Shown here one piece after another: positions 1 through 64,000 of a stretch of 64,000 bases of DNA. The notes under the pieces are model-generated. The model was not told the DNA's origin. It saw nothing but the letters and a program-made list of their open reading frames with translations, and did not search any database. The translations under genes were made by a program, and so were the position numbers. Source of the DNA: Vulcanimicrobiota bacterium (lineage in GTDB: Bacteria; Vulcanimicrobiota; Xenobia; Xenobiales; JADMJV01); assembly GCA_050250895.1 (NCBI GenBank), contig JBFWNU010000004.1, positions 1 through 64,000 on the forward strand. Direction: 5' to 3'. Positions within the stretch are counted from its first letter, which is position 1. Every line of letters starts with the position of its first letter.

Positions 1-64
1 CACCCCTCCCCCCCCCCCCCGACGCACCCCCCCCCCCCACCAAACCCAGGCACCCCCCCCCGCG

Positions 65-320
65 CGAGACCGAGGCTCCCCACTCCGAGCAAAGCGAGGC
101 TCCCCCCACTCCGAGCCAAGCGAGGCTCCCCCCTCCGAGCCAAGCGAGGCTCCCCTCTCCGAGCAAAGCGAGGCTCCCCTCTCCGAGCCAAGCGAGGCTC
201 CCCCCTCCGAGCCAAGCGAGGCTTCCCCCTCCGAGCCAAGCGAGGCTCCCCCCTCCGAGCCAAGCGAGGCTCCCCCCTCCGGGCGAGAGCGAGGCTCCCC
301 CCTCCGAGCGAGAGCGAGGC
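65..320. repeat. Tandem repeat, about 11 copies of a 24-26 bp unit (CCGAGCCAAGCGAGGCTCCCCCCT)
   Basis: CGAGGC recurs at 71, 95, 121, 145, 169, 193, 217, 241, 265, 290 and 315; most units hold a GAGCC-N6-GGCTC inverted repeat. Confidence 0.95.
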
Positions 321-324
321 CGAG

Positions 325-1413
325 TCAGCGACGGCTGCCGCGCAGCTCGTCAAGGGTCACGCCCGGCTGCCAGTGGATGGTGGGTCGGCTCGAAGTCACC
401 TTGGGGGCCGAGGCGTCGTAGGGTACGCCGGTCAGGCAAGCCCGCAGGCCGCCGATGCTTTCGTGCATCTTCTCGGTGAGAGCCAGCACGGCCCCTTTGC
501 GGTCGGTCTCGGCCTGGGCCACATAGGGAGCCACCTCGATGGGCTGGCCGATGCGAACGTGGGCCACCGGGCGATTGCGCCAGGCCTCGGCCAGGGCCAC
601 CGTGCCGGCCGCTCCCGCTAGCGCACAGCCAAGGCCGGCCCAGCCGCTCGAGGACGCGCCCACCAGAGCGCCAATAGCCGCACCGGCCAGGCCACCCTTC
701 ACCCCGGCCACAAAGCGAGGGGTGGGGTTGGAGGGCTCGGGATTCTCGACTCCTCGGCGAGCCAGGCGGGCGCCCAGGGCCACCCCGCCCACCACCGCGC
801 CCAGGGTCGGGCAGGCCAGGCTGCCGGCCAGCACCACGGCGGCCGCGCCCAGGCCGAGCAGGCGCTCGCCCAGGCGAGGTTTGTCGTTGGGCTGATAGTC
901 GATGGCTATCGGCACTACCGTCTCGGCCTTACCCAGGATGGCCGCCGCTGCCGGGCCTTTCTTGAAGGGGCCGATCCCGCCGCGCTCGCCTTCGGGATAG
1001 AACTCGCCTTCAGGAAAGATTCCCAGGCCGCTGCCCGAGCGAACAATGTCGACGGTGTGCTCTTTGGTGACCGGCGACGGCTCGACCCGATCGACCGGAA
1101 AGATGCCGGCCAGGGTCAGGCCCCGGGCCACCGGCCGCGAGCCGAAGAGGTCGACGTTGACCATGGTGCGCATGTCGTCCACCGGAAGGTTGAGCAGAAT
1201 GGGCACATCCAGCACGCTGACGTGGTTGGGCGCGTAGACGTGGCCGCCGCTGCGAGGCAGGTTCTCGAGACCCTCGGTCTCGACCCGGCAAAAACAGGCC
1301 GTGCCGGCCGTGAGGGCGGCGCGAGTAGCCAGGGGAAAGCGGCGGGGTCGGGACAGTCCGTCGGCCGGACCGTGATAGGGCGAGACGCCGGGCCGAAAAG
1401 AGTTGAGACGCAT
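325..1413 (-). CDS. 1-acyl-sn-glycerol-3-phosphate acyltransferase (PlsC/lysophospholipid acyltransferase family) with a glycine-rich hydrophobic insertion
   Basis: NHVSVLD (HX4D) motif, FPVDR, IFPEG, PFKKG, VVPIAI. Confidence 0.88.
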   Translation of the reverse strand: MRLNSFRPGVSPYHGPADGLSRPRRFPLATRAALTAGTACFCRVETEGLENLPRSGGHVYAPNHVSVLDVPILLNLPVDDMRTMVNVDLFGSRPVARGLTLAGIFPVDRVEPSPVTKEHTVDIVRSGSGLGIFPEGEFYPEGERGGIGPFKKGPAAAAILGKAETVVPIAIDYQPNDKPRLGERLLGLGAAAVVLAGSLACPTLGAVVGGVALGARLARRGVENPEPSNPTPRFVAGVKGGLAGAAIGALVGASSSGWAGLGCALAGAAGTVALAEAWRNRPVAHVRIGQPIEVAPYVAQAETDRKGAVLALTEKMHESIGGLRACLTGVPYDASAPKVTSSRPTIHWQPGVTLDELRGSRR

Positions 1414-1485
1414 CAGAGACCTTCAATTCTGACTCCGCGCCATCTCAGCTTAGCCGTGGTGCCTGAACGATTGCTGAAATCCGGG

Positions 1486-4400
1486 TTACTCTGGGCGGAC
1501 GCTGGTGGTCCTGGCGATGCCGAGCAAGACGAACAGGCAGGGGCAGAGCACCAGGGCAAGCAGGGTTGCTCCGGTGACGCCGCCGGCGATGGTGGCGGCC
1601 AGGGGGTGCCAGAAGCGATCGGCGCCCAAGAGCAGGGGCAGAAAGCCGGCCACGGTGGTGAAGGTGGTGGCCAGCACGTGGGGACTGCAACCCACTACCA
1701 CCTCGACCACCGAGGCGATGTCGGCGGCTCTGCGCTCTTGCAGGGCGGCCAGCACCACCGTGCTGTCATTGACGGCCACTCCCAGCAGGCCCATGGTGCC
1801 GATGAGCGCGTTAAAGCCGATGGGCAAGCCGAGTAGATAGAGCGAGCCGAAGGCCAGGCCTACCGAGAGCAGGCCTACCAGAGCCACTACGCCGGCCAGA
1901 CGAAAGCTGCGAAAAGCCAGCACTAGCGAGCCCGCCATCAAGACCACCAGCGGCACCACGTAGGTGGCCAGATTGCCCACCGCCCGGTCACGCTCGGCCG
2001 CCTCGCCGCCGAACTCGTAGCTATAGCCTGGGGGCAGCGCGAACTCACCCGACTCGAGGCGCTCGCGCAGGGGTTCGACCACCGTGGCCGGCAGCACCCC
2101 GGCCGTAAGAAAAGCCTGGACGGTGTTGCTGCGACGACGGTCGCGGCGCGAGACCACGGCCATGTCCGAGGTCAGCTTGAATTGGCCCAGCACCGGCAAC
2201 GGGATGCGGCCGGCCGGCGAGGGGATGTCGAGCTGTTCGAGGGCCTCGACGGTGGCCCGGTCGCCGTCATCAAGGCGCACCCGGATGGGTAGTTCTTCGC
2301 TGCCTTCGAGCAATTCGCCGGCCAATACTCCCTGGGTGCTCTGCTGCAGAAAGTTGGCGGTGGTGGTGGGGTCCAGGCCCGCCCGCCGGGCCTGACGCTC
2401 GTCGATGCGAAACTCGAGCTTGGCCAGAGTGTCCGAGAGGCTGGCCCGGGTCTGGACCACCTCGGGATAGTTGGCCAGCTCGGCCCGCAAGCGCTCGCCA
2501 AGCTGGCGTAACTTCTCGGTATCCGGACCGAAGAGATGCACCTCGACGGGAGCATCGAAAGGCGGACCCTGCTCGAGTTGGATGGCTCGCGCTCGGGTGC
2601 CGGGAAAGCGCTGGTCGAGCATCGTCTGAAGCTGGCGGATGACCGACAGCGAGTCATAGGGCGAGTCGAGTTCGACCAGGGCCTCGGCGAAGTTGGGTTG
2701 ATTCTCCTGATTGCCCAACAGGTTGTAGTAGAACTTGGGGGCGCTCCGGCCGATAAACCAGTGAAGCTCTTCTACCCGAGGATGCTCCAGGGCCTCGAAG
2801 CGAATCTGCTGCGCTATCGCCGCGGTGGCCTCGAGCGAAGTCTGGGCCGGCATCTCGACCACCAGTCGAAACTGATCCCGGTCGGTGGGCGGGAAGAACT
2901 GTTCTTTGAGCAGACTGAGCGAATAAAAACCTGCCACCGGAAGCACCAGGCTCAGGGCCACCCCCAGCCAGGGTCGGACCAGCAATTTGCGCAACAGCTC
3001 ACCAAAAGCCCGGGTGAAACGGGGGTGAGAGCGCGCCGACGGTCGCAGCCACAAGAGCAAGACGGGCAAGACCGTGAGCGAGAGAAAGAGCGATGCCAGC
3101 AAAGCCAGGATGACGGTGATGGCGATACTGCCCACGAACTCCCCCACCCCGCCTGGCAGCAGGGCGATGGGCAGAAAGGCCAACACGGTGGTGGCCGTCG
3201 ACGACCCAAGCGGGACCAACAGGCGAGAGAGCACTGCCTGGATAGCGGTGGGGCCGTCCAGGCCGTGGGACAACTCGGCCTGCATCTCGTCGGTGACCAC
3301 GATGGCGTTGTCGATGAGCAATCCCAGGGCGATGATCAGTCCGGTCACCGACATCTGGTGAATCGGGATGCCGAGCAAGGCCATGCCCGCCAGCACCATC
3401 AACGAAGTCAGGGGAAGGGCTGTGCCCACTACCAGCGCCGCTCGCCAGCCCATCATGGCCAGCACTACCAGCATCACGGCCAGGGCGCCCATCACCAGAT
3501 TGAAGGTGAGGGTATCGAAGCGACGCTTGACGTAATCGCTCTGGTCAAAAAGGATCTCGAGGCTCACGCCGGAGGGCAGGGTGGTGGCAAACTCGTCGAG
3601 CCGGTCTCGCATCTTCTGCGACCACAGGTCGACTCGTTGACTGGGCTCGCAATAGACGCCCAGCACCACGGCCGCACGGCCCGACACCAGTGCCTTCGAG
3701 TCGGCCGGTTGCTTGGGAACTTTCTGGATGGTGGCCAGGTCGGCCAGGCTCAGGTGGCCGGCAGTGGGGCTATCGAGCACGGGCACGGCCCCGATAGCGT
3801 CGAGATCGTGGAACTCGGTGTCCAACTCGACCAGCAGGTTGCCTTCCTGACCACTCATCTGGCCCGAGGGTAGACGGGCCTGCGAGGCGCCCAGACGCCG
3901 GGCCACGGTGGCGGGACTCAGTCCGAGCGCTGAAAGCTTCTGTTGATCGAGGCTGACCAGGACCTCTTCGACGGGCTCGCCGAAGAAGCGGGTCTTCTCG
4001 CTGCCGGCGACCGAAAAGACGACCTCTTCGAGCTCTTCGGCCAGGCGCCCGAGGATGGCCTGGTTGGCGGGTGAGTCGAGATTCCAACGCAGGGCCAGAA
4101 TGAAAGTGTAGGCCCGAACATCCGAGTTCTCGAGCTCAGGCTTGCGCGCGCCCGCTGGCAGATTGGCCTCGGCCAGTTCCAGCTTGGCCCGCACCTTGGT
4201 CCAGGCAGCTTCGAGATCGTCCACATCGTCTTTTAGCTCGACGATGACCAGGCTGAAGTTGGGTCGTGAGAACGAGCGCATCGAGCGCAACTCTTCGACC
4301 TCCCAGATCTCTTCCTCGAGAACCTTGGTGACCTGAGTTTCGACCCGCTCTGCTCCGGCGCCCGGGTAAAGGGTCTTGATGCGGGCAAAGCGAGGCGATA

Positions 4401-4512
4401 GGGTGGGGTCTTCTAGCCGCGGCAGCGTGACCAGGGCCGACAGGCCAAAGGCGACCACCAGACCCAACAGGAGCAGTAAAAAGCGTGGTTGGCGATAGAA
4501 GACCAGAGCCAT
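1486..4512 (-). CDS. RND efflux transporter permease (AcrB/AcrD/AcrF family)
   Basis: 1008 aa; LPRLEDP, YPGAGAERVE, GLLIDNAIVV, two TM blocks. Confidence 0.95.
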   Translation of the reverse strand: MALVFYRQPRFLLLLLGLVVAFGLSALVTLPRLEDPTLSPRFARIKTLYPGAGAERVETQVTKVLEEEIWEVEELRSMRSFSRPNFSLVIVELKDDVDDLEAAWTKVRAKLELAEANLPAGARKPELENSDVRAYTFILALRWNLDSPANQAILGRLAEELEEVVFSVAGSEKTRFFGEPVEEVLVSLDQQKLSALGLSPATVARRLGASQARLPSGQMSGQEGNLLVELDTEFHDLDAIGAVPVLDSPTAGHLSLADLATIQKVPKQPADSKALVSGRAAVVLGVYCEPSQRVDLWSQKMRDRLDEFATTLPSGVSLEILFDQSDYVKRRFDTLTFNLVMGALAVMLVVLAMMGWRAALVVGTALPLTSLMVLAGMALLGIPIHQMSVTGLIIALGLLIDNAIVVTDEMQAELSHGLDGPTAIQAVLSRLLVPLGSSTATTVLAFLPIALLPGGVGEFVGSIAITVILALLASLFLSLTVLPVLLLWLRPSARSHPRFTRAFGELLRKLLVRPWLGVALSLVLPVAGFYSLSLLKEQFFPPTDRDQFRLVVEMPAQTSLEATAAIAQQIRFEALEHPRVEELHWFIGRSAPKFYYNLLGNQENQPNFAEALVELDSPYDSLSVIRQLQTMLDQRFPGTRARAIQLEQGPPFDAPVEVHLFGPDTEKLRQLGERLRAELANYPEVVQTRASLSDTLAKLEFRIDERQARRAGLDPTTTANFLQQSTQGVLAGELLEGSEELPIRVRLDDGDRATVEALEQLDIPSPAGRIPLPVLGQFKLTSDMAVVSRRDRRRSNTVQAFLTAGVLPATVVEPLRERLESGEFALPPGYSYEFGGEAAERDRAVGNLATYVVPLVVLMAGSLVLAFRSFRLAGVVALVGLLSVGLAFGSLYLLGLPIGFNALIGTMGLLGVAVNDSTVVLAALQERRAADIASVVEVVVGCSPHVLATTFTTVAGFLPLLLGADRFWHPLAATIAGGVTGATLLALVLCPCLFVLLGIARTTSVRPE

Positions 4513-4515
4513 GGC

Positions 4516-5730
4516 CTAGAGCACGCGCACCGACTGGCCGGGCACCACTTGCTCGGCTCCTTCGACGATCACTCGCTGACCAGGGCCAAGCGTGCCGCGC
4601 ACCAGCGCTCGTTCGGTTTCGGTGTAGAGCACCTCGACCTGTTGGGCCTCGACGGTGGCCTGCTCGCTCACCGTGTAGCAGCGAAAGAGGCCGCGCCCGC
4701 TCGATACCAGCGAGGCTCGGGGCACCCAGAAGCCGTTCACGGGCAGCTCGGACTCGAGCTGGGCTTGAATCGAGCGTCCCGGCACCAGGCGAGGGTCCGA
4801 GACAGCAAAGCGGGCGGTCACCGTCCCGCTGGCCGTGTCGACCCGGGGCATCAAGGCCAGGAACCGCGAAGTCACTGGCGTGCCCTCGACCATCAGACTG
4901 GCCTGGGGGTAGTCGGCTCGATCGGCCGGCAAGCCGACGCGGGCCTCGAGGCTATCGGTCTCGAACACAGTGAGCACGGGTTGCCCTGGCGAAACCACCG
5001 CCCCCTCGTCGAGGTGGCGTGTCGAGACGACTCCGGCGAAGGGGGCCACCAGCTGGCAATCTTCAAACTCGACAGCCAGACTGCCCAGGCTGGCCCTGAC
5101 CCGCTCGACCCGGGCCTGTTGGGCGCTTAGCTCTTCGGGCCGAGTGCCGTTCTCGAGTTCGCGCAGGGCGAATCGGGCATCGTCGATTGCCGCCTGGAGG
5201 CCGTCCACTTCGGTCGAAAATTCGTCGAGTTGTTCGCGGGCAATGGCGCCCTCATCATAAAGATGGGAGCGACGTTGGCGCTTGAGTTCGGCCAGCTCTA
5301 GCTGGCTCTCGAGGCGGCGGACCCGAGCCCGGGCCGACTCGATGGTCTCGCGGCGAGGTCCCCCCGACAGCTCGGCCAGCCGTGCCTGGGCGGCTTCGAG
5401 TTCGGCCTGCAATTCGCGACGACGGGCGTCCAGGGCTCGGGTGTCGAGGCTGGCGACGACCGTGCCTCGACCCACCCTGACCCCTTCGTCGACCAGCACG
5501 TGAACCAGTTCGCCACCGCGCTGAAAGCCCAGGTCGGTCTGACGTCCGGCCACCACCTCACCTGTGTAGAGCCGACTCTGGCGATAGCTCGAAGCTTGCT
5601 CGATCGAAGCAACCCGCACCGGCAAAGGCGCGGGTGTGTGGTTTGGCTCGACCGAGCGAGAAGGCTCGACGTGCAGATAAAGCAGAATCGCGGCCACCGC
5701 CGCCACCAGCGTCAGGGAAATGCGAAGCAT
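4516..5730 (-). CDS. RND efflux periplasmic adaptor subunit (MFP)
   Basis: N-terminal anchor, VLVDEG, coiled coil, APFAGVV, GTLGPGQRVIVEG; 3 nt from the RND gene. Confidence 0.93.
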   Translation of the reverse strand: MLRISLTLVAAVAAILLYLHVEPSRSVEPNHTPAPLPVRVASIEQASSYRQSRLYTGEVVAGRQTDLGFQRGGELVHVLVDEGVRVGRGTVVASLDTRALDARRRELQAELEAAQARLAELSGGPRRETIESARARVRRLESQLELAELKRQRRSHLYDEGAIAREQLDEFSTEVDGLQAAIDDARFALRELENGTRPEELSAQQARVERVRASLGSLAVEFEDCQLVAPFAGVVSTRHLDEGAVVSPGQPVLTVFETDSLEARVGLPADRADYPQASLMVEGTPVTSRFLALMPRVDTASGTVTARFAVSDPRLVPGRSIQAQLESELPVNGFWVPRASLVSSGRGLFRCYTVSEQATVEAQQVEVLYTETERALVRGTLGPGQRVIVEGAEQVVPGQSVRVL

Positions 5731-5802
5731 GGAACCTTCCTCAAGCAGGGGCTAAGCCCGGGCCGACCAGAAAAGGTCGATAGCGCCCGGGATGTGTCGG
5801 GC

Positions 5803-5854
5803 GTCAACATTGTTGACGATGTAAACTTAGCATGCTAAGTTTACTATGTCAACA
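5803..5854. promoter_or_regulatory. Putative TetR operator: nested palindromes
   Basis: Perfect 24-bp palindrome GTAAACTTAGCATGCTAAGTTTAC (5821-5844) flanked by TGTTGAC (5811-5817) and GTCAACA (5848-5854); also GTCAACA-T-TGTTGAC (5803-5817); lies between the divergent efflux operon and tetR. Confidence 0.8.
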
Positions 5855-5866
5855 TGGAGGTTCGAA

Positions 5867-6466
5867 TTGACCTATCACCACGGAAACCTGCGGGCCGCCC
5901 TACTGCAGGCGGCCAGCGACATGGTGGCCGAATCAGGACCGGACGCTCTCACCCTGCGTGCGGTGGCCCGCCAGGCGGGCGTCTCGCAGACCGCTCCCTA
6001 TCGCCACTTCGCCGACAAAGAAGAGCTGCTGGCCGAAGTGGCCGAGTTGGGGTTCGAGCGCTTGAAAGCCTGGCTGATGAATTCGTTGGAGGGCGAAGAG
6101 GATCCCGTCGAGCGACTGCACGCGGTGGGCCGCGGTTATCTCACCTACGCCATGGCCAACCCCCACCTCTTCCGCCTGATGTTCGGGCCGCTCGTGGCCA
6201 AGGGCGAAGCCTATCCCGACCTCGAATCCACCTGCAAGGAAGGCTTCGAAATCTTGCTGGGGGTGATTCGCGAAGGCCAGCAAGCAGGATGCCTGGCCGA
6301 AGGCAACGTCGAGGCCATGGGCATGGCCGCCTGGTCCATGGTCCACGGACTGGCCCACCTCACCATCGACGGTCAGATGCTGTTAGAGAAGGCCAGTGCG
6401 GCCAACGAAGAGGCCATGGGTCGCATGATGGGCACCTTCCTCATCGAGGGTCTGAGGCGACGATAA
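5867..6466 (+). CDS. TetR/AcrR family transcriptional regulator (WHG-type C-terminus)
   Basis: YHHGNLR...LRAVARQAGVSQTAPYRHF HTH; AWSMVHG; GGAGG RBS before TTG 5867. Confidence 0.93.
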   Translation: MTYHHGNLRAALLQAASDMVAESGPDALTLRAVARQAGVSQTAPYRHFADKEELLAEVAELGFERLKAWLMNSLEGEEDPVERLHAVGRGYLTYAMANPHLFRLMFGPLVAKGEAYPDLESTCKEGFEILLGVIREGQQAGCLAEGNVEAMGMAAWSMVHGLAHLTIDGQMLLEKASAANEEAMGRMMGTFLIEGLRRR

Positions 6467-6538
6467 ATTGGCGCGCCTCGCCAGAAGGTTAGGCTAGGCA
6501 GCGCGAGAATGCTAGGCAAGCCTAATTTCGTGAGGACG

Positions 6539-6763
6539 ATGTCTATGTCTGGCATTTTGCGTAAAGCTCGCGCCGTGGTCTATGTGCGCGCGTTGATGAG
6601 TCTGGGGCACTTCGGTGTTAGCGAGGGACAACTGGTATTTCTCCACTGCAAAGGTAACCGCCGGCCGTTGCCCAATGGGCTACCCGAGAGTGCCCGGCGA
6701 CTGGCCGTGCAATCCTGGATTCGAGGCTATGAACGGGAGATCTGCCAGGCCCTGAAATGCTAA
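6539..6763 (+). CDS. Small hypothetical protein
   Basis: Fills the gap and overlaps the next gene; no motif; start uncertain. Confidence 0.3.
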   Translation: MSMSGILRKARAVVYVRALMSLGHFGVSEGQLVFLHCKGNRRPLPNGLPESARRLAVQSWIRGYEREICQALKC

Positions 6764-7029
6764 AACTGTTTCGTGTCATCGCCTATTGCGAGGGGGCATC
6801 GTTCTTGATTCTGCTCCTCATCGCCATGCCCCTGAAGTATCTCTACGCCATGCCGATGGCGGTGCGGGTGGTCGGAACGGCCCACGGGCTGCTCTTTATC
6901 GCCTATTGCCTTCTAGGGGCCCTGGTCTGGCGAGAACAGGGCTGGTCCCTTCGCACAGCGGCGCTCGCTTTCATCAGCGCCTTTCTACCCTGCGGTCCGT
7001 TCATTTTCGACCGCAAGCTGCTGAGTTAG
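6757..7029 (+). CDS. DUF3817-family integral membrane protein
   Basis: FRVIAYCEGASFLILLLIAMPLKY...GTAHGLLF...LPCGPF signature. Confidence 0.85.
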   Translation: MLKLFRVIAYCEGASFLILLLIAMPLKYLYAMPMAVRVVGTAHGLLFIAYCLLGALVWREQGWSLRTAALAFISAFLPCGPFIFDRKLLS

Positions 7030-8006
7030 CCACCGTAGCGAGCGGCCTCGGCAGGAGTGAGGGTCCAGACCTGCAGGATGTCGCCCGGGTTGACGTAGAG
7101 CGTATCGCCCTGATCGTTGGTTTGCACCACGGCAATATCCCAGGGAGTGGGCGAGTCGGCGGGACGCACCAGTCGATTGCTGGGACACACGGCCCGGTCC
7201 ATGTCGCGGGTTACGGCCCGACTATGCGGGTCCATCACGGTAAGGCGGTAGAGTTGCCCCCCTTTGAGGGGAACCCCGCCCACCACCGCATCGGTTTCGA
7301 GGCGATAGATGCAAGAAAGATGGTGTTGGCCGATCTGGTCGCTGATCCCCGCGCCCTGTCCGCGCATGCGAGTGGGCCGGGTCAGATGGTTGCCGTGCTT
7401 AAGAGCCATCTGGCCGAATTCGGCTTCACCCATGCTGGCATCGATGTAGACCTTGCTCATCTGCGAAGTGTCGGCACCGGCCGAGGTGAAGCGCGGGGCG
7501 CTCTCGGGTAGTTGGGCCACGGTGAGGTCGCGATTGACCAGCGGAGCGATGTAGGACTCTTCAAACACCAGCAGCGAGCCGCGCTGGTCTACGGCAAAAG
7601 CGGGGTCAGGCAGGAATTCTGGATTCGTCGCCCGCGCCGAGAGGTCCACCAGCAGCTCTCGGTTATCGAAGAAACCGGGCTGGGCCACCGGCGCCGTTTG
7701 CTCGGCCGGGGCGGGCTGTTCTACCGGTTGCGATTGGCTGGCAACGGGGGGCGAAGAGGGCACGTTGACCACGATGGCGCCCACGGCACCGGCAGCAGCG
7801 GCCAGCAGACCGAAGCCCAAAAGCGCCACTTGTCCGCCCGAGAGCTTGGCCTCTTCGCCGCCGGCCGCCCAGCTGGCTTCGATGGTGGAAGGCTCGCTGG
7901 GCTTGTAATGATCGGTGGCGTGAGGTTGCTGTTCGTCTGAACCGGCGCCTGGAGGCGCGGCGCGGCGAAGGTTGGGCGTGTGACCGGGCGTGACTGTCTT
8001 AATCAA
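7026..8006 (-). CDS. Hypothetical protein, one TM helix, Pro/Gln-rich linker
   Basis: GGAGAGG RBS before TTG 8006; hydrophobic segment VALLGFGLLAAAAGAVGAIVV. Confidence 0.7.
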   Translation of the reverse strand: MIKTVTPGHTPNLRRAAPPGAGSDEQQPHATDHYKPSEPSTIEASWAAGGEEAKLSGGQVALLGFGLLAAAAGAVGAIVVNVPSSPPVASQSQPVEQPAPAEQTAPVAQPGFFDNRELLVDLSARATNPEFLPDPAFAVDQRGSLLVFEESYIAPLVNRDLTVAQLPESAPRFTSAGADTSQMSKVYIDASMGEAEFGQMALKHGNHLTRPTRMRGQGAGISDQIGQHHLSCIYRLETDAVVGGVPLKGGQLYRLTVMDPHSRAVTRDMDRAVCPSNRLVRPADSPTPWDIAVVQTNDQGDTLYVNPGDILQVWTLTPAEAARYGG

Positions 8007-8071
8007 ATGACCTCTCCGAATCTGTGGGACCACCCCCACCCTAACCCAAGCCCATAAAAAAAACCTGAAGG

Positions 8072-9475
8072 TCAGCTGGTGGAGAATTCCACCATCGTCT
8101 CTTCCTGAACCAGATCCACCTCGTCAAGTAGCTTCTTCTCGCGCCAACTTCCGTGCGAGAACCAGAGCAAAGCCACCAACATGGCCACGACATTGGCGAT
8201 CGGATAGGACCACCAGATCCCGATCTCGGCTAACGGCGTGCGGTCGGAGAGCACGTAGGCCACCGGGAACTGAAACACCCACAACGACAGAATCGATAGA
8301 ATCATCGAAATCATGGTGTTGCCCGAGCCACGGAAGGCCCCGTTGAGCACTTGCTGCACGCCGATGCAGCCGAAACTCAATCCCACGATCCGCAAGAAGA
8401 CTCCGGCCTGAGAAATGACCGGGCCCGAATCGGGAATGAAGAAGGCGGCGATGGCGTCGCTACCCAGATAGGTCAGGCCGCCGATGGCAGTCAGCACCAG
8501 AAAGCCGCTCCAGCCGGCCAGTTTAACCGCTTCCGCGGCCCGCTCTGGCCGGTTGGCTCCCAGATTCTGTCCCACCATCGTCGAGGCGGCCATGGACAGT
8601 CCTAGGGCCGGAATGATGACAAATCCCAACACCCGCGAGCCCACGCCGTAGGCGGCCACCACCGACGTGGGGTAGTCGGCCACCAGGAAGGCCATCATGG
8701 TGATTCCCAGAGCTCGACTCGATTGCTCGATCGAGGCTGGCAGACCGAGAAAGAACATCCGCCGGAGCAGGTCCCAGCGCGGCTTGAGATTGGCGAAAGA
8801 CAGCTGGATTCCGGCCCGACCGGTGAACAACAGCCAGATGCCCGCCAGGGCGGCCAGTGACTGGGTGCAAAGGGTGGCCACCGCCGCTCCGGCCACTCCC
8901 ATATCGAGGGTGAAGATGAAGAACGGATCGAGCACCAGGTTGAGCAGCACCGTCGAACCCACGATATAGAGCGGTGTGACCACATCGCCCACGCCTCGCA
9001 TCAGCGATTGGAACACGGCGAAGATGAACAGCGTCGGCAGAGCAATGAAGGTCCATTGCAGATAGATGGTGGCCTGACTGATGAGGTCGGCGTCGGCGTT
9101 GCGGACCATCAGGCTGATGATGGGTCCCGAGATCAGATAGCCTAGCAGCGAGACCAGGCTGGCCGCCCAGAGCATGGCCAGCAGCGTTTGCCCAGCCACC
9201 AGATTCACCCGGGCACTGTCTCGGCGACCCTGGTATTGAGCCACCAGGATGGTGCCGGCGATGGCTAACCCGCCCCCCAGGGAGATCATCAAGAACAGGA
9301 TGGGAAAGCTCAAAGAAACGGCGGCCACGGCCGTTGGTCCGACCCGGCCCACCCAGACGGTGTCGATGAATTGATAAGCCGTTTGCAGCAGGTTGGCCAG
9401 GACCACCGGTCCCGCCAGAGAGAGCAGGCGGGACAGCACCGAACCGGTGGTCATGTCACGCGCTGGGGTTTTCAT
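8072..9475 (-). CDS. MATE family efflux transporter
   Basis: DMTTGSV, DTVWVGRVG, RGVGD, NLVLDPFFI, GQNLGA; ATGA overlap with the terC stop. Confidence 0.95.
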   Translation of the reverse strand: MKTPARDMTTGSVLSRLLSLAGPVVLANLLQTAYQFIDTVWVGRVGPTAVAAVSLSFPILFLMISLGGGLAIAGTILVAQYQGRRDSARVNLVAGQTLLAMLWAASLVSLLGYLISGPIISLMVRNADADLISQATIYLQWTFIALPTLFIFAVFQSLMRGVGDVVTPLYIVGSTVLLNLVLDPFFIFTLDMGVAGAAVATLCTQSLAALAGIWLLFTGRAGIQLSFANLKPRWDLLRRMFFLGLPASIEQSSRALGITMMAFLVADYPTSVVAAYGVGSRVLGFVIIPALGLSMAASTMVGQNLGANRPERAAEAVKLAGWSGFLVLTAIGGLTYLGSDAIAAFFIPDSGPVISQAGVFLRIVGLSFGCIGVQQVLNGAFRGSGNTMISMILSILSLWVFQFPVAYVLSDRTPLAEIGIWWSYPIANVVAMLVALLWFSHGSWREKKLLDEVDLVQEETMVEFSTS

Positions 9476-10401
9476 GTTCGCTCTTCGTGCTGAGCCCGCA
9501 GGCTGGCCCACACCGAGGCACCGATACATGCCACGATGACACCGATCGAAAGCGCTGGCGAGATCTCGATCACACCGTCGAGCAGGATTTTAATCCCGGC
9601 GAAGGCCAGCACTGCTGCCAGTCCATAGTGAAGGTAGCGAAACTTGTCGAAACTGGTCTGGAGATAAAGATAGAGTGCCCGTAGGCCTAGAATGGCGAAG
9701 ATGTTCGAACTGTAGACCAGAAAACGGTTGTGAGTCACCGACAGGGCGGCCGGCACCGAGTCCACGGCGAACATGACATCGGTGATTTCGATCGCCAGCA
9801 AGGCCAACAGCAAGGGACTGGCTGCCCATCTACCGTCTTTTTCGGCCAGGAAGTTGTGGTCTTCCACCCTCTTGGTCACCGGCAGGTGGTTCGACAACCA
9901 TTCCACCGTGCGACTGCCTTCCTCTTCACCCGGATTCTTGCGAGCCGAACGCCAGGCCCCATAGAGGAGGACGGCGGCGAAGAGATACGAGACCCAGTTC
10001 CAACGCTCGATGGCTTCGACGCCGAGAAAGATGAAGACTCCACGAAAGACAACCGCCCCGAGGATGCCCCAAAAGAGGACGCGATGCTGGTATTCTTCGG
10101 CGATCCTCAAGCCTTTGAAAATCACGTAGAAGAGGAAAAGGTTATCCAGGCTGAGGCCCTTCTCCATGGCATAGGCTGCATAGTACTCCTGAGCCATGTG
10201 CCCGTCGCCGACCATCCAAACGAACCCGCCAAATCCGAGACCTACGCAGACCCAGGCAATGGTCCAATAAAGGTTCTTGCGATGGAGTTGCTTGCCCTGA
10301 CGTTGTTCGCCGTGGTAGCTCCACAAATCGACGGCAAGCAAGACGAGAACGGTGACGCCAAAGACGAGCCAGGCCCAACTGGGGATTTGTGTCTGGTGCA
10401 T
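9472..10401 (-). CDS. TerC/Alx family metal homeostasis membrane protein
   Basis: EKGLSLDNLFLF, QHRVLFWGILGA, DVMFAVDSVPA, SSNIFAILGLRALY. Confidence 0.95.
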   Translation of the reverse strand: MHQTQIPSWAWLVFGVTVLVLLAVDLWSYHGEQRQGKQLHRKNLYWTIAWVCVGLGFGGFVWMVGDGHMAQEYYAAYAMEKGLSLDNLFLFYVIFKGLRIAEEYQHRVLFWGILGAVVFRGVFIFLGVEAIERWNWVSYLFAAVLLYGAWRSARKNPGEEEGSRTVEWLSNHLPVTKRVEDHNFLAEKDGRWAASPLLLALLAIEITDVMFAVDSVPAALSVTHNRFLVYSSNIFAILGLRALYLYLQTSFDKFRYLHYGLAAVLAFAGIKILLDGVIEISPALSIGVIVACIGASVWASLRAQHEERT

Positions 10402-10503
10402 TCTTCAAGGTTAGGCCACACAGCCTTGCTCCAATAGGAACCGCCCGGATGCCGAGGGGGCACTCGGATGGCCTCGGCCGTGCTCTTTCTGCTAGACTAG
10501 GGC

Positions 10504-11586
10504 GTGCGAATCGAAGAGTTCGACTTCAAAGTCGGCAGGAGGTTGCCCTGGCGGTTCTGGTTGAGTCGAGGCAAGGCACTGCCCGAGAACGCTTTGCCAG
10601 ATTTCTCGGCGGTGGGAAACTTCACCCACCTCCCGCCGGGCCAGGTGCACCTGGCCGGGCAAGTCCGAGAGGTGGAGGGCTTTCCCCACTTCGAGGTGCA
10701 CCTGTTCGCCCACCAGCGTTTGCCTGACCCCTGGGAGCGGGCCTCTTCTCAGCTGGCCGGTTTGTTCTTCCATGCGCTAAGAGCAAACCTTGGGCGGAAC
10801 TACTTCGCGCCCCGAGCGGCTGTGGCCCGGCTGGGATTCCTCGGGCGAAAAGATCGGCTCGAGCCGCAGGAGCGCGGCGAGTTGGCCTTTCTTGAGCACG
10901 CTCCCATCTTCGAAGACTGCCGTAACGAGAAGCGACTCTTGCGTCTACAAGACTTGCGTCGGCTGCGGGCGGTGCGAATGGTGGCGCTGAGTGAAGCCCT
11001 CAAACTGCGCGGCAAGGCGGGCCACCCCGAGATCTGCTTTCTCGAACAGACTCCTTCGCTAGCCTTCATCCTCAATCACTATCAGCTGCCCGACCAGCCA
11101 GGCTGGGCCAGCCAGCAGTTGGCTGAAGCCCTGGCCCCGTTGGTACTGCCTTCCGAGCGCGAGCAAGCCCATCACGTGTCGTTCGGACAACGAACACGCA
11201 ACGGGCGCCGCTGGGAGTTTGCCGGGCACCGTGGCTCGCTCGTGGTCGACCTGGAGCGCGGGGTGGTCGAAGGGTTCGACAAGAGCTTCTCGATCCCGGG
11301 GCTGGTCCGGGTCGACATCGACGAAGAAGAGATCTTTGGCGACACCAAGTATCACAACCTCTTCTATCTGGCCCTGGCCGATTCGGAAAAGACATTGGTG
11401 GTCTACGATCGCTATGTCACCTACCACGAGGGCGGCCCGGTGCAGGCTGACCTCGACCGCCGTCAGGACCAGGCCAAGGCCTGGCTCCACGATATTCCGG
11501 GCTTGCTCGGCTGCGCGCAGACTCGCCTGGCGCGCCACGACCTCATAGCGTCTCGCGAAAATGGCTCAGCAGATCCATGGTGGTGA
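10504..11586 (+). CDS. Hypothetical protein
   Basis: 360-aa ORF with plausible composition; TAGACT 5 nt upstream of the GTG. Confidence 0.6.
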   Translation: MRIEEFDFKVGRRLPWRFWLSRGKALPENALPDFSAVGNFTHLPPGQVHLAGQVREVEGFPHFEVHLFAHQRLPDPWERASSQLAGLFFHALRANLGRNYFAPRAAVARLGFLGRKDRLEPQERGELAFLEHAPIFEDCRNEKRLLRLQDLRRLRAVRMVALSEALKLRGKAGHPEICFLEQTPSLAFILNHYQLPDQPGWASQQLAEALAPLVLPSEREQAHHVSFGQRTRNGRRWEFAGHRGSLVVDLERGVVEGFDKSFSIPGLVRVDIDEEEIFGDTKYHNLFYLALADSEKTLVVYDRYVTYHEGGPVQADLDRRQDQAKAWLHDIPGLLGCAQTRLARHDLIASRENGSADPWW

Positions 11587-11968
11587 CCAGGCCGGTCAGC
11601 TTGCCATCCTTGGTCACCACGACACGGTGAATGCCATTCTCGAGCATGAGATCGAGCACCTCGGCCAGGCTTGAATCCTCGGTGGCATAGAACACATAGG
11701 GCGTCATAATGTCGGCCACCACCAATTCGCAGCCGACTTCGGGCGGATCGCTGGGCTCGAGGAAAAGGGAGCGGTAGAAGGCCCTCGGGTCGCCTGGCAA
11801 TCGAGAGACCAGATCGGCCTGCGATACCAGACCGAGCAACTCGCCCCCAGCCCCCACCACCGGAAAACCTGAAACGTGGTGCCGGGTAAAAAGCGGACCG
11901 AGCTGCTCGATGGGCAGGCCGGGCGGCACGGTCATCACCTGGCGGGCCATAATCGAAGCGATGGTCAT
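11543..11968 (-). CDS. CBS domain pair protein
   Basis: IMARQVMTV, SGFPVV, VADIMT, IHRVVV, GLVTTMDLL; AAGGAG RBS. Confidence 0.9.
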   Translation of the reverse strand: MTIASIMARQVMTVPPGLPIEQLGPLFTRHHVSGFPVVGAGGELLGLVSQADLVSRLPGDPRAFYRSLFLEPSDPPEVGCELVVADIMTPYVFYATEDSSLAEVLDLMLENGIHRVVVTKDGKLTGLVTTMDLLSHFRETL

Positions 11969-12186
11969 ACGCCTCTTCTCCTTCGGACACTCGTCGGGCG
12001 GCTCGTGAGGTTCCTGGTCACGCGCTTTGCGCACGGGTTGACCCGGCTCCAACGAGCGAGGACCGGGGTTGGGAGTCGCGGCCACGTAAACGTTGGGATG
12101 GACGTGAGGCGAGTACATACTCGGTAATTCTGGACGCAATCCGACAAACCTACCACAGGGGATCGAGCCGAATTGCCCAACTGATC

Positions 12187-12912
12187 ATGATGCTCGACCG
12201 TGTCCTGGTTTCCATCCGCAACATGCTGGTTCGCCGACAGTGGGATTTTAGCGACCGGCGCAACCTGCTCCGAGTGCAGTGCAAAATCGAGGTGCAGGTC
12301 CAAACTTCCCCCGAGGTTTTGATGCCCGCCGAAGTGCTCGACATCAGCCTGACCGGCCTTCGGCTGCTATGCTTCGGGCCAGTTCGCAACGGTCAGAGCT
12401 TGACTGTCAGACATCGCCAGCCGGGCCTCAACACCGAGGTGGATACGGTCAGTTGCAAAGTTGCCTGGGTCGAAAAGGCACCTACCGGCAGCCTGGTCGG
12501 GGTAGCCTTCGAGGATGATGGCTCGATTTTGCTGCGCAGCTGGGTGCACGACGAACTCAAAGCGCTCGGTATGGCCGGCGGTACAGCCAAACAAAAGCGT
12601 GAGAATGTGCGCGTGGTCTGCGCCATCCCGGCCCGGTGTTACGTGCAGGGTGAGCCGGTGCGCAAGAGCGTTATCCGAGACATCGGGCTTGGGGGCTCCA
12701 GGGTGGAGGTGCCGGGCGGACTGATCGCGGCCGGACATCCGGTGGTCCTCAAGTTCGGTCCCATCAAAGAATTGCCCAAAGTGGGAGTGGGCGCGGTGGT
12801 GGTGGCTCCTCTTAAAGGGGCGACGATTCAGTATCGCTTGCGTTTCGCCAAGTACCTCGAGGGCGGCCCCAAAGAGGTAGAACGTTACCTCACTTTCTTT
12901 CTGAGATCTTAG
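12187..12912 (+). CDS. Tandem PilZ-domain protein (putative c-di-GMP receptor)
   Basis: RRNLLR + DISLTG and KRENVR + DIGLGG (RxxxR and D/NxSxxG-like motifs, twice). Confidence 0.8.
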   Translation: MMLDRVLVSIRNMLVRRQWDFSDRRNLLRVQCKIEVQVQTSPEVLMPAEVLDISLTGLRLLCFGPVRNGQSLTVRHRQPGLNTEVDTVSCKVAWVEKAPTGSLVGVAFEDDGSILLRSWVHDELKALGMAGGTAKQKRENVRVVCAIPARCYVQGEPVRKSVIRDIGLGGSRVEVPGGLIAAGHPVVLKFGPIKELPKVGVGAVVVAPLKGATIQYRLRFAKYLEGGPKEVERYLTFFLRS

Positions 12913-13774
12913 CCAGAGCCCAGTCCACGCATTCTTGCACCACTCCGTCGGGGGGAACGTGCCCCATTGCCCGGGTCCACAGAGTCACCGGCAGTCGGCG
13001 GGCGCCCAGGAAGCGCTCGACTTCGGCCAGACTCCCGGAGGGTAGAGACTCATCCTCGGTCCCGAGCAAAACCAGGGTGGGCACCCGGGCCTTCTCGAGG
13101 GCATCGGTGGTCTTCACTTCGAGAATCGAGTTCCAAAAGCGATAGCTGTTACGGGCCAGGGCCTGATCGGAAGCCCATTCGCGAGAGTCGGGAGTGGTAT
13201 GGCAGGCTGAACGCATCGCCTCGAACTCGGCCAGCCAGGCCTGCCGGGCGGCTTCTGGAGCGCCGCCCGCCCGCATCTTTTCGAGCACTTGCTCGGGTAA
13301 CCACTCGGCCATCGGTTTGACCGTCACGCTCGAGATCAAGACGGCGGCCCGCGTCTCGGGCACCAGAGTGGCCAGAATCCCCGCCACCAGGCCCCCTTCC
13401 GATCCACCCACCAGAAGCAACCTCCCGTCCCAACCGCTCTCGGAGTGACGAAGGTGAGCGATCACCTCGAGATAGTCCAGCAACCTTCGCTCGATACTGT
13501 TCTGGCCCAGATAGTCTTGCACCGACAATCCTGGCCCGATGCCCGGCTTCTCCACCGTCAAGACGGCCACGCCGCGCTTGAGCAGGTGTTCACGGACCGG
13601 ACCAAAACGATCAGCTGCCGGCCGGTATTCAGAGCCTTGCAGAACGATCAGAATCGGAAAACCCGCCTCGGGGGGACGGGTCAGGTCGTAATATATGGGA
13701 GTTCCGTCCGGGCGCGGCAAGCTTTCGGCAGCCACCGAACCAGACAGGAGAAGAGTCAGAATGAGCCATCGCAT
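12890..13774 (-). CDS. Secreted alpha/beta hydrolase
   Basis: Signal peptide; EKPG, GGSEGG nucleophile elbow, GTED, MGH. Confidence 0.82.
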   Translation of the reverse strand: MRWLILTLLLSGSVAAESLPRPDGTPIYYDLTRPPEAGFPILIVLQGSEYRPAADRFGPVREHLLKRGVAVLTVEKPGIGPGLSVQDYLGQNSIERRLLDYLEVIAHLRHSESGWDGRLLLVGGSEGGLVAGILATLVPETRAAVLISSVTVKPMAEWLPEQVLEKMRAGGAPEAARQAWLAEFEAMRSACHTTPDSREWASDQALARNSYRFWNSILEVKTTDALEKARVPTLVLLGTEDESLPSGSLAEVERFLGARRLPVTLWTRAMGHVPPDGVVQECVDWALAKISERK

Positions 13775-13814
13775 GCTGGCTCATTCTCAACTGACGCATG
13801 AAAACACTGCGTCG

Positions 13815-14204
13815 CTAGCGCTCGGCCACGCCGATGTCGAGGGGTCTACCCGAGCCAGCCGCATAGACCGATACTCTCAGCTTGAGGTTGGCCTCGCTAT
13901 AGTCCCACCACTGGGGTGAGACCACCACTACCGTGGAGTGCGCTGCCAGGGACGGGCAACTCAAGTCGAAGCTCCGGCGCACCCCTTCAGAGTCGTAGAA
14001 GTCGAAGCGGACTCGCAGGTCGGGACTCTCGTGATTGGCGCCGTTGCGCACCACGGCCCGTCCCCACAAGCGTTGGCCCTGGCCGTAGTATGAGCCGGTC
14101 CAGGGTTGGCGGAGTTGAGCGCTGACCAGGCGAACGCCGGCCGCGGCTTCGGCCATCCCCAGCAGGGTCGCCACCAGGATCAAGGCTGCAAGTTTGCGGG
14201 TCAT
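13815..14204 (-). CDS. Hypothetical secreted protein (Ig-like beta sandwich?)
   Basis: Signal peptide; alternating beta pattern; coupled to the upstream gene. Confidence 0.6.
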   Translation of the reverse strand: MTRKLAALILVATLLGMAEAAAGVRLVSAQLRQPWTGSYYGQGQRLWGRAVVRNGANHESPDLRVRFDFYDSEGVRRSFDLSCPSLAAHSTVVVVSPQWWDYSEANLKLRVSVYAAGSGRPLDIGVAER

Positions 14205-14626
14205 TAGCGCACCGCCGTGGCCCGGTCGAACTCTCGCAAGTCAGCGCTGAGTTCGGCCGACAACTCGACGAGACGTGCGATCCGATCATCGAGCGCTTCC
14301 AGCCTCTTTTGCTCGGCCTGGGTGAGGTCCTCGCGACGATGCAGGTCGGCTGCAGTCTGCTCCAGGGCAGCTAGAAAGTCTTCTCTCTCGACGGTGATGG
14401 CCATCGCTTGCTCAGAGGTCTGAACCGGGCTTTCATCGGGGGTGACGGTCCGTCCGGTCAGACTCTTGTCCTGTCCGAGGTCGGCCGAATAGGGATACAT
14501 TTTATAGGGAGCCTCGACGGTGGTGTCCCGTCGCGGTGAGTCCAGGCTCACGTCATCGTTGGTGCGGGCGCAGCCGCTCAGGACCAGGCAAGCACCGGCT
14601 AGTAGCATCAGGCAAAGTCTTCTCAT
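14204..14626 (-). CDS. Hypothetical lipoprotein with a C-terminal coiled coil
   Basis: LSGC lipobox; GGAGG RBS. Confidence 0.7.
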   Translation of the reverse strand: MRRLCLMLLAGACLVLSGCARTNDDVSLDSPRRDTTVEAPYKMYPYSADLGQDKSLTGRTVTPDESPVQTSEQAMAITVEREDFLAALEQTAADLHRREDLTQAEQKRLEALDDRIARLVELSAELSADLREFDRATAVR

Positions 14627-14871
14627 GGGGCCTCCTGGCATGAGTTTAGACCCACAGCCGCCGCGCCCGCCTCACCCAGGCGTCTCGCTCAGGGGCATCC
14701 TCTTGCACCTTTTATCCTCTGGTATAGAGGCCTGCTATCTCGCTGGATGTCATGCAACAGCCTGAACTGATGGTAATTTAAGCCTAGAACCGAAACAACG
14801 AATCTGGTCCCAGACCCAAGACAATCCCACCAAAACCAAACCCATCAACCTCACCAGATTCGTGGACACCT

Positions 14872-14896
14872 AGCGCCCGGCGGCCCGCCGGGCGCT
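14872..14896. terminator. GC-rich hairpin, probable intrinsic terminator
   Basis: AGCGCCCGGCGG/CCGCCGGGCGCT perfect inverted repeat just past the MCP stop. Confidence 0.65.
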
Positions 14897-14906
14897 TATC
14901 TTATGT

Positions 14907-16100
14907 CTACTGCCCACGAATGGCCTTGAGGAAGTGGAACGATTCGTCCTGAAGCCTGGTGGCCAGGTCGGCCAGCAGATCGGCTGACTCGAGCAATTGC
15001 CCGGCGGCACCGCTAGTCTCGCTGGTGGCCACACTCATTCCCTGGACGTTCTCAGAGGTTTCGCGCGTTCCCAGGGCGGCCTGTTGGACGTTCTGGCTGA
15101 TCTCGTTGGTGGCGAATTTTTGCTCTTCGACCGCCGAAGCGATCCGTCCCGAGATGTCGTGCACCCGGTCGATGGTGTCACCGATGCGGCCGATGGCGCT
15201 GACCGCCTCTTCGGTACAGCGCTGGATACCCTCCACCTGGCGCTCAATGTCTTCGGTGGCCTCGGCTGTCTGGCGAGCCAGACTCTTGACTTCTGAAGCC
15301 ACCACGGCGAACCCCTTGCCCGCCTCGCCAGCGCGCGCGGCCTCGATGGCCGCATTGAGCGCCAGCAGGTTGGTCTGGGACGCGATCTCGGTGATCAGCT
15401 TGACCACGACACCAATCTTGCGGGAACCGTCGGATAGCCCCGAAACGATTCCCCGAGTCTTGTCAGATTCTTCTACAGCCACTTTGGTTACCTGGGTCGA
15501 CTCATCGACTTTGGAAGCGATCTCGGCTACCGAGGTGGCCATCTCTTCGGTGGCCGAAGCCACCGCCTGGACGTTCATCGAGGTCTCTTCCGAGGCGGCC
15601 GCCACGGCCGTTGCCCGCTGCGAGGTCTCGCCCGCCATGGCGGCCAGCGCAGCCGCCGTGTTCTGGACCATCGAGGCCGATTCGACCACCGCTCCGACGA
15701 CCCCCGAGACGGTGCTCTCGAACTCGTCGGCCAGAGCCAGCTTCTGGGTTTCGGCTCGGGCCAGAGCGGCCGCCTGCTGACCCATCTCGTCGGTGGCTTG
15801 ATTGATACACACGGCGGCCCCACGGAAGCTACCCAACATTCCCCGCAGCATCACCCGGCGATAGAACTTGCCCTGGCTGGCATATTCCAACGCGGCCCGA
15901 GACTCGCGCACGAAGGCGTCGGTCATGTCGAGCAAGTGGTTGATGGCGTGTAAGAGTTCGCCCAGGTCGCCCTCCACATCAATGTTGAGCAGGCGCGCTT
16001 CCAGGTCGCCCTCTGAGGCCTGTTGACAGACCCGTCTGGCCTGCCGAATCCACTCGCTGGTGGCGGCGTGGGTTGCTTCTTTTTGTGCGGTTGTTGCCAT
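14907..16100 (-). CDS. Soluble methyl-accepting chemotaxis protein
   Basis: [34 protein letters not shown]; no TM; HAMP-like N-terminus. Confidence 0.95.
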
Positions 16101-16101
16101 C

Positions 16102-16641
16102 TCAGGCCTCCTTACTTACCAATGAAAAGATGAATTCGTCATAACTGGTGTTCTTGGCGACCAGCAGCTTCTGCAGAGCCTCGACTCCGGCCGCGGCCGC
16201 TTGTTTGGGATTGGAATGGCGCGCCTCTTCGAGCAGCAGCTGTGCGTAGAGGGGTTCGATAGCTGCCAGGGCGGCCCGCTCGGGCCAGCGCCGATTAGAA
16301 TGGTAGCCCATGATGCGCCCGTCGCCGTCGAAGGTGGGGGTGACGTGGGCCAGCACCCAATAATGGTCGCCGCCCTTGCACATGTTCTTCACGAAGGCGA
16401 AGATCTCGCGACCGGCCGCCATGGTGTCCCACAACAGGCGAAAGACGCTACGCGGCATGTCGGGATGGCGAATCATGTTGTGGGGTTGGCCGATGACCTC
16501 ACCCTCGCTGTAACCCGCGATTCTCAGAAAAACCCGATTCGCATAGGTAATGCGGCCTTTGAGATCGGTCTTGCTGACAATGATCTCTTCCTGGCCAAAA
16601 TGACGTTCAAGGCCCGTCGGCGCAAAAGCTGGCGCTCCCAT
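16102..16641 (-). CDS. Stand-alone Aer-type PAS (FAD) sensor
   Basis: [39 protein letters not shown]; AAGGAGG RBS. Confidence 0.92.
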
Positions 16642-16692
16642 AAATACCTCCTTTGCCTGCAAGTATCGGCCGGAGGTCAGGGGGCTTTAGGG

Positions 16693-17235
16693 CTAGTTGT
16701 GTTTGGCCAGGCGAAAGCTTTTGATGTCGACCGAATCCGGCTCGTCGAGAATCTGGTCGAGCAACTGGTCTGAGTCGAGTTGCTGGCGGGCGAACTGATG
16801 TAAAAGGCGGTCGCTATTCTCACGAGCCTGAGCCAGACGGCCCTCGAGGCTCTTTCGTTCGCCCGCCTGAAGGGCAAAGGTCGCCTCGGCCTTCCCTTTG
16901 GCCGATCGGTTCATCAAGTAGAAGCCGGCCGCAGGGATGGGCGCCAGGCTCAAACCCAGAGTGATCAAGCCGGCGGTGCCGCCAATCTTCGACGCCAAAA
17001 ACATGCCGCCCATCCAGGAGCCGCAGATAATGAACAGGCCGTAGTTGGACATGGCCCTGCCTCGCTCGCTCTTGACGCAGTCGTCGAGCGTCAGGGGATG
17101 GGTCGCATCGAAACGGTCCAAAGCAGCCTGAGCGTTGACCACTTCTTGCTTGGCCTGCTCATAGGCGGGGTTCGGGCCCAACAAGCCGCGAGCGGCCCCG
17201 GCCAGATTGGCGTGGTGAACCACCGGAATCCTCAT
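16693..17235 (-). CDS. Hypothetical membrane protein (2 TM + coiled coil + acidic/beta C-terminal motif)
   Basis: Two hydrophobic Gly-rich helices; ends DEPDSVDIKSFRLAKHN. Confidence 0.7.
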   Translation of the reverse strand: MRIPVVHHANLAGAARGLLGPNPAYEQAKQEVVNAQAALDRFDATHPLTLDDCVKSERGRAMSNYGLFIICGSWMGGMFLASKIGGTAGLITLGLSLAPIPAAGFYLMNRSAKGKAEATFALQAGERKSLEGRLAQARENSDRLLHQFARQQLDSDQLLDQILDEPDSVDIKSFRLAKHN

Positions 17236-17266
17236 GCGGCTCAGTCTAGACGGTCCACCTTAACGC

Positions 17267-18421
17267 TTGCTTAAAACAGTTCAGCCAATTCAGCCGCCTT
17301 TCAGGGCACTCGATTACGCTGGCCCGGTGAAGATTCCCGCTGGTCGTCAGGACCTTATTCATCAGGTCGAAGCTCGTCGCCACAGCTTGCTGGCCGGCAA
17401 GAGTTCGCCGGCTCGCAACGAGGCCGCCAATCAGCTCGATTACGACCTGCAGGTGCTGCAATCGGCCCGCGGCGAGACGGTCGAGGCGATGGCCGAGTTA
17501 GCCGAGCAGTCCCGCCGGTTGGTCCGCAACGCCCGCCTGGGCGGTCTGGCCGCCGGTTTGGGCCTGGGAGTGACGGCCGGTTGCCTCAACGGGGCAGGTC
17601 TGGGCGGAGTCGGACTGGGCCTGGTGTGCGGATTGATCCCCGGCCTGGTGCTGGGACGTTTCGCTCAGGACGCCGCCGCCAGCTACGCATACCGGAGGAT
17701 TCAGCCGGTGGAAGTGGGTGAGGTGCTGGCCCGCTGGAGCGACCATCACCCCCAGCCGGACACCCTCGACCGGGTCAACGGCGGCGTCAACGCGGTCTTT
17801 GGCGGGCGCAGCTGGTTTGACGAGCAACCGGCCAGCCGGGCCTAGCCCAATCCCGGCCCGCTGGCCCAGGAATACTTCGCGGCCCTGGAGCTGGCCAGCC
17901 AGGTGCTCGCAGGCCAACCCGAAGGCCCGGCCCGCCAGGACGCTCTGCAGGCCATCGAACGCGATCGGGTTGCGCTGAGCCACCTTCCCGGTCAACAGCT
18001 GGGCGAACTGGCCGGCTTCGAAGACTCAGCCGCCAGCCGCTTTGACCTGGGCCGCAAAGTTGGCCTGGGCTTGGGAGCCGCCTTCGGCCTCACGGCCGGC
18101 ATCGTGGGCTACACCTCTGGAATGTCGTGGCTGGGCTCGTTGGGACTGGCCGCTGGCGGAGGCTTTATCAGCGGGGTGGTCCTGGCGGCGGTGGGGGCCG
18201 ACCTGGGCGAGAGCCTGGCCCCGGCCCGAATGGACAGCCTCGAAGCCGCTCACCGCTGGAAACCCCTGGTGGTCGAACGCCAGGCCCTCGAGGCCAAACT
18301 GGCCGCAGCGGCTGACCAGGTGAACGCCCTGGCCGACAGCAATTCGCATGGGCTCGACGTGAGCCTCGACGAAGACAGCCTGCGCATCGGCTCGATCAGC
18401 ATCCCTCTCCAGACAAACTAA
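17267..18421 (+). pseudogene. Two-repeat glycine-zipper membrane protein interrupted by an in-frame TAG (17843-17845); pseudogene or readthrough
   Basis: ORFs 17267-17845 and 17903-18421 share a frame, with only one stop between them; the halves resemble each other (LAG...PAR..A, glycine zipper, ...RW). Confidence 0.6.
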
Positions 18422-19829
18422 GGGCCGCCTGCATCTGACGTAAACACAACTCTACCCTCTGGCTGCCGAAGCGCTGAGCCAGTTCGGTTACGCCGAGCTG
18501 CCCGTCGAGGGCGGCCGCCACCTCGGCGATCTCGGGCTCCAATCGCTGCAGCGGGGGCCAGCCGTCCTTTCTGACCAGAAAAGCCTGTCCGTCGCGCGTG
18601 TCCCGATAGAGCGAGGTTTGAGAGCTTAGGGTCGGGCGCAGATGGCCCCCTGGCCAATCGGGCCGATAGGCCAATTCGAGGGCGGCCAGCCAGTCTTCGA
18701 GCAGACGGCTGCGGTCCCCGGGCTGGCAAGGGATATCCACTCGTACCGACCAGCCGGGATGAGTGGGGGGCAACCGCCGAATCAAGACCAGACCCATGCG
18801 GATCTCGTCAATGTGGTGAGCCTGGTAGTTATCGAGATATGCTCGATAGCTGGCGCAATATCTCGGCCAGGGTAGGCCGTGGTCGCTATGCAAGATGATG
18901 TACTGATGAAGGGTTCGATGGCCCAGGTCGAGCACCGCCACGCCCCAGCCGGTTTGACCTCCGAGCCAACCTACCAGGCGCTCCAGATAGGTGCTGGTGC
19001 TCATCACCGGATAGTCCAGGATCATGGCCAGGGTTCCGCCCTCGTCCAGGTGTTCGGGCAAGCCCGCGACCACCCGGCGCGAGATGTCCTCGCCCGTGGG
19101 CCCGCCGGTGCGGTGAATGAGCATCCCCTCGTCGGGAGTCGGCACGAAGGGAGGGTTGACCGTAATCAAGCCGTAGGGTCCCTCCACCTGGGCATAAAGG
19201 TCGCTGGCCACGAAGCGACAGTTGCCGGCCCCGTTCAGCAGCGCGTTGAACTCGGCATAAGCCAGAGCTCGAGGGTTGAGGTCGACCCCCAGGGCCGTGT
19301 CGGCGTGAAAACTGGCCAGCACCGCATGCACCCCCGAGCCGGTACACAGGTCCAGGGCCTTGTGCACTTTCTTGCGCACGGCCAGACGCACCAGACTGTA
19401 GCTATCGATCCCTAACTGATAGACATGGCCATCGGGGTAGCTGTGGGCCAGGGCCGGGTCGGTCATGATGAGGGCGTCGTGGGCGGGATAGAGGTCGACC
19501 CGAGCCCGCACCCTGGGTCCCTGGGCTTCGAGCAGACCGAGTTCCAGACACATCTCGACGACGTCTGGCCCCAGCCACTCGTCGAGCCGCTCGCGAACCA
19601 CCTTCTGGCGCGCCAACCAGAGGCCGATGAGTTGGGCGACCGGCGTCGCCTGCTGGTCGATCATCCAGCCGAACCCCGGCAGAGAGGGAATGGTCGCCAG
19701 ACTCAACTCGGGCAGGCCGAGAACCCGTGAGGCCGTAGCTTCATCATACCCAAACGCGCTGAGGCGCTCTTTCAGCCGCGGGATGAGCAGGCGATGCTCG
19801 GCCGAGAGCGGCCGTTCCAAGGGTTGCAT
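18396..19829 (-). CDS. Class I SAM-dependent methyltransferase (HemK/MTS-like) with a C-terminal winged-helix/PqqD-like extension
   Basis: ALDLCTGSG, VDLNPRA, SDLY, NPPF motifs. Confidence 0.85.
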   Translation of the reverse strand: MQPLERPLSAEHRLLIPRLKERLSAFGYDEATASRVLGLPELSLATIPSLPGFGWMIDQQATPVAQLIGLWLARQKVVRERLDEWLGPDVVEMCLELGLLEAQGPRVRARVDLYPAHDALIMTDPALAHSYPDGHVYQLGIDSYSLVRLAVRKKVHKALDLCTGSGVHAVLASFHADTALGVDLNPRALAYAEFNALLNGAGNCRFVASDLYAQVEGPYGLITVNPPFVPTPDEGMLIHRTGGPTGEDISRRVVAGLPEHLDEGGTLAMILDYPVMSTSTYLERLVGWLGGQTGWGVAVLDLGHRTLHQYIILHSDHGLPWPRYCASYRAYLDNYQAHHIDEIRMGLVLIRRLPPTHPGWSVRVDIPCQPGDRSRLLEDWLAALELAYRPDWPGGHLRPTLSSQTSLYRDTRDGQAFLVRKDGWPPLQRLEPEIAEVAAALDGQLGVTELAQRFGSQRVELCLRQMQAALSLSGEGC

Positions 19830-19910
19830 CGGACCTTGTTGGCGGCGGCCGCGGCGGCATCCTGTGCGAAGTAGGAACGACAGTTCGAAAATCGAAAGAA
19901 AGATGGAACG

Positions 19911-22355
19911 ATGCGCTCTGGCCCGCATGTACCGACCCTTTTGGTTGGGCTGCTCGTGCCGGCCCTGGTGTCATTATGCTGGTTGGTGGGGCCTGTAGAA
20001 CAGCTCTCGGTTGCTTTGCTCGTCTTTCTGGCCGCGGCCGTCATCCTCGAAATACTGGCCATCCCGCTCCCTGGCTATGGGCTCTTCTCGGCTGCCTTTC
20101 CCGTCTATCTGGCCATGGGGTTGCAACCTTCCGGGGGTGGAGCGGCCGCCCTCACCATGGCGGGGCTAACCTTCGCCCGCGGGCGGTTGCGGGATCTGGG
20201 CGAACTACCCGGGCGCTTGCGCGGTGTTCTGCTCGATCTCGGAGCCGGCCTGTTAGGTCTGACCATCGCCCTCGTCATCCAAGACGCGAACCGGTTGCCG
20301 ATCCTGGCGGGGATCCTGGGCGGGGCCATCTGGTTGGGCTTTCACGAGGGTCTGGCCCTGGGACTGGCCGAGCCCCTCGACGCCAAGGAATACAATGAAT
20401 GGCGACCCATCTATGCCCGCCTGCGGGGCCCTCGTGTCGGTCTTGCCTTGACCGCCCTGGTGCTGGTCGAGGTGGCCGCCGTCAAACCGTGGGTCACGTT
20501 GACCCTGCTTCCCCTGCTGTGGACCACCCACTTGACTGCCTACAACACGGTTCATCGCACCTATGTCGAAGAGGTCGATCACGTTCGCGAACAACTCGAC
20601 GACTCGCAACAAAAACTCGATCGGGCCCTGGGAAGAGCCGAACGAACCAACCAACAGCTCAAGCTCAGTCAAGACGAACGCGTGCTGCTGGAAGAATATC
20701 CCAAGGCGTTGGGCTCGACTCCAAGTCTGGAGCGGGTCATCGACGTAACTGTCGCCCTGGCCCGTCGCATCGGCCGGGCCGAACACGTTGTCCTGTTTAG
20801 CCTCGACGAGGGTGAGTTGATGCCGGTAGCCCATCACGGTGGGCATCGCAACCTGGTCGAAGAGGCTCGCCTGGGCGGCAAGCGTGAACCGGTAGTGGAC
20901 CAGGCCCGGGCCGAAGGTCGCTGGCAGACAGCCTTTCTGCAGAAAGTGCCCGGGCGGCTGTTTCCGGGCGACGAGATGGTCGCGGCCTTTCCGATGGGCG
21001 ATGACGTCCTCTATCTCGGTCGGGCCCGTCAGGAGTTTTCCGAGCACGAACTACGCTTGCTGGCTCTACTGGCAGGGCATGCCTCGTTAGCCCTCGAGTC
21101 GGCTCGTCGCTATCGAGCCGAACGGCAAGCCCTCGATCAGCACGCCCAGGTCAACCGCGCTCTTTCAGGCTGGGTGGACCGGCTCGAAAGCCTCATGAAC
21201 TGGGCCGTCACCACTGCCGGAACTCTGGACCAGTCGGCCATCAGTGAGTATCTCGAACAATCGTTGTGCTCGGTCATTCCTCATCAGGACGGCATGTTGT
21301 TGCGCTATGGCGACAAGTGGAGTGTCACCCGGGTCTGGCCGGAGGCAATCTACGACCTCGGAGCCGTCATCGAGCTGGCCGAGTCCGTCCTGGCCGGCGG
21401 CCGCTGCCTGTTGCTCGACGATGTCAACCGTTCCCGCTTTTCCCGGCCCTTTCCCGACACCGTCAGCTTGCTGGCCGCCCCGCTGACCTCCGAGTCAGGA
21501 CCGATCGGCGCCATCCTGCTGGGGGCCCCCGAGGCCGACCACTACAACCGCCAACACCACGACCTGCTGGTGTTAATCAGCTCCCACGCCTCGGTGGCCT
21601 ACTCCAACGCGCTCCACGTCGAGGCCATCATCGAGGCCCGCCAACGCCTGGAAGAATCTCAGGCGCAGCTTATCCAGAGCGGAAAAATGGCCGCCGTAGG
21701 CGTGTTGGCCGCCGGTGTAGCTCACGAACTCAACACCCCCCTGGGGGCCATCCAACTGGCGGTCACGGCCGCCGCAGAGCAGCTAGAGGAAAAGCCGCAG
21801 GCGGCCCTCCGAAAGCTCGAGACAGCCGACAAGGCGGCCCAACGCGCCCGCGACATCATCGATAAATTACTGGTCTTCTCCCGCCGCTCCGATCAGGTCG
21901 AAGAGACGGTCGATCTCGAAGAGGTGGTCCGATCGACCCTGGACCTGGCCGAACTAAAGTTGGCTCGCGACGGGGTCAAACTCGACGTCTACACCCAGCC
22001 GGGCCTGAACTTGCTGGGTGACGGCAACGAGATTCAACAGGTCCTGCTCAACCTCGTTCTCAATGCCCGCGACGCGGTGCTAGCTTGCGACCAGGGTCAG
22101 CGACGCATCGTCATCACCACCCAGTCGACCGGCGACGAAGTGGTGCTCACCGTCAACGATACCGGCGTCGGCATGACTCCCGAGCAGACGGCGCGTATCT
22201 TTGAACCTTTTTTCACCACCAAGCCTCTGGGACAGGGCACAGGCCTGGGTCTAGCCGTGAGCCATCAGATCGTGGCTAAACACCGAGGCCGCTTCGAGGT
22301 CCAGTCGCGCCCCGGCTCAGGCAGCGCTTTCTCGGTTTTCTTTCCCGCCGCCTAG
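19911..22355 (+). CDS. Membrane-anchored GAF-GAF sensor histidine kinase
   Basis: N-terminal TMs; two GAF-like regions; AHELNTPL H-box, [29 protein letters not shown]; start uncertain. Confidence 0.92.
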
Positions 22356-23452
22356 AGTTTTTCGATCAGCTGCACCACCGGCAGCATCGCGGCCAGCACG
22401 ATGCCACCCACCACGATGCCCATGAAAGCCATCATCAAAGGTTCGAGGATGGCCGCGAAATCGGCCAGGGCCAGGTCCACATCCTCTTCGTAGAACTTGG
22501 CCAGATAGCTCAAGGTGCGCTCGATGTCGGCCGACTCTTCACCGGCCATCGTAAAGGAAGCCAGCGGCTCGCCGAAAAGCGGGGCCTTGCGCATGGCCTC
22601 ATGCAACAGCGAGCCCGACTCCATCTCGGCGGCGATGAGATGCAACTCGCTGGCCATCATCACGTTGTCGGTCACCCCACTCGAACGGCGAACGGCCGGT
22701 GTTAGAGGCATTCCGGCCTCGAGCATGGTCACCAGCGCGAACAGAATCTTGGCCGTCTCGGTCTTGCGATAGAGTTTGCCGGCCACCGGAATCAGAAACG
22801 GGATAAGGTGAAGGAACTGGCGCAGCTTGCGCCGCTTACGGATAGCCATTGCGATCCAGGGAGCAAAAAACCAGCCCACCAGAGCCAGCACCGTCCCCAC
22901 CAGCACGATCGGCCCCCCAAACGAGCGCGCCTTCAAAAGCATGCGGGTGATGAGCGGCAACTGCAGGTCCATCTGCTCGAAAACGGGCAGGGTCAGGGGG
23001 ATGACGTAGCCGACCAGAAAGCCGATGCAGACCATGCTCATGACGAAAAGCACGGCCGGGTAAGTCAGAGCGGCACTGATCTTGCGTCGCAGGTCGAGAT
23101 GCTTCTCGGTCATCTCGGCCAGTTTGTCGAACACCATACTGAGCTGGCCGGTGCCCAGGCCGGCCGCCACCAGCCCGACATAGACGGTCGAGAACGCTTT
23201 AGGGTGAAAGGTCATGGCCAGATCGAGTTCCTGACCTTTGTCGACCCGGGCCACCACGTCGTCGAACGCCTGGCCGAGCCCACCCCCAAAGGTTTCAGCG
23301 CAGAAAGACAGACAGTCCTGAACCTGGATCCCGGCGTTGAGCATGGCCGAGATCTGGCGGGTCGAGGTGACCAGATCAACCTGGTTGACCTTGGCCGCGG
23401 GCCGCAGAATCTGAGAGATTCTTCCCCGGAGTTCATTACTTCCGATGGCCAT
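22352..23452 (-). CDS. Type II secretion F / type IV pilus platform protein (PilC/GspF family)
   Basis: TRQISAMLNAGI, HPKAF, ALTYP, AGEES, LEPLMM. Confidence 0.9.
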   Translation of the reverse strand: MAIGSNELRGRISQILRPAAKVNQVDLVTSTRQISAMLNAGIQVQDCLSFCAETFGGGLGQAFDDVVARVDKGQELDLAMTFHPKAFSTVYVGLVAAGLGTGQLSMVFDKLAEMTEKHLDLRRKISAALTYPAVLFVMSMVCIGFLVGYVIPLTLPVFEQMDLQLPLITRMLLKARSFGGPIVLVGTVLALVGWFFAPWIAMAIRKRRKLRQFLHLIPFLIPVAGKLYRKTETAKILFALVTMLEAGMPLTPAVRRSSGVTDNVMMASELHLIAAEMESGSLLHEAMRKAPLFGEPLASFTMAGEESADIERTLSYLAKFYEEDVDLALADFAAILEPLMMAFMGIVVGGIVLAAMLPVVQLIEKL

Positions 23453-23561
23453 TTATTGACGTTTCTGAATAATCGGAAAGGGACCTGCAAAAAACGGCAG
23501 AGGACGACCTGGATTTTCCGTAGAAGTATGCTAAGTTCATTGCAGTAACACAATTCGAGGT

Positions 23562-23978
23562 GTGATGGGTCGGTCATTCAGGGGTTTTAACCTGCTCGAG
23601 ATGATCATCGCAGTGACGGTGTTTAGCACCATTGCTGTCGCTTTGATGGGCATTTGGAGTCACAACGCTCGGGTCTTGCGCCACGACCAGGACCGGGTGA
23701 TGGCGGCCGTCATTGCCGAGAATATCATGGAGTCACAGATCTCGTTAGGCTTCAAGGCCGAAGACATCTACCCGACAGACTTCACGGTTACTCACTACGA
23801 CAACGACCAACCGATGAGCGTGACCTATAAGTACGAGGTCAAGGTCGAAGACACCAGCACCGGCCCAGAAGACGTCTCTCTCAAGCATTGCGTGGTAATC
23901 GTGCGGTGGAGCCCACCGGGAACGGACTTGCATGAAGAGCAACTGCTGCTCGAGTCGATGCTCTCCTGGCAGAGCTGA
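23562..23978 (+). CDS. Prepilin-type minor pilin/pseudopilin (PilV-like)
   Basis: RG|FNLLEMIIA type III signal with E5. Confidence 0.85.
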   Translation: MMGRSFRGFNLLEMIIAVTVFSTIAVALMGIWSHNARVLRHDQDRVMAAVIAENIMESQISLGFKAEDIYPTDFTVTHYDNDQPMSVTYKYEVKVEDTSTGPEDVSLKHCVVIVRWSPPGTDLHEEQLLLESMLSWQS

Positions 23979-24546
23979 CGCCTTCACCCTGCCCGAGGTC
24001 ATGGTGGCCGGCAGCTTGATGCTGCTGGTCTTGGGCGCCGTTCTTCGCCTGATGATCGCCGGCAATGCGTATCTTAGCTTGCAAGAGGGCCGGACCGAGC
24101 TCCAGAAGGATGTCACCCTGGCCTTTCTCTGGATGTCGCGCGAACTGCGCGAAACCGACGCCGACAGCATCCAGGTCGCCCCCGACGGGGCGGTGTTCGC
24201 CAGCCCCCGCGACTTCAGCGGTGAGGTCAAATTCGACTCGGCCGGCCGCATGCTCTGGCAGAAATACATCTGCTACTACGTAGAAGAAGTGGCCGGCAAG
24301 CCCTGCCTGGTGCGCAAGGCGGTGGCAATCAGCCCGCCGGCGGTCAGCCCTCCGCCCGCCCCCCCGGTGGACTCGGTCCGCCTCGACAACAGTATCAACT
24401 ATCAGGTGAAAGCTCGCAACGTGAAGAGCGTCACCTTCAACAACAGCGTCTCTCCCATGGAGTTCACCATCTTTGGCGAGATCGTCAACCGGCGTGGTCG
24501 CAAATACGGTATGGAGCTGAAAACGCGTGTCTATTTCAGGAACTGA
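23932..24546 (+). CDS. Prepilin-type minor pilin/pseudopilin (PilW/GspJ-like)
   Basis: A|FTLPEVMVAG followed by a hydrophobic helix; overlaps the previous gene. Confidence 0.82.
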   Translation: MKSNCCSSRCSPGRADAFTLPEVMVAGSLMLLVLGAVLRLMIAGNAYLSLQEGRTELQKDVTLAFLWMSRELRETDADSIQVAPDGAVFASPRDFSGEVKFDSAGRMLWQKYICYYVEEVAGKPCLVRKAVAISPPAVSPPPAPPVDSVRLDNSINYQVKARNVKSVTFNNSVSPMEFTIFGEIVNRRGRKYGMELKTRVYFRN

Positions 24547-26122
24547 TCAGCGCCGGCAAAGACTGCGGCGCGGCATGTCGGCGCTGTTGTTGGTGATTCT
24601 AGTGGGGGCCATCTTCTTTATGATGACGGCCCAAACTGGCGTTTTCACGATGCAAGTGCAGCGGGTGGTGGCCAAGAACTATTGGGAGAAGAAATGCCAG
24701 TATGCCGCCTACGCCGCCCTGCAGTATGCGGTCGACCGCCTCAATGATGACGACAATTGGGACCCGGGTGCCTCCATCGATCGCTGGCCGATGCCCAACG
24801 ACCCCGAGACGACCTACACCCTCAAAGTGAACAACAACCATAGCGGCGCGTTGGGAGATCCTTTCGTGGCCCCTGACGGCGTCATCGTACCCAAGGGCCT
24901 GGTTTACCTCAGGGCTTACGGCGAGGTCCGTAAAGGCAAAATCGCAGGCATCAAGACGGCCGCCGTGGCTTCGATGGGGTTCTACGGCGACACGGCTTTC
25001 AACCACGCCGCCATCGGCACCGCCTCGATCACCCTCGACAACAACTCCTTCACCGACGCCTACAAATCGAGCGCCGGCCCATACGTGGCCAAGCCGCCGC
25101 CAACCGTCGACACGGCTGCGGTTCCTCCGAAGCTGGACAAGCCCAGTCCCAACTTGAAGGGCTCTATCTGCACCAACGGCACCAACTCTGGCATCAACAT
25201 CCTCAACGGCTCCTACGTCCTGGGCAACGTCGAGGTGGGAGCCGGGTCGGTCCTCAACCAGGCCCTGGTCTACGACCAATTTACCGACGCTACCAGCGCT
25301 CAGGGCATCCCCTACACCGGGGTCGAGCGCATCCGCGACAAGCTCAAGCGTATCCCCCGCTTCGCCCCCCCGTTTCACCCCAACGGGGCTACGGCCGAAG
25401 TCATCGTGACCGGCATCCAGACGGTCGCGCCGGGCGCCTACCGGCGGATCGAGGTCCGACCCGGCGGCACCCTGCAATTACAGGCGGGCTCCTACTTCGT
25501 GTCCGAAGACTTCCTCATCGATGGGGGGGTGGTCACCACCAGTTCTTTGCCTGACAACGACAACGCCCTCTACTGCTACGTCGGCGAGGCCTTCACCATG
25601 CGTAATGGAGCCACCCTCAACGAAGACGGCATCCCCATCGCGTTCCGACTTTACTTCGTGGGCAACGGGGCTCCCGGCTTTGTCAATCTGAAGTTCGATA
25701 TGGATCAGAACAGCCGGGCCTGGCTGGTCTGCTTGGGCCGCTTTGCCGACGCTTTGCTCGACAACAATAGTCACCTCTACGGCGGCATTAAAGCCCGCGA
25801 GGTGCTGGTCAACAATTTCTCGGCCATCCACTATGATACCACTCTCTTCGAAATTCCCGCCAAGGGCGAGGTGGCCTGGACCCTGGTTGGTCTGATGGAC
25901 GAGGGCTTTGACCTGGCCGTCGAGGATCCGTCCAGCGACCCCTACGGCGGCGGCGGGGTCGGGGGCGGCGATGACGACGATGATGACGACGATGACGATG
26001 ATGACGACGATGACGACGACGATGACGATGATGACGATGACGACGATGATGATGATGATGACGACGATGATGATGACGATGATGACGACGACGATGACGA
26101 TGATGATTTCCAGGAATTCTAG
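24527..26122 (+). CDS. PilX-like large minor pilin with a beta-rich adhesin-like domain and a 46-residue poly-Asp tail
   Basis: RRG|MSALLLVILV (no E5, as in PilX/GspK); Asn/Gly-rich beta region; GAT/GAC x46 at 25970-26107. Confidence 0.78.
   Translation: MSISGTDQRRQRLRRGMSALLLVILVGAIFFMMTAQTGVFTMQVQRVVAKNYWEKKCQYAAYAALQYAVDRLNDDDNWDPGASIDRWPMPNDPETTYTLKVNNNHSGALGDPFVAPDGVIVPKGLVYLRAYGEVRKGKIAGIKTAAVASMGFYGDTAFNHAAIGTASITLDNNSFTDAYKSSAGPYVAKPPPTVDTAAVPPKLDKPSPNLKGSICTNGTNSGINILNGSYVLGNVEVGAGSVLNQALVYDQFTDATSAQGIPYTGVERIRDKLKRIPRFAPPFHPNGATAEVIVTGIQTVAPGAYRRIEVRPGGTLQLQAGSYFVSEDFLIDGGVVTTSSLPDNDNALYCYVGEAFTMRNGATLNEDGIPIAFRLYFVGNGAPGFVNLKFDMDQNSRAWLVCLGRFADALLDNNSHLYGGIKAREVLVNNFSAIHYDTTLFEIPAKGEVAWTLVGLMDEGFDLAVEDPSSDPYGGGGVGGGDDDDDDDDDDDDDDDDDDDDDDDDDDDDDDDDDDDDDDDDDDDDDDFQEF
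25970..26107 (+). repeat. Coding GAY x46 tract (poly-aspartate)
   Basis: 138 nt of irregularly mixed GAT and GAC codons. Confidence 0.97.
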
Positions 26123-26125
26123 ACC

Positions 26126-26797
26126 ATGAGATTTGGCTACTGGACCGCTCTTCTGGCGGTCGTTTTTCTGCTGGCTGGATGCTCCAAGCCTAAGGAATAC
26201 GAAAAGAAGGCCCTGCTGCGAGAGCAGTTAATCGGCAAATGGAACGCCGAAGACGGCTGGGTCGAATTCACCAAAGGCGGGCTGGTAGGACGCATGGACC
26301 GCGGTTCGGGCTGGGCCGCCAGCTACAACCTGGTCGACGGAACCCGACTCGAAATCACCGAGCCCGGCAAAGAGGGAGAAGCCGTCGTCTGGAACGCGGA
26401 CGTGAGCGGGGATAAACTCAAGCTGGTACTCGACAGTGGGACCATCGAAGAATTCACTCGCGAAACCCCGCCAGCGGCGCCAGAAGATGCCAAACTGGTG
26501 GGTCTGTGGGGGTCCACCAGCGTCGGCGAAGGACGAGAGAACCTGATGGAGTTCACCGACCACGGCACGTTTGTGTCGTTTCGCTGGATCTCTTCGGCCG
26601 AGACGGGGGACAAATATAAAGTCGGCGAGACGGGCAGTTATAAGGCCATTGGCGGCAAACTCACCCTCATGGGCGCCCGCAAACGCGAGTTCACCAAAGA
26701 ACTCGAGTATAAGATTGACGGGTCGGTGCTAGAAGTCTTGGGAATGTGGAAAGACAAGGACGGCAACCCCACTTCACGTTCATATCATCGGCGTTGA
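26126..26797 (+). CDS. Lipoprotein with two lipocalin-like beta-barrel repeats
   Basis: LAGC lipobox; LIGKW...EFTKGG and LVGLW...EFTDHG repeats. Confidence 0.75.
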   Translation: MRFGYWTALLAVVFLLAGCSKPKEYEKKALLREQLIGKWNAEDGWVEFTKGGLVGRMDRGSGWAASYNLVDGTRLEITEPGKEGEAVVWNADVSGDKLKLVLDSGTIEEFTRETPPAAPEDAKLVGLWGSTSVGEGRENLMEFTDHGTFVSFRWISSAETGDKYKVGETGSYKAIGGKLTLMGARKREFTKELEYKIDGSVLEVLGMWKDKDGNPTSRSYHRR

Positions 26798-28203
26798 AGC
26801 CTTTTCTTCAGGGCCTCTTCGCTAGCGAAGAGGTCGAGCAAGACCGCCGGCTGCGCATGCTTCTGGCCGCCCTTCTGCTTTACTACTACGTCACCTTTTA
26901 CAACTGGTGGAAGGGCGCTACTTCAGCTCTGTCGACCAAGGGCACCGAGTCATTCAACTACGTGCCCACCTGGGTCTTCGAGCACTGTCGCGGCCTCATT
27001 TTCTTAGACCACTTCCAAACCAAAGTCTACCTCTGGCTATTGGGCATGTTGGCCCTGGCCGGCGTCTTCTGGCTGTTTTATCGCGACGACACGCTGGGTC
27101 CGATGGTCATTCTAGCCTTTCTTTTTGCCAACAAGCTCTTCTTCTACCTGATGGATTTGCGCTTAATGGCCAACTTCCACCATCTCCATCTGCTCTACAG
27201 CTTCGTCTTTCTCATCTCGCGAGCCAAGCTATTCTACTTTCGGCTCGGCCTGGCCACCTCATATTGGTTGTCGGCCTTCATCAAGTTCACTCCCTCGTGG
27301 CTGTATGGCGACTATTTCAACTCGGTCCTGGGCAAGTTGCCGCTGCTGCCTCACAACGCGACGGTGGTCATGGTGCTCATGCAGGGAGTGATCATCATGG
27401 AGGTGGTGGGTCCGTTTTGCTGGTTCTCGAAGCGGGCCTGGCTACGCAACTTCTCCCTGGCCCTTTTTGGTGCATTTCACGCCTACTCGGGACTGCTGGT
27501 TGGGTTCAAGTACACTACCTTGATGTTCAGTTGCCTGGTGCCGGCCTTTCTCGACTTCAAGGCGCCGATCCATCAAGGCTATCAGTTCCAAAGGCGCGAT
27601 CTGGCCCCCATCGGCTTTCTGACCTTGGCCCTGCTTGGTGGGCTGTATCACTTCACCATTCCCGGCGACGTGCGCATGACGGCCGAGGGCCGTTACTTGG
27701 GGGTCTTCATGTTCGACGCAAATCGCTCGGTGCTGTTTCACGGCAAAGTCGTCAAAGGCAAGAAGACCTATGAGTTCTGGGTCAAGCGTCCCTGGCGCAA
27801 CGGGGCCATTCTCGAAGACGGCAGCATCGAATCCAACACCGAATACCAGGTCTGGGGCTCGCTCAAAGAAGGTGACCACGTGCGCCGAAAGCGCAAGATT
27901 CTGGGTTCGCTGCGCGACGGAGACCAGATCGTCTTCAACCCCAGACTGTTCACCAGCGCCCAGGTGAGAACTTTCGGCGACCCCTACCTCTACTACTTCT
28001 GGGCCAGGGAGCTTCAACGCCGCTACAAGCCCGACAAGATCTCGCTGGAACTGTTCCAGCAACTCGACGGTCATGTCGACTCGTTCCAGCTCGTCGACAT
28101 CGAGGATTTCGCCGCTCTCGACCCTCACTATTCGGGCTTTCGCCACAACGAGTGGATTAAGCTGCCCGGCCCCGATGCAGAGCAGAGCTACCGATGGTGG
28201 TAA
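26794..28203 (+). CDS. HTTM-domain / vitamin-K-dependent gamma-carboxylase-like protein
   Basis: ANFHHLHLLY, SYWLSAFIKFTPSWLYG, AFHAYS, MTAEGRY...MF, DPYLYYFWAREL, FRHNEWIKLP; TTGA overlap with the previous stop. Confidence 0.75.
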   Translation: MKPFLQGLFASEEVEQDRRLRMLLAALLLYYYVTFYNWWKGATSALSTKGTESFNYVPTWVFEHCRGLIFLDHFQTKVYLWLLGMLALAGVFWLFYRDDTLGPMVILAFLFANKLFFYLMDLRLMANFHHLHLLYSFVFLISRAKLFYFRLGLATSYWLSAFIKFTPSWLYGDYFNSVLGKLPLLPHNATVVMVLMQGVIIMEVVGPFCWFSKRAWLRNFSLALFGAFHAYSGLLVGFKYTTLMFSCLVPAFLDFKAPIHQGYQFQRRDLAPIGFLTLALLGGLYHFTIPGDVRMTAEGRYLGVFMFDANRSVLFHGKVVKGKKTYEFWVKRPWRNGAILEDGSIESNTEYQVWGSLKEGDHVRRKRKILGSLRDGDQIVFNPRLFTSAQVRTFGDPYLYYFWARELQRRYKPDKISLELFQQLDGHVDSFQLVDIEDFAALDPHYSGFRHNEWIKLPGPDAEQSYRWW

Positions 28204-29900
28204 GACTGGTAGTCATGGCCCTGGTCGTAGCTCTGACCGCCTGTAAGCCACCGTCGGACGGTCCCCACGACTATCTGGACACCGCCCTGATCCTGCGTCC
28301 TCGCTGGAATGGCTCATCCGATCGCATCGCCTTTCTCCAGCTCGAGAACGGTCGGCGCCAGGCTTTGCTCAGCCGCCCGGACGGGGGGACCGAAGTGCTG
28401 GCCGGCGGGCCTGGCGAGCAGATCCGTTTTGTCACCTGGTGCCCTGGTGACCAGGGCCTGGCTCTGGGTCTGGTCCGCGCGGGCAATCGCAATCAGCAAC
28501 TGTATCTGGCCGATCTCGAAGGCGGCCCCCTCAAGCCCCTGGCCGTCAATCCCGACGCCTTTCACGAGCTCGGGACGTTTTCCCGGGACGGCACGCGCGC
28601 CACCATCTCCTCCAACGCCCGGCTGCCGGACCGCTACGACATCCAACTACAAGACATGTCCAGCCAACAGCGGCGAACCATCTTCCAGGGCGAGGGACGA
28701 TGCCTGGGGGTCCGCTTTGCAGGCAAAGACACCCTGCTCATCTCCGAGGACACCTCGCGCACGTCCGAGCTGCTGCATCTGCTCCATCTCGACACGGACA
28801 AGGTGCAAAGCCTGGGCACCCGCCAGGAGAGGCATCACTACCAGAAAGCCACTTTTCGCGGCCGGGACCTGATGGTGTTGACGGACCGAGGCGCCCAGCA
28901 GCGCTACCTGGGTCGGTGGGCCCTGGACACCGACCAGCTCGAACCGATGCTCGACCTGCCGGGCGAGGTCGTCGACTACGCCTGGGACCAGGACCGGGAT
29001 GAAGTGGTGTTGCAGCTCCAGAGCGAGGGCGCCCACCATCTCTATCTTCACGACCTTCGCGCCGGAAGGACTCGCCCACTCAAGGACCTTCCCGAGGGCT
29101 ACATCCGACATCTTCGCTATCTAGGGCCCCGCACGATCGGAATGCTCTATAGCCGTCCCGACCTCCCCCCCACCCTCATGCGCTGGGACCTCGCTCAGGG
29201 CTCCCCTACCCCGGTTTTGTCCGGCCAGGCCGCCAGCTTGCCTGTGGTCAGTCCACGTCGGGTCCACTTTCACAACCGAGAACTCGAACTTGGCGCCTGG
29301 CTGTATCAAGGCCACGACACCAGCCAGGGAGGGCTAATTTATCTGCGCCATGAGCCGTCCGAGCAGGCCTATCTTCACTTTGATCCGGTGGTGGAATGGT
29401 GGGCTAGCCGAGGCTTCGCCGTGCTGGTACCGGATGTCCGCGGCAGCTCTGGCCGAGGACGCGACTTCGAGGCTCTCGACGATGGGCCGGGGCGCCAGGG
29501 AGCGCTCGAGGATGTGGTGGCTGCGGCCGATTATCTCAAAAGCCAGGGGGTAGAGCGGGTGGCCCTGTTCGGACGAGAATACGGTGGCTACCTGGCCATC
29601 GGCGCCCTGGCTCGGTCGCCCCAAAGCTTTACGTCGGCGGTGGCCCTGGATGCGGATCTCGACCTGGACTGGCTGATCGAAGACGCCTATCCCTGGCAGC
29701 GCCGCGAATGGCGAGAGGAACTCGGCGACACGGCTGCTCTGTCACTGCTGCCCGAACTAGGCCCGGCCCGCCTCAAATGCTTGTTGCTGTATAGCCCGAG
29801 GCACAAGAGTCGCTACCGGCAACTGCCCGGGGCCCAGGAGTGCGCCGGACTAAGACCCGCTCTTACCCAGGCTCTGGCCTACCTGGAGGGCGCTCGATGA
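28194..29900 (+). CDS. S9 (prolyl oligopeptidase-like) beta-propeller + hydrolase-fold lipoprotein, probably inactive
   Basis: LTAC lipobox; PDVRGSSGRG; nucleophile elbow reads GREYGG instead of GxSYGG. Confidence 0.78.
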   Translation: MVVRLVVMALVVALTACKPPSDGPHDYLDTALILRPRWNGSSDRIAFLQLENGRRQALLSRPDGGTEVLAGGPGEQIRFVTWCPGDQGLALGLVRAGNRNQQLYLADLEGGPLKPLAVNPDAFHELGTFSRDGTRATISSNARLPDRYDIQLQDMSSQQRRTIFQGEGRCLGVRFAGKDTLLISEDTSRTSELLHLLHLDTDKVQSLGTRQERHHYQKATFRGRDLMVLTDRGAQQRYLGRWALDTDQLEPMLDLPGEVVDYAWDQDRDEVVLQLQSEGAHHLYLHDLRAGRTRPLKDLPEGYIRHLRYLGPRTIGMLYSRPDLPPTLMRWDLAQGSPTPVLSGQAASLPVVSPRRVHFHNRELELGAWLYQGHDTSQGGLIYLRHEPSEQAYLHFDPVVEWWASRGFAVLVPDVRGSSGRGRDFEALDDGPGRQGALEDVVAAADYLKSQGVERVALFGREYGGYLAIGALARSPQSFTSAVALDADLDLDWLIEDAYPWQRREWREELGDTAALSLLPELGPARLKCLLLYSPRHKSRYRQLPGAQECAGLRPALTQALAYLEGAR

Positions 29901-31567
29901 AACGGTTATGGTTGGTGCTGCTGCTGCTGGCGGGGTGCGCCCGCGAACCCCGCTTGCCCAGTCACCTCGAGGCCGATCCGCCGCGGCCGGAGGCGGTGGC
30001 CGAACTCGCCGGCCAACTGTTCGCCAACCTGACGACCGGCCAGTCACTGGTCAGCGGCGACGCTCGGGCCGAGCGCATCTTGCTTTTGAGTCTCAGCGAC
30101 GGTCGCCAATCCAAGCGCTATCAGGCCCGGGCCGAGAGTCTGTACGCAGCCGCCCAGACCCTGGCCGAACAGGCTCGGAGCGATGGCCTGCGCCCGCTCT
30201 GGCTGCGACTGGACGTAGTGGCCGATCTAGCCGATATTCCCGACGAGCCTCCCGCGCTCGAGCGCGGGCTGGCCGGCCTGGCTGCCGACGGAAGCCCGCC
30301 TCGGTTCTGGCTGCCGCTCGAGGTGCCTACCTCGGTGCTCTCCAACGACGGCGAACTCAATCTCGAGCGGCTGAAAAAGCTCGACCCGGATTGTGAGCGC
30401 TGGCTCAACTTCGGCACGGTGGCGGCCTTCAGCGACGCCCAGGGAAGCTTTCCGCTCTATCGCGGGCATGCGCTCGAGGCTCCGGCCCGAGGACCTGACG
30501 AACTGCTCGAGGCGGCCCGGCGCGGCGGTGATTATCTATTGCGAGGACTGAGTCCCGAGGGCCGCTTCGCCTACTGTTACCATCCCACCCGAGATCGTTT
30601 CAGCACCGACTACAACATGCTCCGCCACGCCGGAGCCGTCTATGCTTTGCTGGAACTCTATCAAGAGACCAGACAACCCGAGTACCTCGAGGGGGCGCGT
30701 CGGGGCCTCGAGTTCATGATGTATTCGGTGGAAGAGTCGAGAAAGTTCAACTCGACCCGGGTTTTGGTGGATGATGGTTCAGTCAAGCTCGGGGGCAACG
30801 CCCTGGCCATTCTGGCTCTGGCCCGGTATGTCGACGTCACCGGCGAACGCAGATGGCTCGCCGAGATGGAAGATCTGGCCGAATGGATGGTCCGAAACCA
30901 GAGCCCCGACGGCCGTTTTCGCGTGCACAAGGAGAATTATCCGGCCGGCGAAGACAGCGGGTTCCGCTCGGAGTATTACCCCGGTGAAGCCCTGGTGGCC
31001 CTGGTCAATCTCCATCGCCTCGACCCTGATGAACGCTGGTTGAAGGCGGCCCGTCGAGCAGCCCGCTACCAGATCCGTCGGGCTCGTCGCGAAAAACGCC
31101 CGCCGCATGACCACTGGTTGATGATCGGTCTGGAACAGCTCTATCGGATCGACCCGGACCCCAGCTATCGCGACTACGCTTTTGACCTCTCGGAGATGAT
31201 CATGACCAGCCAGAAAACGGCTCAGGCCCGCCCGGATTGGGACGGCGGCTTCTATACTCCGCCGCGCTCCACTCCCACCGACATCCGGCTCGAGGGTCTC
31301 AACGCCGCCTGGGCGTTGGCCGTGCAGGCCGGCGATGGAAAGCGAATAGAGCGTCTGAGAAGTTCGGTGGAGCGGGGCTTAGCCTTTAGCTCGCTTTGTG
31401 AGGTGACTCCTGAGAGAGCAGCGCTACTGGTCAGGCCAGACTATTGTCGGGGAGGGGTAATGCGAGGCCTGGCCGACCCCGAGATTCGCATCGACTACGT
31501 TCAGCACCACATATCGGCTTTGCTAGGAGCCTATCGGCTCACGAAACCAGCGCCAGCCAAACCGTGA
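29897..31567 (+). CDS. Lipoprotein with a six-hairpin glycosidase-like (alpha/alpha)6 domain
   Basis: LAGC lipobox; YNMLRHAG, KLGGNALAILAL, YYPGEA, HDHW, RIDYVQH; ATGA overlap. Confidence 0.7.
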   Translation: MKRLWLVLLLLAGCAREPRLPSHLEADPPRPEAVAELAGQLFANLTTGQSLVSGDARAERILLLSLSDGRQSKRYQARAESLYAAAQTLAEQARSDGLRPLWLRLDVVADLADIPDEPPALERGLAGLAADGSPPRFWLPLEVPTSVLSNDGELNLERLKKLDPDCERWLNFGTVAAFSDAQGSFPLYRGHALEAPARGPDELLEAARRGGDYLLRGLSPEGRFAYCYHPTRDRFSTDYNMLRHAGAVYALLELYQETRQPEYLEGARRGLEFMMYSVEESRKFNSTRVLVDDGSVKLGGNALAILALARYVDVTGERRWLAEMEDLAEWMVRNQSPDGRFRVHKENYPAGEDSGFRSEYYPGEALVALVNLHRLDPDERWLKAARRAARYQIRRARREKRPPHDHWLMIGLEQLYRIDPDPSYRDYAFDLSEMIMTSQKTAQARPDWDGGFYTPPRSTPTDIRLEGLNAAWALAVQAGDGKRIERLRSSVERGLAFSSLCEVTPERAALLVRPDYCRGGVMRGLADPEIRIDYVQHHISALLGAYRLTKPAPAKP

Positions 31568-32120
31568 AAACCAAGACCACGAAGCCCACTCCGTAGAGAA
31601 TGACCTTGGCCATAGAGCGGGCTTCAGCTAAGGACATCACGGTTGATTGGGCAGGTAGGGGCGCCGGGGGCTCGGGTGGCCCGACATCTTCGAGGTCCTG
31701 GTAACGGCTGACAAAGGCGCGAGCCAGACGCTCGGCCGCCTCGCGGGTCTTGTAATCGAAGGCGCCGGGCTTGCTGTGGTCGCAATAGATAAAGCCCAGG
31801 GCTCGACCGCGCACATCCAACAAAGGCACGCACAGAACGCAGGGGTGGGTTGCGCCATCGGGCTTGAATTTGGTGTCCTTCTGGACGTCGAGAGTAAACA
31901 CGGTGCGGCCGGTGCGCATGACGGTCCGCAGCACGTCCTGATTGACGGTGGCCTCGCCCCAGACGCTATCGTCGAGGCCATAGGTGGCCTGCCCGCCGGG
32001 TTGGGTCGTTGGCTTGGGCTCGAAGTTGACCGCCACCCGCTCGGCCTTGAAATCGACGGCCATAGCGCGCACGGCTGTTTTGACCAGCTTGGTAAGATCT
32101 TGAGCCTGCTCGACCTTCAC
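31539..32120 (-). CDS. GAF domain protein with a C-terminal TM anchor
   Basis: VLCVPL...LGFIYCD...F GAF core; hydrophobic C-terminus; GTG start inferred. Confidence 0.75.
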   Translation of the reverse strand: MKVEQAQDLTKLVKTAVRAMAVDFKAERVAVNFEPKPTTQPGGQATYGLDDSVWGEATVNQDVLRTVMRTGRTVFTLDVQKDTKFKPDGATHPCVLCVPLLDVRGRALGFIYCDHSKPGAFDYKTREAAERLARAFVSRYQDLEDVGPPEPPAPLPAQSTVMSLAEARSMAKVILYGVGFVVLVFTVWLALVS

Positions 32121-32196
32121 AAACTGGATGTTTTGCTCGCGAGGCAGACAGGTCCTGCCGCCAGGACCCATCTGGAATAGGGCGAAATCAGCCCGC

Positions 32197-32592
32197 ATGC
32201 GACGCCTCTTAGCGATTCTTCTCTGCACCCTGACGATGGCCGCCTGGGCCGCTCTGCCCCCGCTTTCAGACGACGATCGAAAAGACGTGGCCGACCACAT
32301 CCTGGTGGGTCAGGTTCACAACGTCTCGTCGAAAGAGGTCGAAATCCAAGACGGGACCAACTTCGTCTACGCTCTGAATTTTCGAGTTGACGCTCGTGAA
32401 AAAGGCAGCTTGCGCCCGGGTCTCACCCTGAGCATCTCATGCAAACAGACGGGCCAACGCCCTCAGGGCTGGGCGGGTCCGCAAGGCCAAAACGAGATCC
32501 CGCGCGAGGGTCAGAAAGTCAGAGTCTTTTTGCGCGAGACTCCCGAGGGCACCTTCAGCCTGCTCGAGCCCAATGGTTGGGAAGCCCTCTAG
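32197..32592 (+). CDS. Hypothetical secreted protein (OB/NTR-like)
   Basis: Signal peptide MRRLLAILLCTLTMAAWA; ADHILVGQV. Confidence 0.7.
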   Translation: MRRLLAILLCTLTMAAWAALPPLSDDDRKDVADHILVGQVHNVSSKEVEIQDGTNFVYALNFRVDAREKGSLRPGLTLSISCKQTGQRPQGWAGPQGQNEIPREGQKVRVFLRETPEGTFSLLEPNGWEAL

Positions 32593-33165
32593 TTGGGCTT
32601 CTTCGACTCCTTCCTGCGGCTGGTCTTCGGCCCCGGTTCGAGCCACGGCAAAACCACCAGGGACCCGCCCCTGTGTCCCAGCTGCAACCAGGCTCTGACC
32701 CCCAACTCCGAGGGAGTCTTCTGCTGCCCTGGGTGTCACGGGATGTGGCTACCTAACGAGTCCTTTCAAGCCTATTTGGCCAGCGAGCAGGTGACTCCCG
32801 AAATGGGCGGCGGGGGTAGCGCCGAGCATACCTACTCGCGCTCGGCCTCATCGCGCCACTGTCCGGCCTGTGAAGAGCGGATGGACAACTATGAATTTGC
32901 CTACCAATCGGGCATCTGGGTCGACGCTTGTCCGCAACGCCACGGAGTCTGGCTGGATGCGGGCGAATTGCTGATGGTGCGTGACTATCATCGTCGGACC
33001 ATCGGCCGGGAAGCGACCGGGGAAGAGAAAGCTCGCATGGCCATGGCTTTTCTGGACGGAGCAGTGGCGACTCGGTCAGGCCATCTCAAGAGCCTGCGCG
33101 AAATCCGCCAGCAGCAAGAGGCGTGCCGCGAATGGGCCTCAGACTACAACGATCATTTGGCCTGA
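32593..33165 (+). CDS. Double zinc-ribbon (zf-TFIIB-like) protein
   Basis: CPSC...CPGCHGMWL and CPAC...DACPQRHGVWLDAGEL. Confidence 0.8.
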   Translation: MGFFDSFLRLVFGPGSSHGKTTRDPPLCPSCNQALTPNSEGVFCCPGCHGMWLPNESFQAYLASEQVTPEMGGGGSAEHTYSRSASSRHCPACEERMDNYEFAYQSGIWVDACPQRHGVWLDAGELLMVRDYHRRTIGREATGEEKARMAMAFLDGAVATRSGHLKSLREIRQQQEACREWASDYNDHLA

Positions 33166-33332
33166 AAAAGAAAAGGGCTCGCGCAAGTTACCAAAGCGTT
33201 TTGCTTTCCCTAAAGTGTGTAAGCTTCAGCGGTCGGGGCGCGAGGCCATCCTTAGATTAGCCTGAGTGGCCTGCCCCCGTCGGTGAAAAATTCCCACAAG
33301 TGTTTGACCATCCCGGCGGCAATGGTCCCTTC

Positions 33333-34841
33333 GTGAAACTCCGAAAGAAGAAAACCGCCAAATCCACCGAGGCGACCCTGACTCGGGCCATCCGGTTGCA
33401 GGGTGAAGGCCGCCTCGAACAAGCCGAAGAGCTTTTTCACCGTGTGCTCGATTCTGAGCCGACCAGGGTCGAGGCCCTTCATCGCCTGGGGGTGCTCGCC
33501 TATCAGACCGGTCGCTCCGAGGCGGCCGTCAAACTGCTGCGTCGAGCACTGACCCAAAAGCCATGGGACGGACAGTTCCATCGCCATCTGGCGGTGGCGT
33601 TGGCCGTCGAAGGTCAGGGCCCCGAGGCGCTGCTGCACGCCCAGCAAGCCGTGTCGCTCGAGCCCGACTCGCTCGAGTCACTCTATAATCTGGGCAGCCT
33701 CCAACGTCTGCAGGGCCACTATCAAGAGGCCGCCGATACTCTGGATGAAGTGGTGGCCCGTCACCCAGGTCACTATCGAGCCCGCAACAACCTTGGCCTG
33801 GCTTTGGCCCAGGCCGGCCAGATCGAGCAGGCCGCCGCCGTCCTCGAAGAAACCTTGCAGCAAGCTCCCGCCATGGCCGAGGCCTATCACAACCTTGGAC
33901 TAGTTCGGCAAGCCCAGGGCAGGATAGAAGAAGCGGTGGCCCTCTATCAAGAATCGCTGCGCCTGGAACCGCTCAATCCGGGGGCCTTCTACAGCTGGGG
34001 CTGCGTCTTGCGCGACGCTGGCTTTGTCAACGAGGGCTGCGAGCTCTTCATCCAGAGCCTCAAGCTCGACCCCACCTTCTGGCGGGCGCGCTTGCAATTG
34101 GCCGAGGGGCTACTGAGGTTGGGACTGGTCGAACAGTCGATCACCCAAATCCGGGCCGTCCTCGAGCAGCAGCCCGACCAGACCGAGGCGGCTCATCTGC
34201 TGATGGTGGCCAGCGGCCAGACCCCCGAGCGAGCCGACAATCACTATGTGACCACTCTCTTCGACGAGTATGCCGAGACCTTCGACTACCATCTGGTCAA
34301 TCAGCTGGGCTATCAAGGCCCGGCCATGCTCTTTGACCTGCATCAGCGAGTGGCCCCCGGCAAAGGCCTGCGGGTCCTCGACGCGGGCTGCGGCACCGGC
34401 TTGTGCGGCAAGCTCTTTGCCGAGGTCGCGGACGCGCTGGTCGGGGTCGATCTCTCTCACAAGATGCTGGAGCGGGCCCTGGGGTTGCGCCTTTATCAGC
34501 AACTCCATCAGGCCGACTTACTCGAGTTTCTGGCCGAACATCCGGGCGCTTTCGACCGCATTGTGGCCGGCGATCTGCTCATCTATCTGGGCCGACCAGA
34601 GCCCTTTCTCGAAGCGTGCCATCAGGCGCTCGCTGCCGACGGCTGGGTGTTCTTCACCGCCGAGGTGGGTGAGCAGACCCTCGAGTTGCGCAAAACCGGT
34701 CGTTTTGCTCACTCGCCTCAGGCTCTAGCTACAGCCGCCCAGGCGGCCGGCTTTGTGGTGGAAGCCATCGAAATCGGTCCGCTACGGGTCGATTGTGGCC
34801 GACCACTCGAGGCGGTAGTGGTGGCTCTGCGCAAGGCCTAA
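33333..34841 (+). CDS. TPR-repeat + SAM methyltransferase protein
   Basis: Multiple TPRs (NLG...G); LFDEYAETFD...L.Y; LDAGCGTG; GVDLS; start uncertain. Confidence 0.9.
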   Translation: MKLRKKKTAKSTEATLTRAIRLQGEGRLEQAEELFHRVLDSEPTRVEALHRLGVLAYQTGRSEAAVKLLRRALTQKPWDGQFHRHLAVALAVEGQGPEALLHAQQAVSLEPDSLESLYNLGSLQRLQGHYQEAADTLDEVVARHPGHYRARNNLGLALAQAGQIEQAAAVLEETLQQAPAMAEAYHNLGLVRQAQGRIEEAVALYQESLRLEPLNPGAFYSWGCVLRDAGFVNEGCELFIQSLKLDPTFWRARLQLAEGLLRLGLVEQSITQIRAVLEQQPDQTEAAHLLMVASGQTPERADNHYVTTLFDEYAETFDYHLVNQLGYQGPAMLFDLHQRVAPGKGLRVLDAGCGTGLCGKLFAEVADALVGVDLSHKMLERALGLRLYQQLHQADLLEFLAEHPGAFDRIVAGDLLIYLGRPEPFLEACHQALAADGWVFFTAEVGEQTLELRKTGRFAHSPQALATAAQAAGFVVEAIEIGPLRVDCGRPLEAVVVALRKA

Positions 34842-35557
34842 CGGATCTCGACATGTACATTGTTGAAGTCGGGGTCCTCAAGGCTGCCCTGATGGTAGCA
34901 GTGCAATCCGAGAGGTAGCCCGGCTACCCGCACTTCTTGACCCTCGGCGATGATGCCGCCCAGGGCCCCGAACTCGATAAAGCGACGGAAGAGTCCGGCA
35001 TAAAGGCCCAACGTATTGGCCTCGAGCCCGCGCATGCTAAGATCGGGTCGACCGAACTTGCGCATTCCCCGGGTGTGTAACCAGACCCCGGCCTCGGCGG
35101 GCGAAGATAAGGTCACGACGTGGGTGGCCGGTCTTGGCTCGCCGGGGCGAAAAGCCTCTTCGACCCACTCCCCCGGCTCCCACCAGCGCAGAGCAAAGGG
35201 GTCATACAGAGCCACTCCCCCCTGGTCGAGTAGATAGGTGAGCAGGCCGATGGCGTCCCGAAAGTAGTCGAGCAGTTTCGGCTCTTCCGGTTGGCCCCGC
35301 AGCACCAGGCAACCGTTGGCCCGGCCCACCACCGAGGCGGCTCGCGGATTGGACTGCTCGAGTTGTTCCCAGAGGATCCCCTGGCGAAAAAAGTCCGGCT
35401 CTTGCTGGTCCAGCGTCAGGCCGGCGGGCAGGCCTGACGACCGGTAGCGACCGGCGGACAACGGGGCCATGCGAGCCGGAAAGTTGCCAAAGACCGCATA
35501 GAAGAGATAAGGCTCGCCTCCTCCTTCCTGATAGTGCGGTCGCAACCAGTGGCTCAC
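34838..35557 (-). CDS. Conserved hypothetical protein (DUF4261-like C-terminus)
   Basis: WLHTRGMRKFGRPDL, DPDFNN. Confidence 0.7.
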   Translation of the reverse strand: MSHWLRPHYQEGGGEPYLFYAVFGNFPARMAPLSAGRYRSSGLPAGLTLDQQEPDFFRQGILWEQLEQSNPRAASVVGRANGCLVLRGQPEEPKLLDYFRDAIGLLTYLLDQGGVALYDPFALRWWEPGEWVEEAFRPGEPRPATHVVTLSSPAEAGVWLHTRGMRKFGRPDLSMRGLEANTLGLYAGLFRRFIEFGALGGIIAEGQEVRVAGLPLGLHCYHQGSLEDPDFNNVHVEIR

Positions 35558-35619
35558 CGCCCGAATTTCCCCGAGCCGATTCTATATCCTGGCGGGCGTA
35601 AGGGTGCTATACTAGACCG

Positions 35620-37962
35620 ATGGTAGCTCTGGTCGCCCCGCTTCTCCATCGCCACCACCGGGAAGAGTGCCCTCCAAAGGCTTGGCGCCTAACCCTGCTT
35701 CTCGGCTACGCCCTGCCACTTCTGGCATTCGCCCTGGTCGACCGGTCGCGGCTCGAGTTTTTCGTCTATGTCAGCCTCGCTATGAGCCTGGTGGCGTTGA
35801 GCGTGCACTACGTTCAACAAGCCGTCGGTCTCTTGAGCGAGTTACGACGAGGCCGAGTGTTTGACGAGTTGCTCACCACCCGTACCAGCCTGCAAGAACT
35901 TAATTGGTCGCTGGCTCGCTACCAAACTCGCTCGAGCCTGCTTCGCTCGTTACCTTTTCTCTGCATCGCGCTACCGTTCGTTCATCCGCCCTGGGCTTTA
36001 CTTCTGGCCACTCTAACCAATGGAGCTTGTCTGGTCCTTTGCTACCTATTCGGTGGCCTGGCCCTGGCCCCGCGAAAGCCGGGTCAGAGCTTGCCGCCGG
36101 GGGTCTCCGCTCCCCACCCCCCTGACCTGGACCCACTGGTGTTTCGCGAACGATTACGGCAGGCCCGTCACAAGTGGTCCCTGTCCCGTTCGTTCTCGTT
36201 GCTAACGACGGCGGGGCTCGCGCTGACCGCCTGCTATGACCCTCGTGGCCTGACCGCGCTCTGGGCCTGGTCCCTATTACTGGGAGCGCTAACCACGCTC
36301 GATTCGGTCGCTGGCGAAATGCGAGCCGGAACGCTCTCTTCGCTGATTCAAACCGCAACCGACGAGAAGGAGTTCATCAACTCTTGGCTCCGCATCGCCA
36401 TGCGCGGTCGCCGCCTGGAGTTCGTGCTGGTCATGATCGTCCTGCCAGGACTTGGGGGTCTCCTCCATTTGCTGGCAGGGCTCTTCGGATCCCTGACCGG
36501 CATCTCACTCTCCGCCACCGGACGAAGTCGCGCCCAGTCGCTCGCCCGGATCACCACCATGATACTCAAGTTTGGGGCGGCAGCCTTAATGTTGTGGGGC
36601 GTCATTCAAATCCCTGGGGTGGACCTCGTCGTTCCCGACGACTGGCTGGTTAGCGTCGACGCCGCCCTCGCTCCCCTCCGGCCCTATTCATTTAGTCTGA
36701 GCCTGCTGGCTGCCCTGACCCTGGCCGGACCGCTGCTGTATCGTCGATGTCTGTGGACACTAGCATCCCTCTGGAGCGGCCACGTTCCTCGACAGGATGG
36801 TCAAGACATGGACGCCGCCACGTTGATGCGCCTGGGCGTCGCTCTTAACCTGCTCTGTCTGGCTCTGGCCGCGCCTCGACTGCTGGTGCGATTGAGCTTG
36901 CAGGAGATGCGTTTCCTCTGCTTTGAATTGGCGGGCCTGATCGCTCTCTGGGGTTTGGCCGGCTATCTACGTCCGCTGCTCAGAGGCGGCCTTGGGCGCT
37001 TGACCGCCGCCACCCTGGGCGGCACGAGTGGATGGCTGGCCACGCTTGCATGGCACCATCTCAGCTTTCTGCCCTACGGGCCACACCAGCCCCTCGGGGA
37101 CATCGACGGATTCGTCCTATGCCTGGCCGGTGCGGCCCTGGCGGTATTGTTGTCCGGGTTTGAAGCGCGGAAGTGCCACTCGCCCGGGGACGTGGCTCGC
37201 GGCTTCGCGCTCGCTGGCCTGGCTTTAATGGTGACCTCGGCTCAAGGCCTGATGTTGCTGCCCCGGTCAAACTTTGAGGCTCTAAAGGCCGAGCGCCAGA
37301 CCCATTGGCACCGCAACCACGCGCTGGAGCGTGAAATGCGGCGGCTGAGGGCGGAGCACACGGAGGTGCGAATCGTGTCTGATTTTTGTGGTGTTTACCA
37401 AGTGGACGAAAAAGCTGAGGCCCATCGCGAGTCGGCCGCCGCTCTACTGGGCGCGGCCTACCAAGATCGCGAAGCCCTCTTTGATGAACCCTATGTCGTC
37501 TGCGGCTGTGGCGTGCCGTTTCTGTCGCCGCATTGGGCTCAAATTCGTCGTCGAGGCAAGTCACTGGAGGAATGGGAGGGCTTCGAGCCTCGAGAACTTC
37601 TCTACCTACGCGATACCCTAGACCAGGAAGTCGACGCAACCAGCCTGCCGCGGTTGCGTCCCGATCTCGAAAACTTCAACCAGGCCGTGCTCACTTCGGT
37701 GCTCAGAGCCGTAGACAGCCTGGACGAACCGTATCCTCACACAGGGCCACCGATACTGAAGCGGGCCTGGTTCTATCCCCCGCAATATCGAAGATGGTTG
37801 GCCCGCGCATGGCTAGCCGACTACGTGACCCACCGCCCCTGCTATGAAGACCCCAGAGGCCAGGCCGTCCCGCCCATGCTGACCGCGACTTTGATGGAGC
37901 GCTGTCGAGAGGGCTACCAGGCCGAGTTGAGAAGCTTTGAGCAGCCAACCTCGCAGGAATGA
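35620..37962 (+). CDS. Polytopic membrane protein with ABC-2 permease-like repeats
   Basis: Many TM helices; ELRRGRVFDELLTT and EMRAGTLSSLIQT motifs. Confidence 0.6.
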   Translation: MVALVAPLLHRHHREECPPKAWRLTLLLGYALPLLAFALVDRSRLEFFVYVSLAMSLVALSVHYVQQAVGLLSELRRGRVFDELLTTRTSLQELNWSLARYQTRSSLLRSLPFLCIALPFVHPPWALLLATLTNGACLVLCYLFGGLALAPRKPGQSLPPGVSAPHPPDLDPLVFRERLRQARHKWSLSRSFSLLTTAGLALTACYDPRGLTALWAWSLLLGALTTLDSVAGEMRAGTLSSLIQTATDEKEFINSWLRIAMRGRRLEFVLVMIVLPGLGGLLHLLAGLFGSLTGISLSATGRSRAQSLARITTMILKFGAAALMLWGVIQIPGVDLVVPDDWLVSVDAALAPLRPYSFSLSLLAALTLAGPLLYRRCLWTLASLWSGHVPRQDGQDMDAATLMRLGVALNLLCLALAAPRLLVRLSLQEMRFLCFELAGLIALWGLAGYLRPLLRGGLGRLTAATLGGTSGWLATLAWHHLSFLPYGPHQPLGDIDGFVLCLAGAALAVLLSGFEARKCHSPGDVARGFALAGLALMVTSAQGLMLLPRSNFEALKAERQTHWHRNHALEREMRRLRAEHTEVRIVSDFCGVYQVDEKAEAHRESAAALLGAAYQDREALFDEPYVVCGCGVPFLSPHWAQIRRRGKSLEEWEGFEPRELLYLRDTLDQEVDATSLPRLRPDLENFNQAVLTSVLRAVDSLDEPYPHTGPPILKRAWFYPPQYRRWLARAWLADYVTHRPCYEDPRGQAVPPMLTATLMERCREGYQAELRSFEQPTSQE

Positions 37963-38043
37963 GATTCCACCGCTGGAGCCTTTCAGATTTGTTTTAGGCT
38001 CCTTGGGCTAGACTCTCTCAACAATTCTTGTTGGAGGCTAAGC

Positions 38044-38532
38044 TTGATCCGCTCGTTCGTGCGACTGCCCTATGACGTGCCCACCGGCCGTCAGACTACC
38101 GGGGTGGGTGGTTATAGCGGCCAGGGCACCACCTGGACCCAAGAGATTCTGGGCATCGACCCGTCCGGACAGGTCGCGCCCAAGGATGTCTGCAGCGTGC
38201 TGATCGATAGCCGCACGGCCAAGATGGCCGACAAAGACGCAGCCGCCGTCGAGATCAAGGACACCGACTCGGAGCCGAATCTGGCCGTTCACCTGACTCG
38301 CGACGCCCGGGGCTGGGCCGTGCTGCATGTGGTCAATCAGGCCGATAGCTTCAAGGCCGAGATCACCTTTCCGCTGGGCGACGCCAGCCACATCGACGAA
38401 GCCTACTTCTCCCCTGGCGCCTTTTGTCAGGTGGCCGAGAAAGTGATCGCGGGACGCTCCGGCAGCGACGCCGGCTTTCAGGTTGGCGAGGCCGAGTGGA
38501 CCCTATCCAACGGACGGCTCGTGCAGGTGTGA
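38044..38532 (+). CDS. Hypothetical protein
   Basis: GGAGG RBS before TTG; plausible composition. Confidence 0.65.
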   Translation: MIRSFVRLPYDVPTGRQTTGVGGYSGQGTTWTQEILGIDPSGQVAPKDVCSVLIDSRTAKMADKDAAAVEIKDTDSEPNLAVHLTRDARGWAVLHVVNQADSFKAEITFPLGDASHIDEAYFSPGAFCQVAEKVIAGRSGSDAGFQVGEAEWTLSNGRLVQV

Positions 38533-38533
38533 A

Positions 38534-39469
38534 CTAACGGTCGAGCGAGCCACCCTCGCTGCTGGCTTTGTTCTTCAACCCATCCACGACTTGACCCACG
38601 GTAGCCCCGCCGCGGTGCGATTGAGCGGCCTGAGCCGAGACCGTGGCCGTGGCTTGTGAAGTGAACTGCCCTTCGGCCCGGATGTTGCCGCGACCCGACG
38701 AGCCCGAGCGCGCCTCGCTGCCCACTGCCGAGTTCTCGACCACCAGCGAAGCACCTCGGGCCAGGCGGTTCTCGGCTCCGGCGCCGCCGTTGCCGGCGGC
38801 CACCACTACGGGCACTCCAAAGGTGTCCTGGATGGTGTTGATCTGGCGCTGGACCATGGAGAATTCGCCTTCGCTCAAATTGCCGTTGAAGGCCTGCTGA
38901 GAAAGATTGACGGCGTCGATCTGTTGGCCGTTGATGAGCTGATCGATGACCCCGCCGAGGGCGCCGCTCACCCCGCCACGATTGACGTCGAAACCGACCG
39001 TGCTGGCTCCGCCGGCCTGGATGATTCCGGCGATCTCGTTGCCATGATTTGAGTTGAAGTCATCCACCACGGCCACCGTTGGACCACCGGCGTTGCCGCC
39101 GACGATATCGCCAACCGGTACCCCTCCGCCTCCACCGGCATTACCCGCATTACCCGCATTACCCGCGTTGCCCGCATTTCCGGCGTCGCCAGCACCACCG
39201 GCATTGCCGGCGTTGCCCGCGTCGCCCGCCCCGCCGGCTTCGCCGACTGGGGGCGCTCCCGCGAACTGGCCCATTCCATCAAACAGAGACTGACCCGACT
39301 GGAGCAGCATCATAATCAAGGCGATCAGTTCCTGCACCGCCTCGGGAGAATCGGCCCCGAGTTGGGCAGGGTCGAGGCCGCCCAGAGCCTGCTGGAGGGC
39401 CGGAGGCAGGCCAGCGGCACCGCCTTGAGTAGGAACCAGAGCATTGTTTGGCGCGATGGTAGATAGCAT
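38534..39469 (-). CDS. Miniature S8 subtilase-like protein with a Gly-Asn-Ala repeat linker
   Basis: VAVVD, HG.EIAGII, VNLS, VVVAAGN and TSQAT in subtilase order; (GNA)n tract. Confidence 0.62.
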   Translation of the reverse strand: MLSTIAPNNALVPTQGGAAGLPPALQQALGGLDPAQLGADSPEAVQELIALIMMLLQSGQSLFDGMGQFAGAPPVGEAGGAGDAGNAGNAGGAGDAGNAGNAGNAGNAGNAGGGGGVPVGDIVGGNAGGPTVAVVDDFNSNHGNEIAGIIQAGGASTVGFDVNRGGVSGALGGVIDQLINGQQIDAVNLSQQAFNGNLSEGEFSMVQRQINTIQDTFGVPVVVAAGNGGAGAENRLARGASLVVENSAVGSEARSGSSGRGNIRAEGQFTSQATATVSAQAAQSHRGGATVGQVVDGLKNKASSEGGSLDR

Positions 39470-39651
39470 GACCCAATGCTAGTCCCCGGCCGGGTCTGAA
39501 AGCTTCCAAAAGCCGGCCCGCAAGTTACCATTTCGTTTCCAAAGTTCGCATTTTTCGTTCATAAATGTTTTACATCTTTTTAACTTCCATGGATCCCCGC
39601 TGCTCGAGCCCAGATGCTATGATGACAGGGCGAGTGACCGTTGGAGGCTAA

Positions 39652-40551
39652 GTGGCGAGCTTTATCAATGGTCCCATCGGTTTTTTCCCGACCCGGCAGA
39701 CCCAATTCCCCGGTTTTTCTCCCCTAGGTGCTGGTCGAGCCAATGATCCGCAGGCGACCCTGATCACATTGCTGCAAGCCCTGCTCGGTGCTCTGACGCA
39801 GCTCAACGGGGGGTGGAACAACCTGGCCGGTCCCCAGCAGCCCCAGCCTCAGCCGACGACCCCCATCAACTACGGCGGCCCCACCACTCCGACCCCAACC
39901 ACCGGGGGCGGATACGGCGGCGTAGCGACCGGCACCACCGCCTCGCCCGAGATGTTCGGCACCCTCAGGCCGCCCTCGGACCCTAACGACTTCGCCAGCT
40001 ATCTGCAAGCGCAATTGGCCGGCGGCACGCTTCAAGGCAATACCGGCATCGCTCAGGCGGATGCCATTCCGGGCACACGCTTTGCGCGGGTGCAGAGCCC
40101 ACAACTGTGGCACGCCGATGTGGCTCGCAACTATGCCTACCAGTTTGCCGCTTTCGCCAGCGGCAACGACGCCCTCAGCGTCGGGGGCTTGCAAGCCGGG
40201 GTCGAAGCCTTCCACCAGATGAAACCCGAGGCTCGCCTCTTCATGCAGGTCGCCTCGGTCTTCAAGGGCAACAGCCTCAACGGCCCGGGCTTCTACGACA
40301 ATCCCGGCTTGAAAAACCTGTTGCTATCGAAGGGCGTATCCGATCTAGCTGGCCTCGACGGCGTGGGTCAGACCGATGTCCAGACCATCGGTGCCGTGGC
40401 CAAAGCCATCGACCGTGGCCAACTCAATCTCAACGACATCATCAACAGTGGCACCATCGACAACCTTGACCGCTACTTCCAGGTGATCGACTACGTCCAA
40501 ACCGGTCGCTTCTCGCTGGATGTGGCTGCTTACGACACGACCCCGATCTAG
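39652..40551 (+). CDS. Hypothetical protein, Pro/Thr/Gln-rich N-terminus with an amphipathic helix
   Basis: GGAGG RBS; LITLLQALLGALTQL; strong GC3 bias. Confidence 0.75.
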   Translation: MASFINGPIGFFPTRQTQFPGFSPLGAGRANDPQATLITLLQALLGALTQLNGGWNNLAGPQQPQPQPTTPINYGGPTTPTPTTGGGYGGVATGTTASPEMFGTLRPPSDPNDFASYLQAQLAGGTLQGNTGIAQADAIPGTRFARVQSPQLWHADVARNYAYQFAAFASGNDALSVGGLQAGVEAFHQMKPEARLFMQVASVFKGNSLNGPGFYDNPGLKNLLLSKGVSDLAGLDGVGQTDVQTIGAVAKAIDRGQLNLNDIINSGTIDNLDRYFQVIDYVQTGRFSLDVAAYDTTPI

Positions 40552-40558
40552 ACCGCAC

Positions 40559-40596
40559 CTGATCAGGATCATCCCCAAAGAATTGATTCTGCTCAA
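40559..40596 (+). promoter_or_regulatory. Two FNR/Crp-type boxes
   Basis: CTGAT-cagg-ATCAT (40559-40572) and TTGAT-tctg-CTCAA (40583-40596). Confidence 0.65.
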
Positions 40597-40607
40597 TAAT
40601 AGCGGCT

Positions 40608-41891
40608 ATGAGTTGGAAAGACAGAGCCGTTACCCCCACCCAGGCGGTAGCCCAGGTCAAAAGCCATGACAAGATCTTTTTGCACGGGGCCGCGGCCGCG
40701 CCGTTAACCCTCGAGGCCGCCCTCTGCCAGCGCCACGAGTTGCAGGGCGTCAATCTCTATCACATCCACGTCGAAGGCCGCGCCCCTTTCGCCGAACCCG
40801 AGCACAAGGGGCGCTTTGCGTCCTACTCGTTCTTCACCGGGCCCAACCTGCGGCTGGCAGTCAGCGAGGGGAGGGCGGATTTTATCCCCGTCTTTCTCTC
40901 GGACATCCCCCTGCTTTTTCGCTCGGGCCGGGTAGCCCTGGATGTAGCCCTGGTCAGCCTTTCCATGCCGGACCGCCATGGATTCTGCAGCCTGGGACCC
41001 TCGGTCGAGGCGGCCCTTGAGGCGGTGCGCACGGCTCGATTGGTGATCGCCGAGATCAACCCGCGCATGCCGCGCACTCACGGTGACAGTTTCGTGCACC
41101 TGGATCAGATCGACCACTTCTGCCTGGTTGACCGTGCTCTTCCCACCCACGAGCCCCCGCCGGTCGGGCCCGTGGAACAGGCCATCGGCGATCAGATCGC
41201 CGCCATGATCGAAGACGGCAACACCTTACAGCTCGGAATCGGAGCCATACCGGCGGCCGTGGTCAGCCGGCTGGGCGACAAAAACGATCTGGGTGTCCAC
41301 ACCGAAATGTTCACCGATGGCGTGGTGGAATTGATGACCTCGGGAGTCATCAACAACTCGCGCAAGACCACCCACGCCGGGCATACGGTGACCAGCTTCG
41401 TCAGCGGCAGCCAGAAGCTGTTCGACTTCATCAACGACAACCCGGCGGTAGAGTTCTACGGTTGCGACTATACCAATAACGTGGGCCTGATTGCCGAGCA
41501 CGATCACATGGTGGCCGTCAACAGCGCCCTCGAGGTGGACCTTTCGGGACAGGTGTGTGCCGACTCGATCGGGCACTCGATCTATAGCGGCATTGGCGGC
41601 CAGATGGACTTCATCCGCGGAGCCGCACTCTCTCGAGGCGGCAAACCGATCATTGCGCTGCCTTCAACGGCTCGCGGAGGGTCGCTCTCACGCATCGTCT
41701 CGACCCTTAAGCCGGGGGCCGGAGTGGTCACCACTCGCGGCCACGTCCACTGGGTGGTGACCGAGTACGGCGCTGTCAACCTGCACGGCCTTTCGCTGCG
41801 CCAACGGGCCGAAGCCCTGATCAGCATCGCCCACCCCGACTTTCGACCCCAGCTGCAAAGGGAATTCCGCGAGCAGCGCCATTTTGTTTAG
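40608..41891 (+). CDS. Acetyl-CoA hydrolase/transferase (4-hydroxybutyrate CoA-transferase-like)
   Basis: GRADFIP, TLQLGIGAIP, HTEMF, SGIGGQMDF, GGKPIIALPS, VVTEYG, IAHPDFR. Confidence 0.93.
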   Translation: MSWKDRAVTPTQAVAQVKSHDKIFLHGAAAAPLTLEAALCQRHELQGVNLYHIHVEGRAPFAEPEHKGRFASYSFFTGPNLRLAVSEGRADFIPVFLSDIPLLFRSGRVALDVALVSLSMPDRHGFCSLGPSVEAALEAVRTARLVIAEINPRMPRTHGDSFVHLDQIDHFCLVDRALPTHEPPPVGPVEQAIGDQIAAMIEDGNTLQLGIGAIPAAVVSRLGDKNDLGVHTEMFTDGVVELMTSGVINNSRKTTHAGHTVTSFVSGSQKLFDFINDNPAVEFYGCDYTNNVGLIAEHDHMVAVNSALEVDLSGQVCADSIGHSIYSGIGGQMDFIRGAALSRGGKPIIALPSTARGGSLSRIVSTLKPGAGVVTTRGHVHWVVTEYGAVNLHGLSLRQRAEALISIAHPDFRPQLQREFREQRHFV

Positions 41892-41907
41892 CCTGGGGGC
41901 AGCGCCG

Positions 41908-41921
41908 ATGATCTATATCAT
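41908..41921 (+). promoter_or_regulatory. FNR-type box
   Basis: ATGAT-ctat-ATCAT about 50 nt upstream of the CBS gene. Confidence 0.7.
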
Positions 41922-41970
41922 TTCGTCTCGACTACCAAAAATAGCAAAATAGAGCCAGGAGGTGAAATTC

Positions 41971-42420
41971 ATGAAAGTTCGCGATGTAATGACCCAGAAG
42001 GTCAGAACGATTGAATACTCAGCCAGCGTGCGTGAGTTGTCGAGGTTGCTCGACGAGCTTGGAATCTCTGGTGTCCCGGTGGTGGACGCCGATGGACGTC
42101 TGGTCGGGGTAGTCTCGAGCACCGACATCGGGGCTGGAGTGAGCGATCCTCCAGTTGCCAGCGAGATGGATCGGGATCTGCTCGACGAGGACCACGAACT
42201 GGCCGGCCTCGAGTCGGCCAAAGTGGCCGATCTTATGACCGAGCATGTGGTGACCATCGAGCCCAGCGCCAACGTCTCTGAACTCGTCGACCTGATGGTG
42301 GAATCCAACATCCACCGCGTCTTCGTCACCAGTGGCGAAGACCTGGTAGGAGTCGTCACCACGATGGACCTCATTCGCCAGCTCAAGTCCATGTTCTCGG
42401 GGCAGATGAGTAACGTATGA
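41971..42420 (+). CDS. CBS domain pair protein
   Basis: VRDVMT, ISGVPVV, VADLMT, IHRVFV; AGGAGG RBS. Confidence 0.92.
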   Translation: MKVRDVMTQKVRTIEYSASVRELSRLLDELGISGVPVVDADGRLVGVVSSTDIGAGVSDPPVASEMDRDLLDEDHELAGLESAKVADLMTEHVVTIEPSANVSELVDLMVESNIHRVFVTSGEDLVGVVTTMDLIRQLKSMFSGQMSNV

Positions 42421-43160
42421 CCAGACTGCTCACCCTCACTCTGGTTGCGCTTCTGGCGGCGGCGGGCCTGGCCGCGCCGTCAGGGCGTGACGATGGACCA
42501 AGCCCCGACCGGGGGCTTTATGTGTTCCAAGCCTATTGCGCCGCCTGCCACGGAGAGGGCGGCAAGGGTGACGGCCCGATGAGCGGCAAGCTCTATCTAG
42601 ACTTTGCCGTTCGCCCCGCCGATCTCTCCGCGCCAGCCTTCCAGAAAAGCCGGACCGACGAGCAACTCGAAGAGGCCGTGCGAGGAGGGGGCAAGGCGGT
42701 TCACAAGACCCCCTTCATGCCTGCCTGGGGACAGACGCTCACCGACCGTCAGGTGGACGATCTGGTGGCCTTCATCCGAGAGCTTGGTAGCGATCCGCTG
42801 GGCGACCGGCCGCCGATCGTCAATCTGGGCGACAAGCTCGAGCTGGGGCGGGTGCTTTACACCATCCACTGCCTGGCCTGCCATGGCACGACCGGCAAGG
42901 GCGACGGCCCCTTCTTACAAGGCCTGGGAGCTAGCGGAACCCTCACCAACCAGCCACCCAGTCTGGCGGTCTACGAGTTCTTCTATGACCGCAGCGATAA
43001 GCAACTGGAGGGTCCGGTCAAGAGCGGCATCACCCACTCAGGCCTCAAGACCGAGAACACCAGCTGGTGGCATCGCGCCCTCGACGACGAGGAAGTCCGC
43101 AGTTTGATCTTCTACCTGCGAAGCCTGCCGATGAGTCAGGCCGACCAGGAGAAGACCTAG
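42417..43160 (+). CDS. Periplasmic dihaem c-type cytochrome
   Basis: Signal peptide; CAACH and CLACH; MPAW in the first domain; ATGA overlap. Confidence 0.9.
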   Translation: MTRLLTLTLVALLAAAGLAAPSGRDDGPSPDRGLYVFQAYCAACHGEGGKGDGPMSGKLYLDFAVRPADLSAPAFQKSRTDEQLEEAVRGGGKAVHKTPFMPAWGQTLTDRQVDDLVAFIRELGSDPLGDRPPIVNLGDKLELGRVLYTIHCLACHGTTGKGDGPFLQGLGASGTLTNQPPSLAVYEFFYDRSDKQLEGPVKSGITHSGLKTENTSWWHRALDDEEVRSLIFYLRSLPMSQADQEKT

Positions 43161-43162
43161 AC

Positions 43163-43861
43163 CTAACTGGCCCCTTCCTGACTGATCTCTTGCAAGCTGT
43201 CCAGGTCGAGAAGCTCTACCGCTTTTCGACTCCGCGACACAATACCTCGCTGGTGAAAGTCGGTCAGGACGCGGGCCAGCGTCTCGGGGGTCAAGCCGCA
43301 CAGCTGAGCCATCTCGAGGCGAGTGGGATAGTAGTGGAGATGCTCGGGCAAGACGGCGAACTCGAGCAGCAATTCGGCCACGCGCGCGCGGGCCGTTTTT
43401 CTTGCGTGGGAGAACCAGCGATTCTCGGCCGATTGTAGCTCGCGGGCCAGGCGCTCGATGATGGAAGTGGCCAGATTCGGTTCGAGGCTCATCAGGTTCT
43501 TGAGCGCCTTATCACTGAGGAAGCAGAACTCGGCCGCCGTCACCGTCTCGGCCGTCGCCGAATGGGTGCCCTCAGCGAAGAAGGCGCGATAACCCAGCGG
43601 TTGACCAGGTCCGGCCCAGGCCAGCAGGTGCTCGTTGCCATCAGCGGTCAGACGATACATGCGCACCACTCCGGCGCTCACGCAATAAATGCCCGAAGCC
43701 TTCTCGCCCTCGCGATAGATGACGTGGCCACGCGGAAACGAGACCACCGCGCGGGTAGCCTCGATAGCGTCGAGGCACTGATCGCTTACTCCAGAGAAAA
43801 TGCTGGTGCCGGCCAGGCGGGCGGCACAGGCACGACAAGAACTCGGGTCACATCTTTCCAC
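43163..43861 (-). CDS. Crp/Fnr family regulator, FNR-like (Cys-rich N-terminus)
   Basis: CDPSSCRAC at the N-terminus, internal EFCFL, cNMP-fold core, HTH GLTPETLAR. Confidence 0.9.
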   Translation of the reverse strand: MERCDPSSCRACAARLAGTSIFSGVSDQCLDAIEATRAVVSFPRGHVIYREGEKASGIYCVSAGVVRMYRLTADGNEHLLAWAGPGQPLGYRAFFAEGTHSATAETVTAAEFCFLSDKALKNLMSLEPNLATSIIERLARELQSAENRWFSHARKTARARVAELLLEFAVLPEHLHYYPTRLEMAQLCGLTPETLARVLTDFHQRGIVSRSRKAVELLDLDSLQEISQEGAS

Positions 43862-43896
43862 AGAAAAGAGTGTGACCCAAAAAAACTCGCCAGCCT

Positions 43897-43910
43897 ATGA
43901 TATAGATCAG
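43897..43910. promoter_or_regulatory. FNR-type box between the fnr-like gene and a CBS gene
   Basis: ATGAT-atag-ATCAG. Confidence 0.65.
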
Positions 43911-44002
43911 TCGATGCAAGACAGGGTGACCTGTTTCCAACCAAATGTCGCTGTTGGTGAAAACAAGACGGAAAACCAGGACCGGCCCAGAAGCATGGGT
44001 AG

Positions 44003-44479
44003 GTGCTCGCCTGGCTCGAAGATGGTCGCCTCGACCCCTATCAGAAACCCGCCAACCCTTTCCAGGCCTATGCCCTCTTCGCCAAAGAGCCGAGTCCGGT
44101 GCAGCAGGCGGGCCAGATCATGAGCCGCCCGGTAATCACCATCGACGAGTTCACCAGCGTCGACAAAGCCCTGGGACGGATGTCCGAACACGGCCTCCAC
44201 CACCTGGGCGTAATCCGGCTGGGTCGGCTGGTTGGACTGGTCTCTGATCGCGACTTGATGAGGGCGCCCCCCGAGGCGCCGGCGGCCTCGTTCATGACCA
44301 GTCGTCTGCTCACCGCACGACCCGAGACCTCTCTGTGGAAAGTCGCCCGCACTATGGTGCGCCATCGCGTTCACTCGGTGCCGGTGCTCGATTCCGAGGG
44401 TCAACTGGTGGGACTCGTGACCAGTCAGGATCTGCTCGCCCTGATGACCCATCAGGCTCCGGTCGAGGTCTGGCTATAG
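44003..44479 (+). CDS. CBS domain pair protein
   Basis: IMSRPVITI, GLVSDRDL, HSVPVL, GLVTSQDLL. Confidence 0.88.
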   Translation: MLAWLEDGRLDPYQKPANPFQAYALFAKEPSPVQQAGQIMSRPVITIDEFTSVDKALGRMSEHGLHHLGVIRLGRLVGLVSDRDLMRAPPEAPAASFMTSRLLTARPETSLWKVARTMVRHRVHSVPVLDSEGQLVGLVTSQDLLALMTHQAPVEVWL

Positions 44480-45234
44480 AGGCCGAAGGCCGGATGCTCG
44501 ACCAGATAACCGAGCAGGTCAGTGCTGGTGACCATCCCGATGGGGGTCAACTCGCCGTCTACCACCACCAGGCTGTGGAACCGGCAACTGACCAGGGCTT
44601 CAGCCACCTCTTTAAGATCGGCCCTCGGTCCGGTGGTGAGCACGCGACGCACCATCATCTGGCCCACGGTCGCGGCCTGGCTGCCCAGCAAATCGCGATC
44701 GCTGACCAGACCGACCAGGCGACCCTCGTCGACCACCGGCAAATGGCTGAACCCGTGCTCGGCCAGCAACTCGAGAGCCTCGACCAGACTGACCTCGGGA
44801 CCGACCGAGACTACCGGCCGGCTCATGAGCTGTTCGACGGTCACGAAGTCGACGTTGGTCGATTGCTCGTCTGGCTCGAAGTCGGTGTCGATGCGCTCGA
44901 GGGCCTCGGGTCCCGGCCGCTGAGACGGATGTTGGCGCGCCACCCGCTGGGCCGGCTTGGCGACGACTTCTGAGTTGGGCGGAGGCAAGGGTAGGCCTGG
45001 CGGCAGAGGCGGCTCGTGGGGAGCGTTGCGAGCCGGCGGCGGGGACTGCGGACTGGTCTTCGAAGGCGACCGGTGGGCTACGGAAAACTCGACTCCATCC
45101 ATGGGCAGCGTCGGCTCGGGGCTGATGCGTTCCCAGTTGCCGTCGAGATAGGTATCGGGGACCGCCGCGTCGCCCGGAGGCAGGCGCGGAATCTCACGAT
45201 AAAGGACACCATCGACCAGCCAGAAGATCGCCAT
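44452..45234 (-). CDS. CBS domain pair protein with a Pro-rich N-terminal extension
   Basis: LMSRPVVSV, HLPVV, GLVSDRDLL, GMVTSTDLL. Confidence 0.88.
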   Translation of the reverse strand: MAIFWLVDGVLYREIPRLPPGDAAVPDTYLDGNWERISPEPTLPMDGVEFSVAHRSPSKTSPQSPPPARNAPHEPPLPPGLPLPPPNSEVVAKPAQRVARQHPSQRPGPEALERIDTDFEPDEQSTNVDFVTVEQLMSRPVVSVGPEVSLVEALELLAEHGFSHLPVVDEGRLVGLVSDRDLLGSQAATVGQMMVRRVLTTGPRADLKEVAEALVSCRFHSLVVVDGELTPIGMVTSTDLLGYLVEHPAFGLYSQTSTGA

Positions 45235-45235
45235 C

Positions 45236-46150
45236 TCAAATCTGAGCCGAGGTCGGGGCCAGCCGGGGCTCGAGATACTGCCACACCACCTGGGGCAGCT
45301 CTTCGCGGCAACACTGGCGTAGCGACGCCAGGATCTGGTTGGCTTCGGTCAAGGAGTGGATCCCGTTGCGCAAGGCCGCCGAGGCTTCACTGAGTTTGCG
45401 GGTCATCATCTGCTGCAGCAACGCATCCAGTTGTTGGGGGCGCTGCTCCCAAAGATCGAGAACTTGCTCGTAGAGGGCCGCCCGCAGGGCCGAGCCGACT
45501 CCCTGCAGGACCGTCTCGTTCCAGAGCCAGGTGCCCGGGTCGGGATAGAGGGTGCTCCAGACCTTGACCTCGCCCACCATCATCTCGGCGGTTTCCTGCG
45601 GAGTCATATCGAGAAACTCCAGCCGCATCTCTTCGGTCTTCTGGGTCTTGAGCGTCTTGACCTCAGAAGGTGGCCGCCCGTGAAGCAACTCGGCCGACAG
45701 TTCCCACTCGAGGGCTGGCCCGGCCATCGATTGGCTCAGACGGATCCAGGCCAGTTCGCCCACCTTGAAATAGAGGTAGTCCATCACCGCCTGGTCCACC
45801 TCGGCTTCAAGCTTGGCCGAAACGCCCGGCTTATGCGACTTGACGAACTCGCTGAGGCGCTGGCACTCCTGGTGGTCCAGGCCCGTTCCCAGTCGCCCGT
45901 GCATGGCCATGATGGCGGCTTCGAGACGCTGGCGGGCCTGCTGGCGCTGCTCGAGTTCTTGACGATGCTCGCGTTGGAAGCGCGCGTCGGGAGTATCGCC
46001 GTTCTCGAGCGCCGTGGCCTTGGCCCGAATGGCTCTGGCCAGGTCAGCCAACTCCGCTTGCAGCGCGTCAATCGATGGCGGCTCCAGCACCTCCTCCGGC
46101 TGATGGTGATGCTGAAAAATCCCCTCGAACATTCGGCCGAAAAAGCTCAC
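45236..46150 (-). CDS. Hypothetical alpha-helical protein
   Basis: GTG 46150 overlaps the RND stop (GTGA); coupled to the downstream CBS gene. Confidence 0.7.
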
Positions 46151-49100
46151 GCGTGGTCCCCTTTCTTCTGCTCGCGGCGATGCCAGACCATGTAATATAA
46201 CACCGGCACGGCCGTTCGTGACAAGAGCAAAGAGGCGACTTCTCCGGCCATCAGCGAAATGGCCAGTCCGTTGAAGATGGGGTCGGCCAAAATGACGCCC
46301 GAGCCGACCACCACGGCGGCGGCCGTGAGTAGCATCGGACGAAAGCGCACCGCGCCTGCATCGATGACGGCTTCTTCTAAGGGCATCCCCTGACTCAACC
46401 GCAACTCGATGAAGTCCACCAGAATGATCGAGTTGCGCACCACGATGCCGGCGCCGGCGATGAAGCCGATCATCGAGGTGGCCGTGAAGAAGGCTCCCAG
46501 GAAGAAGTGACCGGGCATGATGCCCACCATCGAGAAGGGGATGGCCGAGAGGATGACCAGCGGGGTCACGAAGTTCTGGAACCAACCCACAATCAAGGCG
46601 TAAATCAGCACCAGCACCACCGCGAAGGCGATGCCAAGGTCGCGAAAGACCTCATAGGTCACCTGCCACTCGCCGTCCCACTTGATGGCGTAGGACTCGG
46701 TATCGGGCGGTTGCGAAAAGAGGAAGGTCCTGACCTTGACTCCGTCGGGCGTGGGCAGTTTGTTGATACCGCGTCCCAAATCAAGAATGCTATAGAGCGG
46801 GCTGTCGAGTTTACCCGACACATCACCGGTCACATAGATGACCGGTTGAAGATTCTTGTGATAGATGGAGTACTCGCCGGCTCGTTCGCGGAAGGTCACG
46901 AGTTCGCCCAGGGCCACCGTGCCGCCCGAGCGGGTTGGTAACCGCAGAGCGGCCAGGTGGCGCTTCGAGGCTCTGGCCTGGCGCGAGAAGCGGATGACGA
47001 TGCGGACATCCTCTCGGGCCACAGAATCGTGCAGCAGTCCGGCCACCTGGCCCTCGAGCAGCGCCTCTACGGTCGCCTGGATCTCGGCCGGGGCCACGCC
47101 GCTGCGAGCAGCCTTCTCGCGGTCGACCTCGAGCACCAACTCGGGATAGGGGTCCTCTTGATACCAATCCACATCCACCACACCCTCGGTCTCGACGTAC
47201 AGTTGGCGGATCTGGTCGGCCAACTCCCGGGTTCCTCTGGCATCGGGTCCGAAAACCTCGGTCACCAGCGTCTGAAGCACCGGCGGTCCGGGCGGAATCT
47301 CGGCCACCTGGACCACCGCCCCACGCTCGTGAGCCAGCCTGGCCAGGGTCGGCCGCAGCGCCTTGGCGATGTCGTGACTCTGGCGCTGGCGATGGTGCTT
47401 GGCGGCCAGATTGACCTGGATGTCGGCCACGTTCGAGCCCCGTCGCAAGAAGTAGCGACGCACCAACCCATTGAAGTTGTAGGGGGAAGAGGTGCCCACA
47501 TAGACCTGATAGTTGGTCACCTCGGGCACCTTCTCGACTTCGGCGGATAGAGCCCGGGCCACGGCGGCGGTATCTTCCAGGCTGGTTCCCTCGGGGGTGT
47601 CGATGAGCACCTGGAACTCGGATTTATTGTCGAAGGGCAGCATCTTGAAGACTACCAACCGCAACGGCACCATGGCTACCGCCGCCAACAGCAACCCCAC
47701 GATGCCGATCACGAAGGCCCAGCGATAGGCCGCCTTGGCGATCAGCGGACCCATCAGCCGGCGATAGATTCGAGTGAGCAGGTCTTCTTCGTGCGCCTCG
47801 TGGTGACTGGCATCGTCAAGCAGCCGCAGGGCCGCCCAGGGAACCACCGTAAAGGCCACCACCATCGAGAACAGCATGGCCGCCGAGGCTCCCAGTGGAA
47901 TCGGCAACATGTACGGCCCCATCAAGCCGCGCACGAAGGCCATCGGCAGAATGGCTGCGACCACGGTGAAGGTGGCCAAAATGGTGGGATTGCCGACCTC
48001 CTCCACCGCTTCGATCACCACTTCTCGGGCGGCTCGGCCGTGATTCTCGGGCAGTCGCATATGGCGAACCACGTTCTCCACCACCACGATGGCGTCATCC
48101 ACCAGGATTCCGATAGAGAAGATGAGGGCAAAGAAGGTGACCCGGTTGAGGGTGAAGTCGTAGAGCACGAACGTGGCCAGGGTCAGGGCCAGCGTTACCG
48201 GGATGGCCAGAGCCACCACCGCCGATTCGCGCCGGCCCAGGGCCAACCAGATCAAGAGGGTCACCGAGACCACCGCAATACCCATGTGATAAAGCAGCTC
48301 GTTGGAGCGCTCGGCGGCCGTTTCGCCATAGTTACGGGTGACCGTGAGTTCGACCCCGCCGGGCAGATAGGTCGCCTTGAGCATGTCCACCTTGGCCAGC
48401 ACTGCCTCGGCTACCGAGATGGCGTTGGCGCCGGACCGCTTGGCGACCGAGATGGTGACTGCCTGTTGCAGCCCGGCTTGATGACCCGACTCCAGCGAAG
48501 GGCCGGTGCCGTGCAAAACGTAGCTGGCCGGGTCGGGCCCCGCCTCGACGATGGTGGCGACCTCGCTCAGATAGACCGGTCGACCCTGGTGCACGGCCAC
48601 TACCACCTGTCCCAGCTCCTTGGGGTCCCGCAAGAAGGCGTCGACCTTTACCGGTATGGCTTTCAGATCGCCGTCGAGGTAGCCCGCCCGCGAAGCCGCG
48701 TTGTGGGCTGCCAGGGCCTGGGCCAGGGCGCCTGGGGAGAGCGAGTAAGCCGCCAGCCGTGAGGGCTCGACTTCGACTCGCAACTCACGCCGCAAGCCTC
48801 CGATTAGGGTCGTCTCGGCCACGTTGTCGACCTGCTTGATCTGCTCGTCGAGTTGGGCGGCCACCCGCCGGAGCTCGGTCGCCTCGAGGCTCGAACTCGA
48901 CAAAGTCAGGGCCAGAATGGGCACGTCGTCGATCGAGCGCGCTTTCACCAGCGGGTTGGACACTCCCGGCGGAATGCGGTCGAGGTTGGCATAGAGCTTG
49001 GTATAGAGCTGCACGATGGCGTCCTCGGGGTCGGTCCCCACATAGAACCGGACCACCACCATCGATTCGCCAGGGCGACTGGTGGAATACACGTACTCCA

Positions 49101-49353
49101 CCCCGGGCAACTCGCGAATGAGCTTCTCCATCGGATAGGTCACCCGTTGCTCGACCTCTTCGGGAGAGGCGCCCGGCATGGCGACGAAAACGTCGGCCAT
49201 GGGCACGGTGATCTGGGGTTCTTCTTCGCGCGGCAGGATGACCGTGGCTCCCACGCCCAGCAGAATCGAGACCAGCATCAGCAGAGGAGTCAGTCGCGAG
49301 TTGATAAATCCGCTGGCCAGGCGACCAGCTAATCCGTGGCCTTCACTACTCAT
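46147..49353 (-). CDS. RND efflux transporter permease (AcrB family)
   Basis: [43 protein letters not shown]. Confidence 0.95.
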
Positions 49354-50611
49354 GGACAGGGTCACCATCTCTCAAGCTAGCAGGAGGATTGAGGATCACC
49401 CTCACCCCTGGCTGAAGACCCGACAGAACCTCGAGCCGTTCGGCCAGAGGCTCGCCCAACTTGACCAGACGATAGCGAGCCTTCTGCTCGTCATCGACCA
49501 CGAAGACTCCCTCGAGCTGACCGCGCCGCACCACCGACTCGGGGGCCACCCGCAGAACCTGGCGAGACCCGTTCTCGAGCACCACCCGCCCATAGAGGCC
49601 GGGGAAGAGCTTGCGTTCGGGGTTAGGCACTTCGATCTTGACCGTGAAGGCGCGACTCGACGGGTCGGCCGAGGGCACGATGTGACGCACGACGCCGGTC
49701 ATCTTTTGCTCGAGAGCATCGATGCCCACGCCGACCGTCTGCTGTAGACGGATGGTCCCGATCTGGGTTTCAGGAACAGCCACCTCGAGCCACAGACTGC
49801 GAGTGTCCTGTACCTCCAGGAGCGGCTGCGAGGGAGTGGCCATATCGCCCTCTTGCACCGACTTGCGGGTTACGTAGCCATCGATGGGTGAAGTGATGTT
49901 GGAGTAGTGCAGTGGAGCCGAAGCCACCGAGATACCGGCCGCTGCCTGCGAGACGCCGGCCTGGGCGCTGCCCACCGCCGCCTGGGCCTCGGCTGTCTGG
50001 GACTCGGCCCGGCGAACCGAGGCTTTAGCGGCCTCAATGCCAGCACCGAGCTGAGCAACCCGAGCCTGAGCCACTTCGAAGGCTGTCTTGGAGCGATCGT
50101 AATCGCGGGCCGGCAGGGCTCCGGCTTGGTAGAGCATCTCCATTCGGTGAAGGTCGGTCCGGGCCAATTCAGCCTCGGCCCTAGCCTCGGGCAATCGCGA
50201 CAGCGCCTGATCCAGCCCGGCCCTGGCCTCAGCCAGTCCCGATTGGGCCGAACGCACTCCAGCCAGAGCCTGCTCGGTCTGGGCGGCGGCCATGCGCCGG
50301 CTCGATTCAGCCTGGCGAATCATGGCCTCGACATCGGCGACATCCACTCGAACCACCGTCTGACCTTGATGCACGAAGTCGCCTTCTTCTACCCGCAGGT
50401 AGGTGATCCAGCCGCTGAGGCGAGTCGACAACACGGCCCTGCGGATAGCCACCAGGGTGCCCGCGAACTCCACCTTGTCCGGCACCTCCTGCCAGCGCAA
50501 TTCCTCGCTGGCCACCGTCACCGGCGCCTTCTCTGGCTGGCTGGCATGGTCGGGCTCAGAGCCTCCGCAGGCAGCCAGCAGCAGCAAAACGATCAAACTC
50601 CAGTATTTCAT
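49346..50611 (-). CDS. RND periplasmic adaptor, lipoprotein
   Basis: LAAC lipobox; VEEGDFV, SPIDG, DPSSRAF, EVLSGL. Confidence 0.92.
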
Positions 50612-50625
50612 AATCACATTATAAC

Positions 50626-50651
50626 TAAATATTGTTTTTTATCAATATTTA
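50626..50651. promoter_or_regulatory. AT-rich inverted-repeat operator adjoining the RND promoter
   Basis: TAAATATTG-N8-CAATATTTA; contains TTGTT-N4-ATCAA; next to TATAAT (minus strand 50618-50623). Confidence 0.65.
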
Positions 50652-50696
50652 TCCAAAACTCCAAGAATAGTCTCGCCCCACCTACTGGTCAGAGCA

Positions 50697-50710
50697 CTGA
50701 TCTATGTCAG
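50697..50710. promoter_or_regulatory. FNR-type box
   Basis: CTGAT-ctat-GTCAG. Confidence 0.5.
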
Positions 50711-50727
50711 TTGGGATGGAAGAACGC

Positions 50728-51126
50728 TCAGTCGACGTAAGAATCGAAGGGCTCGTCCAGGCGTAACGACTCGTCGATCACGGCCAGCACAGCGGCCAGC
50801 ATGGCCTGATGCTCGGCCGGAGGGAGATTCTCGGGGATCTCGGGAGTCACCTCGGGCGTAAGAGGGGCGACCTCGCCCACCAGTCGCTGCAAGCGCGCCA
50901 CGGCGTCACGGTAAGCCTCGACTCGCTTACGGCCGGCGAACTCGCCCTCGAGATTGCTGAAGAAGTCCCACTCGTCGAGAAACTCATGCATGTGCACGGC
51001 CACCAGTTCATCAAAGCGCTCCCAATGCTCCACCGGCATCCGAACACCGCGCCGGTCGTGCCAGGGCGAATCGGCGATCGGAAGCGGCTCATCCTCTTCG
51101 CCGGGAGCCACGAAATACTGATACAT
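50728..51126 (-). CDS. Hypothetical acidic protein
   Basis: Plausible ORF; no motif; start inferred. Confidence 0.6.
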   Translation of the reverse strand: MYQYFVAPGEEDEPLPIADSPWHDRRGVRMPVEHWERFDELVAVHMHEFLDEWDFFSNLEGEFAGRKRVEAYRDAVARLQRLVGEVAPLTPEVTPEIPENLPPAEHQAMLAAVLAVIDESLRLDEPFDSYVD

Positions 51127-51297
51127 GCGAGACACGCGCACCCTTTCGAGGCGCGAACCCAAATCCCGCCCAGGAATCCGGCCCTCGCGCGTCTAAGAAT
51201 ATATATAGGCGATATTCCTTTTTCCAATCTGCATATCTCGCGGATGGAATCTCTCGTCCACACTTCCAGGCCACGGCCAAGAAAGGAGCGTTGCTTT

Positions 51298-51843
51298 ATC
51301 CGTAGGAGAAGACGCTGGGTTAGTAAGAAACCTGAATTTGAACATCGAGTCAACGAACGAGTTCGTGCCCCCAAGATCAGGGTGGTAGGCGCTGAGGGCG
51401 ATCAGTTGGGGGTGATGCATCCTCGCCAAGCCCTCGCCCTGGCCCAAGAGAAAGAACTCGACCTGGTGGAGGTCGCTCCCAACGCGAGCCCTCCCGTCTG
51501 CCGGCTGATGGACTACGGCCGGTGGCGCTATGAAAACAGCAAGAAGAAGTCGGCCAAGAAAACGACGCCCGAGCTGCGAGAAGTCAAGATGCGGCCCAAA
51601 ATCGACGAGCACGACTATCAGGTCAAGTGTCGCATCGTCAAGCGCCTGTTGCGCGGCGGAGACAAGGTCAAGGTGACCATGCGCTTTCGCGGTCGCGAGG
51701 TGACTCACGATGATATAGCCCGCGACATTCTGCTGCGCGTGCGCGATGACGCCGAGGAACTTGCCAGGGTCGAGTCCAAGCCGAACCGGCAGGGGCGAAG
51801 CATGTCTATGGTGTTGGCGCCGTCCGGGGAGGTGCAGGCATGA
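51298..51843 (+). CDS. infC: Translation initiation factor IF-3 with a non-canonical start
   Basis: NERVRAPKIRVV, LDLVEVAPNASPPVCRLMDYG, EVKMRPKIDEHD, KVTMRFRGRE; candidate starts ATC 51298 or GTT 51319. Confidence 0.93.
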   Translation: MRRRRRWVSKKPEFEHRVNERVRAPKIRVVGAEGDQLGVMHPRQALALAQEKELDLVEVAPNASPPVCRLMDYGRWRYENSKKKSAKKTTPELREVKMRPKIDEHDYQVKCRIVKRLLRGGDKVKVTMRFRGREVTHDDIARDILLRVRDDAEELARVESKPNRQGRSMSMVLAPSGEVQA

Positions 51844-52334
51844 AGACCATCGATTTGACCCCCGGAGGGTTGGCCAGTGTGCCGATCACTGGACTCTGTC
51901 GCGTGGTCGAGATGCAAGAGCAAGAGATGCTCGGAGAGATGCACCGCTTCTTCGTTTTGGCCTCGGAAGACAACGACTATGTCGTCAAGATCCCCGCCAG
52001 CCAGATCGAGAAGATGGGTATTCGCCCGCTCCTCGACAGCGAGGAGATGGAAGGCCTGCTCGAAGACCCCCCCGAGATAGAGTCCCCCAAAGAGCGGACC
52101 CCGCTGTTGATCAAGAAGTGGACTCGCGAGTTGCGCTCGGGTAAGCCAGGGGCGCGCAGGCAAGTACTGCTCGAACTCAACGCCTTGCGCCTGGCGCGAG
52201 GTAAACTTGGCAAGCGCGAAGGAGCCTTCTTAGAGACGGTGCGCACCAACTTTCGCCACGAGATCGAAGAGGTGCTCGAACTGAGTCCCAGTCAGGCCGG
52301 CTATCGTCTCAACCGGGCTATCGGCATGCACTAG
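51840..52334 (+). CDS. CarD/CdnL-like RNA polymerase-interacting regulator
   Basis: GLCRVVEMQEQEMLGE...F.L...VKIP...MGIRPL RID pattern followed by a helical C-domain; ATGA overlap with infC. Confidence 0.7.
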   Translation: MKTIDLTPGGLASVPITGLCRVVEMQEQEMLGEMHRFFVLASEDNDYVVKIPASQIEKMGIRPLLDSEEMEGLLEDPPEIESPKERTPLLIKKWTRELRSGKPGARRQVLLELNALRLARGKLGKREGAFLETVRTNFRHEIEEVLELSPSQAGYRLNRAIGMH

Positions 52335-52369
52335 AGGTCAGCCACGACCTACCGGGGAATTTATCTTAG

Positions 52370-53065
52370 ATGACGGTCCTCGGGATCAGAAGGCCGGGAG
52401 ACGGCTGGTTCTTCACCCTGCGCGAGCGCTTCTATAGGGTGTGGTTGGCCACCCTGGCCTTCTGTATTGTGGTGGGTGGCACCTATGGCGAATGCATCCC
52501 GCTATACGGCGGACTGCTTCTCTACCTCGGCCTTTGTCCGCTCGGCCTGGCTCTGGTCGTTGTGCACTCCAGCCGAGCTTTCTTGAGCGAGCAGTGGGTC
52601 TACGACCCCGAGCTGGGTCAGATACTGCGGGTCGCCGAGAGGCCATTTCGACGCCTGCTCAAAGTGGCTGAACTTGCGGAGCTGACGGGGGTTGCTCTGG
52701 CTGCTGAAGAGGTCGCGACCATCCGCGTGGCCCCTGATGGCCTCGACCCCACCGCCGAGCAGGTGGTGTATCTGCTGCGCGGATCGGCCGCTCCAGTCGG
52801 GGTCGCTCGCTTCGACTTTTTGGAACGAGCCGAGGCCCTCAGCCTGGCCGAGGAGTTGGCCGAACAACTGGACCTGCCCCTGCGCATCGGCGGCCCCCAT
52901 GAGTGGCTGTCGATCGACGCGGGGGGCGAGTTGACGTTCGTGCCCTACGACTACGACCTGGTTTGGCTGCGAGGCCCGATGGGCGCGGCGATTTTCTTCA
53001 GCTGGCCCCTCGGGTTGATCGGAACGATGCTTCTCTCTGGACTACTGGTAGCGGGGTTTCGGTGA
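52370..53065 (+). CDS. Hypothetical membrane protein, tandem paralogue 1
   Basis: RPGDGWF...RFYRVWLATL, ELTGVALAAEE and TAEQVVYLLR shared with the next gene. Confidence 0.78.
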   Translation: MTVLGIRRPGDGWFFTLRERFYRVWLATLAFCIVVGGTYGECIPLYGGLLLYLGLCPLGLALVVVHSSRAFLSEQWVYDPELGQILRVAERPFRRLLKVAELAELTGVALAAEEVATIRVAPDGLDPTAEQVVYLLRGSAAPVGVARFDFLERAEALSLAEELAEQLDLPLRIGGPHEWLSIDAGGELTFVPYDYDLVWLRGPMGAAIFFSWPLGLIGTMLLSGLLVAGFR

Positions 53066-53745
53066 GGCTGGGCACGCACAGACCGGGTGACGGCTGGTTT
53101 CATCTGGCTCGCGACAGGTTCTATCGCGTCTGGCTGGCGACTCTGATAGCCTGCCTGGTGTTAGGCGTGTTCGAGTCCTCACTCTTCTTTTTCGGATTGG
53201 TCGCCTATTTTTTGCTTTGCCCGGTGGGACTGGCCCTGGCGGGGTTATACCTCTACCGAAACCTGGTCACCCAAGAGTGGGTGCTCGACCAGGAACTGGC
53301 CCAGCTCCTGCGGGTAGCGACCTGGCCAACTCGCAGCCTGGTCCCTGTGGCCCGAGTGGAGGAACTCACCGGGGTGGCCCTGGCGGCCGAAGAAACCGAG
53401 TCAACCTGGGTGCCCGAGGGACCAGAAGCCACCGCCGAGCAGGTCGTCTACCTCTTGCGAACCAGCGGCAAGCCGCTGGCCGTCTCGCGCCACAAGTTCA
53501 CTAAGCGCGCCCAAGCCCTGCGTCTGGCCCAGGACCTCTCCGAGCACCTCGACCTGCCCCTACGGCTGGGCGGAGCCCAGGAACGCCTGGTCTATAGCTC
53601 TAAGGGCATCAGCTTTGTCCCTTACAACTACGAGGCGCCATGGAAGCCAGCCACCTTGACCCTGGTAATGTGGGTGACCTGGCCTGGACTGGTGATCGGC
53701 ATGATTGGTTGGCTATATTTCCTGACCGGAACGTCGCCTGTGTAG
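53062..53745 (+). CDS. Hypothetical membrane protein, tandem paralogue 2
   Basis: GTGA overlap; aligns end to end with paralogue 1. Confidence 0.78.
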   Translation: MRLGTHRPGDGWFHLARDRFYRVWLATLIACLVLGVFESSLFFFGLVAYFLLCPVGLALAGLYLYRNLVTQEWVLDQELAQLLRVATWPTRSLVPVARVEELTGVALAAEETESTWVPEGPEATAEQVVYLLRTSGKPLAVSRHKFTKRAQALRLAQDLSEHLDLPLRLGGAQERLVYSSKGISFVPYNYEAPWKPATLTLVMWVTWPGLVIGMIGWLYFLTGTSPV

Positions 53746-53844
53746 CGACACTCGGGTGGCCAGGTAGCTTGCCCTCGTCGACGAAGGGGCGGACAATGAG
53801 AGTCCCCGGCCATGTCTTCCAGCTGAAAGACGGGACCGAGCCAC

Positions 53845-54438
53845 TCACGTCTCTTCGGTCGCAGTGCGCAACTCCCTTAGATACCGGTAATAGGTGCTGC
53901 GAGAAATACCCAGGAGCGAACAGATTTCATCCATATCCAAGAAGGCCTCTTGCAAGGCGATCACAGCAAGCCTTTTTGAGCTGTGATGAAGCGAAAGGTA
54001 CTCGATCTCGCGACGAGCGGCAACGGTTTCGAGCGACACCGCACAAAGAATACCGTGACTGGAATAGATGTCGACAGAAAGCTCTCCCAGCCTCCAGTTC
54101 GAAGCAACGATTAAGCCACCACCACTAGCCAACGGCTCTCCCAACGTATCTCTCAAGTCGGGCACGGGACCACCAGAAACGGCCAGAGTCCGACCTTCAA
54201 GCTCCAACGCCCCCCCGTTGATGTGCCACGCCAATCCCTTTGTGAACGTCACATACAGACACCGTTGTTGCGGTGGCAGCGCTTCACCGGTAAACGAGAC
54301 ATCTCTCAGGGCCATGCCATAAGCGCCACCGAAATACTCGTAGCTAACCGGATGACGGTGGCGAATGTCAGGTTCTCCCAGGATGGCTCGAACCTGGGCG
54401 GTGGTTTGCCCGATGGCAAGACCATTGACGGTGACCAT
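53845..54438 (-). CDS. Hypothetical protein with a C-terminal resolvase-type HTH
   Basis: GLAIGQTTAQVRAILGEPD at the N-terminus; DEICSLLGISRSTYYRYL HTH. Confidence 0.6.
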   Translation of the reverse strand: MVTVNGLAIGQTTAQVRAILGEPDIRHRHPVSYEYFGGAYGMALRDVSFTGEALPPQQRCLYVTFTKGLAWHINGGALELEGRTLAVSGGPVPDLRDTLGEPLASGGGLIVASNWRLGELSVDIYSSHGILCAVSLETVAARREIEYLSLHHSSKRLAVIALQEAFLDMDEICSLLGISRSTYYRYLRELRTATEET

Positions 54439-54544
54439 GATACAACAAGGCTACGCCCAACCCGAGATGGTGACCTTCTCGCCTCGCCCGAGCGGCAGGT
54501 TGAAAGGGTCAGATCGTCGCCAAGGACAAAGGCTGGGTTGCCTG

Positions 54545-54658
54545 GCCTACCCTCAACTATCTCTCCGCCTCACGTTGGGAATGTTTCTGACCTGGCCGGC
54601 GCTGGTGGTCGGCCTGTTCGGCTGGCTCCACTTGCTGACGGGCACTCCGCCCTACTAG
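54545..54658 (+). pseudogene. C-terminal remnant of a third paralogue of the 52370/53062 family
   Basis: TLGMFLTWPALVVGLFGWLHLLTGTPPY vs TLVMWVTWPGLVIGMIGWLYFLTGTSPV. Confidence 0.7.
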
Positions 54659-55659
54659 ACGGCGATATCGAAGTGGCCGCTACCCTGGCGGCGGGCGCGG
54701 GACAGAGAGGTCTCGACGCGGGCGAATAGTGCTGGCGTATCCTCGTGCTTGCCGCGCCATAGGGCTGCCCCGGCACAGCAAGTGGCCTGAGCGGGCACGG
54801 TGCGCACCACCCGGCGGAGCAGCTCCTCGATCGTGCGGCCAAGGCTGGCGGGTTCGGCCTCGGTAAGCACAATCAGAAAGGTCCCGCCGGTCAGACGACC
54901 GAGCGAACTCTGGCCGGAGAGTCCGGTTCGCAACTGCTCGCAAAACAGCCGCAGCAGGCGATCGGTGACTTCCGTGCCCAGGGACTGGTTGAGGGCGGTA
55001 AGACCGTTCAGCTCTACCTCGAGCACGGCTAAAGCACCGGCTGTCGAAGACTGCTTCTCGCGGTCGAGCACCTCCAGAATCGTCTCTCGCGTCCAACACC
55101 GGGTCACAGGGTCAACCAGGCTTTTGCGCCGCAACTCGTCCACCTCAGACATCAGTTGCTGTTCGACCTGGGTCAGGCGAACCCGTTGCAGTTCGCTCTC
55201 GGCGCAGGCAGCGAAATCCTCGAGCGAGGCCAGCGCTTCATCGTCAAAGTGGCGCTCACGCACGTCCAAGAGGCAAAAGGTGCCTACCCGATGGCCCTCT
55301 TCGTTGCGAAGGGGAACGCCGGCATAGAAGCGCACGCCCTCTTCGCCCCGCACGACCGGGTTGTCGAAAAATCGCTCATCGAGCAAAGCGTTGGGCACGA
55401 TCAGAGGCTGGTCGTCGAGAATGGTGTAGTTGCAAAAGGCCAGCTCGCGTGGGGTCTCGGTCATCTGATGCCCCTGAGCCGACTTGAACCACTGGCGCTG
55501 GCTGTCGAGCAAAGTGATCATGGTGACGGGCGTCTCGAAGTGGCGGCGGGCCAGTCGTGTCAGTCGATCGAAGCGCTCTTCGGCCGGGGTGTCCAGCAGG
55601 CAAGAACGGTGGAGGCTTTCGAGACGTTGCTGCTCGTCGGCAGCCAGCGGATAGTTCAT
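54655..55659 (-). CDS. GAF + degenerate GGDEF domain protein
   Basis: LLDTPAEERFDRLT, RQWFKS, FYAGVPL, GTFCLLD; DPVTRCW and GRLTGGTF at the GGDEF position. Confidence 0.85.
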   Translation of the reverse strand: MNYPLAADEQQRLESLHRSCLLDTPAEERFDRLTRLARRHFETPVTMITLLDSQRQWFKSAQGHQMTETPRELAFCNYTILDDQPLIVPNALLDERFFDNPVVRGEEGVRFYAGVPLRNEEGHRVGTFCLLDVRERHFDDEALASLEDFAACAESELQRVRLTQVEQQLMSEVDELRRKSLVDPVTRCWTRETILEVLDREKQSSTAGALAVLEVELNGLTALNQSLGTEVTDRLLRLFCEQLRTGLSGQSSLGRLTGGTFLIVLTEAEPASLGRTIEELLRRVVRTVPAQATCCAGAALWRGKHEDTPALFARVETSLSRARRQGSGHFDIAV

Positions 55660-57923
55660 CAGCTACTTCGATAGAATAGCAGGCGCAGCCCGTTGAGGCA
55701 AACCAGCACGGTGCTGCCTTCGTGGCCGAGCACACCCAGGGGAAGGGGTAGGTGGGCTCCCAGCGAGCTGATCACCAGCACCACGATCACGCCCAGGGCG
55801 AAGCTGAGGTTGGCCACCATGATGCGGCGGGCTCGACGGCTGATAGCGAAGGCGAAAGGCAGGTGCTCGAGCCGCTCGCCCATAAACACCACGTCGGCCG
55901 ACTCGAGGGCCACATCACTACCGGCTGCGCCCATGGCAATCCCCAGGTCGGCGGTGGCCAGAGCCGGAGCGTCGTTGACGCCGTCCCCCACCATGGCCAC
56001 TTTGTAGTTCTCTTTGAGTTGCTGGAGTTTGGCCACCTTGTCCTGAGGCAGCAATTCGGCATGCACCTCATCGACCCCGGCCTGGCGGCCGATGGCTTCG
56101 GCCACCAGTCGATTGTCGCCGGTGAGCATGACCAACCGCTTGAACCCCGAGGCGCGCAGGGCAGCCACGGTGGCCACCGCATCGGGTCGCAGCACATCGG
56201 CCACGGCCACCACTCCCAAAAAGCGTTTCTCGTCGCCCACCAGCATGGCCGTCTTGCCCTGGGCTTGAAGAGCCTCCATTGCCTGATGAAACTGGGCCAA
56301 GCCCTGCTGACCCGCGAACAAGCGAACCGAGCCGATGGTGAGGCGCCGCCCCTCTACGGTGGCCGAGGCACCCTTGCCAGAAACCGAAGCGAAGTCGAGC
56401 GGTTCGGGCAGGTCCAGCCCCTGGGCCTGGGCTTCGGCCAGGATGGCCGCGGCCAGAGGATGCTCCGAGCGGCTTTCGACCGCGGCAGCCAGCCGCAGCA
56501 GGTCAAGGGCGTCGTGGGGCCAGACCTGGTCTTTCGAGTAGCTGCCGGACGGCACCACCACGTCGGTGACTCGGGGCTTGCCTTCGGTCAGGGTGCCCGT
56601 CTTATCGAAAGCGATGGCGTCGATATCGGCCGCCCGCTCGAGGTGGGCTCCCCCTTTGAACAAGACGCCGCGCCGGGCGGCCCCACCGATGGCCGAGAGG
56701 ATCGAGGCGGGAGTCGAGATCACCAGCGCACAGGGTGAAGCCACCACCATCACCGTGATGGCCTTGTAGAACACGGCGTCGAAAACCCCGCCCAGAGCCA
56801 TGGGCACGGCCACCAGCGCCATCGTCACCAGAATGACTCCCACCGCGTAATACTGCTCGGCCTGGTCGAGCCAGCGCTGGGTGTTGGCCTTCTCGCTCTG
56901 TGCCTCTTCTACCATCTGCACCAGTTTGGCGATGGTGGAGTCACGCGCCAGTCGGGTGACCCGAAACTCGATACTGCCGGACTGATTGATGGTCCCGGCG
57001 AAAACAGGTTGGCCGGGGCCCTTTGAAACAGGCAGCGACTCGCCAGTCAAAGACGACTCGTCGAGACTGGTCTGCCCCTCTACGATCTCGCCGTCGAGGG
57101 GAACGGCCTCGCCCGGCTTGACCACGATCAGGTCGTCAAGCACCAACTCGTCGAGGAGCAGCAAGACCAGTTCACCCCCGCGCCGCACCAGGGCTCGTTC
57201 CGGTCGCAGCCGCATGAGAGCCTGAATGGCCTGACGGGTGCGGTCGATGGCGAAGGCTTGCAAGACGTTCGAGAGCGAGAAGAGAAAGAGCAGCACCGCC
57301 CCCTCCATCGGGGCGTTGACGTAGGCCGCGCCCAGGGCGGCCAGGATCATCAGCAGGTCGACATCGACGGTTCCCTCGCGCAGCGATTGCCAGGCTGCCT
57401 GCACACCGAAGGTCCCTCCCGTGAGGTAGGCCAGCACCAGGGCCGGCACCCGCACGGCCGGCACTAGCCAGGCCACCAGCATGGCCAGCAAGGTGATCGC
57501 GGTGAAGGCGATCTCGACCTTGTCCGCGGCCGGAACCGCCTCTCCCCAGGGCGCTACCGGAGCCCCGCTGGCTTTGACCTGAGCGAGCAACTGCTGGCCA
57601 CTGATCTTGCCGCCGTCAAAGGCGATACTCATCACGCCACCCACAAAGGTGGCCGAAGCCCGCCGCACACCCTCGATGCGCTCTACCTTACGTTCCAACT
57701 TCAGGGCGCAGGCTTCGCAGGCCCGACCGTTCAGGCGATAAAGACACTTCTCGAAACGCTCCGGGACCAGATTGCGCGCGTAGCTCTCCACCTGAGCGTC
57801 GGAAAGGCGCTGGGGGTTGAAGTCGATCTCGACCGACTCGTCACCCACCAGGCGAACCCCTAGCACCCCTTCGGGAGGCAACATCGGGTCCTGGATATCG
57901 ACATGCTCGCAGGGCTCTGACAC
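55659..57923 (-). CDS. Heavy-metal P1B-type ATPase (SPC/HEGST type, P1B-4-like)
   Basis: TGES, SPCAL, DKTGTLT, HP, GDGVNDAP, HEGST; N-terminal CEAC. Confidence 0.95.
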   Translation of the reverse strand: MSEPCEHVDIQDPMLPPEGVLGVRLVGDESVEIDFNPQRLSDAQVESYARNLVPERFEKCLYRLNGRACEACALKLERKVERIEGVRRASATFVGGVMSIAFDGGKISGQQLLAQVKASGAPVAPWGEAVPAADKVEIAFTAITLLAMLVAWLVPAVRVPALVLAYLTGGTFGVQAAWQSLREGTVDVDLLMILAALGAAYVNAPMEGAVLLFLFSLSNVLQAFAIDRTRQAIQALMRLRPERALVRRGGELVLLLLDELVLDDLIVVKPGEAVPLDGEIVEGQTSLDESSLTGESLPVSKGPGQPVFAGTINQSGSIEFRVTRLARDSTIAKLVQMVEEAQSEKANTQRWLDQAEQYYAVGVILVTMALVAVPMALGGVFDAVFYKAITVMVVASPCALVISTPASILSAIGGAARRGVLFKGGAHLERAADIDAIAFDKTGTLTEGKPRVTDVVVPSGSYSKDQVWPHDALDLLRLAAAVESRSEHPLAAAILAEAQAQGLDLPEPLDFASVSGKGASATVEGRRLTIGSVRLFAGQQGLAQFHQAMEALQAQGKTAMLVGDEKRFLGVVAVADVLRPDAVATVAALRASGFKRLVMLTGDNRLVAEAIGRQAGVDEVHAELLPQDKVAKLQQLKENYKVAMVGDGVNDAPALATADLGIAMGAAGSDVALESADVVFMGERLEHLPFAFAISRRARRIMVANLSFALGVIVVLVISSLGAHLPLPLGVLGHEGSTVLVCLNGLRLLFYRSS

Positions 57924-57992
57924 ACATCCAGGCTATCATTCGCGTGCTGTTTCTGGCAATGATCTAAAATAGCCGAGACAGGTCGCCCCACG

Positions 57993-59567
57993 ATGGCGAC
58001 GAACGAGGACGACAAGATGGAGCAGGTAATCATCATCGGGGCCGGCCCGGTCGGCCTTTCCCTGGCGCTGGGCCTGGCCCGCCAGGGAGTGACTTCGGTG
58101 GTGTTCGAAAAAAAAACCGAGCCCAGCCCCTATTCTCGCGCGCCGGGCATTCACGCGCGCACGCTGGAGATCTTTCGCGGCTGGGGCGTGCTCGAGGCCT
58201 TCAAGGCCGAAGGCGCCTTCCTGCGTCAGGTTCAGCCCTACACCGTAGGCGCTCAGGCCCCGGTCACTACGCTGGACTTCGGCCTGCTCGACCCGGTGTG
58301 CGCCGAAGCGGGGGTGCTGATTCTGGCCCAGGACGTGACCGAGCGAATTCTAGCCGGCGCCTGCCGCGAGACCGGCCGGGTCGAGATCCGCTTCGGACAT
58401 GAACTCAAGGCCTTCGAACAGACCCCCGAAGCAGTCGAAGCCGTGCTCGCGACGAGCCAGGGCCAATCCCGCCACCGAGGAGCCTACCTGGCCGGGTGCG
58501 ACGGCGCCCACGGGACCGTGCGCGAACGCCTGGGGTGGGAACTGGTGGGAAAGACGTATCCCACTCGTTTGATGCTGGCCGATATCGTCTTCGGTGACCC
58601 CGCCTTCGCCCCCCCCTGGCCGGTCATAGCCCGCTTTGAAAGCGGTTTCGTGGCCGCCCTGAGGGTCGACTCGAGGCGATGGCGCTTGCTGGGCACTTTG
58701 GGCAAGCGCGACCTGGATGAAGAAGGCGTCCAGCGGCGCGCTGAGACTCTCTTCGGGCCGCAGAGCTACTCTCTGGAGTGGTCTAGCGACTTCCATTTCC
58801 ACTGCCGGACCAGCCCCCACTTTCGAGCCCAGCGCGTCTTTCTGGTGGGCGACGCCGCCCATATCAACTCACCAGTCGGAGGCCAGGGGATGAACTCTGG
58901 CATTCACGATGCTCACAATCTAGCCTGGAAACTGGCCCGCGCGCTCTCGGGGGCCACCCGTCCCGAGCTGCTCGACTCGTACGAAGCCGAGCGCCGACCG
59001 CAAGTGGTCAAGAACGTCGCGGCCCGCACCGATCTGGCCACCCGCTTGCTGCTGTTGAGCGGCCAGACCGTTCGTCAGAGTCTGGCCTGGCTGGGAGCTC
59101 AACTGCTGGCCCGACCCTGGGTCTTTGCTCGCGTTGCCCCACAGATCGGGATGCTGAGTCAACGATACAAGCGGTCCCCGATCATCAGCGGAGAGGGGCC
59201 CCGGCTGGGTCGCCGACTGGCCAATCTCATGCTCGAGCAGGGCGAGCGTAGGTTTCGGCTCAGCGACGAGTTAGAACCCGAAGCCGTGTTGCTGTTGTTT
59301 GACGATGGAGGGATGCCGCGCTGGCAGGCCGGCGCGGTGGCCGCGCATCTGACAGCCATACCCGGCTTGAAGGTACGACGCCTGGTGAATACCACGGTCG
59401 AAGCCCAGACGGACGATTGGCAAGTCAGTCAAGAAGGCTGGGCCGAATGGCTCGGACTGCCAGGCACCGCTCTGTTGGTGCGCCCCGACGGATTCGAGGG
59501 GTGGCGCTGCACCCGGCCGACCACTCAGCAACTCGAAGACGGGGTAAGACTAGCCCTCGGACTTTAG
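57993..59567 (+). CDS. FAD-dependent monooxygenase (aromatic hydroxylase family)
   Basis: GAGPVG, GCDGAHG.VR, GDAAH..SPVGGQGMNSG, NLAWKLA, LVRPDG. Confidence 0.93.
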   Translation: MATNEDDKMEQVIIIGAGPVGLSLALGLARQGVTSVVFEKKTEPSPYSRAPGIHARTLEIFRGWGVLEAFKAEGAFLRQVQPYTVGAQAPVTTLDFGLLDPVCAEAGVLILAQDVTERILAGACRETGRVEIRFGHELKAFEQTPEAVEAVLATSQGQSRHRGAYLAGCDGAHGTVRERLGWELVGKTYPTRLMLADIVFGDPAFAPPWPVIARFESGFVAALRVDSRRWRLLGTLGKRDLDEEGVQRRAETLFGPQSYSLEWSSDFHFHCRTSPHFRAQRVFLVGDAAHINSPVGGQGMNSGIHDAHNLAWKLARALSGATRPELLDSYEAERRPQVVKNVAARTDLATRLLLLSGQTVRQSLAWLGAQLLARPWVFARVAPQIGMLSQRYKRSPIISGEGPRLGRRLANLMLEQGERRFRLSDELEPEAVLLLFDDGGMPRWQAGAVAAHLTAIPGLKVRRLVNTTVEAQTDDWQVSQEGWAEWLGLPGTALLVRPDGFEGWRCTRPTTQQLEDGVRLALGL

Positions 59568-59924
59568 CCACTGCCAGGCCTCTTCGGCCTGGATGGGCGA
59601 GAAAAAACGCGCCTCGTCCATGAGAGGTTGGCTGAGCATGAGCAACTGCTCGGCCCACTTCTGCTCTCCCACCAGAGCCATCCGCTCGACATCGCGCAGG
59701 TGCTTGAGCCCGAACTTAAGGTCCTCGAAAGCGGCCGCTGGCGTCAGGCCTCGAAAGTCGGTCATATCGACGTAGACTCGAATCCTATCATAGCGACTTA
59801 AGAGGGCTTCGATCGCCGGCAGCAAGCCCTCGTAGTCTTCGCGGGTAAGCTTGCCCCAGATTCTAATGCCGAGGATGTTGTCGTGGCTGCGCTCGAGCAG
59901 CGAATAGTGTCTTTCGGTGAGCAT
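59550..59924 (-). CDS. STAS/SEC14 (SpoIIAA-like) domain protein
   Basis: GKLTREDY, EDLKFGLKH, RMALVG..KW, EEAWQWL. Confidence 0.88.
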   Translation of the reverse strand: MLTERHYSLLERSHDNILGIRIWGKLTREDYEGLLPAIEALLSRYDRIRVYVDMTDFRGLTPAAAFEDLKFGLKHLRDVERMALVGEQKWAEQLLMLSQPLMDEARFFSPIQAEEAWQWLKSEG

Positions 59925-59933
59925 GGCGCCTCC

Positions 59934-60383
59934 TTACAGGGCGTTGGCCTCGAGTTCGACGCCGAGGGCCTGGTTGCAGCGGTTGGTCAGGTGAGCCATC
60001 CCCATGTTCAGGCACAGTTCGACCAGTCCCCGGCGGCCGAACTCGCGCACCAGGTTGGTGCGCATCATGATCGGCAAGCGGTGGTCGTTGCCGGCCATGC
60101 GCGTGGCCAGCTGAATCACCAGCAGTTCGGCTTGATTGAATGGAGTCCGGAGCCCGCGGCGGAGGGCCTCGAGCTTGTCCGCTTCGACTCCCGCCTGGCG
60201 GGCCTCGAGTTCGTGATGGTGAATGTCATAGGGACATTCGTTGAGTCGCGAGACGGCCAGCCGGGCCAGAGCCCGGATCTTGGGGTCGAGCTCGGCCCGA
60301 TCCAAATCTTTGATAAAACCCGCCAGGTCCCGTTCGAGTTCGGGAGCGACCGACAGGGCGGAAAGTAGATTGAGAGTTTGCAT
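59934..60383 (-). CDS. Carboxymuconolactone decarboxylase/AhpD-like protein
   Basis: LDPKIRALARLAVSRLNECPYDIHHH; GLVEL...NRCNQALG. Confidence 0.75.
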   Translation of the reverse strand: MQTLNLLSALSVAPELERDLAGFIKDLDRAELDPKIRALARLAVSRLNECPYDIHHHELEARQAGVEADKLEALRRGLRTPFNQAELLVIQLATRMAGNDHRLPIMMRTNLVREFGRRGLVELCLNMGMAHLTNRCNQALGVELEANAL

Positions 60384-60467
60384 GGCTTGCCTCCACCTGC
60401 CATGCTCTCACAACCCGAGCGGCCTCCGACTATCCACCCGCACCCGCAGGCGCCATCCGAGAGGATA

Positions 60468-62567
60468 CTAGAACAATCGCTGCAGAAAGCCGCCATAGGC
60501 GTTGAGAAACGGGGCCAGCACCAGGCTGATGATAGCCATCAGCTTGATAAGGATGTTGAGGGCCGGCCCCGAGGTGTCTTTGAAAGGGTCGCCCACCGTG
60601 TCGCCGACGACCGCCGCCCGGTGCGTGTCGGTGCCGCGTCCGCCGTGTTCGCCCGACTCGATGTATTTCTTGGCGTTGTCCCAGGCGCCACCCGAGTTGG
60701 CCATGGACACGGCGGTCACCACGGCCGTCACCAAAGCCCCGATGAGCATGCCCGAGAGCATCTTCACCCCGAAAAGAAATCCGACCAGAATGGGAGCCAG
60801 AATGACCATCAGACCGGGCGCGACCATCTCGCGCAGCGACGCGGCCGTGGCGATGTCGACGCAACGGGCGTAGTCGGCTCGCCCGGTCCCTTCCATCAGC
60901 CCGGGAATGGTGCGAAATTGGCGCCGCACCTCGTCGATCATGTCCAGCGCCGCCCTCCCCACCGAGCGCATGGTCATGGCCGAAAAAGCGCAGGTGAGCG
61001 CCCCGCCCACCAGTAGTCCGGCCATGACCCAGGGATCGAGCAGATCGATCTGAGTCAAGTGGCTGCGGGTCACGAAGGCCGAGAACAACGCCACCGAGGT
61101 CAGCGCGGCCGAGCCGATGGCAAACCCTTTGCCGATCGCGGCAGTGGTATTGCCGGCCGAGTCGAGAATGTCGGTGCGACGGCGCACCTCGGGATCGAGA
61201 TGCCCCATTTCGGCCAGCCCACCGGCATTATCGGCAACCGGCCCGTAGGCGTCGATGGTCAGCGCCACCGCGATGGTGCCCAGCATTCCGATCGCCGACA
61301 TAGCGGTGCCGTACATTCCCGCGAAAGAGACGGCCACCAGCAGGGTGCCCGCGATCAAGATTACGGGAATGACGGCGCTGTTGTAGCCCAGGGCCAGACC
61401 ATAGATGATGTTGGTGGCCGTGCCCATTAAAGAAGCCCTGGCCACCTCGCGGGTGGGTGCGAAAGAGTAAGAAGTGAAGACCTCGGTCACATAGCCGATG
61501 AGATAGCCCGACACCAGCCCGGCCAGAAAGCTGAGATAGACGCCCAGGCTGGTCACCTCGCGGCCCATCAACTCGAAAGTGGCGGGCAGCAGCTGGTTGG
61601 TCAAGAAGTAGCCGCCGATTCCCATGATCACGGTGGCCAGCAGCAGCATGTTCTTGAGGGTGCTCTGGACCTTCGCTTCGCTCTCGGCGCGAAAAGCGAG
61701 AATGCCGATCAAACTGGCCGGAATGCCCAGGCAACTGACCGCCAGCGGATAGAGCAAAGCGCCCTGGTTGTCGTGAAAGGCCAGGGCGCCGATCACCATG
61801 GCGGCGCAGCTACTCTCGGCCACCGAACCGAACAGGTCGGCGCCCATCCCGGCCACGTCTCCGACGTTATCGCCCACATTGTCGGCGATGACGGCCGGGT
61901 TGCGCGGGTCGTCTTCGGGAATGCCCGCCTCGACCTTGCCCACCAGGTCCGCACCGACATCGGCGGCTTTGGTGTAGATTCCGCCACCCACGCGAGCAAA
62001 CAAGGCCACCGTCGAGCCCCCCAGGCCAAAGCCCGAGAGAGTCTCCATCACCAGTTCAGACGAGCCGGTCATGGAGTGGGCCAGAGCCGCATAGCAGATG
62101 GCCATTCCGAGCACCGCCAGCCCGCTCAGGCCAAAGCCCATCACGGCCCCAGACTGAATGGCCGTCACGAAGCCCTGCACCAACGAGCGGCTGGCCGCCA
62201 CGGTAGTGCGAACGTTACCGGCAGTGGCTGTCATCATGCCGATATAGCCGGCCAGCACCGAGGTGGCCGCCCCGGCCACGAAGGCCAGAGCGGTGTAGAT
62301 GCCTTCATGAAGGGTGGTGGCGGGGTCATTGAGCAACAGGGCCAGGGCCACCGCGAACACCAGGATGAAGATCCCTAGATAGTAGTATTCCCTGCGCAGG
62401 AAGGCCATCGCTCCCTCGCGGATCGAGCCGCTGATCTCCAACAAGAGGCGGGCCTTCTCGGCGCTTCCCCCGGCCTCGTCCACCGAGACCGCCGCGACGC
62501 GTGCGTGGAAAAGGAAGGCGACCAATATCGAAAAGGCGCCGACAATGAGGATCGACGTTAAGACCAT
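60468..62567 (-). CDS. hppA: Membrane-bound cation-translocating pyrophosphatase, K+-dependent signature
   Basis: [56 protein letters not shown]. Confidence 0.96.
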
Positions 62568-62761
62568 CGGGGGATTGTAGCCAATCGGCTTCAAGAAACC
62601 GACAATTTGAGCAGGTCCCAGCGTCAAGAAAACGTCAAGATCCAAATCTGTCCCAATGGAAACAAACTCGCAAAGATCTGTTTACAATCGACCGGCTCGG
62701 GCAAGCCCTTTCCATCCATCGACAACTAGACTGTGCTCATCCCCACAAGGAGAGTGACCCG

Positions 62762-64000
62762 ATGCCGACCCTCGAGAAAGCTGCCCCTTCTGCTCCCAGG
62801 ACTCATGTCAAAGTCAAGACCGACAAAGACAACCCCAAGCCCAAGAGCTCAGCGTCAAACTCGAGCGGTAACGCCGGGACTGCAGGCAACGCCGGCCCGG
62901 CCACCCAAACACGACCCAAAGACACCGCCACGGTTTCTGACGAAGCGCGCGCCGACGACAACGAAGAAGGGGCCAGCGGCGGTCTGCTGGGCGGTCTGGC
63001 CGGAGCCTTCAAGAACGTAGAGGACGAAGAGACTCGGCGCGACCGCGACGCCGTCCGTTACCTCGACGAGCACTTCGACGCTTATGACAATCCGGGCGGA
63101 GGCGACACCGACGGCGTCGTCTCGGTGGACGACCTGCAAGACGTCGCCTCCGGTGACTTCGACCAGGACAAGGCGCGGGAACGTTTGCAGGCGGCCGGGG
63201 TGGCTGAAGAGGATCTCGACGCCGAACTAGCTCGCCTGCAGGAGAACGCCGAGTATTTGCTCGGACGCGATGAACTGCTCGACGAGATCGACGTGGCCAA
63301 TGATCCGGGTGGAGATCACGACGACAAGATCGCTCGCAGCGACCTGCACCACTATCAATATCGCGAGCAACTCGAAAGCGTCGAAGATGGATACCGGCCC
63401 TACAACGTGGACCGCACGGGGATTCCTGAGACTCCCTACAGCCTGCCCACCGAGGAAGACGACGGCGGCCGCCGTCACTCCGAACCCAATCGCACCGACG
63501 AGGTGATCCGCCAGCAGGAGAACGCCATTCTCGAGGGCCTGACCCACGGTGGTCCGGTCGAGTTTACCAATTCTAACGGCGAGACCGAGAATCTCACCAT
63601 CGAACAGGTTACCAACAGCAAGGGTGACGTAGAATTCCGTCTGCGTGGCGAGGATGGCCACACCATCAACGTCTCCTCTGAACTGACCGCCGACGAGACG
63701 CGCACCGCGCTGGCCCGGGTGGCCGACTACTACACGCAGGTTCCTGATGGCCTACGTGAATCGGTCGACAACATCGAATTCTTGAAGGACCCCGATCCGG
63801 ACGGAACCGCGGCCGCCAGCTTCAATAGCGAGCACGACCGGGTGCGCTTTTTCGGCGGACTCGACTACATCAACGAAGCCGTCTTCGAGCACGAATTCGG
63901 TCACGGCGTGGGCTACGAAACCGACGGCGAGGGCGAGGGTTTTCTCAACGACCTCAACCCCTTCGACGGCGGCGGCGCCGGCTCGCCCCAGGGCTGGGAA
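62762..64000 (+). CDS. Large acidic protein with EF-hand-like loops and an HExxH zinc-metallopeptidase motif (3' truncated by the window)
   Basis: AAGGAG RBS, ATG 62762, open to the window end (hence absent from the ORF track); DNPGGGDTDGVVSVDDL, DVANDPGGDHDDKIARSDL, HEFGH at 63890-63904. Confidence 0.82.
   Translation, partial: MPTLEKAAPSAPRTHVKVKTDKDNPKPKSSASNSSGNAGTAGNAGPATQTRPKDTATVSDEARADDNEEGASGGLLGGLAGAFKNVEDEETRRDRDAVRYLDEHFDAYDNPGGGDTDGVVSVDDLQDVASGDFDQDKARERLQAAGVAEEDLDAELARLQENAEYLLGRDELLDEIDVANDPGGDHDDKIARSDLHHYQYREQLESVEDGYRPYNVDRTGIPETPYSLPTEEDDGGRRHSEPNRTDEVIRQQENAILEGLTHGGPVEFTNSNGETENLTIEQVTNSKGDVEFRLRGEDGHTINVSSELTADETRTALARVADYYTQVPDGLRESVDNIEFLKDPDPDGTAAASFNSEHDRVRFFGGLDYINEAVFEHEFGHGVGYETDGEGEGFLNDLNPFDGGGAGSPQGWE

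What the first reader, a model, noticed from the sequence alone, without database searches (positions are those of the whole stretch)
22352..31567. Minor-pilin operon pairing a 46-Asp-tailed tip pilin with a vitamin-K-dependent carboxylase-like enzyme: candidate carboxylated, mineral-binding pilus system
Seen: seven genes (23562-31567) joined by overlaps or gaps of 3 nt or less, divergent from a PilC/GspF gene. In order they are three prepilin-type genes, a lipoprotein, an HTTM/VKGC-like protein, a dead S9 homologue and an (alpha/alpha)6 lipoprotein. The PilX-like gene ends in 46 Asp. The HTTM protein keeps the Lys of the 'AFIKFTPSWL' motif, which by eye matches the catalytic Lys region of gamma-glutamyl carboxylase, plus the extracytoplasmic C-domain. 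Established: animal GGCX makes Ca/mineral-binding Gla, and the Streptomyces orthologue MloH carboxylates an aspartyl intermediate in malonomycin synthesis. Inference: the exported poly-Asp tail may be the substrate (beta-carboxy-Asp), giving a hyper-anionic pilus tip. I know of no described system like this.
Basis: partly seen in the sequence, partly recalled or inferred. Interest (0 to 1): 0.85.

Follow-up and report, generated by a model that had tools for sequence, protein, structure and literature searches.

The report
GGCX-like enzyme beside Asp-tailed pseudopilin
A pilus-like gene cassette pairs a subunit that ends in 46 aspartates with a hidden bacterial relative of the human vitamin-K-dependent carboxylase, giving a testable candidate protein substrate for this poorly understood enzyme class.

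The parts
22352..23452 (-). GspF/PilC-type platform protein (366 aa), divergent from the cassette; one of 68 GspF-like loci in this genome
   Evidence: PF00482 E 2.6e-49; TIGR02120 GspF E 1.6e-65, below its cut-off; 68 tblastn hits in the genome at E<=1e-10 with >=280 aa aligned
23562..23978 (+). Small GspI-like minor pseudopilin (138 aa)
   Evidence: TIGR02532 prepilin N-terminal domain 23.3 bits (cut-off 16.3); TIGR01707 GspI E 1e-7, below cut-off; orthologues in L001, L015, L016, L017, L020, L022, L033
23932..24546 (+). Second pseudopilin-like protein (204 aa) with the N-terminal motif AFTLPEVMVAG
   Evidence: Motif read from the translation; no HMM hit; orthologues follow the GspI-like gene in 7 other loci
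24527..26122 (+). Large GspK/PilX-like pseudopilin (531 aa) with a C-terminal tail
   Evidence: N-terminus RRGMSALLLVILV lacks Glu5 (by eye); DUF7305 26.8 bits against cut-off 27, matched by 5 of 9 family members; relatives give weak T2SS_GspK N-terminal hits, E 2.3e-4 and 0.035, below cut-off
25874..25894 (+). AWTLVGL: conserved last segment before the tail. In L001/L016/L028 it is carried by a separate small secreted protein
   Evidence: Alignments
25946..26119 (+). Gly-rich linker (GGGGVGGG), 46 Asp (25970-26107) and terminal FQEF
   Evidence: longest acidic run in the genome
26126..26797 (+). Lipoprotein (223 aa, LLAGC lipobox by eye), function unknown
   Evidence: Weak DUF5640 (E 0.0013) and TIGR03066 (E 6.3e-7), both below cut-off; orthologues in L001, L015, L016, L028; single copy in the genome
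26794..28203 (+). 469-aa polytopic membrane enzyme of an unannotated family ('A1'): GGCX fold, remote HTTM-superfamily member
27283..27285 (+). Codon of Lys164, aligned with the catalytic Lys218 of GGCX (Trp169 aligns with Trp223)
   Evidence: Invariant in A1, >=90% conserved in the 122-sequence alignment A2; alignments
28194..29900 (+). S9-family (acylaminoacyl/prolyl oligopeptidase-like) protein, 568 aa, nucleophile Ser replaced by Glu462 (GREYGG)
   Evidence: PF00326 E 4.5e-17; alignment to 5l8s and 3o4j; orthologues in L001, L015, L017, L033 keep GxSYGG, D..RVP and EGH
29897..31567 (+). Six-hairpin (alpha/alpha)6 glycosidase-like lipoprotein (556 aa)
   Evidence: PF07944 GH127 25.4 bits (cut-off 24.9), weak LanM/LanKC C-terminal hits; Atlas neighbours GH127/GH76/C5-epimerase-like; found beside A1-family genes in L001, L008, L015, L017, L020, L033, L066

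Best explanation
The window holds one of many GspF-linked pseudopilin cassettes of a 9.5-Mb Eremiobacterota/Vulcanimicrobiota-type genome. It encodes three minor pseudopilins. I infer that they form a GspI/J/K-like tip complex, built by the cell's shared prepilin peptidase, ATPases and secretins.

The largest subunit carries an exported tail: a Gly-rich linker, then 46 Asp, then an aromatic C-terminus.

The cassette also encodes its own enzyme. [quoted passage not shown] By homology with GGCX its active site lies at the outer (periplasmic) face of the membrane, where the tail passes.

I propose that the enzyme uses menaquinol and O2 to generate a strong base and modifies the tail-bearing subunit. 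The most likely reaction is addition of CO2 to tail Asp residues, giving malonate-type cation-chelating side chains.

Shown here: the genes, the tail, the fold, the conserved site, the synteny, and the co-variation of enzyme subfamily with tail type.
Inferred: tip position, enzyme-tail coupling (my odds about 0.5), and Asp carboxylation (about 0.2).

For: Sequence link. hhalign of A1 against a Pfam-HTTM family alignment gives 97.1%, E 6.4e-11, over 275 columns. The broader alignment A2 gives 96%, E 4.9e-9. The HTTM alignment hits GGCX chains at E 1.8e-9.

Site. K164/W169/E203/F228-H229/M306 align with GGCX K218/W223/D263/F286-H287/M401. These are invariant in A1, and all but E203 are >=90% conserved over 122 diverse members. 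The GGCX roles of these residues come from passages of PMC12647623.

Synteny. Of 9 cassette-type loci (window, L001, L015, L016, L017, L020, L022, L028, L033), 8 carry an Asp-rich tail:
- D46 fused to the pseudopilin (window);
- (GD)n fused (L015, L017, L033);
- (ADAS/ADAG)n fused (L020);
- D30-31 on a small secreted protein encoded about 40-50 nt after the enzyme gene (L001, L016, L028).
Asp is the only constant residue of these tails.

Within the genome. Of 68 GspF-like loci, only 2 have a long frame with a low-complexity C-terminal tail within 7 kb. Those two are exactly the cassettes that hold HTTM-superfamily genes.

Co-variation. The 11 canonical-HTTM cassettes from other genomes, plus the one on contig C9 of this genome, have neutral Gly/Thr/Ala/Pro tails and none is Asp-rich. 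In contrast, 8 of the 10 A1-containing cassettes whose tail could be read are Asp-rich.

Cofactor. Two PF02621 (futalosine-pathway menaquinone) genes are present in the genome.
Against: - The direct profile hit of the family on GGCX is not significant on its own (E 2.9).
- The Glu-binding and CO2-site residues of GGCX are matched only approximately. N127 aligns with N159. The nearest His (H129), Tyr (Y301) and aromatic residue (Y240) each lie one position away from H160, Y395 and F299. No residue-level structural superposition was available.
- 31 other loci of the family (17 from genomes, 14 from metagenomes; many are short contigs) have no pilin genes and no Asp-rich ORF. A run of 12 Asp codons is absent from 4 Verrucomicrobiota genomes and 1 Elusimicrobiota genome that carry the enzyme.
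- L022 has the cassette without a tail. L066 has a divergent A1 gene with a Thr/Pro/Ala tail.
- Most related cassettes carry tails without any acidic residue, so tails may simply be stalks.
- Asp runs also occur in proteins of genomes that lack the enzyme (L070, L071, L079).
- GGCX acts on Glu. MloH alpha-carboxylates a small molecule.
- No VKOR (PF07884) was found in a genome that is 99.6% complete.
- The cassette loci come from few lineages, roughly 4-5 independent ones (tree).
Confidence: 0.35

Rival explanations
1. The Asp tail is an unmodified polyanionic stalk or cation-binding thread on the pseudopilin, one variant among Gly/Thr-, Ala/Pro- and Pro-rich stalks. The GGCX-like enzyme has a different substrate, such as a quinone or lipid, the neighbouring lipoprotein, or an unlinked protein. 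It is merely co-regulated with the cassette.
For: Neutral low-complexity tails occur in all 11 canonical-HTTM cassettes sampled and in the C9 cassette. The enzyme family occurs without pilins or Asp-rich ORFs in 31 loci. Asp runs occur in genomes without the enzyme. The (GD)n tails resemble, by composition only, the Ser-Asp stalk regions of staphylococcal adhesin models.
Against: It does not explain why Asp-rich tails are found only in cassettes that hold the A1 subfamily: 8 of 10 such cassettes against 0 of 12 canonical-HTTM-only cassettes. It does not explain why the split-off poly-Asp protein gene sits directly after the enzyme gene in 3 of 3 split cases. It does not explain why the only two tail-bearing cassettes among the 68 GspF loci are the two with HTTM-superfamily genes.
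Confidence: 0.35
2. The enzyme does act on the tail-bearing pseudopilin, but not by carboxylating Asp. Possibilities are quinol-driven oxidation or epoxidase-only chemistry, alpha-carboxylation of the Gly-rich linker to aminomalonate, or processing or anchoring of the aromatic C-terminus together with the S9 peptidase and the six-hairpin protein.
For: Canonical HTTM enzymes keep the same Lys/Trp/Glu/His core (K175, W180, E222, H250 in alignment A3), yet sit beside tails with no Asp or Glu. Of those 11 tails, 8 end in a Cys-Gly motif. Every tail type contains Gly-rich stretches. MloH performs an alpha-carboxylation. Active S9 peptidases are conserved in the orthologous cassettes. Some HTTM proteins are fused to DCC thiol-disulfide oxidoreductase domains (PF04134).
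Against: The tails of A1 cassettes contain no Cys. Asp is their only constant residue.
Confidence: 0.2
3. The adjacency has no functional meaning in this genome. The cassette is decaying, and the tail is a tolerated low-complexity expansion.
For: The S9 gene has lost its nucleophile and its C-terminal Asp/His region only here. No expression data could be obtained.
Against: All seven frames are intact and tightly packed. The enzyme keeps every family-invariant residue. The Asp run uses mixed codons. The arrangement is conserved across several genera.
Confidence: 0.05

Closest known systems
[quoted passage not shown]
   Different: Only 12-15% identity. It is not detected by Pfam HTTM or by a PDB sequence search. 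It has 469 residues and aligns only to GGCX residues 58-511. The His160, Tyr395 and Phe299 equivalents are displaced by one position in a weak alignment. The candidate residue is Asp, not Glu. No VKOR is present in the genome.
MloH, the vitamin-K-dependent carboxylase orthologue of malonomycin biosynthesis (Streptomyces)
   Same: It is the one bacterial member with a described reaction, and that reaction is on an aspartyl residue (passages read).
Bacterial Pfam HTTM (PF05090) proteins, including those in the sister cassettes of this genome (contig C9) and of related genomes
   Same: Homologous (97% hhalign). They sit in the same kind of cassette, next to a GspK/PilX-like pseudopilin with a low-complexity tail and a GspF gene.
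   Different: It is a separate subfamily without a Pfam hit. It is associated with Asp-rich, Cys-free tails and with lipoprotein, S9 and six-hairpin genes, all of which are absent from the 11 canonical cassettes sampled.
Type II secretion minor pseudopilin tip complex GspI-GspJ-GspK, and type IV pilus PilX-type minor pilins
   Same: Gene order is small, small, large. The first gene has a prepilin N-terminal domain. The third has a GspK-type N-terminus without Glu5. A GspF platform gene is adjacent. A prepilin peptidase, ATPases and secretins are present elsewhere in the genome.
   Different: The cassette has no major pilin, ATPase or secretin gene. HMM scores are below the family cut-offs. There is a long disordered C-terminal tail. 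The genome has 68 platform paralogues but only 2 secretin matches.
Ser-Asp dipeptide-repeat stalks of staphylococcal Clf/Sdr adhesins, which are modified by dedicated enzymes (recalled, not checked here)
   Same: A long Asp-containing dipeptide repeat on a surface protein. The (GD)n tail of L015 matches these models by composition (E 5e-10, far below the cut-offs).
   Different: There is no homology. The anchoring and the machinery differ.

Membership tests
HTTM / vitamin-K-dependent carboxylase superfamily | Match to Pfam PF05090 (HTTM) above its cut-off | tested here: not met
   No Pfam family at E<=10 except a chance YgaP-like hit. The PF05090 scan of the whole genome finds three other genes, not this one.
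HTTM / vitamin-K-dependent carboxylase superfamily | GGCX fold (membrane domain plus extracytoplasmic domain) | tested here: met
HTTM / vitamin-K-dependent carboxylase superfamily | Profile-level sequence homology to recognised HTTM proteins | tested here: met
   hhalign A1 vs A3: 97.1%, E 6.4e-11, 275 columns. A2 vs A3: 96%, E 4.9e-9. A3 vs GGCX chains: E 1.8e-9.
HTTM / vitamin-K-dependent carboxylase superfamily | Catalytic base Lys218 with its stacking partner Trp223 | tested here: met
   K164 and W169 (same spacing) align with K218 and W223, directly and via the HTTM family. They are invariant in A1.
HTTM / vitamin-K-dependent carboxylase superfamily | Naphthoquinone pocket residues Asp263, Phe286 and Met401 | tested here: met
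   E203, F228 (followed by H229, as H287 follows F286) and M306 align with them. This rests on sequence alignment, not on a residue-level superposition.
HTTM / vitamin-K-dependent carboxylase superfamily | Carboxylation-site residues Asn159, His160, Tyr395 and Phe299 | tested here: inconclusive
   N127 aligns with N159. H129, Y301 and Y240 lie one position away from H160, Y395 and F299, in an alignment with E 2.9.
HTTM / vitamin-K-dependent carboxylase superfamily | Quinol-, O2- and CO2-dependent carboxylase activity | not testable with these tools
   Needs biochemistry. Only a menaquinone pathway marker (PF02621, 2 genes) was found.
Type IV filament minor pseudopilins (GspI/J/K-like) | Prepilin-type N-terminal cleavage/methylation motif | tested here: inconclusive
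   Gene 1 meets it (TIGR02532 23.3 bits against 16.3). Gene 2 has AFTLPE by eye only. Gene 3 has a GspK-like N-terminus by eye, and its relatives score E 2.3e-4 on T2SS_GspK, below the cut-off.
Type IV filament minor pseudopilins (GspI/J/K-like) | Assembly machinery available (platform, peptidase, ATPase, secretin) | tested here: met
   GspF is adjacent. In the genome: PF01478 1 match, PF00437 28 matches, PF00263 2 matches. None of the last three lies in the window.
Peptidase S9 | GxSxGG nucleophile with the Asp and His of the triad | tested here: not met
   The window protein has GREYGG and lacks the C-terminal D..RVP / EGH region. The orthologues in L001, L015, L017 and L033 have all three.
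Six-hairpin (alpha/alpha)6 glycosidase-like proteins | HMM or fold match to a six-hairpin family | tested here: inconclusive
   PF07944 25.4 bits against a cut-off of 24.9, with no single stretch passing. Atlas feature neighbours are GH127/GH76/C5-epimerase-like. No structure was predicted.

The most novel reading that the evidence does not exclude
The A1 family is a menaquinone-dependent protein carboxylase, and the Asp (or Gly-Asp) tail is its natural substrate. The product would be a pilus-borne thread of beta-carboxyaspartate, or aminomalonate from the Gly-rich parts. That would be the first vitamin-K-type protein carboxylation in bacteria. It would also name an enzyme for malonate-type residues whose origin is poorly understood: the abstract of PMC12186529 says this of aminomalonate, and for beta-carboxyaspartate I rely on recall. 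More broadly, HTTM-superfamily enzymes of this order would be dedicated modifiers of pseudopilin tails, with subfamilies matched to tail chemistry.
Probability: 0.18. Interest if true: 0.95.

Novelty: new variant of a known kind. Interest (0 to 1): 0.75.

Why it matters
[quoted passage not shown] To my knowledge only one, MloH, has a described reaction, and it acts on a small molecule.

This cassette offers a genetically linked, exported and chemically simple candidate protein substrate. An ordinary co-expression and mass-spectrometry experiment could test it.

It also reveals a sizeable unannotated enzyme family: 722 representative clusters at E<=0.001.

Finally, it shows an undescribed architecture in which pseudopilin cassettes carry long low-complexity tails and their own HTTM-type membrane enzymes. 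No paper in the searched library holds both 'HTTM' and 'pilin'.

If carboxylation is real, it bears on CO2-fixing enzymology and on how cells bind cations or minerals at a distance.

Tried and rejected
Searches that gave nothing useful:
- Direct Pfam and NCBIfam scans of the enzyme: nothing.
- PDB sequence search with the 46-sequence profile: 0 hits at E<=10.
- PDB search with the pseudopilin profile: only low-complexity artefacts.
- Promoter and terminator scan: no more sites than in shuffled sequence.
- Sequencing runs: none was listed, so there are no expression data.
- A literature search for the Leptospira carboxylase orthologue found nothing, so that point rests on recall.

Tools that were not available:
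- Earlier findings were not open.
- Complex prediction (enzyme plus tail module) found the queue full and was then declared unavailable, so nothing was folded.

Ideas considered and dropped:
- The AW[ST]L.G[LI] segment before the tail as a propeptide-like recognition element. I dropped this because the same position is conserved in paralogues with unrelated tails (C9, L066). A terminal strand of the pseudopilin domain, split off in L001/L016/L028, fits better.
- An unlinked Asp-tailed substrate in Verrucomicrobiota. A run of 12 Asp codons is absent from 5 genomes. A (Gly-Asp)7 codon pattern hits only a hexanucleotide repeat without a clear gene in one genome.
- The other acidic runs of the genome (C2:57730, C5:86677) are unrelated proteins.


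Full report
**1. The genes**

The ORF list shows a GspF/PilC gene on the minus strand (22352-23452; PF00482, E 2.6e-49). Seven plus-strand genes run from 23562 to 31567.

With the only usable start codons the junctions are: overlaps of 47 and 20 nt, a 3-nt gap, then overlaps of 4, 10 and 4 nt. A promoter and terminator scan found no more sites than in shuffled sequence. No sequencing run was listed. Co-transcription is thus inferred from packing alone.

- Gene 1 (138 aa) passes the prepilin N-terminal model and resembles GspI.
- Gene 2 (204 aa) has AFTLPE by eye and no HMM hit.
- Gene 3 (531 aa) has a GspK/PilX-type N-terminus by eye. It scores DUF7305 at 26.8 bits against a cut-off of 27. Its relatives give weak GspK N-terminal hits.

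Nothing else in the window belongs to a secretion or pilus machine. Elsewhere the genome has one prepilin peptidase match, 28 T2SSE matches and 2 secretin matches.

**2. The tail**

Gene 3 ends GGGGVGGG, then 46 Asp (nt 25970-26107), then FQEF. The Asp run uses 25 GAT and 21 GAC codons in irregular order. That argues for selection on the protein rather than replication slippage.

A six-frame scan of the 9.5-Mb genome for acidic and Asp-repeat runs found only 8 such frames. This one is by far the longest.

**3. The enzyme**

The 469-aa protein (26794-28203) has no Pfam or NCBIfam family. Its 88 word-search homologues are all unnamed or 'hypothetical' and carry no Pfam domain. The closest, at 90% identity, is from a Candidatus Eremiobacteraeota MAG. 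A profile of 46 members found nothing in the PDB by sequence.

- Fold. The AlphaFold model is confident (pLDDT 92.1, pTM 0.91).
  - By Foldseek, all 15 hits at E<=0.001 are human gamma-glutamyl carboxylase, and the 16th hit has E 0.13.
- Family size. An exhaustive profile search found 722 representative clusters at E<=0.001.
- Sequence link.
  - A canonical Pfam-HTTM alignment, built from a paralogue in the same genome, matches the family at 97.1% (E 6.4e-11, 275 columns).
  - That canonical alignment in turn matches GGCX chains at E 1.8e-9.
  - A broad 122-sequence profile of the family hits GGCX weakly: 7 of its 10 hits at E<=10 are GGCX, the best at E 2.9, which is not significant alone.
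- Site. Both routes give the same register. K164, W169, E203, F228-H229 and M306 pair with K218, W223, D263, F286-H287 and M401.
  - According to passages of PMC12647623, these are the catalytic base, its stacking Trp, the acid beside it, and the residues that sandwich the naphthoquinone.
  - They are invariant in the 46-sequence alignment. All but E203 are >=90% conserved in the 122-sequence one.
  - The residues that hold the Glu substrate and CO2 are matched less well. N127 pairs with N159, but the nearest His, Tyr and aromatic residue each sit one position off. I could not obtain a residue-level superposition.

**4. Synteny**

Scans of genome and metagenome collections gave 39 loci. Together with the window, nine are cassette-type: window, L001, L015, L016, L017, L020, L022, L028 and L033. 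These carry homologues of the pseudopilins, lipoprotein, S9, six-hairpin and GspF genes.

Eight of the nine have an Asp-rich tail:
- D46 in the window;
- about 45 Gly-Asp repeats ending GGW in L015, L017 and L033;
- (ADAS/ADAG)n ending GGF in L020;
- in L001, L016 and L028, a separate small protein with an N-terminal hydrophobic, signal-peptide-like segment. It ends GGGG-D30/31-SDPF, and its gene starts about 40-50 nt after the enzyme gene.

In those three genomes the large pseudopilin stops just before the segment AW[ST]L.G[LI], and the small protein carries that segment instead. I read this as a split of the last strand plus tail. This is an inference.

L022 has no tail.

The other 31 loci (Verrucomicrobiota, Elusimicrobiota, Acidoferrum and unassigned) show the enzyme gene without pilin genes or Asp-rich ORFs. 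Many of them are short contigs.

Five enzyme-bearing genomes outside the phylum lack any run of 12 Asp codons.

In the tree, the cassette label needs three changes. The Verrucomicrobiota clade is sister to one cassette group. The cassette loci amount to perhaps four or five independent lineages.

In the window's phylum the gene is found in 10 of 401 genomes sampled, all in two families with large genomes.

**5. A wider pattern**

The genome has 68 GspF-like loci. Only two have a long frame with a low-complexity C-terminal tail within 7 kb: the window and a cassette on contig C9.

The C9 cassette has two canonical HTTM genes flanking three pseudopilin genes. Its large subunit ends in (Gly-Thr-Ser)n followed by GGCGCGGGSMKVNASV.

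Canonical HTTM genes occur in 21 of 40 genomes of the order. I fetched 16 such loci. Four were chosen because two HTTM hits lay 3-4 kb apart, and twelve for their long flanks, so this is not a random sample. Eleven hold the same pseudopilin trio.
- All eleven large subunits carry Gly/Thr-, Ala/Pro- or Pro-rich tails.
- Eight of the eleven end in a Cys-Gly motif.
- None of the eleven is Asp-rich.
- None has the lipoprotein, S9 or six-hairpin genes.

Among A1-containing cassettes whose tail could be read, 8 of 10 are Asp-rich. The exceptions are L022 (no tail) and L066 (a Thr/Pro/Ala tail, with a divergent A1 gene plus two canonical HTTM genes).

The enzyme subfamily therefore co-varies with tail chemistry. 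This is the best evidence for a functional link between enzyme and tail. The same pattern also shows that a tail need not be acidic, which weakens the specific carboxylation idea.

**6. Other genes**

- The S9 homologue has Glu462 in place of the nucleophile Ser and lacks the Asp/His region. The orthologues in L001, L015, L017 and L033 keep all three. An active peptidase is thus part of the ancestral cassette, and only this copy is dead.
- The last gene is a six-hairpin glycosidase-like lipoprotein of unknown function. It accompanies A1-family genes in seven other loci, including one outside the phylum (L008, which has five tandem enzyme paralogues).

**7. Mechanism and odds**

Certain: the cassette, the tail, the fold and the conserved quinol site.

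Likely (about 0.5): the enzyme acts on the tail-bearing subunit at the outer face of the membrane.

Speculative (about 0.2): it carboxylates Asp.
- In favour: the genome has a futalosine-pathway marker for menaquinone. Asp is the only constant residue of the tails.
- Against: there is no VKOR. GGCX acts on Glu. MloH alpha-carboxylates a small-molecule aspartyl intermediate. Asp runs occur in genomes without the enzyme.
- The Leptospira orthologue is, from my recollection only, an epoxidase without carboxylase activity. A search found no paper to confirm this.

**8. Novelty**

The parts are of known kinds. The pairing, the unannotated GGCX-fold family and the tail-bearing pseudopilin cassettes are not described in the library searched. 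'HTTM' together with 'pilin' gives 0 papers. 'HTTM domain' gives 3 papers, none of which concerns pili judging by the titles, the opening lines of the abstracts and, for one of them, the passages read.

Noticed in passing
whole genome G000 (window = C4:1-64000): There are 68 GspF/PilC-like loci (tblastn E<=1e-10, >=280 aa aligned). Of these, 22 have two or more prepilin-motif frames within 7 kb. The genome has 28 T2SSE matches, only 2 secretin matches and 1 prepilin peptidase match. This is an extreme expansion of platform-plus-pseudopilin cassettes.
   Followed up: partly
L027 (G000:C9:118000-134000), positions 5151-11668: Sister cassette: GspF paralogue, HTTM (513 aa), two pseudopilins, a GspK/PilX-like protein ending (GTS)n-GGCGCGGGSMKVNASV, and a second HTTM (473 aa, PF05090 43.5 bits).
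   Followed up: yes
L091-L098, L100, L101, L103: Eleven canonical-HTTM pseudopilin cassettes in related genomes. The large subunits have (GT)n, (AP)n, Pro-rich or GTS tails. Eight of the eleven end in a conserved Cys-Gly motif (for example GGCGCGCGGGSM..), whose role is unknown.
   Followed up: partly
L008 (Elusimicrobia MAG), 2320-14418: Five tandem paralogues of the GGCX-like family next to a six-hairpin homologue, with no pilin genes detected.
   Followed up: no
L066 (G073:C11:97500-117400): Hybrid cassette: a PilX-like protein with a (TTPA)n tail, two canonical HTTM genes, a six-hairpin gene, two pseudopilins, two further membrane proteins, and a divergent member (35% identity) of the window's enzyme family.
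   Followed up: partly
G000:C5:85142-90295 (- strand): A 1717-aa YD/RHS-repeat-like frame with an internal insertion of G5-D12 followed by a long His/Gly/Asn-rich repeat. It lies about 3 kb from a GspF paralogue (C5:92887-93861).
   Followed up: no
L070 (G017:C1:8929-11973): A large protein (open at the locus start) with an internal run of 17 Asp. Its genome belongs to a family of the order in which none of 19 genomes searched had an HTTM-superfamily match. The protein is not a detectable homologue of the window's pseudopilin.
   Followed up: no
window 19911-22355 (+) and 31539-32300 (-): A GAF-GAF-HisKA-HATPase sensor kinase ends 4 nt inside the GspF gene (convergent). A GAF-domain protein overlaps the 3' end of the six-hairpin gene by 29 nt (convergent). 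These are possible regulators of the cassette.
   Followed up: no
L044 (Luteolibacter marinus genome, G001:C18:223870-226175): A (GGGGAT)n / (GGCAGC..)n hexanucleotide repeat with no clear coding frame, far from the enzyme gene.
   Followed up: partly
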